A DNA stretch of 55,104 nt from Pseudomonadota bacterium (GTDB lineage Bacteria; Desulfobacterota; JADFVX01), in the NCBI GenBank assembly GCA_015222755.1, contig JADFVX010000064.1, forward strand, positions 1 to 55,104. Direction: 5' to 3'. Both the position numbers and the translations under genes were made by a program. How positions within the stretch are numbered: the first letter of the stretch is position 1; the number at the start of each line of letters is the position of its first letter. Below, one piece after another: positions 1-55,104 of this stretch. The notes below the pieces were generated by a model. That model saw only the letters and a program-made list of their open reading frames with translations. It did no database searches and was not told where the DNA came from.

Positions 1-84
1 ATGCTTCCCTATTGTGACAAGGTCCTGAAGATTGTTGACGGAAAGATAGAGATGACGGCAAGTCCTGAAGGCGGGATTATATAG
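1..84 (+). CDS. 3-prime end of a CDS entering from upstream (27 codons, ...KVLKIVDGKIEMTASPEGGII*). The tail resembles the C-terminus of ABC-type ATPase subunits.
   Basis: The frame is open from base 1 to TAG at 82-84. It is absent from the ORF track because it is truncated. The similarity is judged by eye only. Confidence 0.3.
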   Translation: MLPYCDKVLKIVDGKIEMTASPEGGII

Positions 85-262
85 CAGATTGCGGGGCGGC
101 TGGAAATTGAACTTGCATATTTCAGAGTTAATCCAATTGCCAATAATGCTTAAAAGAGCATTTCAGCGTAGAGATCGCGGAAAAGTGGGAATTTGAACTA
201 AAAAATAACCAAAGATAAGGAACTTAAAAATCCAGTAAACGTCTATATCGTTCTATTAAAAA

Positions 263-370
263 GTGATGCTCCCCGCCTACAAGGCGGGGCATCCGAGTAA
301 GGATGATTTACAATTTTTATAGCTGCCATTCACCCCCGCTTACAAAGCGGGGCACCCTGACAGCTCCTCG
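263..370. repeat. Double-hairpin intergenic repeat, copy A (partner at 3573-3726)
   Basis: Hairpin 1 is CCCCGCC-TACAA-GGCGGGG (271-289) and hairpin 2 is CCCCGCT-TACAA-AGCGGGG (334-352). The first 55 nt differ from copy B at only 2 positions by hand alignment. Confidence 0.8.
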
Positions 371-415
371 TGGAGAGGATTTCAAAAAAATAAAAAAGTG
401 AACGGGAGAATAAAG

Positions 416-838
416 ATGAAAAAGAGTGTATGTACCATTGCAATGATTGGATTACTAAGCGCAAGCGGGCAGGTTCTGGCGGCAGAAGGCTCTCAACCCG
501 GCGACAACGCCGTCCAGGTGGAGATGAGGCTTCTGGACAAGGCGTTCAAAAATGCCGTCGATGGTCTTCTTCTGAATATGCCGGAGATCATAGAGGGACC
601 TTTCCATAAGGTCCACAAAGCGAAGATGAATACCGAAAAGGCGATAAAAAAAGGGGCAATCAAGCTGCCGAAAAACAGCGACAAGCTTAATGAATTTGTC
701 GAGCTGGACGAGGCCTTTCATGAAAAGCTGGTCGGTCTTCTAAAGGCATCTCGGAAAAAGGATATGAACGCAGTCAAAAACTCTATACATGAAATTATGG
801 ACGGATGTGTCCAGTGTCATAATAAATTTAAAAACTAA
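416..838 (+). CDS. Periplasmic class-II (cytochrome c-prime/b562-like four-helix) c-type cytochrome
   Basis: ATG at 416 follows GGGAGA (404-409). There is a signal peptide (MKKSVCTIAMIGLLSASGQVLA). A single CxxCH (CVQCH) lies at the extreme C-terminus of a ~120-aa helical protein, as in class II cytochromes c. Confidence 0.7.
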   Translation: MKKSVCTIAMIGLLSASGQVLAAEGSQPGDNAVQVEMRLLDKAFKNAVDGLLLNMPEIIEGPFHKVHKAKMNTEKAIKKGAIKLPKNSDKLNEFVELDEAFHEKLVGLLKASRKKDMNAVKNSIHEIMDGCVQCHNKFKN

Positions 839-853
839 TATAAGGAGATTGAG

Positions 854-1336
854 ATGAAAAAAAGATTGCAGATAAGTTTATTGATTTTAGTGATTGCAGC
901 AGGAGTTGCCCATGCAGAGGAAGAATCGATTTCACCTCATATGATGGAGATGATGAAGAAAATGGGGGGGGCGAAACCGGATGAGCGGACAGAGTTGAAT
1001 ATCCCGGCACCGATGAAGGTAATGCAGAAGCGGATGATGCGTAAACATCTGGATACTATCAGTGAAATTACGGCCGCACTGGCCGCAAATGAGCTTGAGC
1101 AAGCGGCAAAAGTAGCCAGAGAGAGGCTTGGCTGGTCACCGGCAGAAGAAAAAAGGTGTAGCATGGTGGAAAAGATGACCGGTGAGGCCGGGTTTACAAG
1201 CTTCGGCATGGCGGTCCATAAAAAGGCAGACGAGTTGGCAGATGCGGCTCAAAAGGGAGACCGAGACAAGGCGATGGGCCTACTGTCGGAGCTTATCAAT
1301 AATTGCAACAACTGCCACAAAACCTTCAGACATTAA
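854..1336 (+). CDS. Periplasmic class-II c-type cytochrome with a Met-rich N-terminal region
   Basis: RBS AAGGAG sits upstream and the signal peptide ends AHA. The C-terminus carries CNNCH. Met clusters HMMEMMKKMGG and MKVMQKRMMRK are present. Confidence 0.7.
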   Translation: MKKRLQISLLILVIAAGVAHAEEESISPHMMEMMKKMGGAKPDERTELNIPAPMKVMQKRMMRKHLDTISEITAALAANELEQAAKVARERLGWSPAEEKRCSMVEKMTGEAGFTSFGMAVHKKADELADAAQKGDRDKAMGLLSELINNCNNCHKTFRH

Positions 1337-1350
1337 AAAAGGAGTACGAC

Positions 1351-1779
1351 ATGAAAAAAAATGGGACTTTATTTTTGGCTGTTACTGGAATAATTTTGTT
1401 CGGATCAATTAATCTGCATGCTGGGGAATTTTCAGATTATTCCAACGAGGAACTTATACAGAAGAGAAGCGATATGCAGGGAATGAATGAAGAGGATCGC
1501 AAAATTTTTCGTGAGGAAATGCAAAAGCGGATGGGAGATATGAACAAAGAGGATCGCCGCCAATTTTTGAAAGAAATGGGTGCCAATGTAAGTCGTCCTG
1601 AGCAAGCTACAGACCGAGACTCTGCTGAATCAACTAAACGTAGAGAGAGGAGTAGAAATTATGATGAAGAACAAAAAGAAACAATGAAGAGTGAAAGAGG
1701 CTCCAAAAGTGGAAAGCGAGATGGTTCCGGCAAGAGTGGCGGTGGTATGAGCGGCCGCAGAGGTAGTGGGGGGCGGTGA
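1351..1779 (+). CDS. Secreted charged protein with a Gly/Arg/Met-rich tail; short paralogue of 2889-3548
   Basis: ATG 1351 is preceded by AAGGAG (1339-1344), so the ORF-track start at 1303 is probably too early. It has a signal peptide. 56 of the first 84 residues are identical to the 2889 product by hand alignment. Confidence 0.7.
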   Translation: MKKNGTLFLAVTGIILFGSINLHAGEFSDYSNEELIQKRSDMQGMNEEDRKIFREEMQKRMGDMNKEDRRQFLKEMGANVSRPEQATDRDSAESTKRRERSRNYDEEQKETMKSERGSKSGKRDGSGKSGGGMSGRRGSGGR

Positions 1780-1812
1780 TTTTAATCCTTAATCATGCAA
1801 AATCAGTTTTTG

Positions 1813-1840
1813 TGCTGTCGGGAGTTTCCTCCCGGCAGCA
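1813..1840 (+). terminator. Stem-loop downstream of 1351-1779 (12-bp stem with one G-U, loop TTTC, no clear U-tract)
   Basis: The sequence reads TGCTGTCGGGAG-TTTC-CTCCCGGCAGCA. Confidence 0.3.
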
Positions 1841-2000
1841 AGCAAATTGCCAGCATATTAGTGCTAGGAGCTAACTCCTGCCAACACACACTAAATCGAC
1901 AAATGGCAGAAAAGACATTGCGGTGAAAAATGGGGGGGCATTAGCCTCCCATACCACGAGCTTATTGAATCATATGCTTCAAATGGAACTGGAGAGTAAA

Positions 2001-2807
2001 ATGAATAAGCAAGCTTATATGCAGCTGAAAATCTTAATTAAAGTATTAATTGCTCTATGCATAGTAACAATATCAGGAACCTTTGCATATGCTAATATCC
2101 AAACTCAAGGGTCTCCAGCGGGTATTGTTGTACCTCCGGAGGTTAATTCAAACTCTCTTTACTCCAGCAATAATAGAGAGTCAAAGCTCTCGGAACAAGG
2201 CATGTCTGGATTTGTCACACTTGATTCCAGTCAGACCTCAGAAAACAATTTAAAATATGCCGAAGCCTTTAATGACCGGGGGATTGTCTACGCAGAAAAA
2301 AAACAATTTAATCTGGCAATCTCTGAGTTCAACAAAGCACTAGAAGCTCACCCTGCCTATGCCACTGCCTACAATAACCGGGGTATTACATATGCAAAAA
2401 CGAGGCAATTTGATTATGCAATTTCGGATTTCAATAAAGCACTAGAAATTCGCCCTATCCATGCTGATGCCTACAAAAACCGTGGTACTGCCTACGCAGA
2501 AAAGGGGGAATTTGATTACGCCATCAGAGATTTTAGCAAAGCCGTAATACTTAAACCGGAATTTGCAGACGCCTACTTTGGCCGGGGTCTTGCCAATGCA
2601 GCAATAGGACAACTAGATTATGCAATTCTGGACTTTAATCAGGTAATAGAGATTGCACCGACACATACTAAAGCTTATGTAAGCCGTGGAATTTTGCAAG
2701 TGCGCTTGAGTCAGACAAGTAAGGCTTGTTCAGACTGGGAAGGTGCTTGTAAATATGGGGACTGCTATTTTATCAAGAAAGCAAAAAAAGATGATCTTTG
2801 CGAATAG
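2001..2807 (+). CDS. Secreted tetratricopeptide (TPR) repeat protein with a Cys-rich C-terminus
   Basis: ATG 2001 follows GGAGAG (1991-1996) and a signal/anchor segment is present. There are about 5 tandem 34-aa repeats of the form A.AY.NRG.AY....F.YAI.DF.KA...P. Confidence 0.75.
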   Translation: MNKQAYMQLKILIKVLIALCIVTISGTFAYANIQTQGSPAGIVVPPEVNSNSLYSSNNRESKLSEQGMSGFVTLDSSQTSENNLKYAEAFNDRGIVYAEKKQFNLAISEFNKALEAHPAYATAYNNRGITYAKTRQFDYAISDFNKALEIRPIHADAYKNRGTAYAEKGEFDYAIRDFSKAVILKPEFADAYFGRGLANAAIGQLDYAILDFNQVIEIAPTHTKAYVSRGILQVRLSQTSKACSDWEGACKYGDCYFIKKAKKDDLCE

Positions 2808-2888
2808 AATGTTAATCGCCACTGCATAGGTTAATGGTCATCGGGTAAAGGAAAGGTCCAGAAATATGATAAAAATAGGGAGTGCTAT

Positions 2889-3548
2889 ATGAAAAGGAAT
2901 GTGGCTCTATTTCTGGCTGTTGCTGGAATTATTCTGTCTGGATCGGTCGATCTACAGGCCGGGGAGTTTTCAGGTTATTCCAACGATGAGTTGATACAGA
3001 GACAAAGCGAGCGACAAAATATGAACGAAGAGGGGCGTAAAGCCTTTCGTGAGGAAGTCCAGAGGCGGATGAAAGAGATGAGCGAGAAAGAACGCCTCCA
3101 ATTTCTGAAGGAGATGGGTGTTGATGTAAGTCGTCCTGAAAAGGGTAAAGGTTCAGATCGGGTCTCTGCCAGATCGACTGAACTTGATAAGGTCATGGGC
3201 GATTTGAAGGGACGTCTCAGCTTGGCCGAGAACCAAACGCTGGAAGTTCGCAAAATTATTAAAGCTTACCTCGATAAAAAGCAAACCCTCATGGAGGAAG
3301 CCAAGGGACAGGACCAATCGGCCAAGAGGAAACTCAGGAGTGAGATGCAAAAGCTTCGAGAGGACACTGAAAAACGCCTTGCAAAGACACTGACCTCTGA
3401 GCAGTTAGAGAAGTATAGAAAGTATGAGGAAGAACAAAGGGAAACAATGAAAAGCGAAAGGGGTTCCAAAGGTGGAACCCGCAGCGGTGCTGGTAAGGGT
3501 GGACATGGTGGTGGTATGGGTAGGCGAGGCGGCGGAATGGGCTGGTAA
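2889..3548 (+). CDS. Secreted Spy/CpxP-like (LTxxQ motif) protein with a Gly/His/Met-rich tail; long paralogue of 1351-1779
   Basis: It has an RBS (AGGGAG) and a signal peptide. A ~75-aa insertion relative to the paralogue carries LTSEQLEKY. The tail is GGHGGGMGRRGGGMGW. Confidence 0.7.
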   Translation: MKRNVALFLAVAGIILSGSVDLQAGEFSGYSNDELIQRQSERQNMNEEGRKAFREEVQRRMKEMSEKERLQFLKEMGVDVSRPEKGKGSDRVSARSTELDKVMGDLKGRLSLAENQTLEVRKIIKAYLDKKQTLMEEAKGQDQSAKRKLRSEMQKLREDTEKRLAKTLTSEQLEKYRKYEEEQRETMKSERGSKGGTRSGAGKGGHGGGMGRRGGGMGW

Positions 3549-3572
3549 ACAAAACGGCCATTTCTCTTTGTT

Positions 3573-3726
3573 GTGATGCTCCCCGCCTACAAGGCGTGGC
3601 ATCCGAGTAAGGTTGATTTACAATTTTAGCTTCGCAGAATCGCATAAGGAAGGATTTCTTTAAAATCTTGATTTTATAGCGGCCCTTCTCCCGCTTACAA
3701 AGCGGGGCATGCTGGCAGCCCCTCGT
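3573..3726. repeat. Double-hairpin intergenic repeat, copy B (same orientation as copy A, with a ~45-nt internal insertion)
   Basis: It contains the same two TACAA-loop hairpins; hairpin 1 has one stem mismatch (GGCGTGG). It abuts the stop codon of the minus-strand ABC exporter. Confidence 0.8.
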
Positions 3727-5507
3727 CAAGCTAACTCTTCCAGCTCCTTCTCCATCTCCTGACGCCGGAAAAAGGAGGTGTATTCCCCCCCTTTTTTAAG
3801 TAGTTCCGAGTGAGTGCCCACCTCTACGATCTTCCCTTCCTTTATAAAGGCTATCCTGCCACAATTCATCACCGTAGAGGCCCTGTGAGATACTATTATA
3901 CAGGTCTTTTTCTCCACAAACTTTCCCTGAAGGGATGAGAGTATCTTTTCCTCCGTGGCAGTATCGAGACTGGAAAAAGAATCATCCAGTATCAGTATTC
4001 CTGGATTACCGACGAGGGCGCGTGCAAGTGCTGTCCTTTGCCGCTGACCTCCAGAAAGGGTGAGCCCTTTTTCTCCTACTATGGTATCGAACTTATCAGG
4101 GAAGGCAAGCACATCATCGTAGAGGCTGGCCTCATGTGCAGCTTCCTCCATTGCCTGGGAGTCGCCCTGACCGCCGAAAAGTATGTTTTCGGCAATGGTG
4201 GCGGAAAAAAGATGACTGTCCTGCGGGACATACCCTATCTGACGCCTGAGCACTGCCAGCGGTATATCACAGATGTCCTTATCGTCTATAAAAAGCTCAC
4301 CTCGCTCGACTTCATAAAGCCTGGGAATCAGGTTAAGCAGAGTACTCTTGCCAGAACCAGTAGGGCCCACGAGGGCAAAGCGCTCACCTGCTGCTATTGT
4401 CAGGTCTATTCCCCCTAGTATTTCCTGAGACTCAGTGCCCCTTGACGGGTCTTTATAGGCGAAAGTAAGACCCCTGAATTCGATCTTGCCGGCGAATGCG
4501 GCTTCTTCAACGCCGTCTGACTTAACATCGACAATAGTGGGGCTGTAGTCGAGTATGGTATTTACGCGGTCCAGTGCTGAGAGTCCGCGCTGGATGACCG
4601 TAATTATCCATCCAAGACCAACGGTGGGCCAGATAAGTATGGCTGCATAAGCCGTAAAGGCGACAAAGTCGCCCAGGCCGATACGGCCTGAAACAACGCC
4701 CTCTCCCCCCTTCCACAGGATTATAAGAGTTGTAAGGGAGCCGAGGGCCGTCATGATGGTAAACATAACGGCTCTCAGCCTTGCAAATCGGATGTTTTTC
4801 TCCCGGTAATCGCTGTTCAGGCCGTCAAAGACGGCCTCCTCCCGACCCTCCATGGCAAAGGCCTTGACGACAGAGATGCCACTAAGGTTTTCCTGTACCT
4901 TAGAGCTTATTTTGCCAAACTGCTCCTGTACCTCCTGAGAGCGTTTGTACATTGAACGTGTAAGAAAACGGCTTATGACTATTATGACGGGGTAGGGCAG
5001 GAGCGCATAGAAGCATAAGATGGGGTCCAGAAAAAACATTGCAGGTATTATGACAAGGTAGACAATACAGCTGTTGGTGACTTGCAGAAAGCCAGGCCCC
5101 ATAAGCATCCTCACTGCGCTTATATCGTTTGTGGCCCTCGAAATCAGGTCGCCTGTTTTAAGATTATCAAAGTAGGATGGGTTCAGCCTTTGCAGGTGTG
5201 AAAAAAACTCGCCTCTAAGATCATATTCCACACGGCGCCCAATGGAATATACCACTGTCCGTGACGTTACCCGAGTCACTCCCTGTAGCAGAGCAATACC
5301 TGCAATAAGGCCGCAAAAAAGAAAAACATCATCAGATCGGCCATATTCGAGGGATTCTATAGCCCTTTTCACAAGCCAGGGAATGAGGGTGGTGAGGGCA
5401 ATAGTGGCAACTATGAAGAAAAAACCTGTCAAAAAATGCCAGCGGCACCGCGAAAGTACTGTCTTTAGATGGCGAAAACGGGGCTGTTGTGATTTAGCGG
5501 AAGGCAC
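3726..5507 (-). CDS. ABC exporter, fused permease/ATPase (MsbA/MdlB-like)
   Basis: 593 aa with a 6-TM N-terminal half. Motifs seen: Walker A GPTGSGKST, signature LSGGQRQR, Walker B ILILDD. Confidence 0.9.
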   Translation of the reverse strand: MPSAKSQQPRFRHLKTVLSRCRWHFLTGFFFIVATIALTTLIPWLVKRAIESLEYGRSDDVFLFCGLIAGIALLQGVTRVTSRTVVYSIGRRVEYDLRGEFFSHLQRLNPSYFDNLKTGDLISRATNDISAVRMLMGPGFLQVTNSCIVYLVIIPAMFFLDPILCFYALLPYPVIIVISRFLTRSMYKRSQEVQEQFGKISSKVQENLSGISVVKAFAMEGREEAVFDGLNSDYREKNIRFARLRAVMFTIMTALGSLTTLIILWKGGEGVVSGRIGLGDFVAFTAYAAILIWPTVGLGWIITVIQRGLSALDRVNTILDYSPTIVDVKSDGVEEAAFAGKIEFRGLTFAYKDPSRGTESQEILGGIDLTIAAGERFALVGPTGSGKSTLLNLIPRLYEVERGELFIDDKDICDIPLAVLRRQIGYVPQDSHLFSATIAENILFGGQGDSQAMEEAAHEASLYDDVLAFPDKFDTIVGEKGLTLSGGQRQRTALARALVGNPGILILDDSFSSLDTATEEKILSSLQGKFVEKKTCIIVSHRASTVMNCGRIAFIKEGKIVEVGTHSELLKKGGEYTSFFRRQEMEKELEELA

Positions 5508-5520
5508 GCTTAGCTAAGAA

Positions 5521-8019
5521 CTATAGTCCCTGACGGAAGAAATCGCCCGGTTCCGGGGCCACTTCTGTTGCAAACTGGGTGGGCTGGGTTCCTTCTTTAA
5601 AGGATTCGAAAAATACGTCCTCCTGCTGGGAGGGCGGAGCAAGCAGGCCTGTCTTGGTATCGATGCGGGAGAAGGTTATCTCTGGAGGAACGGGAAAATC
5701 CTCCACAGGTTTACCCTCATAGGCCTGCTGCATAAAATCAACAAAGATAGGGGCTGCAGCACCAGAACCTGTCTCATATTTTCCAAGAGGTGCCTCCTGA
5801 TCGAAGCCTACCCATGAACCGGCAGCGAGGTCAGGGGTGAAGCCTATAAACCAGGCATCGAAGAGATCATTAGTCGTCCCTGTCTTGCCGCCAACCGGCC
5901 GCTTGAGCGCCTTTGCACGCCACCCTGTGCCATGCTCGACAACACTTTTAAGAATGCTGGACATAAGATAAGCCGTCTGCGGACTGATCGCATGGCCTGG
6001 TGGAATATTCCGGAGGCCCGGAGGCGTCTTGTCCTCTTCAGGGGCAGTATCCTCTCCTGCCTGTGCAGTCTCAGGCGTTCCTTCAATTACAGGTGCAGGC
6101 AAACCAGGAAGCTCTTGCGGCGCATGTTCTTCCAGTATATTCCCCTCCCTGTCCATGATCTTTGTTATGAACACAGGCTTGTTATGTTTCCCCGAGGCGG
6201 CAAATATGCCATAGGCCGAGACTATCTCCTGAAGGGAAAGCCCTGATGAGCCCAGGGCAATGGAAAAGTCCCGGTTCAGATGGCTGGTAATGCCCATGCG
6301 ACGGGCATAGTCGATGACATAGTCGATGCCGAGTGTCTGCATTATCTTGATAGTAACGACGTTTCTTGACTTTGTCAGTGCAGTCCTCAGCGTAGTAGGG
6401 CCATAGAACTTGTCCTCATAGTTCTTCGGTTTCCATGTGAAATCATCCTCGTCACCCTTGTAGATTATGGGAGAGTCCATAATAATGCTTGCCGGGGTGA
6501 AGCCGTTATCCAGTGCGGCAGCATAAACAATCGGCTTGAAGGCAGAGCCCGGCTGGCGCCTGGACTGAACTGCACGGTTAAACTTGCTCTTTGCAAAATC
6601 AAAGCCGCCTACCATGGCCCTAACGTAGCCATTCCTGGGGTCTATGGCCATTGTCGCTGCCTGTACCAGCGGTTCCTGGTAAAGAGAGAGATCGAGGAGG
6701 TCCCCTTTTTTCAAGCTTCCCTTGACTTTTACCTTTACAAGGTCGCCAGGGGCAAAGACTTCCGCAGGGTCTTTGACGCTTACCTCAAAGGAAGCTATTT
6801 CAGGGTCGGGCTTTCTTGCCCACCGGATGTCTTTCAGCGGAATACGTCCAAGCGTTTTTTCACCGAGCATTACTTCCGTATAGAGTTTTTCACTGTTGAC
6901 CTCTACAATGATCCCCTCATAGATTTCGCCCTCTTTAACGGGGGCCTTTTCCAGTTTTTTCTGAAGCGCCTCTAGCACCCCGGCCCTTTCAGGTTCTTCT
7001 ATGTGCCTGACTGGCCCACGATATCCCTGCCTTCTGTCAAGGGCAAGAAGCCCTTTCTTAAGAGCGGCCTGGGCCTTTTTCTGCATATCAACATTGACGG
7101 TCGTTTGCACAATCAGGCCATCCTTATACAGCCTGTCAGCACCATAATGGCTTTCCAGGTATCGCCTTATATGCTCGGTGAAGTAAGGTGCAATCTCCGT
7201 ATTTATATTGCTAAGGGGAAATACCTCTATGGGCGTGTTCATAGCGTCAGTGGATTCGACAATGTTTATATAGCCCTCATCTGTCATGCGCTTAAGCACG
7301 TAGTGTTGCCTCTCTCTGGCCATATCGGGATTGGTGGCGGGAGAGTATTTGCTGGGGGCCTGTGGAAGCCCTGCCAGAATGGCCATCTCGGCAATAGTCA
7401 GTTCATCCACGTTTTTGTGAAAATAGCTCTGTGCCGCTGCTTGCACACCATAGGCACCATGGCCCAGGTAGATCTGGTTAAGATAAAGGTAGAGTATCTC
7501 ATTTTTTGAAAAGTTTTTTTCTATCCGGTAGGCAAGCACAGCCTCTTTGAACTTTCTCGTATAGGTCCTTTCCGATGAGAGAAGTGACTTTCCCACCTGC
7601 TGTGTTATGGTACTCCCTCCCTGTACTACACCGCCTGCCTTGATATTCTTTATAAAGGCTCTGAATATACTGAAAAAATCCAGCCCTTCATGTTCAAAAA
7701 AACGGTCATCTTCGGCGGACACAAAGGCCTGGATGAGTAGGGCCGGTACTTTGGAGATGGGGATGACCTCCCTTCTTTCTGTGGCAAACTCGCCTATTTG
7801 GATGCCTTCATCGGAGTAGACCTTGGTAATTATATTTGGTCGGTAGTCTGCAATGCTGTCTACAGGTGGGAGATCCCTGGTCATATAGTAGTAAAGACCT
7901 GCTCCTGAAAGCATAGAAATAAGAATTAGGAGAAACATTAAGCGAAGAAGAAAAGTCTTAAACCTTTTTCGACCGTCTGACTTAAAACTTCTTTTCTTGA
8001 TAGCGATAGATTGATTCAT
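5521..8019 (-). CDS. mrcA: Penicillin-binding protein 1A (bifunctional glycosyltransferase/transpeptidase)
   Basis: GT51 motifs EDDRFFEHEG and GGSTITQQ are present. Transpeptidase motifs SAFK, SRN and KTGTT are present. There is an N-terminal membrane anchor. Confidence 0.92.
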   Translation of the reverse strand: MNQSIAIKKRSFKSDGRKRFKTFLLRLMFLLILISMLSGAGLYYYMTRDLPPVDSIADYRPNIITKVYSDEGIQIGEFATERREVIPISKVPALLIQAFVSAEDDRFFEHEGLDFFSIFRAFIKNIKAGGVVQGGSTITQQVGKSLLSSERTYTRKFKEAVLAYRIEKNFSKNEILYLYLNQIYLGHGAYGVQAAAQSYFHKNVDELTIAEMAILAGLPQAPSKYSPATNPDMARERQHYVLKRMTDEGYINIVESTDAMNTPIEVFPLSNINTEIAPYFTEHIRRYLESHYGADRLYKDGLIVQTTVNVDMQKKAQAALKKGLLALDRRQGYRGPVRHIEEPERAGVLEALQKKLEKAPVKEGEIYEGIIVEVNSEKLYTEVMLGEKTLGRIPLKDIRWARKPDPEIASFEVSVKDPAEVFAPGDLVKVKVKGSLKKGDLLDLSLYQEPLVQAATMAIDPRNGYVRAMVGGFDFAKSKFNRAVQSRRQPGSAFKPIVYAAALDNGFTPASIIMDSPIIYKGDEDDFTWKPKNYEDKFYGPTTLRTALTKSRNVVTIKIMQTLGIDYVIDYARRMGITSHLNRDFSIALGSSGLSLQEIVSAYGIFAASGKHNKPVFITKIMDREGNILEEHAPQELPGLPAPVIEGTPETAQAGEDTAPEEDKTPPGLRNIPPGHAISPQTAYLMSSILKSVVEHGTGWRAKALKRPVGGKTGTTNDLFDAWFIGFTPDLAAGSWVGFDQEAPLGKYETGSGAAAPIFVDFMQQAYEGKPVEDFPVPPEITFSRIDTKTGLLAPPSQQEDVFFESFKEGTQPTQFATEVAPEPGDFFRQGL

Positions 8020-8207
8020 GGCAGTTAGGACTCCGGCCCCAAATAGGACAAATGAGGTAAATTAACAGATGTAATGGCCTTAAATCAAGGTAATTTAAAA
8101 CAAAAGAGGCTGTAAGCATAAAGGGCAATAAGATGTTTTCTCTTTTAAAAAGAGTGGAACTATGGTATTTTCCCAAACTGTTTCTTAGGCTTAAAAAGGT
8201 TCTATTC

Positions 8208-8972
8208 ATGGGTAAGAAAATAGCAATAGCCAACCAGAAGGGGGGCGTTGGAAAGACAACAACCGCCGTCAACCTTGCTGCCTCTCTTGCTGTTGCAGAG
8301 AAAAAGACCCTGCTTGTCGATATTGATCCGCAGGGTAATGCCTGTAGCGGCACTGGTATCGACAAGGAAAGTCTTGAGTCCACCCTCTACGATGTCATAA
8401 TCGGCGATACACCTATTAAAGAGATAATTAAAAAGACGGAGCTTTCCCACCTTGATATCGCCCCGTCAAATGCCGATCTGGCAGGAGCGGAAGTGGAACT
8501 TGTGGGGGCCTTCGCCCGAGAAGGCAAACTCAAGGCCGCCCTCGAAGAGATCTCGGACGAGTACGATTATATAGTGATAGACTGTCCCCCCTCACTGGGC
8601 CTTCTAACGGTAAACTCCCTGACTGCATCGGATTCAGTGCTTATACCCCTGCAATGTGAGTTTTATGCTATGGAAGGGCTTAGCCAGCTTGTCCGCACTG
8701 TAGATCTGATAAAGCAACACCTGAATCCGGAGCTATATATAGAAGGTATATTGCTGACCATGTTTGATAAGCGGAACAATATCTCACATCAGGTAGCCCA
8801 GGATGTAAAGGAGCACTTCGAGGGGAAGGTTTTTAAAGCGATGATTCCAAGAAACGTCAAGTTAAGCGAGAGTCCAAGCTTCGGCAAGCCTGTGCTGCTA
8901 TACGATATAGGCTGTACAGGTGCTTCCAGCTATCTGGATCTTGCAAAAGAGATAATGTACAGGAGAGATTGA
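8208..8972 (+). CDS. parA: Chromosome partitioning ATPase ParA/Soj
   Basis: The deviant Walker A KGGVGKTT lies right after ATG 8208; the ORF-track start at 8133 adds a non-conserved leader. It is followed by parB. Confidence 0.92.
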   Translation: MGKKIAIANQKGGVGKTTTAVNLAASLAVAEKKTLLVDIDPQGNACSGTGIDKESLESTLYDVIIGDTPIKEIIKKTELSHLDIAPSNADLAGAEVELVGAFAREGKLKAALEEISDEYDYIVIDCPPSLGLLTVNSLTASDSVLIPLQCEFYAMEGLSQLVRTVDLIKQHLNPELYIEGILLTMFDKRNNISHQVAQDVKEHFEGKVFKAMIPRNVKLSESPSFGKPVLLYDIGCTGASSYLDLAKEIMYRRD

Positions 8973-9838
8973 TGGCAGGGGGAAAAAAGAGAAGGGCTCT
9001 TGGAAAAGGGCTTGGGGCACTTTTACCGACAGGCGACGCTGCTGTATCGATTTCGGGGAAACGTGTATTTATGCAATGTCCCATAGAAAAGATCACCCCA
9101 AACCCTTACCAGCCAAGGAAGATTTTTGATGAGACGGCCCTTGCTGAGCTTGTAAGCTCAGTCAAGGAGAAGGGAGTGTTGCAGCCGCTTATAGTCCGCA
9201 GTGCCGGAAATGATTCCTTTGAACTTATAGCGGGTGAAAGGCGCTGGCGGGCGGCACAAAAGGCAGGCCTGAAAGAGGTTCCTGTTGTTATAAAAGATGT
9301 TTCAGACCGCGAAAGCCTTGAAATAGCCATAATTGAAAATATCCAGCGTGCGGAACTAAACCCCGTTGAAGAGGCTGAAGGGTATAAACGTCTTATGGAT
9401 GAATTTTCCTATACACAGGAAGAGCTTGCCGGAAAGGTCGGTAAGGAAAGGGCCACCGTAAGCAATCACCTGCGCATCCTTAAACTGCCTGAAGAGGTCA
9501 AAAAAGATATCGCCGATGGACTGCTGGCTCTGGGACATGCCAAGGCCCTGCTGGGTCTTGAAGGAAATGTTGAAATAATTGAGGCAAAAAATGCGGTTAT
9601 CAAAAAGGGGATGTCTGTCCGTGAGACAGAGGCGCTTGTAAAAAGGACAAGGCAGGGAGGCCGGAAGAAAAAAACTACGGCGACGCCTGATAACGATCTT
9701 GCAGGTCTCGAAGAGCGCCTGAAAAGACATTTCGGGACTAAGGTTCGTATAGCAAGGTCAGGGGAAAAAGGTAAAGTGGAGATAAATTTTTATTCAAATG
9801 AGGAACTTGACCGTCTGATTGAAATTATTGGGGCATAA
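8972..9838 (+). CDS. parB: Chromosome partitioning protein ParB/Spo0J
   Basis: ATG 8972 overlaps the parA TGA (TGATG). ParB box GERRWRAA and an HTH region are present. Confidence 0.92.
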   Translation: MAGGKKRRALGKGLGALLPTGDAAVSISGKRVFMQCPIEKITPNPYQPRKIFDETALAELVSSVKEKGVLQPLIVRSAGNDSFELIAGERRWRAAQKAGLKEVPVVIKDVSDRESLEIAIIENIQRAELNPVEEAEGYKRLMDEFSYTQEELAGKVGKERATVSNHLRILKLPEEVKKDIADGLLALGHAKALLGLEGNVEIIEAKNAVIKKGMSVRETEALVKRTRQGGRKKKTTATPDNDLAGLEERLKRHFGTKVRIARSGEKGKVEINFYSNEELDRLIEIIGA

Positions 9839-9859
9839 TTCAACAAAGGGAGAAAAATT

Positions 9860-10261
9860 ATGGCGAAAAAAGATGCGGTAAGCATAGAGACCGGTGAAAT
9901 CAATGCATTTTTGGGCAAGGGCTCAGAGTTCAATGGAAAGCTGGCCTTTGAAGGTACAGTAAGACTTGATGGCAAGTTTTCCGGGGAGATATTCAGCCCG
10001 GGCATACTGATAATAGGGGAAAGCGCTATAATAAAGGCTGATATCCATGTAAATACAATGATCCTGAGTGGAGAGTTGACAGGAAACATAGATGCAAAAT
10101 CCAGGGTTGAGATACATGCACCGGGGAAGGTATACGGTAATATAGCCTCACCTGTACTGGTCATAGATGAAGGTGTTATATTCGAGGGAAGCTGTACCAT
10201 GAAGTCTTCTGAAGACAAAAAAGTATCAGTCCTTGAGAGAAAGGAAGAGGAAAGGGCATAA
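9860..10261 (+). CDS. Bactofilin (DUF583 polymer-forming cytoskeletal protein)
   Basis: 133 aa with an RBS upstream. It shows the beta-helical repeat pattern G.v.G.i....l.I...a.v.G.i typical of bactofilins. Confidence 0.85.
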   Translation: MAKKDAVSIETGEINAFLGKGSEFNGKLAFEGTVRLDGKFSGEIFSPGILIIGESAIIKADIHVNTMILSGELTGNIDAKSRVEIHAPGKVYGNIASPVLVIDEGVIFEGSCTMKSSEDKKVSVLERKEEERA

Positions 10262-10276
10262 TAGTCTTAGTAGCCA

Positions 10277-11835
10277 GTGCCTGAGATCAGAAAAAACATC
10301 TTCTCCCTGAAAAGGGAAACGGAGAATATACTCGCCGAAGTAGCAGGGGCTCCCTACACCTATGACAGTGTAGAGCAGGGGGCCTCGAAACTTATAGGGC
10401 TGGGAGAAGGAGCCCTTCCCTTTGTAGTGAAATACCTTGAAGGCACCGGGGACTCCTCTACCACAGAAAAGCTCCTGCATCTCATAGAGCTTCTTAACGA
10501 CCATAGTTATACAGACATTCTACGCCGTTTTCTTTACAGGCGTCCCGCCTCCCAGGATATAAAGCTTGAATACCTGGCAACACTGAAAAGCTACGAGACT
10601 CTTCACAATAGCGACCTTCAGCATTTTTTTGAAAATACGGAAACCACCTTTTTTGCCTGGGTGGAAAGGTCCTCGTCGACTACCATGACAGGGAGTTCAG
10701 GGCCATCTCTCTGCTGGAAGAATTCCTTACAGGAGGGGAGGGGAAGGCAGGCCTTTTAAAGACCTTAGTTGAAAGATCCGGGAAGAAAGCCATACCTCTG
10801 CTGTCAGATCTTGCATATAGCGACAATAAAGAAGTGGCCAATGCATCCATAACTGAACTCGGGAGAATGGGCGCTCCTGCGGCAATCGCAGAGCTAAAGG
10901 AAATATGTGCATATTCATGGCACGGTGAATCGGCAAATCAGGCCCAAAGGGCACTTCGCAGGCGTGCTTTTTCAGGGATTGATGATTCGAATATAGCTGC
11001 CGGCCCACCTTCAGACCTTTCTCCAGAGCGCTGCGAGGTCTTTATCAGCCCCGTGGACAGTCAGGGAGATGCTACACTTTGCCTTATTGTGGAAGGAAAG
11101 GATGAAAGGTCAGAAGCCCTTTGTATAACATACAATGATGAGGTGGGTATTATAGATGCCTATGGATCAAGGCGGATCAAAAAAAAGGAAATATTACAGA
11201 TGATTGATGAGATTAAGACTGAAGAGGCGGCCTTTGTTCAGGTAGATTCAGACTACTTCCTTCAGCTTCTCAACAATGCGCTCTCTCTCAACGAAAAGTA
11301 TGATTTTCCACTCCCGCTGGAGCTTTGTTACCGCAAGGATATGCTTAAGGGCCACCTTGCTCCAAGCCCGTTTACACCCGGCTTCCGCCTATCCCTGCTC
11401 CGCAGAATAAGGAAGGACTCTTCGCTACTAAAAAGAGGGGCCGAGATTCTTGAGAAAGACGCCTTTGCAGAGTGGCCCCTGTCTTCTTACTCCTCCTTTG
11501 ACTATGCAGAACAGTGGATTTATACTAAAGTGGGAAGGCCCCTTTCCCTAATGGACAATGCCTGCATCAAGCAGTTTAGCCTTGAGGTATTACTACCGAA
11601 TAAAGGATTGATAAGTAAAAGGCTCACATTTGCAGCGTATTTCCTTGAAAAAATGGGAGATATTGACGGCGTAGAGCTGAGTCTTGCATCTGCACTTGAG
11701 TTGCACTCAAAGAGGGGCAGACAATTTATAGAAATACCCTTCATAAAGGAACTTGCCAAAAAGAGCATTGAATACTGCGCCACACAAATAAGCGAGGGCA
11801 GTGACCCTAGAGAATACTATGAAGACATCGACTAA
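10277..11835 (+). pseudogene. HEAT/PBS-lyase-like repeat protein split by a single-base frameshift near 10633-10669 (ORFs 10277-10759 and 10834-11835)
   Basis: The second ORF frame is open and protein-like from 10633 (…VLVDYHDREFRAISLLEEFL…KAIPLLSDLAYSDNKEVANASITELGRMG…). It has no ATG/GTG/TTG before 10834. The upstream ORF turns into low-quality sequence (SSSTTMTGSSGPSLCW) after about 10665. Confidence 0.5.
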
Positions 11836-12847
11836 AAAGGCTAAAATCCTGGACCTAAATATTGGACTACCCTACATAACTTCACTTGAAGAAAGGGTTT
11901 TAAGTGGCGGGGTTGTCAGCGAGGATGAAGCGCTTTCTCTTATAAGGCTGGAGGGAGAAGATATCTATAACCTTATGGCCTCTGCCAACAGGATCAGGAA
12001 CCACTTCAAGGGAAACAGCGTAAACCTCTGCTCCATTGTAAATGCCAAATCGGGGCTTTGCCCTGAGGATTGCTCCTTTTGCGGCCAGTCGGCGCATTTT
12101 GAGACGAAGGCCCCTGTTTATGACATGATCGAACCGGAGAAAATTATCGCGGCAGCTAGAAAAGCGAAGGAGATGAAATCCCGCGAGTTCAGCATCGTTA
12201 CCAGCGGTAAGGCCGTAGAAGAGGGAGAAGAACTGGAAAGGCTCTGCACTGCGCTGGAGCAGATTAAAAGTGAGGGAGGCCTGGAAAGATGCGCCTCCCT
12301 TGGGATCATGTCCAGGGAGTCCCTTGTAAAGCTAAAAGATGCAGGGCTGGAAAGTTTCCACCACAACCTTGAGACGGCGCGGAGCTTCTTCCCTAATATC
12401 TGCAGCACCCATGAATATGAAGACGATGTAAATACGATCCGCATGGCGAAGGAGGTCGGCTTCGAGACCTGCTGCGGCGGCATATTCGGTCTTGGCGAAT
12501 CTCTGGAGCAGCGGGTAGAGATGGCACTTACCCTTCGCGACATCGATGTCGACTCCATACCCCTTAACTTCCTGAACCCCATCAAGGGAACGGCGCTGGA
12601 AAATCGCCCCACAGTTCCCCCGATGGAGGGCCTGAAGACCATTGCCGTCTACCGCTTTCTTCTGCCTGAAAAAGATATCATCGTCTCAGGCGGTAGGGAG
12701 GTAACCTTCCGTGACCTGCAGCCCATGATCTTCACCGCCGGTGCAAACGGCACACTGATAGGTAACTACCTGACGACGCAAGGCTCGGAACCTGAGCGGG
12801 TTCTGACCATGATCCGTGACCTCGGCCTTGAGCCGGCGGGCTACTGA
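11819..12847 (+). CDS. bioB: Biotin synthase (radical SAM)
   Basis: The CPEDCSFCGQS (CxxxCxxC) cluster and BioB-like length are present. The start is ambiguous between GTG 11801 and ATG 11819. Confidence 0.88.
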   Translation: MKTSTKKAKILDLNIGLPYITSLEERVLSGGVVSEDEALSLIRLEGEDIYNLMASANRIRNHFKGNSVNLCSIVNAKSGLCPEDCSFCGQSAHFETKAPVYDMIEPEKIIAAARKAKEMKSREFSIVTSGKAVEEGEELERLCTALEQIKSEGGLERCASLGIMSRESLVKLKDAGLESFHHNLETARSFFPNICSTHEYEDDVNTIRMAKEVGFETCCGGIFGLGESLEQRVEMALTLRDIDVDSIPLNFLNPIKGTALENRPTVPPMEGLKTIAVYRFLLPEKDIIVSGGREVTFRDLQPMIFTAGANGTLIGNYLTTQGSEPERVLTMIRDLGLEPAGY

Positions 12848-13065
12848 GGTAGGATCTATTTAGTCGCTTGGGGTTGAATTTCCCGTAGCTTGCCAGAGCA
12901 TGTCATTCCCGGCTTGGTCGGAAATCCAGAGATCAAATCCCCCCTAGCCCCTTTTTGCTAAAGAAGGGGCTGTGTGAAAATCATATCTAATCTGCTTTTA
13001 TCCGCACCCTGTCGGGCATAAGTTCTACTAACCTTCGCAATTGCTTAGAAAGTAGAGCTTTATGT

Positions 13066-13524
13066 CTATTTTCTTCCCAGCACACGCAGCTTGGCGTCTA
13101 TCATCTCGCGGTGTCTCAGGTTAAGAAGGTTTGCAATCTTTTTAACAAGGTAGTCTTCATGCTTATCCAGTTTTCCATCGGCATAAATGACGCGCCATAC
13201 AAGCTCCATCAGCTTGATCTTTTCATCAGGACTATAGTTAGTATTTATGAGGCTGGTAAACTGCCAAAGATCGACACTCGCCTTTAGTTCCAGTTCCGCC
13301 ATTTCCACCAGTTCCTGCGCAACTTCATCTGCAAGGCCGAACTCTTTTTTCAAAAGGGAGATTATGCGCTCGCCTTCCTCTTCACTGAATTCATCATCCA
13401 CCCTGGCCATCTCTACAAGGAGCGCCGATGCGGCCACTTGTATCCGCCTGTCGGCATCCGGGCCGGCTTCAAGGCCTTCCTCGGAAATGTTTTTGTTGAA
13501 AAAATCCTTTATTTTGTCAATCAA
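13066..13524 (-). CDS. TerB-family (tellurite-resistance TerB / DjlA N-terminal-like) protein
   Basis: 152 aa, helical. It carries the paired motifs VEMARVDDEFSEEE and VIYADGKLDKHE typical of TerB domains. A 4-nt overlap links it to rmuC. Confidence 0.7.
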   Translation of the reverse strand: MIDKIKDFFNKNISEEGLEAGPDADRRIQVAASALLVEMARVDDEFSEEEGERIISLLKKEFGLADEVAQELVEMAELELKASVDLWQFTSLINTNYSPDEKIKLMELVWRVIYADGKLDKHEDYLVKKIANLLNLRHREMIDAKLRVLGRK

Positions 13525-14921
13525 TTTGCTTCCTCCACATCTTCTATTAGTTTTTCTTCCCCGGTAGCACTATCGGTGAGTTGCTCAGAAAGCACCTTCT
13601 TTGTTTTGACTCCAAGCTTCCTTATATCCTCCGTCCTTTTTATCAGGTTTCCCTTCCCCCTGGATAGACGGTCAAATGCTGTAGTATAGGATTCTTTAGC
13701 TCTGTCAATATTCTTCCCGACATTTTCAAGAGAATCGACAAAGCCATGAAACTTGTCATAGAGATCGCCCGCCTTTTTGGCTATCTCCTTTGCGTTCTGG
13801 GTCTGCTGCTCGTAGCGCCAGATATTATGAATCGTCTTAAGAGTGACAAGGAGTGTGCTGGGTGACACAATGACGATGTTCTTGTCAAATGCCTCGCTGA
13901 ACACTTCCCTGTCGTTTTCTATGGCCGTCATGAATGCAGGCTCTATCGGTATAAACATGAGGACATAGTCGAGGCAGCGGATCTCATCAAGGTCTTCGTA
14001 ATTCTTTCCACTTAATTCTCTTATATGGTTCCTGATACTGGCTATATGCTCCTTCAGGGCAGTAGATTTTTGTGCTTCATCTTCGGCAGACTGGTAGCGT
14101 TCATAGGCGACAAGGCTCACCTTTGAATCAACTACTACATCCCTGTTATCAGGAAGCCGCACGATTGCATCGGGCCTCTTCCTGCCGCCTTCATCATCCT
14201 TGAATGTCAGTTGTGTTTCGTACTCGTGCCCCTTGCGAAGACCCGACTCCTCAAAGACCCTGTCCAGAACCACCTCACCCCAGGTGCCCTGTGTCTTTAC
14301 ATCACCCTTCAAGGCATGGGTAAGGTTGACGGCATCCTTGCTTATCTGCTCATTCAGGTCCTTCAGGCTTTTTACCTGCTCGTAAAGAGCGGTCCTGTCT
14401 TTAGACTCCTTCAGGTAAACATCTTCAACCTTGCTCTTAAAATCTGAAAGCTGGGTCTTTAAGGGGTTGAGTATGGCGTCTATATTTTCCTTGTTCTTTA
14501 TGGTGAATTTACTGCTATTTTCTTCAAATATCCTGTTTGACAGATTTTCAAAGGCTGCCTTCAGCTTATCTTCCGCCTCGTTCAGCATCCTGAATTTTTC
14601 TTTAGACTCTACAAGGGAGGTCTCCAGTGCAGAGACCTCTTTTTCAAGAGCTGTATTTGTTTCAGCCAAAACGTCGTTCTTTGACCTTGCCCCTGCAAGC
14701 TCTCCCTCAAGTTTAAGACCCTGCGAGACCTTTTCTTCAAGCCTTGCATTTTTATAGCGCAGGTCGTCCCTTTCTTCAGTGAGAGTTTTTTCCTTATCTC
14801 TCGACTCATCCAACTGTTTTTCATATATAGAGGACTTGCCCTTGAGGAGTATCTGAGAAAAAATATAACCCGCTGCAAGGCCGGCTATTAAAGCTATTAT
14901 TCCTAGCGTAATTATTTCCAT
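13521..14921 (-). CDS. rmuC: DNA recombination protein RmuC
   Basis: ATG 14921 has GGAG upstream. It has an N-terminal TM segment, a long coiled coil and a conserved RmuC C-terminal nuclease-like region (RPDAIVRLP...VDSK). Confidence 0.88.
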   Translation of the reverse strand: MEIITLGIIALIAGLAAGYIFSQILLKGKSSIYEKQLDESRDKEKTLTEERDDLRYKNARLEEKVSQGLKLEGELAGARSKNDVLAETNTALEKEVSALETSLVESKEKFRMLNEAEDKLKAAFENLSNRIFEENSSKFTIKNKENIDAILNPLKTQLSDFKSKVEDVYLKESKDRTALYEQVKSLKDLNEQISKDAVNLTHALKGDVKTQGTWGEVVLDRVFEESGLRKGHEYETQLTFKDDEGGRKRPDAIVRLPDNRDVVVDSKVSLVAYERYQSAEDEAQKSTALKEHIASIRNHIRELSGKNYEDLDEIRCLDYVLMFIPIEPAFMTAIENDREVFSEAFDKNIVIVSPSTLLVTLKTIHNIWRYEQQTQNAKEIAKKAGDLYDKFHGFVDSLENVGKNIDRAKESYTTAFDRLSRGKGNLIKRTEDIRKLGVKTKKVLSEQLTDSATGEEKLIEDVEEAN

Positions 14922-14923
14922 GA

Positions 14924-16267
14924 CTACTCCTTCTCTATCCCCAGTTCCTTCATCTTGCGCCATAGAGTAGTCCGGCTTATCTTCAGGCGCCTGGCGCAGG
15001 CCTGCAATTTCCAGCCGCTCTCCTCAAGGGCGCGAAGGATGGTCTCTCTCTCCAGCTCCTTTAAAGGCTCCTCACTATCCATGGCCCTGCCTATCATGTC
15101 TACACTCTGAAGCTCCTTCGGCAGGTGTTCCGGCGTAATGGTCTTTCCCCGGCACCTGACAAAGGCGTGTTCTATAATATGCTCCAGCTCTCGTATATTG
15201 CCGGGGTAGCTGTAATCCATAAGCAGTTCAAGGGCACGGGGCGAGAGATTGTTTACTTCCATGTTCATCTCTTTGTTGAATTTTGCAAGAAAGTGCTTGA
15301 CCAGAAGGGGTATGTCATCTTTCCGTTCACGCAGAGGTGGCAGTACAATGGGCACTACCTTCAGGCGGTAGTAAAGGTCCTCTCTGAACTCACCTGACTC
15401 GACGGCCTCTTTGAGGTTCTTGTTTGTTGCCGCCACAAGCCGCACATCCACCTTGAGAGGATTTGTTCCGCCCACCCTCTCAAACTCTCCTTCCTGTAGC
15501 ACGCGCAACAGCTTTACCTGCGTCTGCAGGCTTATTTCCCCTATCTCGTCGAGAAAGAGTGTCCCGTTATGTGCCAGTTCAAAACGCCCCGGCTTGTCCG
15601 CTATGGCCCCCGTAAAGGCACCCTTCACATGGCCGAAGAGTTCGCTTTCCAAGACTCCTTCTGCGAGGGCAGCACAGTTGAGCTTTATGAAAGGCTTAGA
15701 TGCACGGGGTGAATTGTGGTGGATTGCATTGGCGATAAGTTCCTTGCCGGTACCGCTTTCCCCTTCAATAAGTACGCTTGATTTTGTGGGTGCCACTTCA
15801 TGGAGCAGTTCATAGACTTCATGCATACGGTAGTTTTTACCGATAACGTTTTTAAGGGCATAGCGGTCTTTTAGTTCGCTTTTGAGTTCATTTATTAGTG
15901 TTACATCGCGGAATATCTCGGCGCCGCCAACTATCTTGCCGTCCTGGTCCTTGATTACGGCCGTATTGATGCTAAGGGTGACCTTTTTATCCCCCCGGCC
16001 CAGTACAGCCTCATAATTATATATATGCTCCCCCGTCTTGATGGTGTTCATCACAAGGCAGCCCATAGAACATGCAGAATGACCCACCACATCCCTGCAG
16101 TTTTCACCACAGACGATATCACTCTCACCTGTCCGGCCAAGTATCTCCCTCGCGGCATGGTTCATAAACAGCACCTTATGGTCCAGGCCCAGGACTACGA
16201 CACCATCGGCAATACCGTTAAGTATTGCGTCGCTGTTCAGGCTGGTTAATATTTCTCCCTTGTCCAT
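14924..16267 (-). CDS. Sigma-54-dependent transcriptional activator (PAS sensor + AAA+ + Fis HTH), no receiver domain
   Basis: ATG 16267 is preceded by AAGGAG. Motifs seen: Walker A GESGTGKE, GAFTGA loop, C-terminal Fis-type HTH. The PAS-like N-terminus carries 4 Cys. Confidence 0.9.
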   Translation of the reverse strand: MDKGEILTSLNSDAILNGIADGVVVLGLDHKVLFMNHAAREILGRTGESDIVCGENCRDVVGHSACSMGCLVMNTIKTGEHIYNYEAVLGRGDKKVTLSINTAVIKDQDGKIVGGAEIFRDVTLINELKSELKDRYALKNVIGKNYRMHEVYELLHEVAPTKSSVLIEGESGTGKELIANAIHHNSPRASKPFIKLNCAALAEGVLESELFGHVKGAFTGAIADKPGRFELAHNGTLFLDEIGEISLQTQVKLLRVLQEGEFERVGGTNPLKVDVRLVAATNKNLKEAVESGEFREDLYYRLKVVPIVLPPLRERKDDIPLLVKHFLAKFNKEMNMEVNNLSPRALELLMDYSYPGNIRELEHIIEHAFVRCRGKTITPEHLPKELQSVDMIGRAMDSEEPLKELERETILRALEESGWKLQACARRLKISRTTLWRKMKELGIEKE

Positions 16268-16295
16268 CTTATCTCCTTGAGTGGGATTATACCTG

Positions 16296-16334
16296 TCAAT
16301 ACACAATGTTTCAATATGAAACATTGTGTATTGA
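16296..16334. promoter_or_regulatory. Perfect 17-bp inverted repeat (TCAATACACAATGTTTC-AATAT-GAAACATTGTGTATTGA) upstream of the sigma-54 activator gene
   Basis: Read directly from the sequence. It lies 29-67 nt upstream of ATG 16267 on the minus strand. The function (operator or 5-prime UTR hairpin) is inferred. Confidence 0.6.
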
Positions 16335-16596
16335 TATATCGTAGGGTCCATATCTTGAAATAACCTGCTCAAGGGACTACGATGTTTTTTTGGGCGGGGT
16401 CGGGCCGGAATATTGTTGTGCAAGTAAAGAGTTGTTGCCATGGTTTTGCTGGAGCGTGGGAAGCATCCCTCCTTTAGCTATTGGGGCTGACCCTATTTTC
16501 TTCCCATGTTCAAGTTGCAAAATAAAAGAGAAGCGCAGCCTTTCTTCCCCTTATTTTCTTCAAAGATATTTAAAAAGTGGGTATGCATTTCTATGC

Positions 16597-16625
16597 CCGA
16601 CAGATATGCACCCCAGGGATATAAT
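16597..16625 (+). promoter_or_regulatory. Candidate sigma-70-type promoter for the L,D-transpeptidase gene (CCGACA-17 nt-TATAAT)
   Basis: A perfect -10 hexamer lies at 16620-16625 and a 4/6 -35 at 16597-16602. It is about 60 nt upstream of ATG 16689. Confidence 0.3.
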
Positions 16626-16688
16626 CCTGTCTATTCCTGTCTAACTTACCGGAAGTCTGATATATTCTTTTAGAGGAGATATCTATCC

Positions 16689-18383
16689 ATGCGACCCATC
16701 AACTTAATAAAGAGAGGGAAGGCTGCAATCGCGGGGCTCTCCCTTTTTGCCCTTACGGCGGGGAGCGCACTGTGCGCCACCCCGGATGATGTGGGACTGC
16801 TCATCGAGGCACAGCTCGGTGAAGCCGGAAGGCAGATACCGGTATTGGTGGAGGGGGAGCAGACCCCCCTCTCCACGATGCGAAACCTCTTTTACAGGGG
16901 ACGGGCATTCCGCCCCGCGTGGAGCAGCGGACATCGCCCCACCCTGCAGGCGGAACAGCTCCTCGATGCAATAGGGGAGGCCGAAATGGACGGGCTGAGG
17001 GCCGAATTCTACAAGGCAGCTGAGATCAAAGCGCTCATCGCCAAGCTGGATCTTGCGGTGAGTAGCGGGAGACTAGCAGACACCGATAGCCTTGCCGGGC
17101 TCGACCTTCTGCTTACCGAATCCTTTCTCAGATATTCCTACGACCTCATTGCCGGCCGCGTCAACCCCGCAACGATCGAAGGGGAGTGGGCCGATAATAC
17201 CTGGGAGACAGACCTTCACAGGACCCTCGAAAAGGCGATAAGGTCCGGTAATCTCAAGGAGCTCATAAGCTCCCTCCCTCCGCCGCACCCAGGCTACGAG
17301 GAACTGAAGGCTGAACTCGCCACCTATCGGGAGATAGCACAGAGGGGTGGATGGCCTGGCATACCGACGGGCCGGCTTATGGCTGAAGGGAGCCGTGGGA
17401 GGCGGGTTGCCCTGCTGAAGGAGCGTCTCATCGTGACGGGTGACCTCTATCCCGAGAACGAGGGGACCAGCAGGCTTTTCGACGACTCCCTAAGCGATAA
17501 TGTGGCCTGGTTCCAGGCGAGGCACGGACTTGAGGCGGACGGCATCGTGGGAGAGATGACACTTGAGGCGCTTAACGTGCCGGTGGAGGAGCGTATACGT
17601 CAGATGGAGCTGAACCTTGAAAGGTGGCGGTGGCTCCCCTACGACTTCGGAGAGCGTTACATCATGGTCAACAGTGCAGATTTCAGCCTCTCCGTCTTTG
17701 ATAAGCGGGAAGAGGTGATGACGATGCGGATCATTGTGGGAAAGCCCTTTTGGCACACGCCAAGCTTCAGTTCAACGATGACCCGCCTCATATTCAACCC
17801 CTCTTGGACCGCCACACCGGCCATCGTTGTGGAAGACCTTCTGCCGAAGGTGATGGAAGATCACGGCTACCTTGAAAGACTGGGCTTTGTCGTCTACAGG
17901 GGGTGGGGGAAGGATGCCGAGGAGGTGGACCCTTACAAAGTGGACTGGCGGGAGGTCAAAGAGGAGGAGCTGGACTACAGGTTCACCCAGCTGCCTGGCC
18001 CGCTAAATCCACTGGGGAGGCTTAAGTTCATCTTCCAAAACCCCTTCGACGTCTACATGCACGACACTACAAGGAAGGACTATTTTTTTGAGCCGGTACG
18101 CACCTTCAGTCACGGCTGTATCCGCCTGGAGGAGCCATTCATGCTGGCTAAATACCTCCTGGGTGACAAGCCGGGATGGACCTCTGATAAGATCGTCGAG
18201 GCGGTTGAGAGTGGAGAGAAACTGACGGTGCAGCTACCGGGGGATGTCGAGGTGCACCTGCTCTACTGGACCGCATGGGTAGATGTCGAGGGGACTCTCC
18301 AGTTCAGAAGCGACATATACGACCGTGACAGCCAGCTAAATGAGGCCCTACTTGGAGAGATCACCCATGAAGACTTGCCTTAA
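16689..18383 (+). CDS. L,D-transpeptidase, YcbB/LdtD-like (PG-binding domain + YkuD domain)
   Basis: 564 aa with a signal peptide. It has the PG-binding motif (LEADGIVGEMTLEAL) and the YkuD catalytic motif HDT...SHGCIRL. Confidence 0.85.
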   Translation: MRPINLIKRGKAAIAGLSLFALTAGSALCATPDDVGLLIEAQLGEAGRQIPVLVEGEQTPLSTMRNLFYRGRAFRPAWSSGHRPTLQAEQLLDAIGEAEMDGLRAEFYKAAEIKALIAKLDLAVSSGRLADTDSLAGLDLLLTESFLRYSYDLIAGRVNPATIEGEWADNTWETDLHRTLEKAIRSGNLKELISSLPPPHPGYEELKAELATYREIAQRGGWPGIPTGRLMAEGSRGRRVALLKERLIVTGDLYPENEGTSRLFDDSLSDNVAWFQARHGLEADGIVGEMTLEALNVPVEERIRQMELNLERWRWLPYDFGERYIMVNSADFSLSVFDKREEVMTMRIIVGKPFWHTPSFSSTMTRLIFNPSWTATPAIVVEDLLPKVMEDHGYLERLGFVVYRGWGKDAEEVDPYKVDWREVKEEELDYRFTQLPGPLNPLGRLKFIFQNPFDVYMHDTTRKDYFFEPVRTFSHGCIRLEEPFMLAKYLLGDKPGWTSDKIVEAVESGEKLTVQLPGDVEVHLLYWTAWVDVEGTLQFRSDIYDRDSQLNEALLGEITHEDLP

Positions 18384-18455
18384 GGGTTAAAGGTGTTTAA
18401 AATAGAGAATATTTTTGGAACTTAATAGGGACCTGCGACCTCTAACTCACCAGCT

Positions 18456-19052
18456 ATGGATAATAAGAATATAAGCCGCCGCTCCTTTATCAGGGCGGGT
18501 GCCATTTCAACGGCAACAATCCTCTTCCCCGGCCCTGTCATGGCCGCGCTGAGGTCACTTTCTCCTGCCGAGAGGAGCCTCGCCTTCTACAATACCCATA
18601 CAGGGGAAAGGTTTAAAAGCGTCTACTGGGCATCGGGCGAATATCTTCCAGAGGCGCTGACAGGTATAGACCGTATCCTGCGCGACCACCGGACCGGGGA
18701 GGTAAAGCCGATTGACAGGAGGCTCCTGGATCTCCTTTTTACACTGAAGGGGAAGCTGGGCTCTGAAAATGAATTTCATGTCATATCAGGATACCGCTCC
18801 CCAGCCTCCAACAGCCTTCTCAACAAGAATAGCAGCGGTGTGGCCAAGAAGAGTTTCCACCTGAACGGCAAGGCCATCGATATAAGCCTGCCAGGGTCGG
18901 ATCTCTCCAAGCTCAGAACCGCCGCACTGGCGCTGCAGGGTGGCGGAGTCGGCTACTACCCCGACTCTAACTTCGTTCACCTCGATGTAGGTCCCTTTCG
19001 TCAATGGTCTTTAGCCAAAAAGACCTCCCCTGCCACTCCAAAGACTAAATAA
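18456..19052 (+). CDS. DUF882 / peptidase M15A family protein (YcbK/MepK-like murein endopeptidase) with a Tat signal
   Basis: A twin-arginine motif (SRRSFIRAG) and the motifs SGYRSP...HL.G.A.D...HLD are present. It is adjacent to the ycbB-like gene, as in E. coli. Confidence 0.85.
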   Translation: MDNKNISRRSFIRAGAISTATILFPGPVMAALRSLSPAERSLAFYNTHTGERFKSVYWASGEYLPEALTGIDRILRDHRTGEVKPIDRRLLDLLFTLKGKLGSENEFHVISGYRSPASNSLLNKNSSGVAKKSFHLNGKAIDISLPGSDLSKLRTAALALQGGGVGYYPDSNFVHLDVGPFRQWSLAKKTSPATPKTK

Positions 19053-19086
19053 TTAGGGACAGCTGACCCTGTTTTCTTGGAGCATT

Positions 19087-19116
19087 AAAAAAGGCCGGAA
19101 ATACCCGGCCTTTTTT
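19087..19116. terminator. Bidirectional rho-independent terminator (AAAAAAGGCCGG-AAATAC-CCGGCCTTTTTT)
   Basis: A GC stem is flanked by an A-run and a T-run. It sits between convergent genes ending at 19052 (+) and 19139 (-). Confidence 0.7.
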
Positions 19117-19138
19117 AAGATCAATCTTATTCAAGAGA

Positions 19139-19318
19139 CTATTTTCCCTTTTTGACGATCGTATGTTTTGTCTTCTTGCTTCCACTGTATGAGTGTTCCT
19201 TAATGAAGCCTCTACTCTCCTTGAGGTCTTTCTTGTCATACTCTTCATTCAACTGCAGCTCGGCATCCTCTATGACATCCCGGTCCTTCTCTTCAAAATC
19301 TTCTTCGCTCTCGATCAT
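19139..19318 (-). CDS. Small hypothetical protein, 59 aa (MIESEEDFEEKDRDVIEDAELQLNEEYDKKDLKESRGFIKEHSYSGSKKTKHTIVKKGK)
   Basis: It falls below the 60-aa cutoff of the ORF track. AAGGAGG lies 4 nt upstream of the ATG, and the ORF ends just before the bidirectional terminator. The protein has an acidic head and a basic tail. Confidence 0.55.
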   Translation of the reverse strand: MIESEEDFEEKDRDVIEDAELQLNEEYDKKDLKESRGFIKEHSYSGSKKTKHTIVKKGK

Positions 19319-19397
19319 GATTCCTCCTTGTTTTTAAATTTCGGAAAAAACAAAAACCGCATATTTGCAGCTAAGCAATACATAACTCCTCACCTAA

Positions 19398-19426
19398 ATT
19401 AAAGCATATCTTGATCAGGGTTGCAA
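19398..19426 (-). promoter_or_regulatory. Candidate sigma-70-type promoter for the 59-aa ORF (minus strand TTGCAA-17 nt-TTTAAT)
   Basis: Hexamers lie at 19421-19426 and 19398-19403. An equivalent TTGTAA-17-TTTATT sits at the same position relative to repeat copy B. Confidence 0.3.
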
Positions 19427-19492
19427 CTTTCTGATTGAAAGCTGCTACTATTCAAGGAAGGCCGATCTTTAGAACTACAGTAAGGAAGCATT
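19421..19492. repeat. 72-nt intergenic repeat, copy A (partner 24551-24622)
   Basis: Hand alignment gives 7 mismatches over 72 nt, same orientation. Weaker similarity extends about 20 nt further (AAAGCATATC / AAAACATATC). Confidence 0.8.
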
Positions 19493-19673
19493 GAGCAGTA
19501 CACCTACTACTAAACAAATCTAAAGAAAGAATATTTTGAGGATTACTAATTGAAAGGAGGTATAGAAGGAAGGTTCCTAATAATAAGCATTACAGAGATA
19601 AAAATAGAGTAATGTTGTTATAAGCTGTGATCTCCAACATATCCAAAGCTGACACTTCTTCCGAGGTAAAGAC

Positions 19674-21134
19674 CTAGCTTTTCGTCGGCATAGTGAAGAT
19701 AAACTTGCTTCCCTTACCTAAATCACTCTCTACCCAGATCTTTCCACCGTGTGCTTCGGCAATGTTTTTGCACAGCGCAAGACCTAGGCCCGTTCCCTGC
19801 TCTTTCTTCATATTGGATGAATCGAGCTGCTTGAATGATTTAAAAAGCTTCGGAATGTCCTCCTCCTTTATCCCGCAGCCATTGTCAGATACTGATATTT
19901 CTACCATCCCATTTTCAGTATCTCTTGTGGCGAGTGTTATGAATCCACCGTCAGGCGAAAACTTGACGGCGTTGCTGAGCAGGTTTATCAGCAACTGCTT
20001 TAAGCGCATATCGTCAGCGTAGCACGTTTCTGTTTTGCTTTCTATGTCAGTGCTAATAGTGAGCTGCTTTTTCATAGCCTTTTCCTTGAAGAAGATGAGG
20101 CTCCTTTCTATCAAACCAGGCAAGTTGATATCTTCGCATTGAAGCTTCATCTCTCCAGCCTCGAACTTGGAATGATCAAGTATCTCATTTATAAGGTCAA
20201 GTAGGTGATTACCGCTGTCATTGATATCTCCTGCATATTCCTTGTGCTTGTCCGATATCTCTCCACCCAGCCCCATCTTCATCATCTCGGAAAAACCGAT
20301 GATGGCATTTAAAGGTGTTCTCAATTCATGGCTCATATTGGCAAGAAAGTCCGATTTTGCGCTGTTTGCTCTCTCAACCTTTATTTTTTCTTGTTCTAAT
20401 TGTGACGTTCGTATTTTTATCGCTTTTTCCAACTCTTTTGAGTATGTTTTTTGTTTTTTAATCATAATAATGACCCCAACAATACCTAAGATGGAAAGCA
20501 CAACATAAATAATAATCGTTTTCTTAAGATCATTATTAGTTGTGGCTATAATTTTATCTAAGGGTATTTTAATCTCTAGCACTCCACGTACATCACCTGC
20601 TTTCCAGTTTGTCCGTGGTGAATCTGGGTGATTGTTATGACAACTGACACAATCATCACGCATTTGATCCGCTACTGCATAGCGTAAGGCCTTATTGTTT
20701 TTTATGTCAAACTTGAAATAAGGTTCTTTAGGGTTTTTAGATAATTTTGCCCATGCCTCTTTGCTAAATTCATCTTTAAAACTCTCATCTTTTTTCCTCC
20801 ATGGAAATGGGTATGGACTATATAGACTTGCTGTTGCACCCGAACCGCTCTCCCCGATTCTCTTTCCTAAAAGAATACTAAGTGTTGCAGGCAGGGGGAT
20901 AGCTTTCTTGTTTAAGTAATCATGTCTAGCTTGCAGTCCATGTTCTTCAGCAACAGCAACTACTTCAGAAGTGTATAAATCACGGAATTCTTCAAGCGCA
21001 TCACTATAGAGCTTTGCATAATGGAGCGCTGATGATTTAACAACGTTTTCCTGAAGATTTTTTGTATGCACAACCATCCCTATTGCAATGGATGAAAACA
21101 ATATAAATATAAATATTAAGGCTCGATAATTCAT
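19674..21134 (-). CDS. Sensor histidine kinase with a periplasmic c-type-haem (CxxCH, DUF3365-like) sensor domain
   Basis: Two TM segments flank a ~190-aa periplasmic domain containing CVSCH (nt 20637-20651). The H-box HELRTPLNAI and HATPase N/G boxes are present. No response regulator is adjacent. Confidence 0.88.
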   Translation of the reverse strand: MNYRALIFIFILFSSIAIGMVVHTKNLQENVVKSSALHYAKLYSDALEEFRDLYTSEVVAVAEEHGLQARHDYLNKKAIPLPATLSILLGKRIGESGSGATASLYSPYPFPWRKKDESFKDEFSKEAWAKLSKNPKEPYFKFDIKNNKALRYAVADQMRDDCVSCHNNHPDSPRTNWKAGDVRGVLEIKIPLDKIIATTNNDLKKTIIIYVVLSILGIVGVIIMIKKQKTYSKELEKAIKIRTSQLEQEKIKVERANSAKSDFLANMSHELRTPLNAIIGFSEMMKMGLGGEISDKHKEYAGDINDSGNHLLDLINEILDHSKFEAGEMKLQCEDINLPGLIERSLIFFKEKAMKKQLTISTDIESKTETCYADDMRLKQLLINLLSNAVKFSPDGGFITLATRDTENGMVEISVSDNGCGIKEEDIPKLFKSFKQLDSSNMKKEQGTGLGLALCKNIAEAHGGKIWVESDLGKGSKFIFTMPTKS

Positions 21135-21642
21135 TGTTTTATAAATTTAAAATTGAGATATTTTTTTCAGGGGTTTGCAAAAATGGGTTATGAAAGGAGG
21201 AATCTTTATTGAATCTTTAAAATAATGGTTCGGCTATTCTATTTTTATGCAATTTTCACAGCTTGGTTTCATTAGCATTAATTCCCATCTCAACAAATCT
21301 GGACATTTATACCACATTAAAAATCAAAAAGCGCAACATATATTACTTTTTTGCATTTTCCCGTGGAATTTGTGTTGGTTGCTTGAAACAAGGCTGGCTT
21401 TTATTGATTTCAGTTTGTAATCTGCACTTTTTGAATTGCTTGCCAAAATCAACATTACAGGAAGGAAGTGTTGAGGACTTCATCTACGAAGGCTCAGAAA
21501 TTGAAAGTATGGAAGTTGACGATTACTGTAAAAAGGTTGAATATATGATAATGGCTGACAGTCATCAACTATAATTTTTTCAACAAACCCTTTTTACTGG
21601 ATAAACTTATATATAAATCAATAATAAGTGGGGGAGATTCAA

Positions 21643-21925
21643 ATGACAAAAGTTGTGCGTGTAACACCGGAAGAGACCTATAAGAAAGTGGAATCAGGTA
21701 AAGCGCTGCTTGCATGCGCTTACGATGATGATGAAAAGTTCAGGCTGATGCAACTGCAAGGAGCGGTCTCGTTTAGTGAATTGGAATCGAAACTCGAATC
21801 ACTGCCAAAAAACCAGGAGATCATCTTCTATTGCGCCTGAATACATTAAAAAAGGTTATAAAGATGCAAAGTGTCTCGGTGGCGGCGTCGAGGCCTGGAA
21901 AAGTGCCGGCTATCCAGTAAAGTAG
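21643..21925 (+). pseudogene. Single-domain rhodanese, disrupted (frameshift plus loss of the active-site loop)
   Basis: Frame 1 reads ...EIIFYCA then TGA. Frame 2 continues EYIKKGYKDAKCLGGGVEAWKSAGYPVK*. The expected CxxGxRS loop and the following helix are missing between the two parts. Confidence 0.6.
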
Positions 21926-22005
21926 TCATAATTCAAGCATCTTTATTAACACTGTTTGGTGCACATATCACCGGGAAATGTTTCTGTTTAAGCTCGGACG
22001 TATTC

Positions 22006-22401
22006 TCAATCAATCTCCCCTATCCACTCCTCCGGTGGGACACAGTCAATCTCCTTGCCGCAGGAAGGACAGTAGTAGCAGTTTTTCCCTCCGGCATCCC
22101 TGCCAAAGGCCGGCCCTTTGCAGACAGGGCATATTTCAAAACCTAAACAGGGTATTTCGTCTGCATATTCAAGCTCAACACTTCCACTTTTAATTGGTTT
22201 TGTAACGTATAATGGGTTTCCATCCATATCAGCAAAAAAGGCCCCTTTTTCGCTCATAGCAGGCACTTCATATCCTTTTCCCTCTGCTGTCTTGAGGCAT
22301 TCCGCTCGACTCCCTATACCTTCCTGAAGAGTGTTCCCGTTTTCGGAATCAAAGATGTACCATCCATCACTTTCTTCAACAATAAGAACTTTTTTACACA
22401 T
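22006..22401 (-). CDS. Hypothetical protein with a C-terminal CPxC...CPxC zinc-ribbon
   Basis: ATG 22401 is preceded by GGGGGAGG. The ribbon reads CPVCKGPAFGRDAGGKNCYYCPSCG. Confidence 0.6.
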   Translation of the reverse strand: MCKKVLIVEESDGWYIFDSENGNTLQEGIGSRAECLKTAEGKGYEVPAMSEKGAFFADMDGNPLYVTKPIKSGSVELEYADEIPCLGFEICPVCKGPAFGRDAGGKNCYYCPSCGKEIDCVPPEEWIGEID

Positions 22402-22581
22402 ATTCCTCCCCCTTTCTGTCCCTTCTGTCTTAATGTCAGAGAACTTATTCTCCAAATGTTGTCAAAAGATCACGTCCGTCTTCCTCTTACTGAATAAGGA
22501 TGTCCTTAGTTATCCCCATCTGCCATCTCCTTTGTGTTTATAATAAAATAAGTTTAATCCCTCTTTTCAAATAGCACGACA

Positions 22582-22761
22582 CTACTTCCTGATCCCTTCG
22601 ATGCCTAGGTCAAACTCTATTTTATCGCCCGTTGATCCGAGGTCGTATGTGATGCCAAAATCGCTCTTTTTCAGCGCCATCTTCCCCACAAAGCCTATAC
22701 GGTAGCCGCCACACCTCTCTAATGGTGTAACAAGAGAATCGGCTTGTTTAGTGGCAGGACT
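22582..22761 (-). pseudogene. 3-prime remnant of a YceI-family gene (about 59 codons, no start)
   Basis: The minus-strand frame reads ...LERCGGYRIGFVGKMALKKSDFGITYDLGSTGDKIEFDLGIEGIRK*. This matches the C-terminal GF...R.DFG......v.l.i.. pattern of YceI proteins. An in-frame stop lies immediately upstream. Confidence 0.45.
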
Positions 22762-22772
22762 TTAAGGCTGAA

Positions 22773-23147
22773 TCAGTGCATCAACTCTACGATCCGTATC
22801 TCCAGTGCTGTCGCCTTGTCACCGTAAAAACGCAGAAAAACTCGAAAAGTGCTGTATGGGATGCCGTAGGCCTCCTTTTTCGCTAATTCCTTGAATGCCG
22901 GGTAGGCTGCTGCCCCTTTTTTTAAGATGCATGCCTTTTCCGTACAGATATGCCATTTTGCGTCATCTGCAATGATGTAGGTCTTGTGTTTCTTTTCCGG
23001 AAAGACCTCGTCAATCGTTATTTTGCGGTCAGTTGCACTGATATCAATCAGCCATCCTAATGCCTCTGCATAAGCATCTGCGGAGAAGAAAAGAAGAACA
23101 GCGACCGCCAGATTGAAAAACCAGAGTTTTTTATACATAATCTCCAT
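22773..23147 (-). CDS. Small secreted hypothetical protein
   Basis: AAGGAG lies 7 nt upstream of ATG 23147. The signal peptide ends ADAYA. Confidence 0.55.
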   Translation of the reverse strand: MEIMYKKLWFFNLAVAVLLFFSADAYAEALGWLIDISATDRKITIDEVFPEKKHKTYIIADDAKWHICTEKACILKKGAAAYPAFKELAKKEAYGIPYSTFRVFLRFYGDKATALEIRIVELMH

Positions 23148-23412
23148 AGCGATACTCCTTAAATTAACTCTACCATCTATTCTTCAAGTTGCAAATATTT
23201 AGAAATATTTTTTGACGATTACAGATTGTAATCTACTATGTTGGAGCGAAGGATGTTTTTGATGCTTTCAGGAATAAAGGGTTGAGGCTTTCACCTACAA
23301 CTTAATGATATTTCTTATGAAATGATTTGAAGATTACACGGAGCAAGTAGATTTAATTAAGCGGCCGCGTCTAGGCGGGATTACGGGATATGCATGACAA
23401 AAGAAAACCTTG

Positions 23413-24405
23413 TCAGGAAACGCCCTTTAATTCCTTTTCAAGCCTTGAGAGAATAAAGGAAGAGGCAATGAGAATAATTACCACAGCAAATATACAGATG
23501 ACTACGACCATCAGGATGTACCCGTAAAAGGCGCTGACGGCGTCGGTCATGTCGACCATAACCGATATGTGGCCTATCTCTTTGTTGTTCACATCCAAAA
23601 GCGGCAAGTACCCGGTCCGGTATGTACGGGCACCCACTCTAACATCTATAGATACTGCATCCCTGGCAAGCTGTTCATCGGAGAGAAATTTTACTAGCAT
23701 TGGGGGCAGATCCCCAATAGGTTCACCGATATTGACACTCGCCAGGAAACGGGCCCATTCAGCCTTGCGGCCCAGCAGCTCCAGCCCCTCTTCCCATCCG
23801 CCCCGGACTATATGCTTCTTGTGAATGAAGGCATAGGCCTTTATGTCGAGGAACTTGCGCAGCTCTCCTACGGCATGCTCGACATCCTTGCCGAGCTCCA
23901 GGTAACCGATTAGGTCCTCACCATCAAACCAGGGAGTGACGACCCTCAGAGTAAAGGTCCCGAAGGGACCCAGTTCCATGCCGGAAGACTCCTTGCCGGT
24001 GATTCCCGCCTGGAGGGTTGTCTGCCGGTTTATACTGTCTCCGAAACGCTCCGGGTTATGGACCCGCAGTATGTTGGTTCGGTTAGGGCCTGTAAAGTAG
24101 AAATGGGTAACATCCCGCGGTTGTAGTTGCTTGTAAAGCGGCCCGGAAAGTTCGAGCAATAGCTCCCTGTCACCCTTTTTGAATGCCTCCTTTATATCAC
24201 TGTTTTGCATTATTGCCTTGAGAGTAGATCCCATTTCGTAAGTTTCATGCTCTGCAAGACCATCGTAGTACCTGCCGAGCAGGGTGAGCTTGCGATCCAC
24301 ATAATTTTGAAGCTGCTTTTGCTGCATCTGGTAGGATAGAACGACCAAGGCGATGGTCATGCCGAGGAGGACAAGGGAAAGGGTAAAGAGTATTTGTTTT
24401 TTCAT
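23413..24405 (-). CDS. Membrane-bound double-Cache-like (Cache_3-Cache_2-type) sensor domain protein lacking any output domain
   Basis: Layout is TM1, a ~270-aa periplasmic domain (motif HFYFTGPNRTNILRVHNPERFGD), TM2, then only about 15 residues before the stop. Confidence 0.7.
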   Translation of the reverse strand: MKKQILFTLSLVLLGMTIALVVLSYQMQQKQLQNYVDRKLTLLGRYYDGLAEHETYEMGSTLKAIMQNSDIKEAFKKGDRELLLELSGPLYKQLQPRDVTHFYFTGPNRTNILRVHNPERFGDSINRQTTLQAGITGKESSGMELGPFGTFTLRVVTPWFDGEDLIGYLELGKDVEHAVGELRKFLDIKAYAFIHKKHIVRGGWEEGLELLGRKAEWARFLASVNIGEPIGDLPPMLVKFLSDEQLARDAVSIDVRVGARTYRTGYLPLLDVNNKEIGHISVMVDMTDAVSAFYGYILMVVVICIFAVVIILIASSFILSRLEKELKGVS

Positions 24406-24550
24406 AGTGGGAGTACTTTTATTATTTTTTATTATCTTATCATGTCGGAAATTAGAGGTAGAGCTTTAATTAAAGAGGCTGCTTCGACCTTGCCTGTTTT
24501 CAACATAAATTAAAAGGGACACGTTAAAATAAAACATATCTGGGAAGAGA

Positions 24551-24622
24551 TTACAACTTTCTGATTGAAAGCTAGCACTATTCAAGAAAGGCCGATCTTT
24601 AGAACTACAGGAAGGAAGAATT
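24551..24622. repeat. 72-nt intergenic repeat, copy B
   Basis: See copy A. It lies between the terminator of the DUF3999 gene and the start of 23413-24405. Confidence 0.8.
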
Positions 24623-24623
24623 C

Positions 24624-24648
24624 AAAAAAATAGGTGCTTACCTATTTT
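24624..24648 (-). terminator. Candidate rho-independent terminator after the DUF3999 gene
   Basis: A 9-bp AT-rich stem (AAAATAGGT / ACCTATTTT) is followed on the minus strand by extra T residues. Confidence 0.4.
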
Positions 24649-24699
24649 CTCGCTTAAATTTAGGAGAGACACATAACATTAAAATTCACCCTGTCTGAC

Positions 24700-26103
24700 T
24701 CATTCTGCTTCCTCGTTGTTGTCCTTGATTTGAAGTTGCCTGTATAATAAGATCGACATCCAGCCAATAACAAAAACACCGGCAAACATAATAGTCCAAA
24801 GAATATATTTTTTCCACGGCCATACAGACGGCAAGGGTTTTAATTGTTTTTCTCCACCAATGATAAATTCTGAAGAGTGTGTAAGCAGTCTGGGAGTAAT
24901 ATTTCTGCCTACACTTGCCTTGTATTTGTTTAGCAATGCATCGATATGGAAGCTTGTTGGCTCAACACTCCTGCTTCCATAGGCTATCTGGAAAGGGCCT
25001 GAACCCTGAGCTAGAAAAACAAGTCGTCTAGCTTGCCAGCCAAATTCCAGCACAGGGATACCATTTATTTCAGATTCACTCTCTTCCGTAACAATCATCC
25101 AATAACGTTGAGCTGTAGACCTGACAATTACAGGGGAATTGAATATCTGATCTCCTTTAAAATCGAGGTTGTAAACTAGTCCCCTCCAATGTTCTTTCAT
25201 TGGACCTTCCGAAGAGTCCCCAGATGATAATCTTAATCCTGCCATAGCATTATTTTCCGGCAAGCGAATTCTTATCCTGTCTACATGCAGGAAACCTTTG
25301 AGATCAACTAAGTACTTCCCCGGCTCACCAGACACAGGAATAACCTGCGGTGTCAGCCATCTTCTCGCCGGATTTTCCACAGTATTGCTTATACGCGATA
25401 CAAGAGCCACTTTTGTTAAATCAATTGGGGTTTGATCTGCTGCCCAGCTAAAACGCAGGTACTTGGCTTTGCAATTATTCAAGATTATCTTGTTTCTATC
25501 AAGCCGGTAGCCTTGATACCCTAGCCTTGCTACCGTTTCAGTGACAAGACTACGCCAATTAGTAAGATCATCACTCGAATCGACAATGATGATGCCAAAA
25601 AAGTCTGCTTCAGCGTCAGACCATGAGAGTTCAATTGCATAAATAGGTTCTTTGAGGGCGCTGGCATCTACAAGGTAGGAGAGTGTCTTTTCTTCTTTTG
25701 AAGCATCCCTTCGGCTAGGCGCTTTGACATCAACAATTGTGCCTTCCTCATTCTTTTCAACATGAACGGACAGGCCGCCAGTTTTATTATCCAGTTCCCC
25801 CTTTATAGGGAAAAAGGGCAAGTTTTTATAGATGATATCTTTCTGGCTGGTTATATTTCCCGGTCTGCGCAAGGCATGGGGTACTACCTGTCCGGAACCA
25901 TTAAAGACCCTGACATCCCCAAGATCACGGCGTGTTGTCTTTTGATATATCTCAAGAGGGATTTCTAATTCATAGAAGGCGTTGTCCCCGGAAACTTCCA
26001 GTTGCATGCCATAGGCAAACATCTCAGGCCTTGGCACCGTTTTGGCAAAAGACGTTCCTACAATCCCCAAAAAGAAAATAGATAAAATAAAATATTTTTT
26101 CAT
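24700..26103 (-). CDS. DUF3999-like protein (signal peptide, large periplasmic domain, C-terminal TM anchor)
   Basis: 467 aa. The N-terminal pattern F.YGM.LE......FYELEIPLEIY....R.DLGDVRVFNGSGQVVPHAL is as I recall for DUF3999. A 4-nt overlap (ATGA) links it to the upstream gene. Confidence 0.7.
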   Translation of the reverse strand: MKKYFILSIFFLGIVGTSFAKTVPRPEMFAYGMQLEVSGDNAFYELEIPLEIYQKTTRRDLGDVRVFNGSGQVVPHALRRPGNITSQKDIIYKNLPFFPIKGELDNKTGGLSVHVEKNEEGTIVDVKAPSRRDASKEEKTLSYLVDASALKEPIYAIELSWSDAEADFFGIIIVDSSDDLTNWRSLVTETVARLGYQGYRLDRNKIILNNCKAKYLRFSWAADQTPIDLTKVALVSRISNTVENPARRWLTPQVIPVSGEPGKYLVDLKGFLHVDRIRIRLPENNAMAGLRLSSGDSSEGPMKEHWRGLVYNLDFKGDQIFNSPVIVRSTAQRYWMIVTEESESEINGIPVLEFGWQARRLVFLAQGSGPFQIAYGSRSVEPTSFHIDALLNKYKASVGRNITPRLLTHSSEFIIGGEKQLKPLPSVWPWKKYILWTIMFAGVFVIGWMSILLYRQLQIKDNNEEAE

Positions 26104-28829
26104 TCTGCTTCCGCTGCCTCTTGAATGCGAGGGGGCATAGGTGCCAGATAGCCTATCAGGAGGCAGATACCACCGACTCCCATAAACGATACAATACGCT
26201 CCACCGTGCCTGTATTGGACAAATCGAATAGGAATAGCTTAATGACAACGATGCCTATAAGACCCGCACCTCCGATCCAAACATTTCGGACGCTTTTTCT
26301 TTTTCCCCATAGCATGACAGCAAAGGCCGACAGAGTCCAGAAAATGGACAGGGATGTCTGAACAAGATCAGAAGTCACCATGGATTGCAAGTTGAAGGAA
26401 ACGCCACCCCAGTAATGAAGGGTGCGGATGAGTATGGCATTTAACCATAAAAAAACCGTCGCCCCCATAGTTGCAAACAAGTGAATTCTGCTCAAGTTAA
26501 AGGGATAAATGCTAAATTCTTTATGGACTGCCAGAGCCCAGAAAAATATAGCAATCAGGACAAATGCCTGCGACAAATCAAGCGGATTAAGCAAGGGGGC
26601 ATAACTTATGGGCCAAGGGTCTCCCTTACTAAGGAGATTAATAAAGATTGTTCCCAGCCATAAGCAGGTCACTACAGGGACCAGTCCAGAATAAAGATAG
26701 GTCTTTTTATGTACAGATACCGGCCATGAGAGAGAGCAATGCCATTTACTGAGGAACATAACAAAGATTGCAGGCATAACACCCCAAGGAACAAGCCCCC
26801 AGATACCGCCACCCCTCACCATGTGGTCAGACCACCAGGCTATCTCCCAGGTAATCAAGGTAATGAGCGACAAGAAAGTTCCAAGGTGCAGGTACTTCAT
26901 CAGATTGGTGAAAGGACTTTCATCATCTTTGTACAATAGCCAGTATTGAATTATAAATACCAGGGGCCAGGCAGCGTAGCCACCGTAAACTGAGGGACGG
27001 CTGTTGAAATTAATTAAGGAATAGCCCCCCCCCAAAATCAAAATAGGTAGTATGATTTTATAAACATGCTTAAGCCTTCCCCAGTAAAGTTTTTCTCCGA
27101 CAACAAAACCTATAAGACCCGATATTGAGAAAAACGAAATTATATAAGCAAGCCTATAATTCGTGTGTACAAAGGCATCAATCTCATGGATGCCGCCCCC
27201 GAACCACCAGAGAAGTGCCCATCCCATTGCAAGAAGACTTTCAACATTGGCCGTCTCTATTTTTTCTCTTTGAAGATAAAGGCGGTAGCTACTGAAAAAA
27301 CCGGCAAGAGAAATCAACATACATCCAAGGAAGTATCCGTTGATCACGGCAATTATGCCACTTGGTTCTTTAATGGCGGATAGAAAGGCAAAGCCTGCCA
27401 AAACCTGTAGGAGGAGACCAAAAACTCGCGCCATCCCTCTTTGCCGTTTTATCGCTATCCAGACAATGGCCGAGCCCTCAAGCGCCCAGGCTGCGGAGGT
27501 CCACCGTCCATCAAGAGCTAGAGGGATTGCAACGGTTCCAAATACTACTCCCATGGCAAGAAAGGACTCTACAAGTGTGCGCATTGCATCGCTCCCCTTC
27601 TTAAATACCTGCCATGCCAGGGCAGCATACAAAGCGCCCATGACCAGGGCTGACCAAGCCAAACCGTATTCGTAAGGTTTTACAAGAACGGCCTGAAGGG
27701 CAAAACAAACCAAAGGTGTTCCGAATATAAGCGTGCAGTCAATATAACCCTTGTGCTGTAAAGGCTGATTGCTTGCGAAAAGAAGCCCGATAATCACGTA
27801 AAATATAAAGAAAAGAATTAGGAAAGGTTCCGTGCTTGCAAACATATCAGCTTGATAATTATTGCTACCCCAAATCAAACCGATACCAAAGGTAAAAATA
27901 AAACCAATGAGGTTAAGTTCCCGCCATGATTTATAGCGGGCAGTTAAAAGAATACCGCCGTTAAGTAGTGCGTAGTAAGTGAAAAGCATAACATGGTTAC
28001 CACTCCCAGTTGAAGTTAGTATGGGTGCTAGGAAACCGCCGCTTATACCTATAACAGCAAGGGACCGCGCATTCTGAATGATTGCCAGTGCCGCTGAGAA
28101 AACAGACAGCCCAACCAGCAGAGCAAGGGCTACCCCAAAGGGCACGAGTTGATAAAGCTTCATAGCAGCAAAGATAGTCAGGTAAAGAATCCCAACACCT
28201 CCGCCTTGGAGTATTAAGGCGTACTCCGGCATTTTCAAACGCAAGCGCCAGCCAAAAACCAACAAAGCTATTGCACCTATACATATAGAGACAAGTCTAA
28301 ACTCTATAGGAATAAGATTCCGTTCAATCGTATATTTCAGAAGAAAAGCAACGCCGAAAAATAAAACTATAATTCCTACCCTAACCACCACATTCCCACC
28401 GGTAAAATAGGAAAGAACAATGTTCCAGAGTTCCAATAGTGGATCTTTTCTATTAGGTGCTACAAATATGGATAAAGGTTCCACTTCGGGCTCACTCGGT
28501 TCACTATGAGTCACTGGGATGGTAATTGCCAACTCATCAATTTTTCCCGATACAGGTTCAAGCACCGGTTTAGCCGGCTCATAGCGAGTTGCCTCCAGTT
28601 CTTCTTCCTCAACTTTTTGTTCTTCTGCTACTATATGTGATTTTTGTACTGTTTTAAGCGCAGGCTGAATGTTTTTTTCAAGGCTTGCTATCTTTTTCTC
28701 AAGACGTACAAGCTTCGATATAAGAAAAGCTATTAAGCCGCCTGTAATAGCACCCAGTAAAAAATGACTACGCGATTCGAAAAGCATCACACCGAGAATC
28801 ACACCGATTATCAAGTTTACAAAGGTCAT
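26100..28829 (-). CDS. DUF2339-like very large polytopic membrane protein (>20 predicted TM helices, N-terminal coiled-coil)
   Basis: 909 aa, almost entirely hydrophobic helices after an N-terminal TM + coiled coil + acidic linker. It pairs with a DUF3999-like gene. Confidence 0.7.
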   Translation of the reverse strand: MTFVNLIIGVILGVMLFESRSHFLLGAITGGLIAFLISKLVRLEKKIASLEKNIQPALKTVQKSHIVAEEQKVEEEELEATRYEPAKPVLEPVSGKIDELAITIPVTHSEPSEPEVEPLSIFVAPNRKDPLLELWNIVLSYFTGGNVVVRVGIIVLFFGVAFLLKYTIERNLIPIEFRLVSICIGAIALLVFGWRLRLKMPEYALILQGGGVGILYLTIFAAMKLYQLVPFGVALALLVGLSVFSAALAIIQNARSLAVIGISGGFLAPILTSTGSGNHVMLFTYYALLNGGILLTARYKSWRELNLIGFIFTFGIGLIWGSNNYQADMFASTEPFLILFFIFYVIIGLLFASNQPLQHKGYIDCTLIFGTPLVCFALQAVLVKPYEYGLAWSALVMGALYAALAWQVFKKGSDAMRTLVESFLAMGVVFGTVAIPLALDGRWTSAAWALEGSAIVWIAIKRQRGMARVFGLLLQVLAGFAFLSAIKEPSGIIAVINGYFLGCMLISLAGFFSSYRLYLQREKIETANVESLLAMGWALLWWFGGGIHEIDAFVHTNYRLAYIISFFSISGLIGFVVGEKLYWGRLKHVYKIILPILILGGGYSLINFNSRPSVYGGYAAWPLVFIIQYWLLYKDDESPFTNLMKYLHLGTFLSLITLITWEIAWWSDHMVRGGGIWGLVPWGVMPAIFVMFLSKWHCSLSWPVSVHKKTYLYSGLVPVVTCLWLGTIFINLLSKGDPWPISYAPLLNPLDLSQAFVLIAIFFWALAVHKEFSIYPFNLSRIHLFATMGATVFLWLNAILIRTLHYWGGVSFNLQSMVTSDLVQTSLSIFWTLSAFAVMLWGKRKSVRNVWIGGAGLIGIVVIKLFLFDLSNTGTVERIVSFMGVGGICLLIGYLAPMPPRIQEAAEAE

Positions 28830-28914
28830 AATTCCACCATCCCTCTCATTGGTTAATCGGACAAAATGTCTTTAAAAGATCAATCCCCTCGCTAGACATT
28901 AAAATCCCCAAAAC

Positions 28915-28950
28915 AAAAAAGCCCGTCGCAGTAGATAACTGCTTCGGGCT
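28915..28950 (-). terminator. Duplicate copy of the ABC-F terminator hairpin
   Basis: The minus strand reads GCCCGAAGCAG-TTATCTA-CTGCGACGGGC followed by TTTTTT. It is homologous to 34048-34085. Confidence 0.5.
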
Positions 28951-29102
28951 TTCAAATTCTTCAAACTGTTTTTTCAAAACCACTCCCCCCTTACCCCCCC
29001 ATTAGAACCAGCAATTACCAAATTGAACGACAACTCTATCTTACATCCCCCAGATTTTCAAACACTTTTTTGACTGCGTTAGCAATTTACGCCCATTAAA
29101 AA

Positions 29103-29282
29103 CTAATTTTCTGATGCCTCTTTAATAGCCTCCAGTCCCTCCCATCTTTTATAGGCCCTGGCAAGAGTCTCTTCTGTTTCTTCCACTTCAGCCTTAAGAC
29201 CTGCGACCTTCCCGCTCTGCTGGTATATCTCAGGGTCGGCCATTAGCTTATAGAGTTCCTCTTTTTTTGCATCAAGGGACAT
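29103..29282 (-). pseudogene. Remnant of an ABC-F ATPase C-terminus (59 codons), diverged duplicate of the 3-prime end of 34213-35991
   Basis: It translates to MSLDAKKEELYKLMADPEIYQQSGKVAGLKAEVEETEETLARAYKRWEGLEAIKEASEN*. The intact gene ends ...LDAKKEELYKLMADPAIYQQSGKVAELNAEAEETEETLARSYKRWEELEAIKEASEK*. Confidence 0.8.
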
Positions 29283-29297
29283 CCAGGAGAGCAGCTA

Positions 29298-31358
29298 TTA
29301 ACTTTCGCCAGATTTAAGTCCGGTAATTTCATAGATCATAACAGACTGGTCCTTCCCCTTAACCTTTACCGGCTCTATTTCTTTAAATCTCGCATGTGCA
29401 ATTAAATCTCCTTTTAAATCATCAGGCCCCTGGGGCTGCTCGTCTGTGGCCAGAAGATGTTTTATCTTGTCATAGGTGAACTCTGTAATCAGTATATGGT
29501 CATTATAGACACGGGTTAAGGCCTCAACCCGTGCACCGAGATTGACATGATCACCGATGATGGTATAGTCCATCTTTTTCCCCTCGGCCCCTATATTTCC
29601 TATCAAAACCTCTCCGCTATTTACCCCTATTCCTATGTCGAGGGGCTCTTTGCCCTCTGTCTTCCATTTCTCCTGTAGGGCAGCCAGCCTGTCCATCATA
29701 TTAAGGGCACATCTAACTGCCAACTCAGCGTGGTTTTCCTGGGGTAGGGGCTCTCCCCAAAAGGCCATTATCTCATCTCCGACAAACTTATCCAGCGTTC
29801 CATCCCACCTGAAGACAACCTTGGTCATTTCAGCCAGATACTCATTAAGGATAGGCACAACCTCTTCGGGACTCCTCTTTTCCGAATATGTTGTAAATCC
29901 CCTTATATCCGAGAAAAGGACGGTGACTTCACTTCTATGCCCCCCCAGCTTAGCCATTTCCGGGTGGTCAACCAGCTCATTGACGACCCTTTCGGTGACA
30001 TAGCTTGAAAACATATTCCTTATATCCTTTGCCTTCCTCTCCTCAGTGAAAAAACGGTATGTTGTAATCGTTGAATAAAGGAGAAATATGTTGAAAGAGG
30101 GGAGGAGCAACCCCATCCACAAGCGGTAGCGTATAAGCAGGTACTGTATCAGGAAGAGATAGACAAGCAATAAGATAGCAGACAGCAGAACCCCTCCGCC
30201 AGCCCGCAGCCTCGGCAGGCTAAGCCCCATGATCAGTCCACACACAATAATCGCAGCTATTTCCAGAAGTTTTGTGCCTTCCTCCTTACGAAGAAAGTTA
30301 TTTTTGAGGAGGTTCTCGATAACGGTGGCCTGCTTCTCAATACCATGAAGCTGGGCAAAGGGGGTAATGTGGGTATCTGTTGTACCAAAGGCGGTGGCAC
30401 CAACAAGGACGATCCTGCCCTTAAGAGTGTCGGCAGCCAGCTTCCCCTCCATAAGGTCTGAGGCAGAGTAATCAGGGAAAGTGCCGGTCCTGCCGGCATA
30501 GTTTATAAGGGCTCTCCCAGACTCGTCCGTTGGAACAAAGTTCTCCCCCATCATGATACCCTCACCCAGGCTAAGGCTCAGCTCACTCCGATCAAGACCG
30601 AGGTAGTGCCTCACCACTTCTATGCCGAAGGATGGATAATAAAACTCCTCCAGCTTTACATACAAGGGCTCCCATCTTATGGCGCCGTCCCTCTCGTAAT
30701 AGGTATAGGCATGCCCCATTGACTGTGCACTGGAAATCAGCTCTTCGATAGGGATGATCGCCCTGTTTGCAACAATAGGCATGTTAAGCACACCTTCCCT
30801 GACTATCATAAAGGGGTAGTCGTAGACATGGTCGGGGACCTCGGAGAGGCTGGACTCTTCATAGATGGTCGGAACGTCCATAACAAAACCCAGTATCACA
30901 TTTTCCGCCTTTTCTATACTATTGGCAAGCCTGGCATCGGCATTGTCCTCCTCGCCCCGCCTTGCCAGAGATTCCTCAAAGGCCCTATCCCTGACCTTCA
31001 GCCTTCCGTAATCACTTTTAATAGCGTCTATGACCTTTGATGTTTCTGTAATCTGCGGCTCCGCAAACAATACATCGACACCTATCGTCTTTGCCCCCCC
31101 TTCAGATATCCTTTCTATCAGGGTGGCAAACTTATCCCTGGGCCAGGGCCACCTTCCGACCTTTTTCAGGCTTTCATCATCTATGGCAACGATGACTATA
31201 TCTTTTCCGGGATCACGCTCCCCTCTCAGCATAAGCCTGAAATCAAAGGCCTTGGCCTCAAGAAGCTCTATAAAGAGCGGTGTCTTGACAGCCAAGGCTG
31301 CAGATAGGACTACACAGAGGAAGGCGATCAGGTAACAGTTCTTTTTGGAAGGCTTCAC
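29298..31358 (-). CDS. CHASE2 sensor domain-containing class III adenylate/guanylate cyclase
   Basis: Layout is an N-terminal TM, a ~330-aa periplasmic CHASE2-like domain, 3 TM segments, then a cyclase domain (VTVLFSDIRGFT...GDEIMAFWG...GVNSGEV). GTG 31358 is preceded by GGGAGGG; the ORF-track ATG 31397 has no RBS. Confidence 0.88.
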   Translation of the reverse strand: MKPSKKNCYLIAFLCVVLSAALAVKTPLFIELLEAKAFDFRLMLRGERDPGKDIVIVAIDDESLKKVGRWPWPRDKFATLIERISEGGAKTIGVDVLFAEPQITETSKVIDAIKSDYGRLKVRDRAFEESLARRGEEDNADARLANSIEKAENVILGFVMDVPTIYEESSLSEVPDHVYDYPFMIVREGVLNMPIVANRAIIPIEELISSAQSMGHAYTYYERDGAIRWEPLYVKLEEFYYPSFGIEVVRHYLGLDRSELSLSLGEGIMMGENFVPTDESGRALINYAGRTGTFPDYSASDLMEGKLAADTLKGRIVLVGATAFGTTDTHITPFAQLHGIEKQATVIENLLKNNFLRKEEGTKLLEIAAIIVCGLIMGLSLPRLRAGGGVLLSAILLLVYLFLIQYLLIRYRLWMGLLLPSFNIFLLYSTITTYRFFTEERKAKDIRNMFSSYVTERVVNELVDHPEMAKLGGHRSEVTVLFSDIRGFTTYSEKRSPEEVVPILNEYLAEMTKVVFRWDGTLDKFVGDEIMAFWGEPLPQENHAELAVRCALNMMDRLAALQEKWKTEGKEPLDIGIGVNSGEVLIGNIGAEGKKMDYTIIGDHVNLGARVEALTRVYNDHILITEFTYDKIKHLLATDEQPQGPDDLKGDLIAHARFKEIEPVKVKGKDQSVMIYEITGLKSGES

Positions 31359-31517
31359 TACACCCTCCCAGGCTGAGAGGATGCAGTCGCCGTGCATGCA
31401 GAATGAAAAATAAATTGTTTAAACATCGGAAATCAACATAGCTTAAGGTATATTCCGCTTAATAATGACAAAAGATATTATGTTGTAAACTATAGCTTCT
31501 TACATCATATCAGCCTA

Positions 31518-32345
31518 CTACACTGGTGATTCAAGTGGCGGTTCTTCAACGGGTGGTTCCGGTTCCAGTATCTCCGGGTAGGTATCTGTTACAGGGGGGC
31601 TTACAGGAGGCACAGCAAATCCAGGTTCACTAATTATTTGCGGGCCGCCACGGGGAACTCCCAGTTCTTCCGGAGACAAGTGCTGGTCATCTTTAACAGG
31701 GGAGGTATCTCTAAGGTGGGGAATCAGCTCTTCAAGCCTAACACGCCGCGGCGGCGTAGGGGGGCGGTTAGCAGGTACGCTCGTCCCCATCATCGGTCCC
31801 AGTATAACCTCCCCGGCAATACCGGGCTTAACATTCCTGACAGCAACACTCCCCCTCAGGACCATCTCTTCTGTTGAAAGGGGAAGAGGATTTATAATAT
31901 TGAGCCAGTCTGTCCCTCTTACAATAGCCACAGCGGTAGGCGTTTCAACCTCAAAGCGGGAACCTTCACCGGCAAACTCCTCAGGCACTATGGCCCTAAA
32001 TTTACCCCTGAAACTCCTGAGAAGTACCGTCCTCTTATTCCGGGCGGTATCAATGTCAAACGCCTTTATCTCTATCCTCGATTTCTGCGCAATATTCAGC
32101 TTTGTGCCGTCTGTAAAGGTTAACTGCGCCCTGGACTTGCTCTTGGTCCTGAGTATATCACCAGTATTAAGGCCATCCCCCAGGTTGAGTAGAATTGCCC
32201 TCTCTGCGCCCAGCTTCAGGACATCTACATCCCCTCTCATAAAGGTCAGCTTTGCCACCACCTCAGCCATAGAAAACTCCGGCAGGGCTGCAATAATAAA
32301 TGCAGCAATTATCATACTGTATATCTTGGCCCTGTTTCTTATCAT
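31518..32345 (-). CDS. FecR-domain periplasmic protein with a Pro-rich C-terminal extension
   Basis: It has a signal/anchor segment and a FecR-like beta region (GDVDVL......L..GD.L..GD.L.T...S.A.L.F.DG). The last ~90 aa are Pro/Glu-rich (PPTPP...PEPPVEEPP). Confidence 0.8.
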   Translation of the reverse strand: MIRNRAKIYSMIIAAFIIAALPEFSMAEVVAKLTFMRGDVDVLKLGAERAILLNLGDGLNTGDILRTKSKSRAQLTFTDGTKLNIAQKSRIEIKAFDIDTARNKRTVLLRSFRGKFRAIVPEEFAGEGSRFEVETPTAVAIVRGTDWLNIINPLPLSTEEMVLRGSVAVRNVKPGIAGEVILGPMMGTSVPANRPPTPPRRVRLEELIPHLRDTSPVKDDQHLSPEELGVPRGGPQIISEPGFAVPPVSPPVTDTYPEILEPEPPVEEPPLESPV

Positions 32346-32367
32346 CGCTTTCCCCTTTGATTAAATA

Positions 32368-33771
32368 TTAAAAAACGGCCTCCACACTGACACCAAAAAT
32401 CCGCCTGTCATAATCATAAACGCTAATGTTAGAGTCAGCTTTGCTGTATGTATATACTAATTTCAAAACAAGGTTTTCATGTTTGTATTTTAGAGATGAG
32501 TTCAGGGCATAAATCCTGTCACGCCTCTTCTTGGCAAATGTAGTGTGTATATTTTTATAGTTCTTATGGTAATAACCGCCGTTAAGATTCAAGCTTAAAC
32601 GGTTGGCAAGCGGATACTTAAGCATTATACCGCCCTTGTTCCCCCTGCTTTCCCAGTTGGCTCCGTCTGTATTGCTCTTATCAAAGCTGTACTTAATCTG
32701 CAGAGTACCTCCTTTATCGCCATATGAAACAAGATATCCCAGGCCAAAATTTAAATTTGTTCCATCTCTATCTTCATATTGGTTAAGAGGGGTTCTCAAA
32801 AAGTCTCTTGATGCTACACCAGCTGTAAAGTTCAGCCAGCTTTTATTTCCAAGGGAATGGGTATATAAGGGCCTCAGACTCAGCACCTCAAGATAGCCAC
32901 CTGAATCTACGGTATAATGCTCATAGCCGGCCATCAAGCTAAGCGTCCCTTTCCCTGTCTTTTTTGAGGGGGTCAATGAAATACGGTGCCCCTGCACATC
33001 CAGTTCCTTAAGATCATCATGGATACTCTGGTAAAAAGAATAGTTGGTTTTTATAGCAAAGTTATCAAAAGAAGTTGAATAATCCAATCTTGCGCTTATT
33101 ACGGACCTTCCATCACTTTCATTGCTTATATCGACGCCGGGAACATCATGTGATGGTTTTAGCATTACATTATCATCGTACTGGTACGAATAAGCCAGGC
33201 CCAGCTTTAAGCGCCCTTTTCCTTTTTTGATCGATTCCTTTGCTTTCCTGGCAAGAGTTGCCGCTTCAGACCCGGGCTCAGAGGCTATCAGGCTGTTTAG
33301 TTTACTTTTACCCCGGATTTTATGGCCTTTACTTAAGTGAACAAGCCCCTTCAGGTAGCTTATTTGAGATGAACTCACCCCTTTCTCCTTGGCCTTTAAC
33401 AGCAATTCCTCCAGTTCATTTCTAGCATTGGTAGCATAGAGAACTTCTCCCAGGTGCCCATAAGTCTTTTCTATAGATGGATCAAGCAATAGTGCCTTGT
33501 TTAGATATACTTTAGACTGCTGATAATCGAGTGTCTCTTTATAGGCAAGACCAATATGGAGTGCAGTTGAAGCAGAAGCAGGATCTGCATCAAAGGCATG
33601 CAACAAAGCAGGAATGGCCTCCTCGTAGTTTTCATTTTTAAAGTCAGCAAGCCCCGTCTCTAGAGAGGCCCCCTCACTAGCGTATGAGACCTTAGCACCG
33701 AGAAATACCGAGGCAACAAAAAATAGAAATAAGCTTAGCAGAAGATTGGCAGAAAAACCCCTATTCATCAT
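32368..33771 (-). CDS. Outer-membrane protein: N-terminal TPR region + C-terminal predicted beta-barrel (DUF560/Slam-like architecture)
   Basis: AAGGAGG RBS and a signal peptide are present. TPR-like helices span about aa 35-190. Alternating-hydrophobic strands then run to the terminal ...VEAVF (aromatic C-terminal residue). Confidence 0.6.
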   Translation of the reverse strand: MMNRGFSANLLLSLFLFFVASVFLGAKVSYASEGASLETGLADFKNENYEEAIPALLHAFDADPASASTALHIGLAYKETLDYQQSKVYLNKALLLDPSIEKTYGHLGEVLYATNARNELEELLLKAKEKGVSSSQISYLKGLVHLSKGHKIRGKSKLNSLIASEPGSEAATLARKAKESIKKGKGRLKLGLAYSYQYDDNVMLKPSHDVPGVDISNESDGRSVISARLDYSTSFDNFAIKTNYSFYQSIHDDLKELDVQGHRISLTPSKKTGKGTLSLMAGYEHYTVDSGGYLEVLSLRPLYTHSLGNKSWLNFTAGVASRDFLRTPLNQYEDRDGTNLNFGLGYLVSYGDKGGTLQIKYSFDKSNTDGANWESRGNKGGIMLKYPLANRLSLNLNGGYYHKNYKNIHTTFAKKRRDRIYALNSSLKYKHENLVLKLVYTYSKADSNISVYDYDRRIFGVSVEAVF

Positions 33772-34047
33772 ATTTCCTCCTTATAAATTAACCATTGCCC
33801 AATTACATATTGAAAAAACGTAAAATTAAATCCATTATTGACAAACTACAGTGGCCCTCGGGCACAAAACAACGAGCGGAACAAACCGGATCAGCGACTA
33901 TACTTGCATTATCTCTCAATCCAAAACAAAAAGATACACCGCCTTTTCAGACGCAACAAGCAGCATGTAGGTATTCACAGGATTGTTTAGTGATGATCGC
34001 AGGATTTGGAAATGGGAGGGGAATAGGGACAGATGCACTAGCTCAAA

Positions 34048-34085
34048 ACAAAAAAGCCCGGTGCAGTAAAATACTGCTTCGGGCC
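34048..34085 (-). terminator. Rho-independent terminator of the ABC-F gene
   Basis: The minus strand reads GCCCGAAGCAG-TATTTTA-CTGCACCGGGC followed by TTTTTT. Confidence 0.65.
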
Positions 34086-34212
34086 TTCAAATACTTACCA
34101 TTAGAACTACAAGGCTCAAGCTCTAAGGGCATAAAGTTCCACTTTCTGAGCTTGAGAAGATTAGTGGAACTTATACCCGGCAGGTGTATAAATTCCAATT
34201 GTTTTTTTAAAG

Positions 34213-35991
34213 CTACTTCTCTGATGCCTCTTTGATGGCCTCCAGTTCCTCCCACCTTTTATAGGACCTGGCAAGTGTCTCTTCTGTCTCTTCCGCTTCA
34301 GCATTAAGCTCGGCGACCTTCCCGCTTTGCTGGTATATCGCAGGGTCGGCCATTAGCTTATAGAGCTCCTCTTTTTTTGCATCAAGGGTCTCGATCTGCC
34401 CGGGCAGTTCATCGAGTTCTGTTTTTTCCTTAAAGCTCAGCTTACGGGGCTTCTTATTTTGCTGGCCGGACTTTGCACCCGCTTTCGCCTTTGTCTTGCC
34501 CTTTGCCTTCCGCTGCCTCAGCCAGTCATCGTAACCGCCGATATACTCTTCCACCCTCTCTTCACCTTCAAATACCAGGGTGCTGGTGACTATATCGTTG
34601 ATAAAGCTGCGGTCGTGGCTTACCAGGAGCAGAGTCCCGGTGTAATCTATGAGCAGTTCTTCCAGCAGGTCCAAAGTCTCCATGTCGAGGTCGTTGGTAG
34701 GTTCGTCCATGACTATCATGTTGGAGGGCTTTGTAAAGAGTTTGGCGAGAAGAAGCCTGTTGCGCTCTCCGCCGGAAAGCACCTTTACGGGGCTTCTCGC
34801 CCTGTCGGGGGTAAAGAGGAAGTCCTGCAGGTAGCCTATTATATGTTTAGGCTTGCCGTTGATGATGACCTGATCGTTACCTTCACCCACGTTTTCCTGC
34901 ACCGTCTTGTCCTCGTCAAGCTGCGAACGGAGCTGGTCGAAGTATGCTATGTCGAGCCTGGTTCCCAGCTTAACTTCCCCTGAGAGCGGCTCTAGCTGGC
35001 CCAGCAGGGTCTTTAAGAGTGTCGTCTTTCCCGCACCGTTTGGGCCTATGATGCCTATCTTGTCGCCGCGCATGATAAGCGTTGAAAGATCGCGGGCCAC
35101 TACCTTGTCTCCGTAACCGCAGGTGACACCTTCCGCCTCGACGACAATCCTGCCGGACTTCCTTGCATCCTGGAGCTTCATGCTTACGCTGCCCGTCTGT
35201 GTGCGCCGTGCCTGTTGCTCCTCGCGCATCTTTTTAAGTGCCCTGACGCGTCCCTCGTTGCGGGTACGCCTTGCCTTTATCCCCTTTCTTATCCAGACCT
35301 CCTCTTCGGCAAGTTTTTTGTCGAAGCGGGAATTCTGGCTCTCCTCGGCCTCAAGCATGGCGTCTCTGCGCTCCAGATAGGAGGGGTAGTCACAGTCCCA
35401 GTTTATCAGCCTGCCCCTGTCGAGTTCTACGATACGTGTTGCCAGCCGCTGGAGGAAGGCCCTGTCATGGGTGATAAATAGTAGAGTGCTGCCGTAGCGG
35501 ATGAGGAAATCTTCCAGCCATAGGATGGAGTCGATATCGAGGTGGTTTGTCGGTTCATCGAGGAGCAGGAGGTGAGGTTCGGTGACAAGCCCACGGGCAA
35601 GCAGCACCCGGCGCTTCAGCCCTGCCGAGAGATTGGCAAAGGGGGCGTCTCCATCGAGAGACATCCTGGAGAGCAATTTTTCTATGCGCTGTTGGTCTTC
35701 CCAGTTGTACTCTTCATCCAGTGCTTCGGCGATTACCTCCGAGACGCTGCCCTCCAGTCCCTTTGGCACTTCCTGGGACAGGGAGGCGACGCGCAGCCCC
35801 TGCTGGCGGACTATCTCACCTCCATCGGGTACGAGCAGTCCCTCGACCAGCTTGAGGAGTGTAGATTTGCCGGCACCGTTACGGCCGAGTATGCAGACGC
35901 GCTCCCCCTCTTCGATTTGAAGCGTTGTCCCGTCGAGTAGTGGTGCCCCGCCGAAGCCGAGGCGGATATCTTGCAGACTGATAAGTGCCAT
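34213..35991 (-). CDS. ABC-F family ATPase (Uup-like, two NBDs + C-terminal coiled coil, no TM domain)
   Basis: Two Walker A motifs (GRNGAGKST, GPNGAGKTT), two signature motifs and two Walker B motifs (LLLDEPTNHLD, IVMDEPTNDLD) are present. Confidence 0.9.
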   Translation of the reverse strand: MALISLQDIRLGFGGAPLLDGTTLQIEEGERVCILGRNGAGKSTLLKLVEGLLVPDGGEIVRQQGLRVASLSQEVPKGLEGSVSEVIAEALDEEYNWEDQQRIEKLLSRMSLDGDAPFANLSAGLKRRVLLARGLVTEPHLLLLDEPTNHLDIDSILWLEDFLIRYGSTLLFITHDRAFLQRLATRIVELDRGRLINWDCDYPSYLERRDAMLEAEESQNSRFDKKLAEEEVWIRKGIKARRTRNEGRVRALKKMREEQQARRTQTGSVSMKLQDARKSGRIVVEAEGVTCGYGDKVVARDLSTLIMRGDKIGIIGPNGAGKTTLLKTLLGQLEPLSGEVKLGTRLDIAYFDQLRSQLDEDKTVQENVGEGNDQVIINGKPKHIIGYLQDFLFTPDRARSPVKVLSGGERNRLLLAKLFTKPSNMIVMDEPTNDLDMETLDLLEELLIDYTGTLLLVSHDRSFINDIVTSTLVFEGEERVEEYIGGYDDWLRQRKAKGKTKAKAGAKSGQQNKKPRKLSFKEKTELDELPGQIETLDAKKEELYKLMADPAIYQQSGKVAELNAEAEETEETLARSYKRWEELEAIKEASEK

Positions 35992-36066
35992 TAATTTTCT
36001 CTCATAAAAAGTGTAGTGGAACTAAACACCTGGTTTGTAAGGGGCTTGTATAATATAGATTTAAGG

Positions 36067-37053
36067 CTATGATGCGACTGCCTGGCAGCGACCCTTGTCC
36101 TTTGCCTTGTAAAGCCTCTGATCGGCAATATCGACAAGATCGCTCCAAGTGGCATTTGCCTTTTCTTCAATCTCACAGCAGTTTCCGATACCTATACTTA
36201 TGGTGAGTACCTTAAAAGAGCTTTTTTCGTGAGGGATTTTAAGTGACTGAACATCTTTAACAATCTCTCCCGCTTTTAAGGCCGTATCCTTAAGCCCTGT
36301 TTCAGGCATCAGAAGCAGGAATTCCTCTCCCCCATAACGGTAGAGCCTGTCTGCCTCGCGTATGATAAATTCTATGCGATTGGCCACTTTTTTCAGCACG
36401 TCATCTCCTGCAAGGTGACCGTAATGATCATTGTAATTTTTAAAATAGTCTATATCGATGAGCATTACCGAATAGTGAAACTGGTAGCGCGTGGCTGAAG
36501 CGTGAGTATGTTGCAGATCCACTTCCATTGCCCTGCGATTGCCGATACCAAGTAGTGCATCTTCCATTGATAGAGCCTTCAACTCTTTGTTTGCCCGGAT
36601 TAATTCCCGGGTTCGCTCATCTATAGATGTTTCTACTATCTCCCGTTGATGTTCGTAGAGATTGAAGTGAGCTTTTACAAGGTCGGACTGTGTGACAATC
36701 CCGACAATCCTGCCGTCGGGATTAATAACCGGAAGGTGGCGCACTTTTTCTGCCCTGGCTACAACCAGGGCCTCAAAAAGGGTATCGCTTTCGTTAACTG
36801 TAACAGGTGGGCTTGACATCACATCTGAAATTATTGTGGTAGCTGGTGAAATAGGTGGGCTATGATCGGCCATCAGTTTTACAATGTCCCGCTCTGTGAG
36901 GATCCCCACCGGTTTCTCTTCTTCACTGATTACGATACATGAAAAGCGCTTGTCCCGCATGATTAGTAGAGCTTTCCCCAAGGTCTCGCCAGGGGCAACG
37001 CAGTAAACCTTTTTGGTCATAAGGTTTTGAATGCCGGTAGATATATTTTTCAT
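36067..37053 (-). CDS. CBS-pair + GGDEF diguanylate cyclase
   Basis: Two CBS motifs, a coiled-coil linker and a GGDEF domain with an intact RYGGEEF are present. ATG 37053 has a better RBS than 37077. Confidence 0.88.
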   Translation of the reverse strand: MKNISTGIQNLMTKKVYCVAPGETLGKALLIMRDKRFSCIVISEEEKPVGILTERDIVKLMADHSPPISPATTIISDVMSSPPVTVNESDTLFEALVVARAEKVRHLPVINPDGRIVGIVTQSDLVKAHFNLYEHQREIVETSIDERTRELIRANKELKALSMEDALLGIGNRRAMEVDLQHTHASATRYQFHYSVMLIDIDYFKNYNDHYGHLAGDDVLKKVANRIEFIIREADRLYRYGGEEFLLLMPETGLKDTALKAGEIVKDVQSLKIPHEKSSFKVLTISIGIGNCCEIEEKANATWSDLVDIADQRLYKAKDKGRCQAVAS

Positions 37054-37199
37054 GAAGGCCCCTTGAGATAAAGACATGAATTATATCATATTTCAAGGGG
37101 TGTTGCTAGGCAGGTGCAGGCCATCTCGTCCAAAATTTTTTGACGGGGGAGAGGGAACTAAGGCCATTTAGTTACAAAACAAAGATTAGAACTCTTGCT

Positions 37200-37535
37200 T
37201 TAATCAAGGGCGCACTCTTCGCAGAAAAACTCATCTGGTGATTCGGTCAGGCGTTCCATGGCAATGGGTTTTGCGCAGTCAACGCAGATACCATAATCAG
37301 GGGCATCGATACGTTTAACGGTGGCTTCAAGGCGCGGTATCCTTGCAATGGCAGCCCTCATCTCCGCCTCGCAGCGCCTTTTGTAGTCCAGAGACTCACG
37401 GCGTGTAGCGCTGTCCATCTCGCTGTCAGGCGGTATCTGGCCTACTGAAAACTCCAGTGCAGAAATCCTTTCCTGCAGCGCCTCAAGCTCTGCGAGGGTT
37501 TTTTGTTTCAGGCTTTTTCTTTCATCATCCGTCAT
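37200..37535 (-). CDS. DksA/TraR-family C4 zinc-finger protein
   Basis: 111 aa with a coiled-coil N-terminus and CVDC-x17-CEEC. Confidence 0.8.
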   Translation of the reverse strand: MTDDERKSLKQKTLAELEALQERISALEFSVGQIPPDSEMDSATRRESLDYKRRCEAEMRAAIARIPRLEATVKRIDAPDYGICVDCAKPIAMERLTESPDEFFCEECALD

Positions 37536-37608
37536 TTTCTATCAACTATATCCTTTGTTTTTTATAGTACTCTGTTTTTGTATAGTTTGTGCCAAAAAAG
37601 TAGCCGTC

Positions 37609-39792
37609 TTATATTTTTTCCAGGTTGGCGTATTTAAGGACCAGGTTTTTCAGCCCGATCCTCGGGAAATATACAGAGACCTTGGCCTTGTCGCCTGTCC
37701 CTTCTCCCCCACGAACCACTCCTTCGGCAAATGTGGGATGGCGCACCTTGTCGCCTTTGTTATAGCCTCCTGCCGCTTCCCCCCTTGCGGCACCCGACTC
37801 ATCAAAACCTGCTCCCGCCAGACCGCCTTTGACAGTCTTATTTTCCTGGAAGGATACAGCTGTCTTATTGCTGAATATGGGAGCAAAGTCGGGCACGATG
37901 TTCAGGTTTTTAGTCAATCCTTCCGGAATGTCACTCAGGTAGCGTGAGGGGAGGTTGTGCTGGTCTGATCCGAATACGCGCCGCCTGTCGGCATGGCTCA
38001 GGTAAAGCCGCTCCATCGCCCTAGTCATCCCTACATAGCAGAGCCGCCTCTCCTCTTCCAGCCCTTCAGGGTCGTCCTTAGAGCGGCTGTGGGGGAAGAG
38101 GTTCTCCTCCATGCCTGCCATGAAGACTACTGGAAACTCAAGCCCCTTAGCACCGTGAAGAGTCATAAGCGTGAGTCGCTCCTCCTGGTCATCAAGCTTG
38201 TCCGCCTCGCTCATCAGCACGGCCCTTTCAAGAAATGCCTCTATGCTGAAGTCCTCCTCCTCGCCTGCTTGCTCCCGAATGGCCTCTTCAAGCTCTTCAA
38301 GGTTTTCAATGCGGCTTCTGTTCTCGATAGTTTTTTCTTCCTTAAGTTTTTTCAGATAGCCGCTTTTTTCTATCACCTTCTCAAGCAGTCCTACGGGGTC
38401 AAGCTCGTCTTTGAGGGAGATAAGTTCTTCCATCATGGCCCGGAAGGCGACTACTTTTTTATTATTCTCTTCCCTCTCTACGGCCCGATAGATAGAAAAG
38501 CCATTGGTTATGGCACTCTCCTCCAGCTCCTCTATGGTTTTCTTCCCTATGCCCCTTGGCGGGGTGTTGATTATCCTCTTCATTGCCACAGTATCATCGG
38601 GATTTATGATGACACGGAGGTAGCCCAGAATATCCTTGACCTCCATACGGTCGTAGAACTTCATGCCTCCGACAACGGTGTAGCTTATACCCCGCTTTAC
38701 CAGTTCGTCCTCTATGACCCTCGACTGGGAGTTGGTGCGATAGAATATGGCAAAGTCCTTAAGTCCCCTGTTCTCTGTCTGGTGGAGGGAGCTTATCTCA
38801 TCGATGATGAAACGGGCCTCTTCATATTCATTGCCAGTACGGCATATAGTCAGCGGCTCTCCCTCACTCCCCTCGGTCCATAGTTCCTTGCCTTTTCTGC
38901 CCAGATTTTTTTCCACAACGGCGCCTGCAGCAGAGAGTATCCGCTGTGTGGAGCGGTAGTTCTGTTCCAGCCTTACAATGTGTGCACCGGGGAAATCCCG
39001 CTCGAAATCAAGGATGTTCTGGATGTCGGCACCACGCCAGCGATATATAGACTGGTCGTCATCGCCGACGACGGTTATATTCATGGTCTTTCCGGCCAGC
39101 AGTTTGATCAGCTGGTACTGCACGGGGTTTGTGTCCTGGTATTCATCTACGAGTAGGTATCGCCATTTTTCACGGTATGTCTCCAGCAGGTCGGGGCATT
39201 CATTGAAGAGGCGGACTGTGAGATAGATGAGATCGCCAAAGTCGAGGGCATTACCCTCCTTAAGGAGCTTGCCATATGACTCTACGACGGTGACGATTTT
39301 TTCCTTGAAAAACCCGAAGGATGTGCGGGCCGAATCGACAGGGGGCACTCCCCTGTTTTTCGCATCGTTTATTATGGATTGTATCCGCTTAGGGTTGATG
39401 GCCTTTTCATCCAGGCCTTCCCGGTCCAGTATTGTCTTGATAGCAGAAATCTGGTCACGATCATCGTATATGGCAAAGCTGGAGCTGTAGCCGATGCGGT
39501 CTATATGCCGTCGCAGAATGGCGGCACAGATGGCGTGGAAGGTTCCGACGGAGAGCTCAGCGCCGCCGCTTCCAAGGAGTTCCTTTATCCTCTCTCGCAT
39601 CTCCCCTGCCGCCCTGTTGGTAAAGGTAACGGCCATGATGTTCCAGGGGCTGACCTCCTTTTTTTCGATTAGGTAGGCTACGCGATAAGTAATTACCCGT
39701 GTCTTGCCGCTTCCTGCCCCGGCAAGTATGAGCAGGGGGCCATCACCGTATGTTGCAGCCTCGTATTGTTTTTCGTTGAGAGAATCTATCAT
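37609..39792 (-). CDS. uvrD: ATP-dependent DNA helicase UvrD/PcrA
   Basis: SF1 motifs AGAGSGKT, TFTNRAA, VDEYQDTN and a C-terminal Tudor-like tail are present. 727 aa. Confidence 0.92.
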   Translation of the reverse strand: MIDSLNEKQYEAATYGDGPLLILAGAGSGKTRVITYRVAYLIEKKEVSPWNIMAVTFTNRAAGEMRERIKELLGSGGAELSVGTFHAICAAILRRHIDRIGYSSSFAIYDDRDQISAIKTILDREGLDEKAINPKRIQSIINDAKNRGVPPVDSARTSFGFFKEKIVTVVESYGKLLKEGNALDFGDLIYLTVRLFNECPDLLETYREKWRYLLVDEYQDTNPVQYQLIKLLAGKTMNITVVGDDDQSIYRWRGADIQNILDFERDFPGAHIVRLEQNYRSTQRILSAAGAVVEKNLGRKGKELWTEGSEGEPLTICRTGNEYEEARFIIDEISSLHQTENRGLKDFAIFYRTNSQSRVIEDELVKRGISYTVVGGMKFYDRMEVKDILGYLRVIINPDDTVAMKRIINTPPRGIGKKTIEELEESAITNGFSIYRAVEREENNKKVVAFRAMMEELISLKDELDPVGLLEKVIEKSGYLKKLKEEKTIENRSRIENLEELEEAIREQAGEEEDFSIEAFLERAVLMSEADKLDDQEERLTLMTLHGAKGLEFPVVFMAGMEENLFPHSRSKDDPEGLEEERRLCYVGMTRAMERLYLSHADRRRVFGSDQHNLPSRYLSDIPEGLTKNLNIVPDFAPIFSNKTAVSFQENKTVKGGLAGAGFDESGAARGEAAGGYNKGDKVRHPTFAEGVVRGGEGTGDKAKVSVYFPRIGLKNLVLKYANLEKI

Positions 39793-39795
39793 TGT

Positions 39796-40485
39796 TTAGT
39801 CAAAAAGATTGTATCTGAGTATGCAGTATAGCGCTCTCACCCCATCTTTCCATCCTATTTTTTTCCCCTCTTCATATGTACGGCCTGAATAGGATATCCC
39901 GACTTCATAAATTCTTAAATGTTTCTTCGCCATTTTTGCTGTTATCTCTGGTTCAATGCCAAAGCGGTTTTCCTTTATTGTGATGCCTTGGATCACTTCT
40001 CTTCGAAAGGCTTTGTAACATGTCTCCATATCCGTCAGATTCAGATTGGTAAACATGTTGGACATTAGAGTCAAAAAGCGGTTTCCTATCATGTGCCAGA
40101 AATAGACGACGCGATGCGCATCACCACCCATAAACCTTGAACCGTAAACAACATCAGCCTTACCTTCTATAATTGGCGTAATAAGTTTAAGGTATTCCTC
40201 AGGGTTGTACTCCAGGTCAGCATCCTGTATAACGACTATATCACCGCTGGCACTATGGAAGCCTTCTCTTAGAGCAGCTCCCTTACCGCTATTTTTCTCC
40301 AGGTAAATAACCTTGTCAACCAGCGGCTCAATATCTGTGCGCAGTATTTCCCGCGTTCCGTCTGTAGAACAGTCGTCAACGATAATAATTTCAAATGGCG
40401 TATAAGAGCAATTCCTAACGGCACTTACTACCTCCCTGATGGTTTCTTTCTCATTAAAACAGGGGATGACAACGGATAATCTCAT
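39796..40485 (-). CDS. Family 2 glycosyltransferase (polyprenyl-phosphate sugar synthase type: DPM1/GtrB/ArnC-like)
   Basis: Motifs seen: [28 protein letters not shown]. 229 aa, soluble/peripheral. Confidence 0.88.
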
Positions 40486-40543
40486 TATATGGTATCCTTT
40501 CTTGGCAAAATTAAATTTGATTTAGCTTTAAGAGATCCCGCGG

Positions 40544-40831
40544 CTAAATCTTTGTTTGGGGCTTATCAGAAGTTAAACCTTCTGCAGGGCCTGACAAAAT
40601 ATACAAATAGTTTAAAGTATAGCCTATCGGGCCGAAAAAAAGTGCATATATAAGAAGTTCAATTTCAAATTTATATCTCATTGAGTCTGCGTAAGGTGCC
40701 AATACAGAACCTGCTGTTCCAAAGAAGATAATCGTTAAAAAATAAAGACTCCAGCCTGGGCCGCAGCAAGGGCTTAAATAAAAGGCTTCTTTATAGAAGC
40801 CTTTTTGAAAGGCCATTTTGATATTTTTCAA
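40544..40831 (-). CDS. Possible small 2-TM membrane protein
   Basis: The ORF sits between the GT-C and GT2 genes and is hydrophobic. It overlaps the upstream gene by 26-41 nt and lacks a clear RBS. Confidence 0.3.
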   Translation of the reverse strand: MKNIKMAFQKGFYKEAFYLSPCCGPGWSLYFLTIIFFGTAGSVLAPYADSMRYKFEIELLIYALFFGPIGYTLNYLYILSGPAEGLTSDKPQTKI

Positions 40832-42221
40832 TAGGATTTAAATTCTTTGCCGCAATTAATGTGACAATGTAATACATCATGGGAATAAAGATTAAAATAT
40901 TACGATTAACAGCCATTAAATTCATGGTATATAAATAATTCCCGGAAGTAATATAGGTGACCAGAAACAATCCCATAATAAAAAATAGCGTTGTAACGAG
41001 ATATTTGATATTAGATCCTAAAACTATTTTCACGCTAAGCAGTAAGGTTGAGAAAAAGAAAAAGAAGATAATATTGAAATTCGCTGAGTACATAATTTGA
41101 TCCCACATTACAGGGAGTACCTCAAAATGTAGTCCCGACTTCAAAAAACCTTCTCCTCGTTCTGAAGCAATATTATTTGCAAATAAAAAAGTATGCCATG
41201 GGATTGCAATGACAAATATTGGGACTATGAATGCGAACAAGCTCCTGAGGGCTAGTTTTTTGAGCAATAAAAATATTACGATAGTGCCTGAAAAAGCTAT
41301 TACAAGGAAAACCCCTTCCAGTTTTGTCCACATACCCAAACCTATATACGCACCTAAAATGAATAACAATTTACGAGCATTGCGCTTTTCACCTATAGCA
41401 ATATTCATGTATCTTCCCAAAATTATTGTAGATACCAAAGTGTAATAGCTTAAAGGAAGGTCTGCGTAGGCAGTGATTGAGTGATAGCTTAGAAGGGGAA
41501 CACTTGATAAAAAGAAAGTTGCCAGGATGGCAGCAAATAAGGACACCTCTCTTTTAAGTGCAGAGTATATAAGGCAAAGAATACTGATAAAAAACACAAC
41601 ATTCCATAGCTTAACAAACACATCGTTAAACTCTCCCACACAAAGAGAAAACCATACCTGCATCAAAGGTAGGTGTAGAGGGTAAGACAAAAAGGTCCTG
41701 TATCCCCTGCCAAAGAAAAATTCATTGGAATCTTCAAGAGCCAAGCCTTTTTCATAGAAAAAAAACTTTGCCCCTAAGCTCCAGTTCATCATGCTGTCAG
41801 GGGCGTGTACGGGCCAGATAAAACTCTGATGAATTATGAAGAAAAGCCTTAGAACAAGCCATGAAATAAAGAATAAAGAAAGAAGTTTTTCCATTTTTGA
41901 AAGATGCTTGAAGCTATTTGCTAGAGCCGGTTGTCTTAAACGGAGCACCTGGCGTAAAGGCATGTTGTCTTTATAGATTAAGTAAGCAAATAAGATGATC
42001 AGTGAAAACGGAATAAGTGAAACTCCCAACAAGTTAAATTCAATCCCCAAAATACCAAGAAGAAACATTGCGAAGCTTGTAATACCTATTCCAAGCCCAA
42101 ATCCAAGGGATAGTCTTTCCAAAAAAGACTGCTCATCATCAAAGCTGTAAAAATAAGAGATAAATAAAAACCCCGCGAAGGTAGGCAGTAAGACAGCATA
42201 TGAAATTTTAAGAAATATCAT
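40791..42221 (-). CDS. Polytopic GT-C-type glycosyltransferase (ArnT/PMT, GT39/GT83-like)
   Basis: 476 aa with about 12 TM helices, typical GT-C size and topology. It neighbours a polyprenyl-P-sugar synthase-type GT2. Confidence 0.65.
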   Translation of the reverse strand: MIFLKISYAVLLPTFAGFLFISYFYSFDDEQSFLERLSLGFGLGIGITSFAMFLLGILGIEFNLLGVSLIPFSLIILFAYLIYKDNMPLRQVLRLRQPALANSFKHLSKMEKLLSLFFISWLVLRLFFIIHQSFIWPVHAPDSMMNWSLGAKFFFYEKGLALEDSNEFFFGRGYRTFLSYPLHLPLMQVWFSLCVGEFNDVFVKLWNVVFFISILCLIYSALKREVSLFAAILATFFLSSVPLLSYHSITAYADLPLSYYTLVSTIILGRYMNIAIGEKRNARKLLFILGAYIGLGMWTKLEGVFLVIAFSGTIVIFLLLKKLALRSLFAFIVPIFVIAIPWHTFLFANNIASERGEGFLKSGLHFEVLPVMWDQIMYSANFNIIFFFFFSTLLLSVKIVLGSNIKYLVTTLFFIMGLFLVTYITSGNYLYTMNLMAVNRNILIFIPMMYYIVTLIAAKNLNPIEKYQNGLSKRLL

Positions 42222-42862
42222 TTGTTTTCCTGTAGTGTTTTATACAGGGTTATATTGTTACCGTATGATGCTATTTGCCTTACTTCCTCTCCGATTACTT
42301 TGCCGTTAAGGCTTAGAGTTTTTTTGTCGGGAGTAAGCAGTATCTCTCCGGCTTTATATACAAAAATATAATTCCCTGAAAGGGACTCAGGAGTAGAGAC
42401 CTTCCTTGGCAAGTAATAATATTTTAACCTATACCAGTAATGAATATAATCATTACCTATATAAAGCCTTAACTTATCTTCAGGGGGGATTTTTTCTTTT
42501 AGCAATTTGGATAAAGAGTATGGCACTTTAGCATCAAAAGCGTAGGTCTTTTCTTCAAAGCTTTTGTTTGATAAAAGCTTAACATCTCTTTGCCATTGCT
42601 TAAACCAACTGTAATCCATTCTGGCAGAAAATAGAGTTCCTGCAATTAAACAAGAAAAAATAAGGGATTTTGCGATTGAGTGAAGTTGTATCGATCTTGA
42701 TTTAATAAGGTGGCCAATCATAAAAAACGCAGCTACTACATAAAGTATTTTTATGAATGATATTTTACCTACAAGGGGTGTATCAATAAAATTGACTGTA
42801 GTAGAATATATATAGCTTACCTGCCAGAATTGATCCCATATCGCCTGCATAAATCCACTCAA
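42218..42862 (-). CDS. Membrane-anchored hypothetical protein (2 N-terminal TM segments + ~120-aa extracytoplasmic domain)
   Basis: A 4-nt overlap (ATGA) links it to the GT-C gene. It is AT-rich like its neighbours. Confidence 0.5.
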   Translation of the reverse strand: MSGFMQAIWDQFWQVSYIYSTTVNFIDTPLVGKISFIKILYVVAAFFMIGHLIKSRSIQLHSIAKSLIFSCLIAGTLFSARMDYSWFKQWQRDVKLLSNKSFEEKTYAFDAKVPYSLSKLLKEKIPPEDKLRLYIGNDYIHYWYRLKYYYLPRKVSTPESLSGNYIFVYKAGEILLTPDKKTLSLNGKVIGEEVRQIASYGNNITLYKTLQENK

Positions 42863-42883
42863 CTGTATAATTTGTCTAAAAAA

Positions 42884-44638
42884 TTACTGCTCCCTAAGCC
42901 TGTGTTCAAGAAGTCCTTTGTTATAGGCGGAAATTATGTCCCGCCGCGAAAGCATACCGATGATCTTTCGTGGGTTTTCCTTTTTAACCACTGGAAGCTG
43001 CTCTATATTTCTTGTACCTATCTTACTTAGTGCATCGTCAAGATTTTCACCTTCTGTTATGGTAATTACCTTTTCAGTTGCCAGCTCTTTCACTACTATA
43101 AGGTCTTCCAGTCCGCTTTCAAAAACAGCTTCTCTGAAGTCCTGAAAGGATATTATTCCGCTTATAAGACCTTCACTGTCTACTACAGGAAAGTTGGCGT
43201 GCTTTGATTTCTCAAGAAATTTATTGAACTTTCGCAGCGTCATATTTTCAGGGACTGTCTGGGCGCCCTTGGCCATGGCATCTTTTACAAGGATGGATTT
43301 TAGTATGTTCACCTCTTTTCCAGCCTGAAGCTTTATTCCTTTCCTTGCCAGTTTCAAGGTGTAGATTGATTCTTTAGAGAGGAAGGAGGCAAATATAGTG
43401 CTGGTGATGCAGGTCAGCATAAGTGGAAGGATGATCTCATAGTCCGATGTCATCTCGAAAATGATCATTATTGCAGTAATAGGGGCATAAGTCGTTCCAG
43501 CTACAACGGCCCCCATCCCTACCAGTGCGTAGGCCCCCGATGTCGCCGAAAGTGCCGGAAATAAAGAGTGGGCAATCTTGCCGAAGGCCCCGCCCATTAC
43601 GGCACCTATGAAGAGGGATGGTGCAAATACCCCGCCGGAGCTGCCACTTCCCAGGCTGAGGGATGTGGCGACTATCTTCATAATGAGCAGCAATGCAAGC
43701 AGGTATAACGGAAGCTCCCCGAAAAGGGCAAGGTCGATGGTATGATAACCTACCCCGTAAATTTGCGGAACAAGCAGCCCTATGGCACCGATAAGCAGAC
43801 CGCCGATGGCCGGTTTCAGGTATTCGGGCATATTTACACGTTCATCAAAAAAATCCTCACAGCGGTAGAGACTTTTACTGAAAAATACGGCAACTGCAGC
43901 GGCGATAAATCCCAGCAGGATGTAGGCCGGTATCTCCCATGGGCTTACAAGTTCATAGCTTGGAACGAGAAGGGTCGGTTCGTCACCCCACCATGCCCTG
44001 GATATGACAGTTGCTGTAACTGCCGATATTACAAGGGGGCTGAAGGTGGAAAATGCTATGTCTCCAAGTATGATCTCCAGTGAGAACATTACTCCAGCTA
44101 TGGGCGCGTTGAATATGGCGGCTATCCCTCCTGCCGCCCCGCAGGCGACCATGGATTTCATCCTTGCGCCGGGAAAATTGAGTGCCTGCCCTATGGCGGA
44201 GCCCATGGCAGAACCTATCTGGACGATAGGGCCTTCACTTCCTACAGATGAACCTGTCCCTATGGATATGGCGGATGCGAGGGATTTTATGCCGGCCACC
44301 CTTTTTCGAATTACCCCTCCGCGGAGCGCTACGGCACTCATTACCTCAGGGACGCCGTGTCCTTTGGCCTCTCTGGCGAAGTAGTAGATAATAGGGCCGA
44401 CTATCAGGCCGCCTGCCGCCGGGACAAGTAGTTTTTTGTAGGCCGGTGCCGTCTCTACAAGATCAAAAAGCTCACCAAAACCACCGAAGAAGAGCCACTG
44501 CACCGCCTCTATCATATAATGGAACAGTATGGCGCCGCCGCCTGCAAGCAGGCCAACTATGAAGGCCATTATGGATACATAGGTGTTCTCGTGCTGCTTG
44601 ATACTATCAAACAGATTTGTGACTGTAGCTTTTGGCAC
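42884..44638 (-). CDS. ClC-family chloride channel / H+-Cl- antiporter with a C-terminal CBS pair
   Basis: Selectivity motifs GHGVPE and GSEGP, GxFAP, and two CBS domains at the C-terminus are present. Confidence 0.9.
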   Translation of the reverse strand: MPKATVTNLFDSIKQHENTYVSIMAFIVGLLAGGGAILFHYMIEAVQWLFFGGFGELFDLVETAPAYKKLLVPAAGGLIVGPIIYYFAREAKGHGVPEVMSAVALRGGVIRKRVAGIKSLASAISIGTGSSVGSEGPIVQIGSAMGSAIGQALNFPGARMKSMVACGAAGGIAAIFNAPIAGVMFSLEIILGDIAFSTFSPLVISAVTATVISRAWWGDEPTLLVPSYELVSPWEIPAYILLGFIAAAVAVFFSKSLYRCEDFFDERVNMPEYLKPAIGGLLIGAIGLLVPQIYGVGYHTIDLALFGELPLYLLALLLIMKIVATSLSLGSGSSGGVFAPSLFIGAVMGGAFGKIAHSLFPALSATSGAYALVGMGAVVAGTTYAPITAIMIIFEMTSDYEIILPLMLTCITSTIFASFLSKESIYTLKLARKGIKLQAGKEVNILKSILVKDAMAKGAQTVPENMTLRKFNKFLEKSKHANFPVVDSEGLISGIISFQDFREAVFESGLEDLIVVKELATEKVITITEGENLDDALSKIGTRNIEQLPVVKKENPRKIIGMLSRRDIISAYNKGLLEHRLREQ

Positions 44639-44639
44639 T

Positions 44640-46469
44640 TTATTCTACCGTTACACTTTTAGCGAGGTTTCTTGGCTGGTCTACATCCGTTCCCAGGTGA
44701 ACGGCAACATGGTAGGCAAGGAACTGAAGGGGTATTGAGAAAAGAAAAGGATAGAGCATGGGATCTGCCTTTGGAATAGTTATAGTGCGGTCTGCCCGGC
44801 TTGATATCTCTTTGTCACCCTCTACTACTATGGCTATGACATGCCCGTCTCTGGCCTTTACCTCTTCAAGCCCTGCAAGGACCTTGTCGTACAGGGCATC
44901 GGGAGGTGCAAGCACTACAACGGGCATTTTGTCATCTATGAGGGCAATGGGGCCGTGCTTCATCTCTCCCGCCGGGTATCCTTCGGCATGTATATAGGAA
45001 ATCTCCTTAAGTTTCAGTGCACCTTCCAGGGCGATGGGGTAATTTATTCCCCGGGCAAGGTAGAGAAAATCGCGGTATTTTGAAAAATCATGGGCTATTT
45101 TCTCAATCTCTGTCTCGGTCTCCAGTGTCTTTTCAAGAAGTGAGGGCAGGTGCTTAAGCCCTGAGATATGCTTATGGAACAAATCTTCTGACAGTAATTT
45201 TTTTGTGGAGGCTATATGCAGGGCAAGGAGGTATGTCGCGGCAAGCTGAGTGGTAAATGCCTTGGTGGAGGCAACCCCTATCTCGGGCCCTGCATGCGTA
45301 TAGATGACGCCTTCTGTCTCACGCGTCAGATTGCTGCCTACTACATTACAGATCGCCAGCGTTGCGGCACCCCTGTCTTTCGCCTCTTTGATGGCCGCAA
45401 GCGTGTCCGCTGTTTCTCCCGACTGGCTTATGCCGATGACGAGATCGTCTTTAGCTATTATGGGATCCCTGTACCTGAACTCCGATGCAATATCGACCTC
45501 CACAGGGACACGGGTAAGTGACTCAATAAGGAATTTCCCTACAAGTGCGGCATGCCATGAAGTCCCGCAGGCCAATATAAATACCTTTCTGATGCCTTTT
45601 ATTTTATCTGCCGAAATGCCAAGGTCTTCCAGGTATATCTGGCCCTTCTGCTCATTTATACGGGGCCCTATGGTATCAGCTATTGCCCTGGGCTGCTCAT
45701 GGATCTCCTTCAGCATAAAGTGGCGGTATCCACCCTTTTCTGCCATTACAGGGTCCCATGTGATCCTGGTAGTTTTGCGTTCCACTACAGTGCCGTCTTC
45801 GGCGTAGATTCTTATTCCCTCATTATCGAGGGACGCTATATCACCGTCTTCCAGGTATTTTATCTCCCGTGTTTTCCACAGTATTGCCGGGATATCCGAT
45901 GCAATATAGTTCTCACCTTCACCGATGCCCAGGACAAGAGGACTTGCCTTTCTTGCAGCTATCAGCCTTCCCGGCTCACTCTGCAGGATAAGGGCTATGG
46001 CATAGCTTCCTTCGACCCTTTTAAGCGCCTTCCTCACGGCCTTTATAATATCGTCTTCGGATCTAAAGATCTCTGAGACAAGGTGGGCTATTACTTCTGT
46101 GTCGGTTTCGGAAGTAAAACTATGTCCCGACCTTGTCAGTTCTTCCTTGAGTTGAAGGTAGTTTTCTATGATACCGTTATGGACGAGAGTTATGTGTCCG
46201 GCCTGATGCGGATGTGCGTTGATCTCAGATGGTCTGCCGTGCGTTGCCCAGCGAGTGTGTCCTATGCCGGAGGTTCCTGTTGCGGGGCTAGTTCTAAGCT
46301 CATCTTCCAGTACATGCACCTTGCCTTCTTTCCGGCGTATATCCATCCCTTCTTCGTTGCATACAGCTATGCCCGCTGAATCATAACCACGGTATTCCAG
46401 TCTTTTAAGCCCTTCCATAAGTATGGCCTGGGCCTGCTCTTTCCCGGTATATCCGACAATGCCGCACAT
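44640..46469 (-). CDS. glmS: Glutamine--fructose-6-phosphate aminotransferase
   Basis: It starts MCGIVGY (ATG 46469; the ORF-track start at 46559 lies inside glmU). Two SIS domains are present and it ends ...KSVTVE. Confidence 0.95.
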   Translation of the reverse strand: MCGIVGYTGKEQAQAILMEGLKRLEYRGYDSAGIAVCNEEGMDIRRKEGKVHVLEDELRTSPATGTSGIGHTRWATHGRPSEINAHPHQAGHITLVHNGIIENYLQLKEELTRSGHSFTSETDTEVIAHLVSEIFRSEDDIIKAVRKALKRVEGSYAIALILQSEPGRLIAARKASPLVLGIGEGENYIASDIPAILWKTREIKYLEDGDIASLDNEGIRIYAEDGTVVERKTTRITWDPVMAEKGGYRHFMLKEIHEQPRAIADTIGPRINEQKGQIYLEDLGISADKIKGIRKVFILACGTSWHAALVGKFLIESLTRVPVEVDIASEFRYRDPIIAKDDLVIGISQSGETADTLAAIKEAKDRGAATLAICNVVGSNLTRETEGVIYTHAGPEIGVASTKAFTTQLAATYLLALHIASTKKLLSEDLFHKHISGLKHLPSLLEKTLETETEIEKIAHDFSKYRDFLYLARGINYPIALEGALKLKEISYIHAEGYPAGEMKHGPIALIDDKMPVVVLAPPDALYDKVLAGLEEVKARDGHVIAIVVEGDKEISSRADRTITIPKADPMLYPFLFSIPLQFLAYHVAVHLGTDVDQPRNLAKSVTVE

Positions 46470-46470
46470 A

Positions 46471-47850
46471 TTATTTTGCCTCTTTGTTTTTCTTTTTTGT
46501 CCAGTCCGGAAGGGTCTTCTGCTCTGTTCTGGTAAGAGAAAGCGCTTCAGGGGGAACATCCTTTGTTATTGTCGAACCGGCCCCTATGATGGAGCCGCTT
46601 CCCACCCTGACAGGCGCCACGAGATTCGTTCCACTGCCTATAAATGCCCCATCCTCAATGACTGTCTGGAACTTGTTTTTTCCATCATAGTTGCAGGTTA
46701 TCGTTCCGGCACCCACATTGACCCCGCTGCCTATATCGGCATCACCTATGTATGACAGATGGCTTACCTTGCTACCCTCTCCTATAGTGGCCTTTTTGAT
46801 CTCTACAAAGTTACCCGCCTTGGCAGCGTTTTTAAGGACAGCCCCCGGTCTCAGGTGAGCAAAGGGGCCTACTGTAGTATCCTCTCCCAGTTTAGCCCCG
46901 GTGATAACACAGTAGGGTTTGATGTGAGACCTGTCTGAAATAAGGGAGTCTTTTATGACCGTGCCAGTCTCTATGATGCAGTCTTTACCCACGCTGCATC
47001 CTGATTCCAGACTTACCTGAGGGTATACGACGGAGCCAGCCCCGATATTGACATCAATATCTATGTAGGTATTATCAGGGTCTTTGATAGTGACACCTGA
47101 GAGCATAAGTCTGTCCAGTACCCTTTGAGCCATAGCCTTTTCGGCAATGGCAAGATCCTTCCGGCTGTTGACGCCCATGATCTCCAGATTGTCGTTTATA
47201 GTGGTCCAGCCGACGCGCCTGCCCATTTCCCGGCCTATCTTTATTATATCTGTGAGGTAATACTCCCCCTGCGCATTGATGTTGCCGACCCTGTCAAGCG
47301 CCTCAAACAGAAAATCACCGCTCACGCAGTAGATTCCGCTGTTTATCTCACGGATCTGCTTTTCTTCTGTGCTTGCGTCCTTTTCCTCCACTATCTTAAG
47401 TATCTCATCACCATCTTTGATGATGCGGCCATAGCCGTTTGGGTCGGCCACTTCGGCGCTTAGAACTGTGACGCTGTTCTTTTCCGTCATGTGAGACTGG
47501 ACAAAGCCTTCAAGTGTGGATTTTGTGAAGAGGGGCACATCGCCGCACAGGATAACGATGGGCAGGCTCTTGTCGCTCACTGCATCCTTGCAGACCATTA
47601 CGGCATGGCCTGTTCCCAACTGTTCTTCCTGGGTAACGAAGCTGACTTTTTTGTCACTCAGTTCATCTTTTACAGATTCCGCCCCGTGCCCGATCACTGT
47701 GATGATTTCGCTTGCACCGGCACTCTCAGCAACTTGAATCGGGAAGTGTATCATAGCTCTTCCGCAGACGGGGTGCAGCACTTTGGGGAGGTCGGACTTC
47801 ATCCGTGTCCCCTTTCCGGCTGCAAGTATTATGGTGGTAAATTTTATCAA
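46471..47850 (-). CDS. glmU: Bifunctional UDP-N-acetylglucosamine pyrophosphorylase / glucosamine-1-phosphate N-acetyltransferase
   Basis: LAAGKGTRM and C-terminal hexapeptide repeats are present. The likely TTG start at 47850 overlaps the hslV TGA (TTGA); the ORF-track ATG 47889 would overlap hslV by 43 nt. Confidence 0.9.
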
Positions 47851-48401
47851 AGCTCTTCCAGAACTATATTGTTGTTTGTATATATGCATATGTCGGCTGC
47901 AGTATGCAGGGCCTCTTCGGCTATCTTTGCTGCATCAAGATCGGAATATTTTATAAGGGCACGTGCTGCCGCCAGGGCATAGGGGCCACCTGAACCTATG
48001 GCTGCAATACCGTCATCGGGTTCTATTACATCGCCGTTACCTGAGATGATAAAGGAGTTTTCACTGTCAGCGACTATCATCAGGGCCTCAAGTCTTCTGA
48101 GCACCTTGTCGGTACGCCAGTCCTTTGCCAGCTCAACAGCAGATCTCGTAAGGTTGCCGTTGTACTGCTCCAGTTTTTTTTCAAAACGCTCAAACAGGGT
48201 AAAGGCGTCGGCTGTCGCCCCGGCAAAGCCTGCAAGAACGCCTTCCTTGTAAAGCCTTCTTACCTTTCTCGCCTTGTGTTTCATTATGGTGCTGCCTGTC
48301 GTTACCTGCCCGTCTCCAGCAAGGGCCACTTTTTTTCCTTTACGTACCGCTACAATTGTAGTGCCTCTTATCATCGAATGCTTTCCCTTGTCATCACTCA
48401 T
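47847..48401 (-). CDS. hslV: ATP-dependent protease subunit HslV
   Basis: The GTTIVAVR catalytic Thr region and GDGQVT are present. An ATGA overlap links it to the xerC stop. Confidence 0.9.
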
Positions 48402-49306
48402 TGTTTTTTTGCCCTCGGATGGGCCTTGTCGTATACTTCCATCAGCCTGTCGGTGGTTATGTGTGTATATTTCTGTGTTGTGGAAAGGCTTGCATGTCCC
48501 AGCAGTTCCTGTATGCCCCTGAGGTCCGCACCTGCATCGAGTAGATGGGTGGCAAATGAGTGGCGCAGCGTGTGCGGACTTCCTTTGCCCGGTATGCCCC
48601 CTTTGCGTAGGTATTTCTCCAGTATCCTGGCTATACTCCTTGCCGTCAGACGTCCTCCTCGCAGGTTGAGGAAAATGGCCTTGTCATCCTGTTCCTTGCC
48701 GAACTCATTCCGTACATCAAGGTACCTAGATATTGCGTCAAGGGCTTTCCCGCCTACCGGTATAAGCCTCTCTTTTCTGCCCTTACCGAGCACCTTGATC
48801 ATTTCCTGGCGGATATTTATATCTTCTATGTCCAAGCCTGCCAGTTCCGATACACGAAGCCCCGAGGAATAAAGAAGCTCCAGAATGGCCCTGTCCCTCG
48901 CTGCTGCGGATTTTTCGCCCTTTGGCGCATCCATAAGCCTGAAAATATCATCTACGGAGAAAAACGTGGGCAGCCGTTTTTCCGTCTTTGGTGTGGCTAC
49001 GCCCTCAAGGGGGTTTGAACTGATAATCCCCTCTCTAAGCAAAAAACGGTAAAAACTTTTTAGAGATGCAAGTTTTCTCCCTATAGAATTTTTTGAATTT
49101 TCTTTATGCAGATGCGCCAGGTATCTTCTTACAGCAAGATGATCTATATTTAAAATATCCCGCTTGTTTATGCCCTCCGAGCTATCCTTGAGAAAGGCAT
49201 CAAACTGGTTTATATCGCTTATGTAATTACGGATAGTATGGACGGAGGCGTTTTTCTCAAATTTCAGGTAGCGCTCAAACTCCTTGATATGTTCCTCAAT
49301 GCTCAT
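48398..49306 (-). CDS. xerC: Tyrosine recombinase XerC/XerD family
   Basis: The R..HxxR..Y catalytic pattern ([12 protein letters not shown] ... [14 protein letters not shown]) is present. It sits upstream of hslV, as in many bacteria. Confidence 0.9.
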
Positions 49307-49537
49307 AAATATGCCTGTCCACTTTAAGATAATTTAATACCATAAATAGAATAATTATTCCAATAAAATCCCTTTGTGGCGGCAGATTAGATCTAGACAT
49401 TGGCAGTAGTTTTTAGAGGGGGGAGAGGTAATTAAAAAAGTAGAAGCATCTCTGACCAAGATCCCCTATCCTCTTTTCTTTGTCTTTTCCCCCGTCTTGT
49501 GGTAAAAAAGAGAGCAATTAGGGGAGCTTAAAGGGAT

Positions 49538-50092
49538 ATGAAGACAAAATATATAAACAAGCGTATCGACTACACTGGGAAGGAACTGCACTCCCACTTT
49601 GCCTACAAGCATTTTGACATAATGGGGGAATCCCTTGTCGCTTTTTCGGGAGGCTGTGAAGTGAAGATAGGAGACCTTGTAGACCTTGCCGACGTGAAGG
49701 AAAAGGCGGGCATTTACAGTGAGGACATGCTCCACTTTATAGGCGAGTTTTTTGACCATGACCTTGACAGGACCATCCTCAGACAGCGCCTTCTTATAGC
49801 CATAATCAAGGACGTCGTGGCCGAACTTTCGGGCTGCCCCGTCGTCCGCAGAGGGGACGACATCTATGAGGGGGAGGACAAGCTGAGCGTCTCCATCGCC
49901 ACGCTGACCCCTGTTTCCGGAATAATACATACGGGCATCAATATCTCATCGAAAAATACCCCTGTTCCTACGAAGGGCCTTAAGGACTACGGCATAGAAA
50001 CGCAAGCCTTCGCCAAAACAGTGCTGGACAGGTTTGCCAAAGAGATGGAAGATGTAAATGTGGCTCGCTGCAAGGTGCGTGGTGTTTCCTGA
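49538..50092 (+). CDS. DUF366-family protein
   Basis: 184 aa. The call comes from sequence recollection and from its position directly upstream of a QueE-like radical SAM gene, a known DUF366 context. Confidence 0.6.
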   Translation: MKTKYINKRIDYTGKELHSHFAYKHFDIMGESLVAFSGGCEVKIGDLVDLADVKEKAGIYSEDMLHFIGEFFDHDLDRTILRQRLLIAIIKDVVAELSGCPVVRRGDDIYEGEDKLSVSIATLTPVSGIIHTGINISSKNTPVPTKGLKDYGIETQAFAKTVLDRFAKEMEDVNVARCKVRGVS

Positions 50093-50095
50093 ACC

Positions 50096-50848
50096 ATGAG
50101 CGGTGGAGCCTTTCTTTCTGAGATATTTTCCTCCATACAGGGTGAGGGGCCTTATATTGGGATGCGCCAGGTCTTCGTGCGTTTTCTGGACTGTAACCTT
50201 GACTGCAGCTACTGCGATACGGAGAACAAACGTGCAGTGCTAAGGGAGTGCCGCATAGAAAAGGAGGCTGGGATCGGTCTCTTCAGCTATCTTCCAAACC
50301 CCGTCTCAATAGATGAACTTGAGGCCTCACTGACTGCCCTCGAAGGCTTTGACGGTCTCCACCACTCCATCAGCATCACCGGAGGAGAGCCTCTGCTTCA
50401 GGCAGAGTTTATCAGGGGCTGGCTGGAGGCAGCAAAGAAAAGACGGGCGATATATCTGGAGACGAACGGAACCTTGCCGGAGAAGCTTAAATCGCTTATC
50501 GACAAGATCGATATCATCTCCATGGATATAAAGCTGCCGGGAACAGGTGCAATAGCCCCGCAGTGGGAGGCCCACCGCAGCTTTCTTGAAATTGCGGCGG
50601 AAAGAGAGGTCTTTGTCAAGGTCGTAGTCTCTGCCGCCACCAAGGATGGGGAATTAGACCATGCCCTTGAGATTATAGAGTCTGTCAATGCCGCCATCCC
50701 GCTTGTCATACAAGCTATGACCGTTGACGGGCGGCCAGATGAGGGGCTGAGCCCAAGGCGGATTTTCGATATCCAGGAGCGGGCGTCAAGGCGACTTAAA
50801 GACGTAAGGATCATACCGCAGACACACAAGATTACAGGTGTACTCTAA
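50096..50848 (+). CDS. QueE-like radical SAM protein (7-carboxy-7-deazaguanine synthase family)
   Basis: The N-terminus reads [34 protein letters not shown], which is the QueE signature including CxxxCxxC. Confidence 0.85.
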
Positions 50849-50859
50849 AGGAGGTTGCA

Positions 50860-52326
50860 TTGGTTTTTAATGACCTGAGAGAATTTATAAAAGATCTCGA
50901 AAAGAAGGGGGAACTGCTCCGCATCAAGGCAGAGGTAGACCCGTATCTGGAGATGACGGAGATACAAAAGAGGGTGCTCGAAGAAGGCGGCCCTGCCTTG
51001 TTGTTTGAAAACGTGAAGGGCCATGATATGCCGGCCCTTGGGAACCTCTTCGGTACTGTAGAAAGGGTGGCCATGGCCATAGGCAAAAAACCCGAGGAGT
51101 TGAGAGAGGTGGGAGAACTGCTGGCCTATCTCAAACAGCCTGAGCCACCAAAGGGAATGAGGGACGCCCTTGGCAAACTGCCTATACTAAAGCAGATGCT
51201 GAATATGCCGCCAAAGATGGTCTCCAAGGCTCCCTGCCAGCAGGTGGTGCTGGAAGGTGACAAGGTGGATCTCGACAAATTTCCCATCCAGTCATGCTGG
51301 CCGAATGAACCTGCACCTCTTATCACCTGGCCTCTGGTAGTCACCAAAGACCCTGAGACAGAACTGCATAACGTCGGTATATACCGCATGCAGAAGATTG
51401 GGAAAGACAAGGCCATCATGCGCTGGCTCCACCATAGAGGCGGAGCCATACAGCATGAGAAGTGGAAGGCCCTCGGTAAGAACACCCCATGTGCTATAGC
51501 GCTGGGAGCAGACCCCGGGATGATACTTGCCGCTGTGACCCCTGTGCCAGAGACCCTATCGGAGTATTCCTTTGCGGGACTACTTCGCGGCGGAAAAGTT
51601 GAATTGACCGAATGCAAAACACTGCCCCTAAAAGTTCCTGCCTCAGCAGAGATCATCCTCGAAGGTGAGGTAAGTATGGAGGAGACGGCACCGGAGGGCC
51701 CTTATGGCGACCATACCGGTTACTACAACGCAGCCGAGCCCTTTCCTGTCTTTAATATCAAGTGCATCACGCACAGGAAAGACCCCATATACATGACCAC
51801 CTTCACCGGCCGTCCTCCAGATGAGCCTGCAATCCTGGCGCTGGCCCTTAACGAGATCTTCGTGCCGCTACTAAAGCAGGCCTTCCCGGAGATAGTCGAT
51901 TTCCACCTCCCCATGGAGGCATGCTCATACCGTATGGCTGTAGTGTCGATCAAAAAGCAGTATGCCGGACATGCCAAGCGGATCATGATGGGGGTCTGGA
52001 GCTTCCTGCGCCAGTTCATGTACACCAAGTATATAATCGTCGTAGATGAAGATATCGATGTAAGGTCATGGAAGGACGTTATATGGGCGATTTCCACACG
52101 AGTAGACCCGTTGCGGGATACCACAATGATAGACCGGACCCCTATAGACTACCTCGATTTCGCATCACCCCTTGACTCCCTTGGCTCCAAGATGGGGATA
52201 GATGCAACCAACAAGATCGGCTCAGAGATCACCCGTGAATGGGGAACGCCGATCAAAATGGACGAGGAGATTGTCAGGCGCGTTACAGAGAGGTGGGAGG
52301 AGTTGGGCTTGGGAAAAGGGAAGTAA
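50860..52326 (+). CDS. UbiD-family (prenyl-FMN-dependent) decarboxylase
   Basis: A TTG start lies 5 nt after AAGGAGG. The N-terminus DLREFI..LEKKGEL.RI...VDP.LE..EI and the 488-aa length are typical of UbiD. Confidence 0.88.
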
Positions 52327-52426
52327 TGTTAGTACTTTAAGAGGGATTGTGGTATAAGATTGTTGTTGATTATGGGATTTGCCGGAGTAGTTAATTTTTA
52401 CCAATCTATCCAGGGGTATAAGCGCT

Positions 52427-53863
52427 TTGGACGAGAAAGAAAAAAATAAAGACAGGCTTTCAAAAAAAGCCTTTAGCTATTTCCTTAGAATGAGCATTGC
52501 CCGCAAGATGCTTGTCGGGTATATCTCGTTGCTTGGACTCCTCTTTATAGTGTCCTTCTATACACTAAGCAACCTGAACAGGTTAAACCTGCTGAACCAA
52601 AGTATTCTTGAAATTGATGTGCCTATTATTCAGGCGACTGGCAGCATGCTTGATGAGGTACTGGCACAGGAGAGCTACATCCGCCGCTATGTCCTTCTTG
52701 GCTCTCCTGAGATACTGAAACTGTTCTGGGAAAAAGGCAGATCTTTTGAGGAACATGTAAAGCTGCTAGACTCACTTAAACGAACCCCCCCCTTACCTGT
52801 TAAAAAACTTGCTGCTCTACATAAAAAGTACAGTGACGCTTTAATTGGAGGGGTTAAAGACCTCTCCTCGCCGGGCTCGGAGCTGTCAGATGACTTAGAT
52901 AGATCTATCAAGGCCCAACAGGAAAACATAGTTGCACTACTGAAAAGTATGGCAACTGAGGTCAGGGAAGGCCAGAACAAAAAGAATGCCGAGATAGCCA
53001 ATATAGGAAGCCTTGCCTTCAAGATCTCTGTAATGCTTTGCTTAACGGGCTTCATATTTTCCGTCGGTTTTTTTATCTTTATCACCATCAATATATCCGG
53101 CGCGATCAACAAACTTAAGCTGGCAACACAAAAAATATCTGAAGGGGATTTTGATTATAAGCCAAATATACAGAACAAGGATGAGATAGGCGATCTGGCA
53201 GCCTCTTTTGTCAAGATGGCTGGACGCCTCAAGAAACTGGAGGAGATGTATATTGATGCCAGCCCCCTGACACGCCTCCCAGGTGGCATTGCCGTGGAAA
53301 ATATAGTCAAGAAAAGACTAAGGGATAATACCCCTATGGCATTTTGTCTTATGGACCTAGACAATTTCAAGGCCTATAATGATAATTATGGCTATGGCAA
53401 AGGGAATGAAATGATAATAGCAACTGCAAATATAATTGAAAAGGCATCTAAAGAGTTCGGGGGCAAAAATGACTTTGTCGGTCATATAGGTGGAGATGAC
53501 TTTGTCCTCGTCGCCGATGCAGATAGTTTCAATGAAACATGTGACAATATTGTAAAGACCTTTGATAGGGAAGTCCCGGGCTTTTATAATGAAGCAGATG
53601 TGAAAAGGGGTCATATCGATGCTGCAGACAGGCAGGGCAATGCCAGGCAGTTCCCGCTGGCTAGCCTCTCAATAGCTGTTGTTACCAATAGAGAGAGAAA
53701 TGTAAGCAGTCATATTGTTTTTGGAGAGATCGCTGCGGAGCTTAAAGAATATGCCAAGTCGATACCAGGTAGTGTCTATGTTGTTGACCACAGAAGGAAT
53801 GGAGTGAATCCTGCAGAAAAAATGCCTGAGAATACGAAGCCGAATAAAAGTGGAGAGGACTGA
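52427..53863 (+). CDS. Membrane sensor: CHASE3-like periplasmic domain + HAMP + GGDEF-family domain with a GGDDF motif
   Basis: Layout is TM1, a helical periplasmic domain, TM2, HAMP (DEIGDLAASF), then a GGDEF fold with HIGGDDF at nt 53489-53503. The start is uncertain between TTG 52427 and ATG 52490. Confidence 0.8.
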   Translation: MDEKEKNKDRLSKKAFSYFLRMSIARKMLVGYISLLGLLFIVSFYTLSNLNRLNLLNQSILEIDVPIIQATGSMLDEVLAQESYIRRYVLLGSPEILKLFWEKGRSFEEHVKLLDSLKRTPPLPVKKLAALHKKYSDALIGGVKDLSSPGSELSDDLDRSIKAQQENIVALLKSMATEVREGQNKKNAEIANIGSLAFKISVMLCLTGFIFSVGFFIFITINISGAINKLKLATQKISEGDFDYKPNIQNKDEIGDLAASFVKMAGRLKKLEEMYIDASPLTRLPGGIAVENIVKKRLRDNTPMAFCLMDLDNFKAYNDNYGYGKGNEMIIATANIIEKASKEFGGKNDFVGHIGGDDFVLVADADSFNETCDNIVKTFDREVPGFYNEADVKRGHIDAADRQGNARQFPLASLSIAVVTNRERNVSSHIVFGEIAAELKEYAKSIPGSVYVVDHRRNGVNPAEKMPENTKPNKSGED

Positions 53864-54402
53864 TGTTAAAGATAGCTGAGCATCATGTAATTTGTTTTTC
53901 TATCTCAGCCTGTCTCATCCTGGGGGCCTGCGTTCCTTATCAAAAAGCAGTTAAAGGCACTTTATCATCAGGATCGATTTTTGAAACGGGAATAAGTGAT
54001 GAGGCAATCCCTGCTGAAATAGTGAGGCTGAAAGACCTCACGGAAGATAAAACGGGCAAAGTGGTTTCTGTCGATGTTTATTTAAGCCTGGCCATTCTTT
54101 ATTCCAGCTACAAAAATGAAGACCCTGATTATGCCTCTGCACTGACTGCACTTGAAAAATACATGGCTGTATATAATGTAGGGAGCAACGAGTCAGAACT
54201 TAACACCCTGTACACTCTTTTGTTAAGAATGCAGCACTTATCAAAAAATAAAAGCGTTAAAAGCACTTTAATCAAGAAAAACAAGGCACTGACAAAGCAG
54301 AATAAAGAACTTTCAATAATCAATGAAGTACTGAAAGAGACTATAGAAAAATTAGGGACTATAGATCTTAACCTGGAGAAGAAGAGAAAAAGTTATAAAT
54401 AA
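53863..54402 (+). CDS. Lipoprotein with a C-terminal coiled coil, hypothetical
   Basis: The start overlaps the upstream stop (TGATG). A lipobox-like ILGAC is present. Confidence 0.55.
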   Translation: MLKIAEHHVICFSISACLILGACVPYQKAVKGTLSSGSIFETGISDEAIPAEIVRLKDLTEDKTGKVVSVDVYLSLAILYSSYKNEDPDYASALTALEKYMAVYNVGSNESELNTLYTLLLRMQHLSKNKSVKSTLIKKNKALTKQNKELSIINEVLKETIEKLGTIDLNLEKKRKSYK

Positions 54403-54539
54403 ATCTTTATCCCCCCGTATGTTGGCATTATACAGATTATTTACAGCACTTTGATTAAAGCAAATATGTTTTTTTGTTTTATCCCCCGAAATATTATACT
54501 GCTACAAGGGGCAGAAAAAATCTGCTATCATCGGCCGCT

Positions 54540-55104
54540 ATGCTCTTACGCCTCACCGAAATAAGACTTTCTCTCGATGAAGAGGAATCGCTGCTGCCCC
54601 AAAGGGCTGCAGAGCGTCTGTCCCTTAAGGCCAATGATCTAGACAGTCTGACCATTATAAGAAAGTCGCTGGATGCCAGGAAGAAGGACTCCATCCAGTA
54701 CGTCTACACCCTGCTTGTAGAGGTGGCAGAAGAGAAACTGCCCCCGGCAATTACCGAGGACAGGCATGTAAAGGTCTTTGAAAGGACGCCCTCATCCCCA
54801 TTTCCAAAAATCAAGACAGAGCTACGGCCCGTTATCATAGGTACGGGGCCGGCAGGGCTTTTTACGGCACTCCGCATGACCGAATACGGGATGAAGCCCC
54901 TTATCCTTGAGCGGGGAAAGCCTATTGCTGAAAGGGTGAAGGACGTTGAGAGTTTCTGGAATAAGCGTAATTTAAACCCCGAGAGCAATGTCCAGTTTGG
55001 CGAGGGTGGCGCCGGAACCTTTTCCGATGGAAAGCTGACCACACGGCTGGACGACCCGCGCATTGATTACATACTGAAGGCCTTTATTGACGCAGGTGCT
55101 GAAC
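54540..55104 (+). CDS. FAD-dependent oxidoreductase (COG2509-like), 5-prime partial, runs off the window
   Basis: The frame is open from ATG 54540 to the window end, so it is not in the ORF track. The dinucleotide-binding motif VIIGTGPAGL and the downstream GEGGAGTFSDGKL are present. Confidence 0.75.
   Translation, partial: MLLRLTEIRLSLDEEESLLPQRAAERLSLKANDLDSLTIIRKSLDARKKDSIQYVYTLLVEVAEEKLPPAITEDRHVKVFERTPSSPFPKIKTELRPVIIGTGPAGLFTALRMTEYGMKPLILERGKPIAERVKDVESFWNKRNLNPESNVQFGEGGAGTFSDGKLTTRLDDPRIDYILKAFIDAGAE

Follow-up and report, generated by a model that had tools for sequence, protein, structure and literature searches.

Displaced, or 'orphan', 3′ gene ends produced by homology-facilitated illegitimate recombination have been proposed for Rhs/CDI loci and for the T6SS effector-immunity arrays of Vibrio cholerae (PMC5361080), the mechanism of this recombination being described in PMC3240628. 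In the window studied here, which is the whole 55,104-nt stretch of DNA that was analysed, the 3′ end of an ABC-F gene is found a second time behind a three-gene cassette. As in the orphan systems, the 5′ part of the gene would have stayed constant while a new 3′ end and its cargo were inserted, the old 3′ fragment being moved downstream in the same orientation in an integrase-free manner; indeed, a same-orientation truncated duplicate lies downstream and the live gene is intact. The locus differs from these systems in that the gene encodes a housekeeping ABC-F translation factor and not a polymorphic toxin, in that a single remnant is present instead of an array, with a signalling cassette as cargo, and in that the event appears to be old and fixed in the clade, with neither an empty site nor a donor identified.

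Genomic islands bordered by attL and attR in gene 3′ ends have a comparable layout, with an intact end, a cargo and a truncated duplicate forming direct repeats. However, the cassette described here carries no integrase or excisionase gene, no short identical core is found within diverged flanks, and the sampled relatives show no presence/absence polymorphism. Thus, neither a recombinase gene in the bracketed segment nor an empty att site among the relatives accompanies the repeats. Tandem duplication followed by partial loss would also produce a head-to-tail arrangement in which the stop of the cyclase is joined to an internal point of the ABC-F gene, but no trace of second-copy cassette genes was found.

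Concerted evolution of an expressed gene and an incomplete silent copy, driven by gene conversion, is known, for example, for pilE/pilS in Neisseria and omp2a/omp2b in Brucella. The locus resembles these pairs by within-genome copies that are nearer to each other than to orthologues, by private variants gathered in short tracts and by a silent copy that is the likely donor to the live gene. It differs from them by having one 183-nt remnant and a cytoplasmic protein as target, and a selected or programmed exchange is without support here.

The ABC-F gene end and its second copy

The features of the locus, all on the minus strand, are as follows.

34213..35991, minus strand: intact Uup-type ABC-F gene, 592 aa (Pfam: two ABC_tran, ABC_tran_Xtn and ABC_tran_CTD)
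34206..34388, minus strand: repeat copy B, covering the final 59 codons and TAG stop of the live ABC-F gene and the 7 nt that follow
32368..33771, minus strand: cassette gene 1, TPR and outer-membrane beta-barrel protein (Pfam: TPR, SlipAM, DUF2860, BBP2_2)
31518..32345, minus strand: cassette gene 2, FecR-domain protein (Pfam: FecR)
29298..31397, minus strand: cassette gene 3, CHASE2 class III nucleotidyl cyclase (Pfam: CHASE2, Guanylate_cyc)
29279..29297, minus strand: cyclase-remnant junction of 19 nt, lying between the remnant and the TAA stop of the cyclase, after which comes an in-frame TAG
29096..29278, minus strand: repeat copy A, the putatively silent remnant of the ABC-F 3′ end, with no indel and an unchanged stop position

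The homologues of the ABC-F protein bear the JGI name 'subfamily F protein uup'. Comparison of the window with itself by BLAST recovers a gap-free direct repeat of 183 nt (29096-29278 and 34206-34388; E=6e-65), whose copies lie 5110 nt apart in the same orientation, are 89.6% identical and differ at 19 of the 183 positions. The homology extends 7 nt beyond the TAG stop common to both copies and stops at 29278/34388, so that 19 nt separate the remnant from the stop codon of the cyclase (29298-29300); past 29280, towards this stop codon, the matches are limited to about 8 of 14 bases, which is unconvincing as homology. These results agree with the preliminary description, which reported a diverged direct copy of the ABC-F 3′ end about 5.1 kb away in the same orientation, with a three-gene cassette lying between the intact gene end and its dead copy. 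The end point that it gave for the homology is also confirmed, but the repeat is slightly longer than the 168 nt claimed, and the gap to the cyclase stop codon is 19 nt instead of 20.

As had been noted for the cassette, Pfam domains reveal no integrase or transposase among the three bracketed genes, which encode the TPR/beta-barrel, FecR and CHASE2 cyclase proteins. The GC content is 50-57% in the ABC-F gene and 42-50% in the cassette, and a sharp island signature is not seen in the GC profile. The sequence supports the interpretation that the remnant is a copy of the ABC-F 3′ end which was displaced and is now dead; no sign of its expression was found, and we infer that it is devoid of function.

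The same locus in related genomes

We compared the locus with metagenome contigs L113, L114, L115, L118 and L119, five lineages being sampled. Relatives occur in samples ERR6430840, ERR6430843, ERR6430846 and ERR6430847 and in JGI 3300009514. The order ABC-F, TPR/beta-barrel, FecR and CHASE2 cyclase is found on four independent contigs from related species that share 83-90% nucleotide identity. The longer order uvrD, dksA-like, ABC-F, TPR/barrel, FecR and cyclase is kept in L113 and L114, and the shorter contigs L115, L118 and L119 show the same gene order as far as each extends. The cassette is therefore present in 5/5 close-relative contigs reaching the position, as expected from the earlier proposal that it adjoins an ABC-F homologue in relatives. 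All close relatives thus have the donor-type arrangement, in which the ABC-F gene adjoins the cassette, and an empty site (ABC-F without cassette) was found in none of the sampled genomes, so that the insertion is deduced from the scar alone.

Immediately behind the stop of the cyclase, an ABC-F remnant of about 100 nt is found in L113, L118 and L119, and one of about 66 nt in L114. The event is thus older than these lineages and goes back to the ancestor of the clade; given these four remnants, an insertion specific to this genome is not supported. The three lineage types have three unlike cyclase-remnant junctions, the original joint having been changed since. Nonetheless, the remnants carry an A-specific base (CTCT, against CACT in all live copies) and L118 and L114 have a downstream flank motif in common (TGACCCAT...TTATCAGC), which together point to a single origin of the remnant.

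The flank behind the remnant differs between L113 and L118, and DUF2339/DUF3999 genes occupy this position only in the genome studied here. Among the relatives sampled, the best DUF2339 homologue reaches 59% amino-acid identity; L121 gives a partial DUF2339 match of 77%, but there the gene upstream is unrelated and the remnant is absent. ABC-F adjoining DUF2339 was not found in any relative. Since the flank varies and no close DUF2339 orthologue exists in the sampled relatives, the view that ABC-F/DUF2339 was the native adjacency is not supported.

At larger distances, family-level genomes (ABC-F 69-75% at the amino-acid level) have no common neighbours, as judged by a tblastn search of the regions around their ABC-F genes with nine proteins of the window, and outgroup cassettes, with a cyclase about 65% identical, reside in unrelated contexts with no ABC-F gene. 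An exact look-up of the ABC-F of the window returned no record, and a scan of metagenome contigs with this protein was dominated by generic ABC motifs, the best among the matches listed being 59% identical. L120, a cluster member of 48 aa, was discarded as a relative since its nucleotide similarity to the locus is absent.

Could the repeat be an assembly artefact, the MAG contig containing a chimeric join, or a repeat that was collapsed or duplicated? The MAG is fragmented (142 contigs, 86% completeness), and contig L119 begins within copy B and terminates within copy A, indicating that assemblers break at the repeat. However, with 19/183 positions differing, the copies are not a collapsed duplicate, both are flanked by unique sequence, and the independent assemblies L113 (14.4 kb) and L114 (16.4 kb), from other samples, each span the gene end, the cassette and the remnant on a single contig. 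We thus give almost no credit to an artefact.

The remnant has also retained an intact frame of 59 codons, opened by an ATG at 29282-29280 and closed by the same stop with no indel, and its translation matches PF16326 ABC_tran_CTD (4.8e-12). The two copies show dN=0.064 and dS=0.32 (NG86), a dN/dS of about 0.2, and in L113 an ATG directly after the cyclase TGA opens a 27-codon frame. All this would fit a functional small gene, translated downstream of the cyclase into a free-standing ABC_tran_CTD coiled coil of 59 aa. Such a gene is highly improbable, given that the Shine-Dalgarno sequence is absent before the ATG and that the ORF is not conserved: L113-type lineages keep only 27 codons of it, and in L114 it lacks a start codon. 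As for the low dN/dS, it is expected if the differences accumulated in a gene under selection or were transferred from one, and conversion from such a gene would account for it.

Probable exchange between the copies and origin of the locus

Copies A and B of the window differ at 17/176 sites (9.7%), whereas A differs from foreign B copies by 16.5-17.6% and B from its own orthologues by 13.6-17% (binomial p=0.004). Likewise, the two copies of L114 differ at only 3/65 sites (4.6%) where about 18% is expected (p=0.0014), and match without a mismatch over a stretch of about 45-49 nt. These statistics are modest, being drawn from sequences of 65-176 nt in five lineages. Paralogues are thus nearer than orthologues in the window and in L114 but not in L113, which has no conversion signal (18% from its own copy against 19% from foreign ones). 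Moreover, base variants in the GGTGGG, CTTGAG and CCAT motifs are common to the L118 and L119 remnants and their own ABC-F copy, and to both copies in L115 as well, the T of CTTGAG being unique to this lineage.

Among the 1779 nt of the ABC-F gene, 56 sites are private to the window. Their densest cluster is the following.

34301..34340, minus strand: candidate conversion tract in the live gene, where 10 of 40 nt carry window-private substitutions

Seven of these 10 substitutions are also present in copy A (29191-29230), so that the private variants common to both copies are clustered in a tract; in the other lineages, private sites number at most 3-6 per 40 nt. At the protein level, about 6 residues of a patch in the C-terminal coiled coil differ between the window and three orthologues. 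We read the similarity pattern as short-tract gene conversion between the remnant and the live gene. In this lineage the transfer probably went from the remnant to the live gene, a direction suggested by the private-site cluster and by a weak microhomology argument. The L113-type junction resembles a deletion, from TTAAnAGCTG at the cyclase end to TTAAGGCTG in a window-like remnant. Since gene conversion would have reset the distance, the 10% divergence between the copies is not a clean donor-to-recipient distance.

The high own-genome similarity in the window and L114, together with a remnant length (183, about 100 and about 66 nt) and a 5′ junction that vary by lineage, could also reflect partial duplications that recurred independently from lineage to lineage, for instance if the cassette were excised and re-integrated via the ABC-F 3′ end. 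We hold this to be unlikely: the 3′ boundary and the position after the cyclase are the same in all lineages, the A-specific marker and downstream flank motifs are common across lineages, the similarity within the remnant is a mosaic and not uniform, and the L113 remnant is 18% from its own gene.

The locus is also a mosaic on a larger scale. Informative sites favouring L113 or L114 number 128 and 206 in uvrD, 94 and 143 in the ABC-F body, and 144 and 77 in the cyclase, a heterogeneity between regions that is significant (chi-square p=6e-7). The maximum chi-square breakpoint falls at 34236-34243, with a statistic inflated by the highly divergent spacer and barrel segment of L114. The grouping of ABC-F and uvrD with L114 and of the cassette with L113 indicates a later homologous exchange that broke near the gene end. 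Recombination at this locus, proposed from the outset, thus stands insofar as a breakpoint lies at the ABC-F 3′ end, but the arrangement is not specific to this genome, since relatives have the remnant.

The same mosaic, with the cassette nearer to L113, ABC-F and uvrD nearer to L114 and a breakpoint at the ABC-F 3′ end, would be expected from a recent import into this genome, in which the ABC-F 3′ end, terminator and cassette of a relative entered an ABC-F/DUF2339 site and left the native 3′ end behind. The 10% difference between the copies and the presence of DUF2339/DUF3999 behind the remnant only in this genome would fit as well. Yet such an import is largely refuted by the 4/4 relatives with sequence past the cyclase that have the remnant at the same place. 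The remnant is also nearer to its own copy B than to foreign copies, the opposite of what a native and an imported end should show, and in no relative is ABC-F next to DUF2339. We therefore regard a recent import as very unlikely.

We consider it likely that 29096-29278 is a putatively silent ABC-F copy that arose once, in the ancestor of at least five sampled lineages of species rank, and was then subject to conversion, trimming and exchange. Through the founding event, the cassette would have come to be flanked by the ABC-F gene on one side and, on the other, by a duplicate of at least the last 183 nt of this gene. By one route, either one-sided homologous recombination combined with illegitimate joining, or a circularised fragment integrating by a single crossover, would have brought in an ABC-F 3′ end, terminator and cassette, displacing the resident 3′ end downstream. 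By the other, a tandem duplication of about 5 kb, from inside ABC-F to the cyclase end, would have been followed by the loss of most of the second copy. Both routes fit equally well; the preliminary description had rejected an in situ duplication because the copies have diverged, an argument that fails for an old event. In other lineages, deletions at the 5′ side would later have shortened the remnant. RecA-type short-tract conversion would have swapped patches, keeping within-genome copies more alike than between-genome ones. In this lineage, a patch of the old remnant was probably written into the live ABC-F gene. Finally, homologous exchange among related species would have given unlike histories to the cassette and to the ABC-F/uvrD backbone.

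It is doubtful that the remnant has been kept as an integrase-free recombination handle and as a silent donor rewriting the ABC-F C-terminal coiled coil. If it were such a handle, the remnant and the live ABC-F end would form two conserved homology arms for the cassette, and related species could swap the cassette, or RecA loop it out, with ABC-F unharmed. The locus records the fixation of a multi-gene envelope-signalling module beside a housekeeping gene in an uncultured lineage and the persistence of a gene fragment of less than 200 nt across speciation, and suggests that such a fragment can return sequence to the live gene by conversion. The understanding of ABC-F proteins and CHASE2 cyclases is unchanged, and all the mechanisms involved are already known; the locus is a neat but unremarkable example of genome evolution.

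Dispersed elements T, X and Y

Both gene ends are followed by a spacer and a hairpin with a T-run.

34130..34188, minus strand: dispersed element Y, unrelated to X
34044..34096, minus strand: T element (hairpin and T-run) behind the live ABC-F gene, its position being kept in L113, L115 and L119
28999..29075, minus strand: dispersed element X
28909..28961, minus strand: T element (hairpin and T-run) behind the remnant, a member of the dispersed family

The two T elements are 53 nt long and 87-88% identical, and fold at -21 to -25 kcal/mol (ViennaRNA). Owing to an internal loop, the T hairpin escaped a consensus terminator scan, and Rfam gave only chance-level matches over 28700-34500. The recurrence of a terminator, put forward earlier as part of the ABC-F duplication, is thus real as a hairpin pair, but T is a dispersed family and provides no independent evidence for a duplication. 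Indeed, T copies also occur in the same genome on contigs C125, C106, C67, C119, C87 and C53, and the T element behind the remnant resembles those of C125 and C106 (92%) more closely than it does the one behind ABC-F (88%). In total, T occupies at least 8 loci in the genome and X at least 5, and Y has at least 10 further copies, so that all three recur at unrelated loci of one genome as dispersed intergenic repeats do. The spacers between gene end and hairpin, previously taken for a more diverged part of the duplication, are non-homologous and contain the unrelated elements X (copy A) and Y (copy B). X and T together form an X-T unit that is also found on contig C67 and behind the ABC-F gene of L114; on the latter ground, the original duplication may have included such a unit. 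For annotation, the remnant is best labelled a pseudogene fragment and the repeated hairpins a dispersed family.

A pair of 98-nt repeats at 19395 and 24525 has a spacing of 5130, near the 5110 and 5135 of the ABC-F and T pairs. It bears no sequence relation to the ABC-F repeat and is itself a dispersed family; the match in spacing is taken as a coincidence.

The duplicated gene end

The preliminary description had claimed that the 3′ end of the ABC-F gene is duplicated behind the cyclase gene. This is borne out, as a repeat search of the window yielded a gap-free direct repeat of 183 nt (29096-29278 versus 34206-34388; 90% identity, spacing 5110) that ranks in self-BLAST as the strongest internal repeat of the 55-kb window (E=6e-65). 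The genes of this neighbourhood all lie on the minus strand.

Features of the neighbourhood
37609-39792, minus, uvrD
37200-37535, minus, dksA/traR-type zinc-finger ORF
36067-37077, minus, CBS-GGDEF
34213-35991, minus, Uup-type ABC-F gene
32368-33771, minus, TPR/beta-barrel protein
31518-32345, minus, FecR-domain protein
29298-31397, minus, CHASE2 class III cyclase
29096-29278, minus, remnant (copy A), between cyclase and DUF2339
26100-28829, minus, DUF2339
24700-26103, minus, DUF3999

Copy B consists of the final 59 codons and stop of ABC-F. Copy A, the remnant, begins 19 nt past the cyclase stop and preserves both the frame and the stop position; 18 nt differ between the copies within the 59 codons plus stop, causing 8 amino-acid changes (dN=0.064, dS=0.32; Nei-Gojobori). 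Domain annotation of the locus revealed no integrase or transposase, as previously stated.

Age and origin of the scar

Genome-set relatives, which are family-level only, showed no synteny with the window. A large protein search recovered three ABC-F proteins at 90-91% identity and cyclases at 89-92%, and close-relative contigs were found: L113 (14.4 kb), L114 (16.4 kb), L115, L118 and L119 (83-90% nucleotide identity to the window). The organism is known from its MAG alone and the homologues are labelled Deltaproteobacteria or Thermodesulfobacteriota. In these relatives the gene order is uvrD, zinc finger, ABC-F, TPR/barrel, FecR, cyclase, and an ABC-F 3′ remnant directly follows the cyclase stop in every contig reaching past that stop. 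It measures ~100 nt in L113, L118 and L119 and ~66 nt in L114, the window's being the longest. The structure is therefore neither an assembly artefact, which we rejected on this ground, nor genome-specific, and its presence at the same place in these four lineages contradicts an insertion originating in this genome. As far as five lineages and short sequences indicate, the scar is older than the split of these species-level lineages.

Orthology of the remnants is supported by their common 3′ boundary, by an A-specific base (CTCT versus CACT in all live copies) and by downstream flank motifs common to L118 and L114. The window's remnant looks ancestral because of its greater length and because deleting the DNA between TTAAnAGCTG, at the end of the cyclase gene, and TTAAGGCTG, within a window-like remnant, would account for the junction of the L113 type.

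Outgroup cassettes (L116 and L117; cyclase ~65% identical) contain TPR/barrel, FecR, DUF1565/NosD and cyclase genes in unrelated contexts without ABC-F. Their DUF1565/NosD gene (~400 aa; L116:8747-9943, L117:8761-9963) lies between FecR and cyclase, where the window's clade has only a 120-nt spacer (31398-31517), suggesting that the gene was lost in this clade.

Two routes to the scar both remain, since no empty site (ABC-F without the cassette) was found among relatives. First, homologous recombination on one side plus an illegitimate join, or integration of the Campbell type, could leave such an end; a pattern of this kind has been put forward for the orphan 3′ ends of Rhs, CDI and T6SS loci (PMC5361080; PMC3240628). 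Second, a tandem duplication could have been followed by partial loss.

The earlier proposal that recombination imported the cassette does not hold as the origin of the scar but is retained as a later allelic exchange near the ABC-F end. Indeed, three-taxon informative sites differ between backbone and cassette (ABC-F body versus FecR plus cyclase, chi-square p=6e-7).

Informative sites (window=L113; window=L114)
uvrD: 128; 206
ABC-F body: 94; 143
FecR: 58; 53
cyclase: 144; 77

The maximum chi-square breakpoint lies at 34236-34243, within copy B; its statistic is inflated by L114's highly divergent spacer and barrel segment (60-68% identity). The discordance persists in well-aligned parts, so these species have exchanged homologous DNA, and one boundary of the exchange falls in or close to the end of ABC-F. 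The beta-barrel half of the TPR gene (32460-33260) is 91-94% identical to L113 and only 60-68% to L114, although the cassette on either side of it matches L114 at 85-93%; the barrel is therefore either hypervariable or replaced by inter-lineage recombination.

Probable exchange between remnant and gene

Simple divergence after one old duplication predicts that a remnant is no closer to the ABC-F end of its own genome than to foreign ones. The data show otherwise. In the window, the remnant differs from its own gene end at 17/176 positions (9.7%) versus 16.5-17.6% from foreign copies (binomial p=0.004), and copy B differs from its orthologues by 13.6-17%. In L114, the two copies differ at 3/65 positions, with an identical run of ~45-49 nt, versus ~18% to foreign copies (p=0.0014). 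Base variants within the GGTGGG, CTTGAG and CCAT motifs of the L118 and L119 remnants recur in the ABC-F copies of the same lineage (L115, L119), and no other lineage has the T of CTTGAG. This own-genome signal is absent in L113.

Against three agreeing orthologues, the full 1779-nt ABC-F gene carries 56 window-private sites, of which 10 cluster within 40 nt (34301-34340) and 7 of these 10 are common to the remnant; other lineages have at most 3-6 private sites per 40 nt. As the window's ABC-F is closest to L114 (11.8% distance versus 14.6-15.0% to others), the private changes map to its own branch of the unrooted ABC-F tree. Ten point changes in 40 nt of a conserved gene are otherwise hard to explain, so that 34301-34340 is most simply read as a short tract of conversion, with the remnant as the probable donor and the gene as the recipient. 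In the protein, SAKLAEIQDEVEE became SGKVAELNAEAEE.

The remnant's 59-codon frame (ATG at 29282-29280) matches ABC_tran_CTD, no Shine-Dalgarno sequence precedes this ATG, and the frame has only 27 codons in lineages of the L113 type and no start codon in L114. An Rfam search found no RNA family. From sequence, we conclude that the remnant is a putative scar without function that conversion keeps recognisable. Patches copied from a gene under selection account for its low dN/dS, and no functional remnant is needed.

Dispersed elements and variable flanks

A terminator had been described behind both gene ends. It does recur, as a second direct repeat of 53 nt (28909-28961 versus 34044-34096; 87%), but both copies belong to a dispersed family. 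When the remnant region was searched against the whole assembly (1.9-Mb MAG, 142 contigs, 86% complete; the window makes up the whole of contig C18), this hairpin plus T-run (element T) was also present on contigs C125, C106, C67, C119, C87 and C53, and the remnant-side copy is 92% identical to those on C125 and C106, only 88% to the ABC-F-side one. Its predicted fold is a 5+5-bp interrupted stem, then TTTTTTGTTTTG (-21 to -25 kcal/mol). Judging from these copies, what had been called a terminator is an element dispersed through the genome. Each stop codon is separated from its hairpin by a spacer, and the two spacers, previously regarded as more diverged, are unrelated to each other: copy A's holds element X (28999-29075; also on C51, C119, C68 and C67) and copy B's element Y (34130-34188; at least 10 further copies). 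X and T form a ~165-nt unit found at several loci, including C67, and behind ABC-F of L114. An X-T unit may thus have flanked the ancestral ABC-F gene and been duplicated together with its end; given the unit's dispersal, this is no more than a possibility.

The genome is rich in small dispersed intergenic repeats, with at least three families (T, X and Y).

Dispersed-repeat sites
Window: 28909-28961, 28999-29075, 34044-34096, 34130-34188, 13008-13064
Own contigs: C67:2651-2811, C125:75-127, C106:9847-9898, others

Another direct repeat (98 nt, 84%; 19395-19492 versus 24525-24622; copies also on C57, C118 and C108) has nearly the spacing of the ABC-F repeat (5130 versus 5110). Their sequences are unrelated, and we judged the similar spacing a coincidence.

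The flank behind the remnant varies between lineages. L113 (13771-14442) and L118 (2714-3085) have there an opposite-strand gene ending ...WYRYASPYMKTHKLTWLSGISEEIQKNNKVN, with no counterpart in this MAG (86% complete). The DUF2339/DUF3999 pair (24700-28829) has no close orthologue in databases (no DUF2339 relative above 59% aa except one 77% partial match, whose upstream gene differs); the adjoining ABC-F and cyclase have 90% aa relatives. The pair may have been acquired in this lineage only, and the position behind the remnant may be a variable spot.

Cyclase C-terminal tails differ per lineage: ...TGLKSGES* (window 29298-29330), ...TGLKSSQVKS* (L113:13625-13653) and ...TGLEDD* (L114:16140-16154). 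The L113 stop codon sits in remnant-derived sequence. The cyclase-remnant junction has been remodelled repeatedly. Upstream, the CBS-GGDEF diguanylate cyclase gene (36067-37077; gap 35995-37209) is missing from L113, L114 and L115, where only 60-140 nt separate the zinc-finger ORF from ABC-F, which suggests a single-gene insertion confined to the window's lineage.

Follow-up and report, generated by a model that had tools for sequence, protein, structure and literature searches.

A split-gene relative of NsrA-CyaK: a candidate three-protein cAMP signalling module spanning the cell envelope

Introduction

Three co-oriented genes on the minus strand of a 55,104-nt stretch of DNA from a Pseudomonadota bacterium (the whole stretch analysed, here called the window) encode an outer-membrane protein (OMP) with TPR repeats, a FecR-domain protein and a CHASE2 adenylate cyclase. 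The question raised by this locus is whether the three products pass a signal across the envelope to the cyclase, as an earlier note on the sequence had proposed, or whether they are neighbours with separate tasks. We consider it probable, at roughly 0.65, that the trio constitutes a cAMP signalling module whose three proteins together span the envelope; the functional linkage of its members is strongly supported.

Organization of the locus

All features described below lie on the minus strand, and their coordinates are those of the window. The ORFs of the OMP (32368-33771, 467 aa), the FecR-domain protein (31518-32345, 275 aa) and the CHASE2 class IIIb adenylate cyclase (29298-31358, 686 aa) were found exactly where the earlier note had placed them, each preceded, as claimed, by a Shine-Dalgarno sequence of its own. 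The genes are separated by 22 nt (OMP-FecR) and 159 nt (FecR-cyclase). No terminator-like structure was found in the 159-nt gap (31359-31517; fold z-score +0.33), and a single weak promoter-like match within it (TTTACA-16-CATTAT, 31489-31462) could represent a separate cyclase promoter. In RNA folding, a strong terminator was seen at either end of the trio but none inside it; the unit is closed by an intrinsic hairpin followed by a U-run (28909-28961, dG -26.4 kcal/mol, z = -4.9). At the level of predicted RNA structure, the trio is thus shown to form one terminator-bounded transcription unit.

Copies of the 3' end of an ABC-F gene lie on both sides of the trio. The intact 3' end and its terminator are located upstream (34044-34388, hairpin dG -22.9), whereas the downstream flank carries a diverged duplicate with its own terminator (28909-29278), in which the last ~58 codons are recognizable (29096-29278). 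Alignment of the direct repeats gives 183 nt at 90% and 53 nt at 87%, and the same arrangement is found in two relatives (loci L003 and L087). Since the duplicated ABC-F 3' ends flank the trio, the cassette has moved or been inserted as a block. The module promoter is presumed to lie between the upstream ABC-F copy and position 33772. The trio is genuine and is inherited as a unit.

Domain architecture of the three proteins

The cyclase consists of an N-terminal TM segment, a periplasmic CHASE2 domain (30234-31301; Pfam E=1e-58), three TM helices (about 30018-30233) and a catalytic domain (29454-29933; Guanylate_cyc, E=1.7e-24) that matches Pseudomonas aeruginosa CyaB (3R5G, 1.8e-36). In comparison with CyaB, the catalytic Asp/Asp, Lys/Thr and Asn/Arg residues are intact. 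Because the Lys/Thr specificity pair is the same in both enzymes, the predicted product is cAMP specifically, which narrows the unspecified cyclic nucleotide output that had been proposed. As the start codon, GTG at 31358 is preferable to the ATG of a longer ORF at 31397: it is preceded, at a distance of 5 nt, by the Shine-Dalgarno sequence GGGAGGG, and orthologues have a length of 685-689 aa. The Pfam domains, the catalytic residues and this start codon bear out the earlier description of an inner-membrane CHASE2 sensor joined to a class III cyclase.

The OMP had been read as a signal-peptide protein with N-terminal TPR helices and a Slam/DUF560-like barrel ending in Phe, and both Pfam and AlphaFold2 agree with this reading. 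The AlphaFold2 model (mean pLDDT 84) comprises a signal-peptide helix (33679-33771), a domain of about 10 TPR-type helices (33226-33669, residues 35-182), in which Pfam also finds TPR repeats, and a β-barrel of exactly 14 strands (32371-33213, residues 187-466); the C-terminal residue is Phe. A barrel fold, on which the earlier interpretation depended, is also recognized by Foldseek, which matched the protein to the 14-stranded barrels OmpG and CymA and to the TPR-barrel exporters BcsC and PelBC; the barrel itself is closest to OmpG and CymA (TM about 0.7). Three Pfam families score above their gathering cut-offs, namely DUF2860 (34.3 bits), SlipAM/DUF560 (27.8 bits) and BBP2_2 (26.3 bits). 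In a census of the OMP family, SlipAM (best E=1.9e-14) and TPR_Slam (1.3e-13) were the top barrel and TPR models, respectively, and the window OMP belongs to a divergent Slam/DUF560 branch.

The FecR-domain protein begins with a Sec-type signal peptide (aa 1-27, ending SMA) in which no lipobox Cys was found. It is followed by a FecR/CJM-type β domain (31746-32261, aa 29-200; Pfam FecR E=2.7e-12), modelled with pLDDT above 90, whose best PDB match in Foldseek is the cell-surface-signalling domain (CCSSD) of PupR (6OVK, E=8e-7). This is the sole folded domain; the 50-75 C-terminal residues form a disordered, Pro/Glu-rich tail (31521-31745, aa 201-275), with disorder predicted over the last ~50 residues and with 24% Pro and 17% Glu+Asp in residues 186-275. 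Of the periplasmic FecR-domain protein with a Pro/Glu rod that had been described, the domain and the tail composition hold, but the rod is restricted to the narrow clade of the window; the tails of other family members consist of different low-complexity sequence or are replaced by extensions of 400-1400 aa. FecR partners range widely in length (206-1636 aa) and are often Gly/Ser/Thr-rich, and their C-terminal elements are conserved while the middle regions vary greatly.

Two short elements of this protein stand out by family conservation. In the tail, the linear motif PPVTDTYPEILEP (31560-31598, aa 250-262) is a candidate OMP docking peptide. It is kept as PPVTPPIT[DE] in closer homologues, and 19/29 short FecR partners, but none of the 29 long ones, carry the motif P[P..][IV]T[DE]x[YF]P. 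In the β domain, the family shows no variation at Gly144-Thr145 (codons 31911-31916), which corresponds in the alignments to Gly181-Thr182, the site of non-enzymatic self-cleavage in E. coli FecR (PMC9249621). The FecR partners, the window protein among them, keep this self-cleavage position, at which the window protein may likewise be cleaved.

Conservation of the gene neighbourhood

In a survey seeded with the OMP, a FecR gene lay directly downstream on the same strand in all 72 evaluable loci, with a modal gap of 10-12 nt. A CHASE2 gene was found nearby in 20 of the 31 loci with enough flank (at least 2.2 kb), and all of these genes encoded cyclases. The commonest fourth gene was a class-II cAMP phosphodiesterase (21 loci); no phosphodiesterase of this module-associated family was found in the window. 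About one third of the OMP-FecR loci, L171 and L172 among them, have no CHASE2 gene within reach, and because of these loci the pair may act without a cyclase in some way, or its partner may be encoded at another site. In three FecR-seeded look-ups, a TPR or TPR-barrel gene was directly upstream each time and a cyclase was nearby once; the upstream gene of L172 gave faint TPR matches only, and no barrel family was found in it.

When CHASE2 was used as the seed, FecR and OMP genes occurred together in 4/13 cyclase loci versus 0/67 non-cyclase loci (hypergeometric p about 4.5e-4). The trio persists where OMP identity is about 30% and the flanking genes are unrelated, and its genes occur in several orders. 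In neighbour-joining trees calculated without bootstrap support, OMP and CHASE2 are congruent, with subclades that mirror each other, and 24 of the 27 pair-linked CHASE2 domains sit in two clades that hold linked cyclases only. The expectation that FecR/TPR-OMP genes accompany CHASE2 cyclases beyond chance is thus upheld by the three surveys and the trees. Most CHASE2 loci sampled are Ser/Thr-kinase fusions with PP2C/FHA neighbours; an OMP/FecR set is not a general companion of CHASE2 sensors.

Relation to NsrA-CyaK and other systems

The earlier note treated the idea of such a module as unexplored, but it had already been published, for NsrA in 2018 and for a Campylobacterota cluster in 2022 (mBio, PMC9239204), while LysM-FecR proteins beside CHASE2 kinases were described in 2016 (PMC5192318). 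The trio is not new, being related, with its genes split, to the NsrA-CyaK system studied in Sinorhizobium; in particular, it is the split-gene counterpart of S. meliloti NsrA acting on CyaK. According to the accounts of Garnerone et al. (2018) in PMC7529298 and PMC13001267, the outer-membrane β-barrel protein NsrA is needed for signal perception by CyaK and CyaD1/D2. A plant or ribosomal uL2 protein is its candidate ligand. CyaD1 lacking CHASE2 produces cAMP constitutively, and SMc02177, a stand-alone FecR protein whose gene adjoins cyaD1, is dispensable for plant-signal perception.

The NsrA ORF lies immediately upstream of that of the CHASE2 class III cyclase CyaK and unites FecR (1.9e-15), TPR repeats and a barrel, i.e., the parts of the two window proteins, in one polypeptide. 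The FecR domains are homologous (window protein versus NsrA, E=4e-9) and share the Gly-Thr position, and a full-length NsrA homologue also adjoins a CHASE2 cyclase in a spirochaete. NsrA differs in being a single chain of 1219 aa in the order FecR-TPR-barrel, whereas the window has two genes, TPR-barrel and then FecR-tail; moreover, its barrel portion (about aa 600-1200) is much larger than the 14-strand Slam-like barrel of the window. Because homology between the two barrels was not detectable, the parallel rests on domain complement and not on full orthology.

The window module belongs to the same cluster type as that noted in Campylobacterota, where four genes encode a CHASE2 adenylate cyclase, a FecR-domain protein, a TPR-domain protein and a cAMP phosphodiesterase (PMC9239204). 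The authors of that study inferred a single pathway, inter-phylum horizontal transfer and a link to the NsrA model. Compared by published description, the domain complement is shared, and the phosphodiesterase was recovered independently as the commonest fourth gene of our OMP-seeded census, although the window lacks it. The two studies differ in assignment: PMC9239204 names the FecR protein as the outer-membrane component and the TPR protein simply as such, whereas in the present models the TPR protein is the barrel OMP and the FecR protein is soluble and secreted.

A third arrangement, in which a LysM-FecR protein (COG4254) is encoded beside a CHASE2 histidine kinase, is known from the Burkholderia BiofilmReg operon and PA4035/PA4036 (PMC5192318). 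Here, too, the gene for a secreted FecR-domain protein is immediately beside that of a CHASE2 sensor. However, signalling there runs through a histidine kinase and a response regulator, peptidoglycan-binding LysM takes the place of an OMP-docking tail on the FecR protein, the fourth gene is DUF4136, and a TPR-barrel OMP is not reported. HMMs did not detect this type in our surveys.

Alternative explanations

Were the OMP a type XI (Slam-like) secretin, the FecR protein would be its surface or medium cargo, such as an adhesin or binding protein, and the cyclase would be mechanistically unlinked. Unlikely as it is, this explanation survives best. It accounts for the N-terminal periplasmic TPR and C-terminal 14-strand barrel, for the SlipAM and TPR_Slam matches that lead the family census, and for a cargo-like FecR gene always directly downstream of the OMP gene, whose products vary in length and Gly/Ser/Thr content around a conserved C-terminal element, as secreted cargo does. 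NCBIfam relates the window FecR protein to Leptospira LipL45 (named a lipoprotein) and Lsa33 (named a surface adhesin), and the OMP-FecR loci without a nearby CHASE2 gene point in the same direction. However, the window partner is a FecR-domain protein without the C-terminal eight-stranded barrel that defines type XI cargo; in the models its N-terminal domain alone appears folded, and FecR-domain partners find no mention in the T11SS literature searched. The resemblance of the window OMP to SlipAM is marginal, its weak score being equalled by that of DUF2860. Rather than to TonB, haem or metal uptake, the module is tied to cAMP enzymes, as seen from its exclusively cyclase-type CHASE2 neighbours, the frequent phosphodiesterase and the co-divergence of the CHASE2 and OMP trees. 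Finally, export is hard to reconcile with NsrA, in which the FecR domain is fused N-terminal to periplasmic TPR.

It is improbable that the OMP serves to export an exopolysaccharide, as TPR-barrel proteins of the BcsC, PelB or EpsL type do, with the FecR protein and cyclase regulating or co-regulated with matrix production. BcsC and PelBC are indeed the top whole-protein Foldseek matches, and NCBIfam gives weak matches to EpsL and PEP-CTERM-associated OMPs; the latter fall far under the cut-off (34 vs 275 bits), the 14-strand barrel fits OmpG/CymA best, and the obligate partner is a FecR-domain protein. De novo clustering of the family's neighbours yielded no recurrent polysaccharide synthase, polymerase or Wza-type genes.

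Signalling of the strict FecA-FecR-FecI type, in which an ECF sigma factor is governed through the regulated proteolysis of its anti-sigma factor, is scarcely tenable and is contradicted by the architecture of both the FecR protein and the OMP. The module resembles Fec and PupB-PupR-PupI in its periplasmic FecR (CJM-type) fold, matching that of the anti-sigma regulator PupR, in the Gly-Thr self-cleavage position and in the adjoining gene for an outer-membrane partner. Yet where a cytoplasmic anti-sigma domain and TM helix would be expected, the window FecR protein carries a cleavable signal peptide, and it lacks a C-terminal STN-like domain; the OMP combines a 14-strand barrel with TPR and is no 22-strand TonB-dependent transducer with an N-terminal signalling domain, so that the pair of STN and N-terminal signalling domain is missing; no ECF sigma gene was found among the scanned immediate neighbours; and the output, cAMP, is made by a separate membrane protein. 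Of the Fec parallel drawn earlier, polarity alone stands, with the FecR domain on the inner-membrane side and the C-terminal region directed towards the outer-membrane partner.

Adjacency by chance, or by shared horizontal transfer of a cassette of independent functions, could draw on the duplicated ABC-F flanks and the possible cyclase promoter but is very unlikely given an adjacency seen repeatedly at about 30% identity, amid many unrelated surroundings and in several gene arrangements, the 72/72 OMP-FecR pairing with CHASE2 partners that are always cyclases, the NsrA fusion of two of the three parts and the congruent trees.

Proposed mechanism

In the preferred reading, that of an envelope-spanning cAMP module, the TPR-barrel protein would be inserted in the outer membrane, its TPR domain facing the periplasm, into which the FecR-domain protein would be exported. 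The disordered C-terminal tail of the latter may dock on the OMP via PPVTDTYPEILEP, while its N-terminal CJM-type β domain would contact CHASE2, the periplasmic domain of the cyclase in the inner membrane. A cue acting at or through the OMP would alter the FecR-CHASE2 contact, and the altered contact would relieve auto-inhibition by CHASE2 and allow the class IIIb catalytic dimer to synthesize cAMP. We infer the physical contacts, the direction of the signal (activation versus release of inhibition), the ligand and Gly-Thr cleavage.

The same logic is followed by Pseudomonas YfiB-YfiR-YfiN (TpbB), in which a soluble regulator in the periplasm likewise stands between an outer-membrane protein and a nucleotide cyclase of the inner membrane, and the outer-membrane protein governs whether the periplasmic protein acts on the periplasmic domain of the cyclase. 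The proteins are unrelated (an OmpA/Pal-like lipoprotein, YfiR and a PAS-HAMP-GGDEF enzyme), and the product is c-di-GMP, not cAMP. For the family described here, the OMP and the FecR protein are the invariant core and the cyclase is a frequent, non-obligate neighbour; for the window trio, the signalling interpretation is supported.

Gene organization and the flanking duplication

The three genes form a real and coherent module that is inherited as a cassette, and the module is a new split-gene member of a type of system that has been described experimentally in Sinorhizobium meliloti (NsrA-CyaK) and bioinformatically in Campylobacterota. All three minus-strand open reading frames are present as the earlier note described them, in the order outer-membrane protein (OMP), FecR-domain protein, and CHASE2 class III cyclase. 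They are separated by gaps of 22 nt (OMP-FecR) and 159 nt (FecR-cyclase), and the latter contains one weak promoter-like match and no significant RNA structure upon folding (z=+0.33). The unit is enclosed by strong intrinsic terminators, one just upstream, after a gene encoding an ABC-F protein (dG -22.9), and one just downstream of the cyclase gene (dG -26.4, z=-4.9). Both hairpins were missed by a consensus terminator scan and were found via repeat analysis and folding; they are copies of each other. In particular, the 370 nt that follow the stop codon of the cyclase gene (28909-29278) stem from a duplication, now diverged to 87-90% identity, of the terminal ~58 codons and the terminator of the ABC-F gene, and they form a direct repeat with the ABC-F 3' end and terminator hairpin at 34044-34388. 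The flanking duplication is also found at two loci of relatives, L003 (7373-7440 and 12580-12647, 94%) and L087 (8636-8726 and 13655-13745, 82%), and the window and L087 have different genes after the cassette. An integrase is absent, and Rfam and tRNA scans of the window gave no matches. Since the duplicated ABC-F 3' end is common to L003 and L087, the three genes behave as one inserted cassette of ~5.1 kb in the window's lineage.

Several features of the surroundings were also recorded. Immediately downstream of the cassette and on its strand, two overlapping genes (24700-28829) encode a DUF2339 membrane protein (909 aa, 2e-176) and a DUF3999 protein (467 aa, 3.5e-95), which appear to be a conserved gene pair of unknown function. 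The ABC-F gene has a gene for a CBS-CBS-GGDEF diguanylate cyclase (36067-37077) just upstream; the corresponding neighbour in L003 and L087 is a small zf-dskA_traR gene, located directly before the ABC-F gene with no GGDEF gene in between, and the GGDEF gene therefore looks separately inserted in the window's lineage. Two 2-kb stretches of the window (20001-22000 and 40001-42000) are low in G+C (0.37-0.38, against a window average of ~0.47).

The outer-membrane protein

The first gene of the cassette (32368-33771, minus strand) encodes a protein of 467 aa with N-terminal TPR repeats, a C-terminal barrel, and a terminal Phe. In the AlphaFold2 model (14 homologues, mean pLDDT 84), a signal-peptide helix is followed by ~10 TPR-type helices at residues 35-182 and by exactly 14 beta-strands at residues 187-466, the last residue being Phe. 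In Foldseek searches against the PDB, the protein matches the 14-stranded barrels OmpG and CymA (TM ~0.7 on target), and the whole chain matches the TPR-barrel exporters BcsC and PelBC. The barrel proposed in the earlier note is thereby borne out, and its model of trans-envelope signalling from OMP to FecR protein to CHASE2 cyclase does not fail for want of one. A role of the OMP as a polysaccharide exporter was considered and rejected.

The C-terminal region of the OMP scores above the Pfam gathering cut-offs for DUF2860 (34.3 bits), SlipAM (27.8 bits, cut-off 22), and BBP2_2 (26.3 bits), the three models scoring similarly. In a census of 76 representatives of the OMP family, SlipAM is the best-scoring barrel model (29 representatives, best 1.9e-14) and TPR_Slam is the best TPR-specific model (25 representatives, best 1.3e-13). 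Both belong to Slam, the outer-membrane family of type XI secretion (T11SS; DUF560), whose barrel has 14 strands. The modelled OMP shows the Slam-type layout, that is, an N-terminal periplasmic TPR domain and a 14-stranded barrel. The TPR protein is the module's outer-membrane component and probably a divergent relative of Slam/DUF560. The family is large: a full HMM search yielded ~1,030 cluster representatives at E<=1e-30, of which the 14 matches of a word-indexed homologue search were a gross underestimate. Members are found in metagenome-assembled genomes (MAGs) labelled Proteobacteria, Geobacteraceae, Nitrospina, Spirochaetia, and Mariprofundaceae.

The FecR-domain protein and its tail

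The second gene (31518-32345, minus strand) encodes a protein of 275 aa that consists of a Sec-type signal peptide, a FecR domain (PF04773, Pfam 2.7e-12), and a tail rich in Pro (24%) and acidic residues (17%). Its structural model (pLDDT 81) comprises a beta-rich domain at residues 29-200 and a disordered segment at residues ~225-275. Among PDB entries, the beta domain comes closest to PupR, a FecR-type regulator, in its periplasmic cell-surface-signalling domain (6OVK, E=8e-7).

FecR partners fall into two classes, short (206-370 aa) and long (428-1636 aa). The tail motif P-P-[IV]-T-[DE]-x-[YF]-P occurs in 19 of 29 short partners, its version in the window being PPVTDTYPEILEP (13 residues, 250-262 of the FecR protein), and a Gly-rich GAGAGT...SGTAAG motif ends at least 20 of 29 long ones. 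Closer homologues have, after the PPxT motif, an amphipathic strand that ends the chain in Phe-Pro; the window's clade carries Pro/Glu repeats in place of this strand. Thus, while the Pro- and acidic-rich composition of the tail is as the earlier note stated, the 'TonB-like rod' that it recognized there is only a local variant of this clade. What is conserved among FecR partners, judging from their sequences, is a putative docking element that sits at the C-terminus, beyond a variable spacer. In L003, a 66%-identical relative, the tail contains six tandem 15-nt repeats encoding PVxEP pentapeptides (L003 10203-10312), and other family members carry YEPP or PSPGIIQR tandem repeats at the same position; the length of the tail therefore evolves by repeat expansion.

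It has been shown that E. coli FecR undergoes non-enzymatic self-cleavage at G181-T182 (PMC9249621). This site aligns exactly with G144-T145 of the window protein (31911-31916, minus strand), which is invariant in the FecR partner family, and the same Gly-Thr is invariant in alignments of NsrA, an S. meliloti outer-membrane protein, and of SMc02177, a stand-alone S. meliloti FecR protein encoded next to cyaD1. Such conservation suggests that these secreted FecR-domain proteins may autoproteolyse.

The periplasmic FecR domain, the PupR fold match, and the conserved Gly-Thr are shared with FecR anti-sigma regulators. However, the ~85 N-terminal residues of E. coli FecR, which form the cytoplasmic anti-sigma domain and single TM helix, have no counterpart in the window protein, which starts with a cleavable signal peptide; an STN-like C-terminal part (FecR_C domain) was not found in it by Pfam or alignment. 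Moreover, the OMP is not a TonB-dependent transducer, and no sigma factor gene lies beside the module. On these grounds, strict Fec-type ECF signalling was rejected: the protein is a FecR-domain protein and not a FecR-type anti-sigma factor, and of the Fec parallel drawn in the earlier note, the polarity is what stands.

In relatives, a secreted beta-helix or Ig-like protein (DUF1565/NosD, Flg_new_2, or fn3/Big_13 type) is often encoded directly after the FecR gene (L170 6835-8097, L104 5573-8011, L004 5531-7156, L172 6796-8166) and sometimes between the FecR and cyclase genes. It may be a further component, e.g., a co-receptor or cargo.

The CHASE2 cyclase

The third gene (29298-31358, minus strand) encodes a protein with CHASE2 (1e-58) and class III Guanylate_cyc (1.7e-24) Pfam domains. 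Its GTG start at 31358 is preferred to a longer ATG open reading frame because of the GGGAGGG ribosome-binding site and because orthologues have 685-689 aa. The topology predicted from the sequence is one TM helix, CHASE2, and three TM helices. The catalytic domain can be aligned with genuine adenylate cyclases (6FHT, 7e-42; P. aeruginosa CyaB 3R5G, 1.8e-36), and the two Asp residues, the Lys/Thr pair, and the Asn/Arg pair, which we take to serve in metal binding, substrate specificity, and the transition state, respectively, are all conserved within the motifs FSDIRGFT, DKFVGDE, DYTIIGD, and VNLGAR. Together, these residues make up the set of subclass IIIb class III cyclases. With its catalytic and specificity residues intact, it is predicted to be an active cAMP-forming enzyme.

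Conservation of the gene linkage

In first look-ups, the order OMP, FecR, CHASE2 cyclase was recovered where the OMPs are only ~30% identical and the flanking contexts unrelated. With the OMP alignment as seed, a metagenome scan yielded 80 loci. A FecR-domain gene lies downstream of the OMP gene on the same strand in all 72 loci with at least 400 nt of downstream sequence (modal gap 10-12 nt), and a CHASE2 gene is present in 20 of the 31 OMP-FecR loci with at least 2.2 kb beyond the FecR gene. All CHASE2 genes near OMP-FecR in these loci encode cyclases (0 kinases, 0 GGDEF proteins). The commonest further neighbour is a class-II cAMP phosphodiesterase (21 loci); an HMM built from these 21 family loci found none in the window.

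CHASE2 domains were also used as seeds, in a scan of reference genomes. Its pattern was drawn from five sequences, an alignment of 24 being too divergent for pattern design, and the sample is therefore biased towards GRWPWPR-motif relatives, is dominated by CHASE2-Ser/Thr kinases, and is not a random CHASE2 sample; among its 80 loci, FecR and a barrel OMP occur together in exactly 4 of the 13 that encode CHASE2 cyclases and in 0 of the 67 non-cyclase loci (hypergeometric p ~4.5e-4). The remaining nine cyclases have unrelated neighbours. A FecR HMM, which may miss the LysM-FecR type of Burkholderiales, gave no hit in any of the other 76 loci, even at E<=1, and Pfam spot checks of the neighbours agreed. 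A LysM-FecR protein encoded next to CHASE2 histidine kinases has been reported for Burkholderiales and P. aeruginosa (2016, PMC5192318). Around three FecR homologues looked up, a TPR or TPR-barrel gene lies directly upstream in each case (at L172 with faint TPR matches only and no barrel family), and a CHASE2 cyclase is nearby in one.

Matching subclades are seen when the neighbour-joining tree of the OMPs is compared with that of the CHASE2 domains, and 24 of 27 pair-linked CHASE2 domains fall into two clades made up only of linked cyclases. Taken with the OMP-, CHASE2-, and FecR-seeded surveys, the trees indicate that FecR and OMP genes accompany CHASE2 cyclases beyond chance, on which the earlier note had staked its model, and chance adjacency of the three genes was rejected. 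OMP and FecR together make up the invariant core, to which the cyclase is added in roughly two thirds of loci. Two points speak against tight coupling of all three: at about a third of OMP-FecR loci, no CHASE2 gene lies close by, and SMc02177 of S. meliloti is dispensable for signal perception. FecR/OMP partners are restricted to a single lineage of the CHASE2 cyclases and do not represent a general CHASE2 mechanism.

Other gene associations recur in the same surveys. Small genes are found directly after the convergent cyclase in relatives (e.g., L001 13846-14280, L092 4679-5116); their product is a PCC-domain protein at L001 and L002 and, at six loci, a 4HBT thioesterase. Most reference-genome CHASE2 loci belong to another conserved module (L009, L011, L014, L018, and about 55 more among L007-L086), built around a CHASE2-Ser/Thr protein kinase fusion of ~845 aa; the kinase gene is followed by genes for a PP2C phosphatase in at least 57 of the 80 loci, an FHA-domain protein in 40, and a second Ser/Thr kinase in 26, with a metallo-beta-lactamase or class-II-PDE-like gene ~6 kb downstream in about 20.

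Relation to NsrA-CyaK and the Campylobacterota cluster

The NsrA open reading frame on pSymB (1219 aa) abuts the gene for the CHASE2 cyclase CyaK and encodes a FecR domain at residues 85-179 (1.9e-15) and TPR repeats at ~397-606; the published barrel region comes after the TPR repeats (PMC7529298, PMC13001267). NsrA thus corresponds to the window's OMP and FecR protein in a single chain. Both systems combine a CHASE2 class III adenylate cyclase in the inner membrane, here with intact catalytic residues, and an outer-membrane barrel partner encoded beside it, here inside a terminator-bounded unit. The FecR domain and TPR repeats joined in NsrA are split over two genes in the window, and the FecR domains are homologous (E=4e-9). 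In contrast, the window barrel is not detectably related to that of NsrA: BLASTP and hhalign, the latter with the OMP family profile, align the TPR region only, and barrel homology was rejected.

An NsrA-type protein also occurs elsewhere. A full-length NsrA homologue is encoded upstream of a CHASE2 cyclase in a spirochaete MAG, and this fusion, at L010, aligns with the NsrA barrel at E=1e-10. At this spirochaete locus, one CHASE2 cyclase is flanked by the NsrA-type FecR+TPR+barrel fusion and by a separate Slam-like TPR-barrel OMP (partner genes at L010 5149-8538 and 14242-15717).

A requirement of an OMP for signal-dependent cAMP synthesis is reported for NsrA only, and the candidate ligand of the system is ribosomal protein uL2 (PMC7529298, PMC13001267). 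CyaD1 without CHASE2 produces cAMP constitutively. In Campylobacterota, CHASE2 enzymes are reported to be the only adenylate cyclases, their genes clustering with those for a TPR protein, a FecR-domain protein, and a phosphodiesterase; a single pathway spread by horizontal transfer was inferred and linked to the NsrA model (Mo et al., mBio 2022, PMC9239204). The window shares with this cluster the recurring association of CHASE2 cyclase, FecR-domain gene, and TPR-domain gene, whereas it lacks the cAMP phosphodiesterase that many of its relatives possess. In light of these reports, the signalling model of the earlier note is sound but had already been published in outline.

Proposed mechanism

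By analogy with FecR, the CJM-type periplasmic beta domain of the FecR protein would lie nearest the inner membrane, with its C-terminus directed towards the outer-membrane partner. The tail motif may then dock on the TPR domain or barrel of the OMP while the FecR domain contacts CHASE2, and a cue arriving at the OMP would release the cyclase from its auto-inhibition by CHASE2.

The main rival reading holds that the OMP is purely a type XI secretin that exports the FecR protein. T11SS cargo is defined by a C-terminal eight-stranded barrel (PMC12282271). The FecR partner, however, has an N-terminal FecR domain and a disordered C-terminus in place of the cargo barrel, and Pfam finds no TbpBBD-type domain in the OMP's adjacent partner. 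The rival is further weakened by the exclusive association of the OMP with cyclase and phosphodiesterase, by its co-divergence with CHASE2, and by the fusion topology of NsrA.

Secretion and signalling could also be combined. We tentatively propose, at a probability of roughly 0.3, that the OMP is a working member of the Slam/T11SS superfamily recruited for signalling, which threads or docks the C-terminal part of its FecR partner, so that the two proteins constitute a sensor across the outer membrane and the periplasmic FecR domain, possibly after FecR-like Gly-Thr self-cleavage, switches the CHASE2 adenylate cyclase. In the window, the threaded or docked part would be the 75-residue tail with PPVTDTYPEILEP; in relatives, it would be an extension of 400-1400 residues ending in the Gly-rich signal. 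The long, variable, Gly/Ser/Thr-rich nature of these extensions makes threading to the surface an appealing possibility.

Significance

Activation of the CHASE2 sensor domain is still poorly understood, and its only experimental handle is the rhizobial NsrA-CyaK pair, which is tied to a specialised symbiosis. The same logic also exists as a compact, widespread split module. The window's module is small, with a tail motif of 13 residues, a Gly-Thr site, and a barrel of 14 strands as discrete, testable elements, and is therefore well suited to studying how a signal passes through the periplasm and reaches a nucleotide cyclase. Moreover, Slam/T11SS outer-membrane proteins are now linked with CHASE2/cAMP signalling; in the literature searched, no such connection, and no mention of DUF560 together with FecR, was found. 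The surveys likewise set a limit to the model, since only one CHASE2 cyclase lineage has FecR/OMP partners. Should the OMP indeed act as a T11SS member recruited for signalling, this would represent a new function of the T11SS family and a new type of cargo without the eight-stranded barrel, and the CHASE2 cyclases of many environmental bacteria would have a general route for sensing surface cues.
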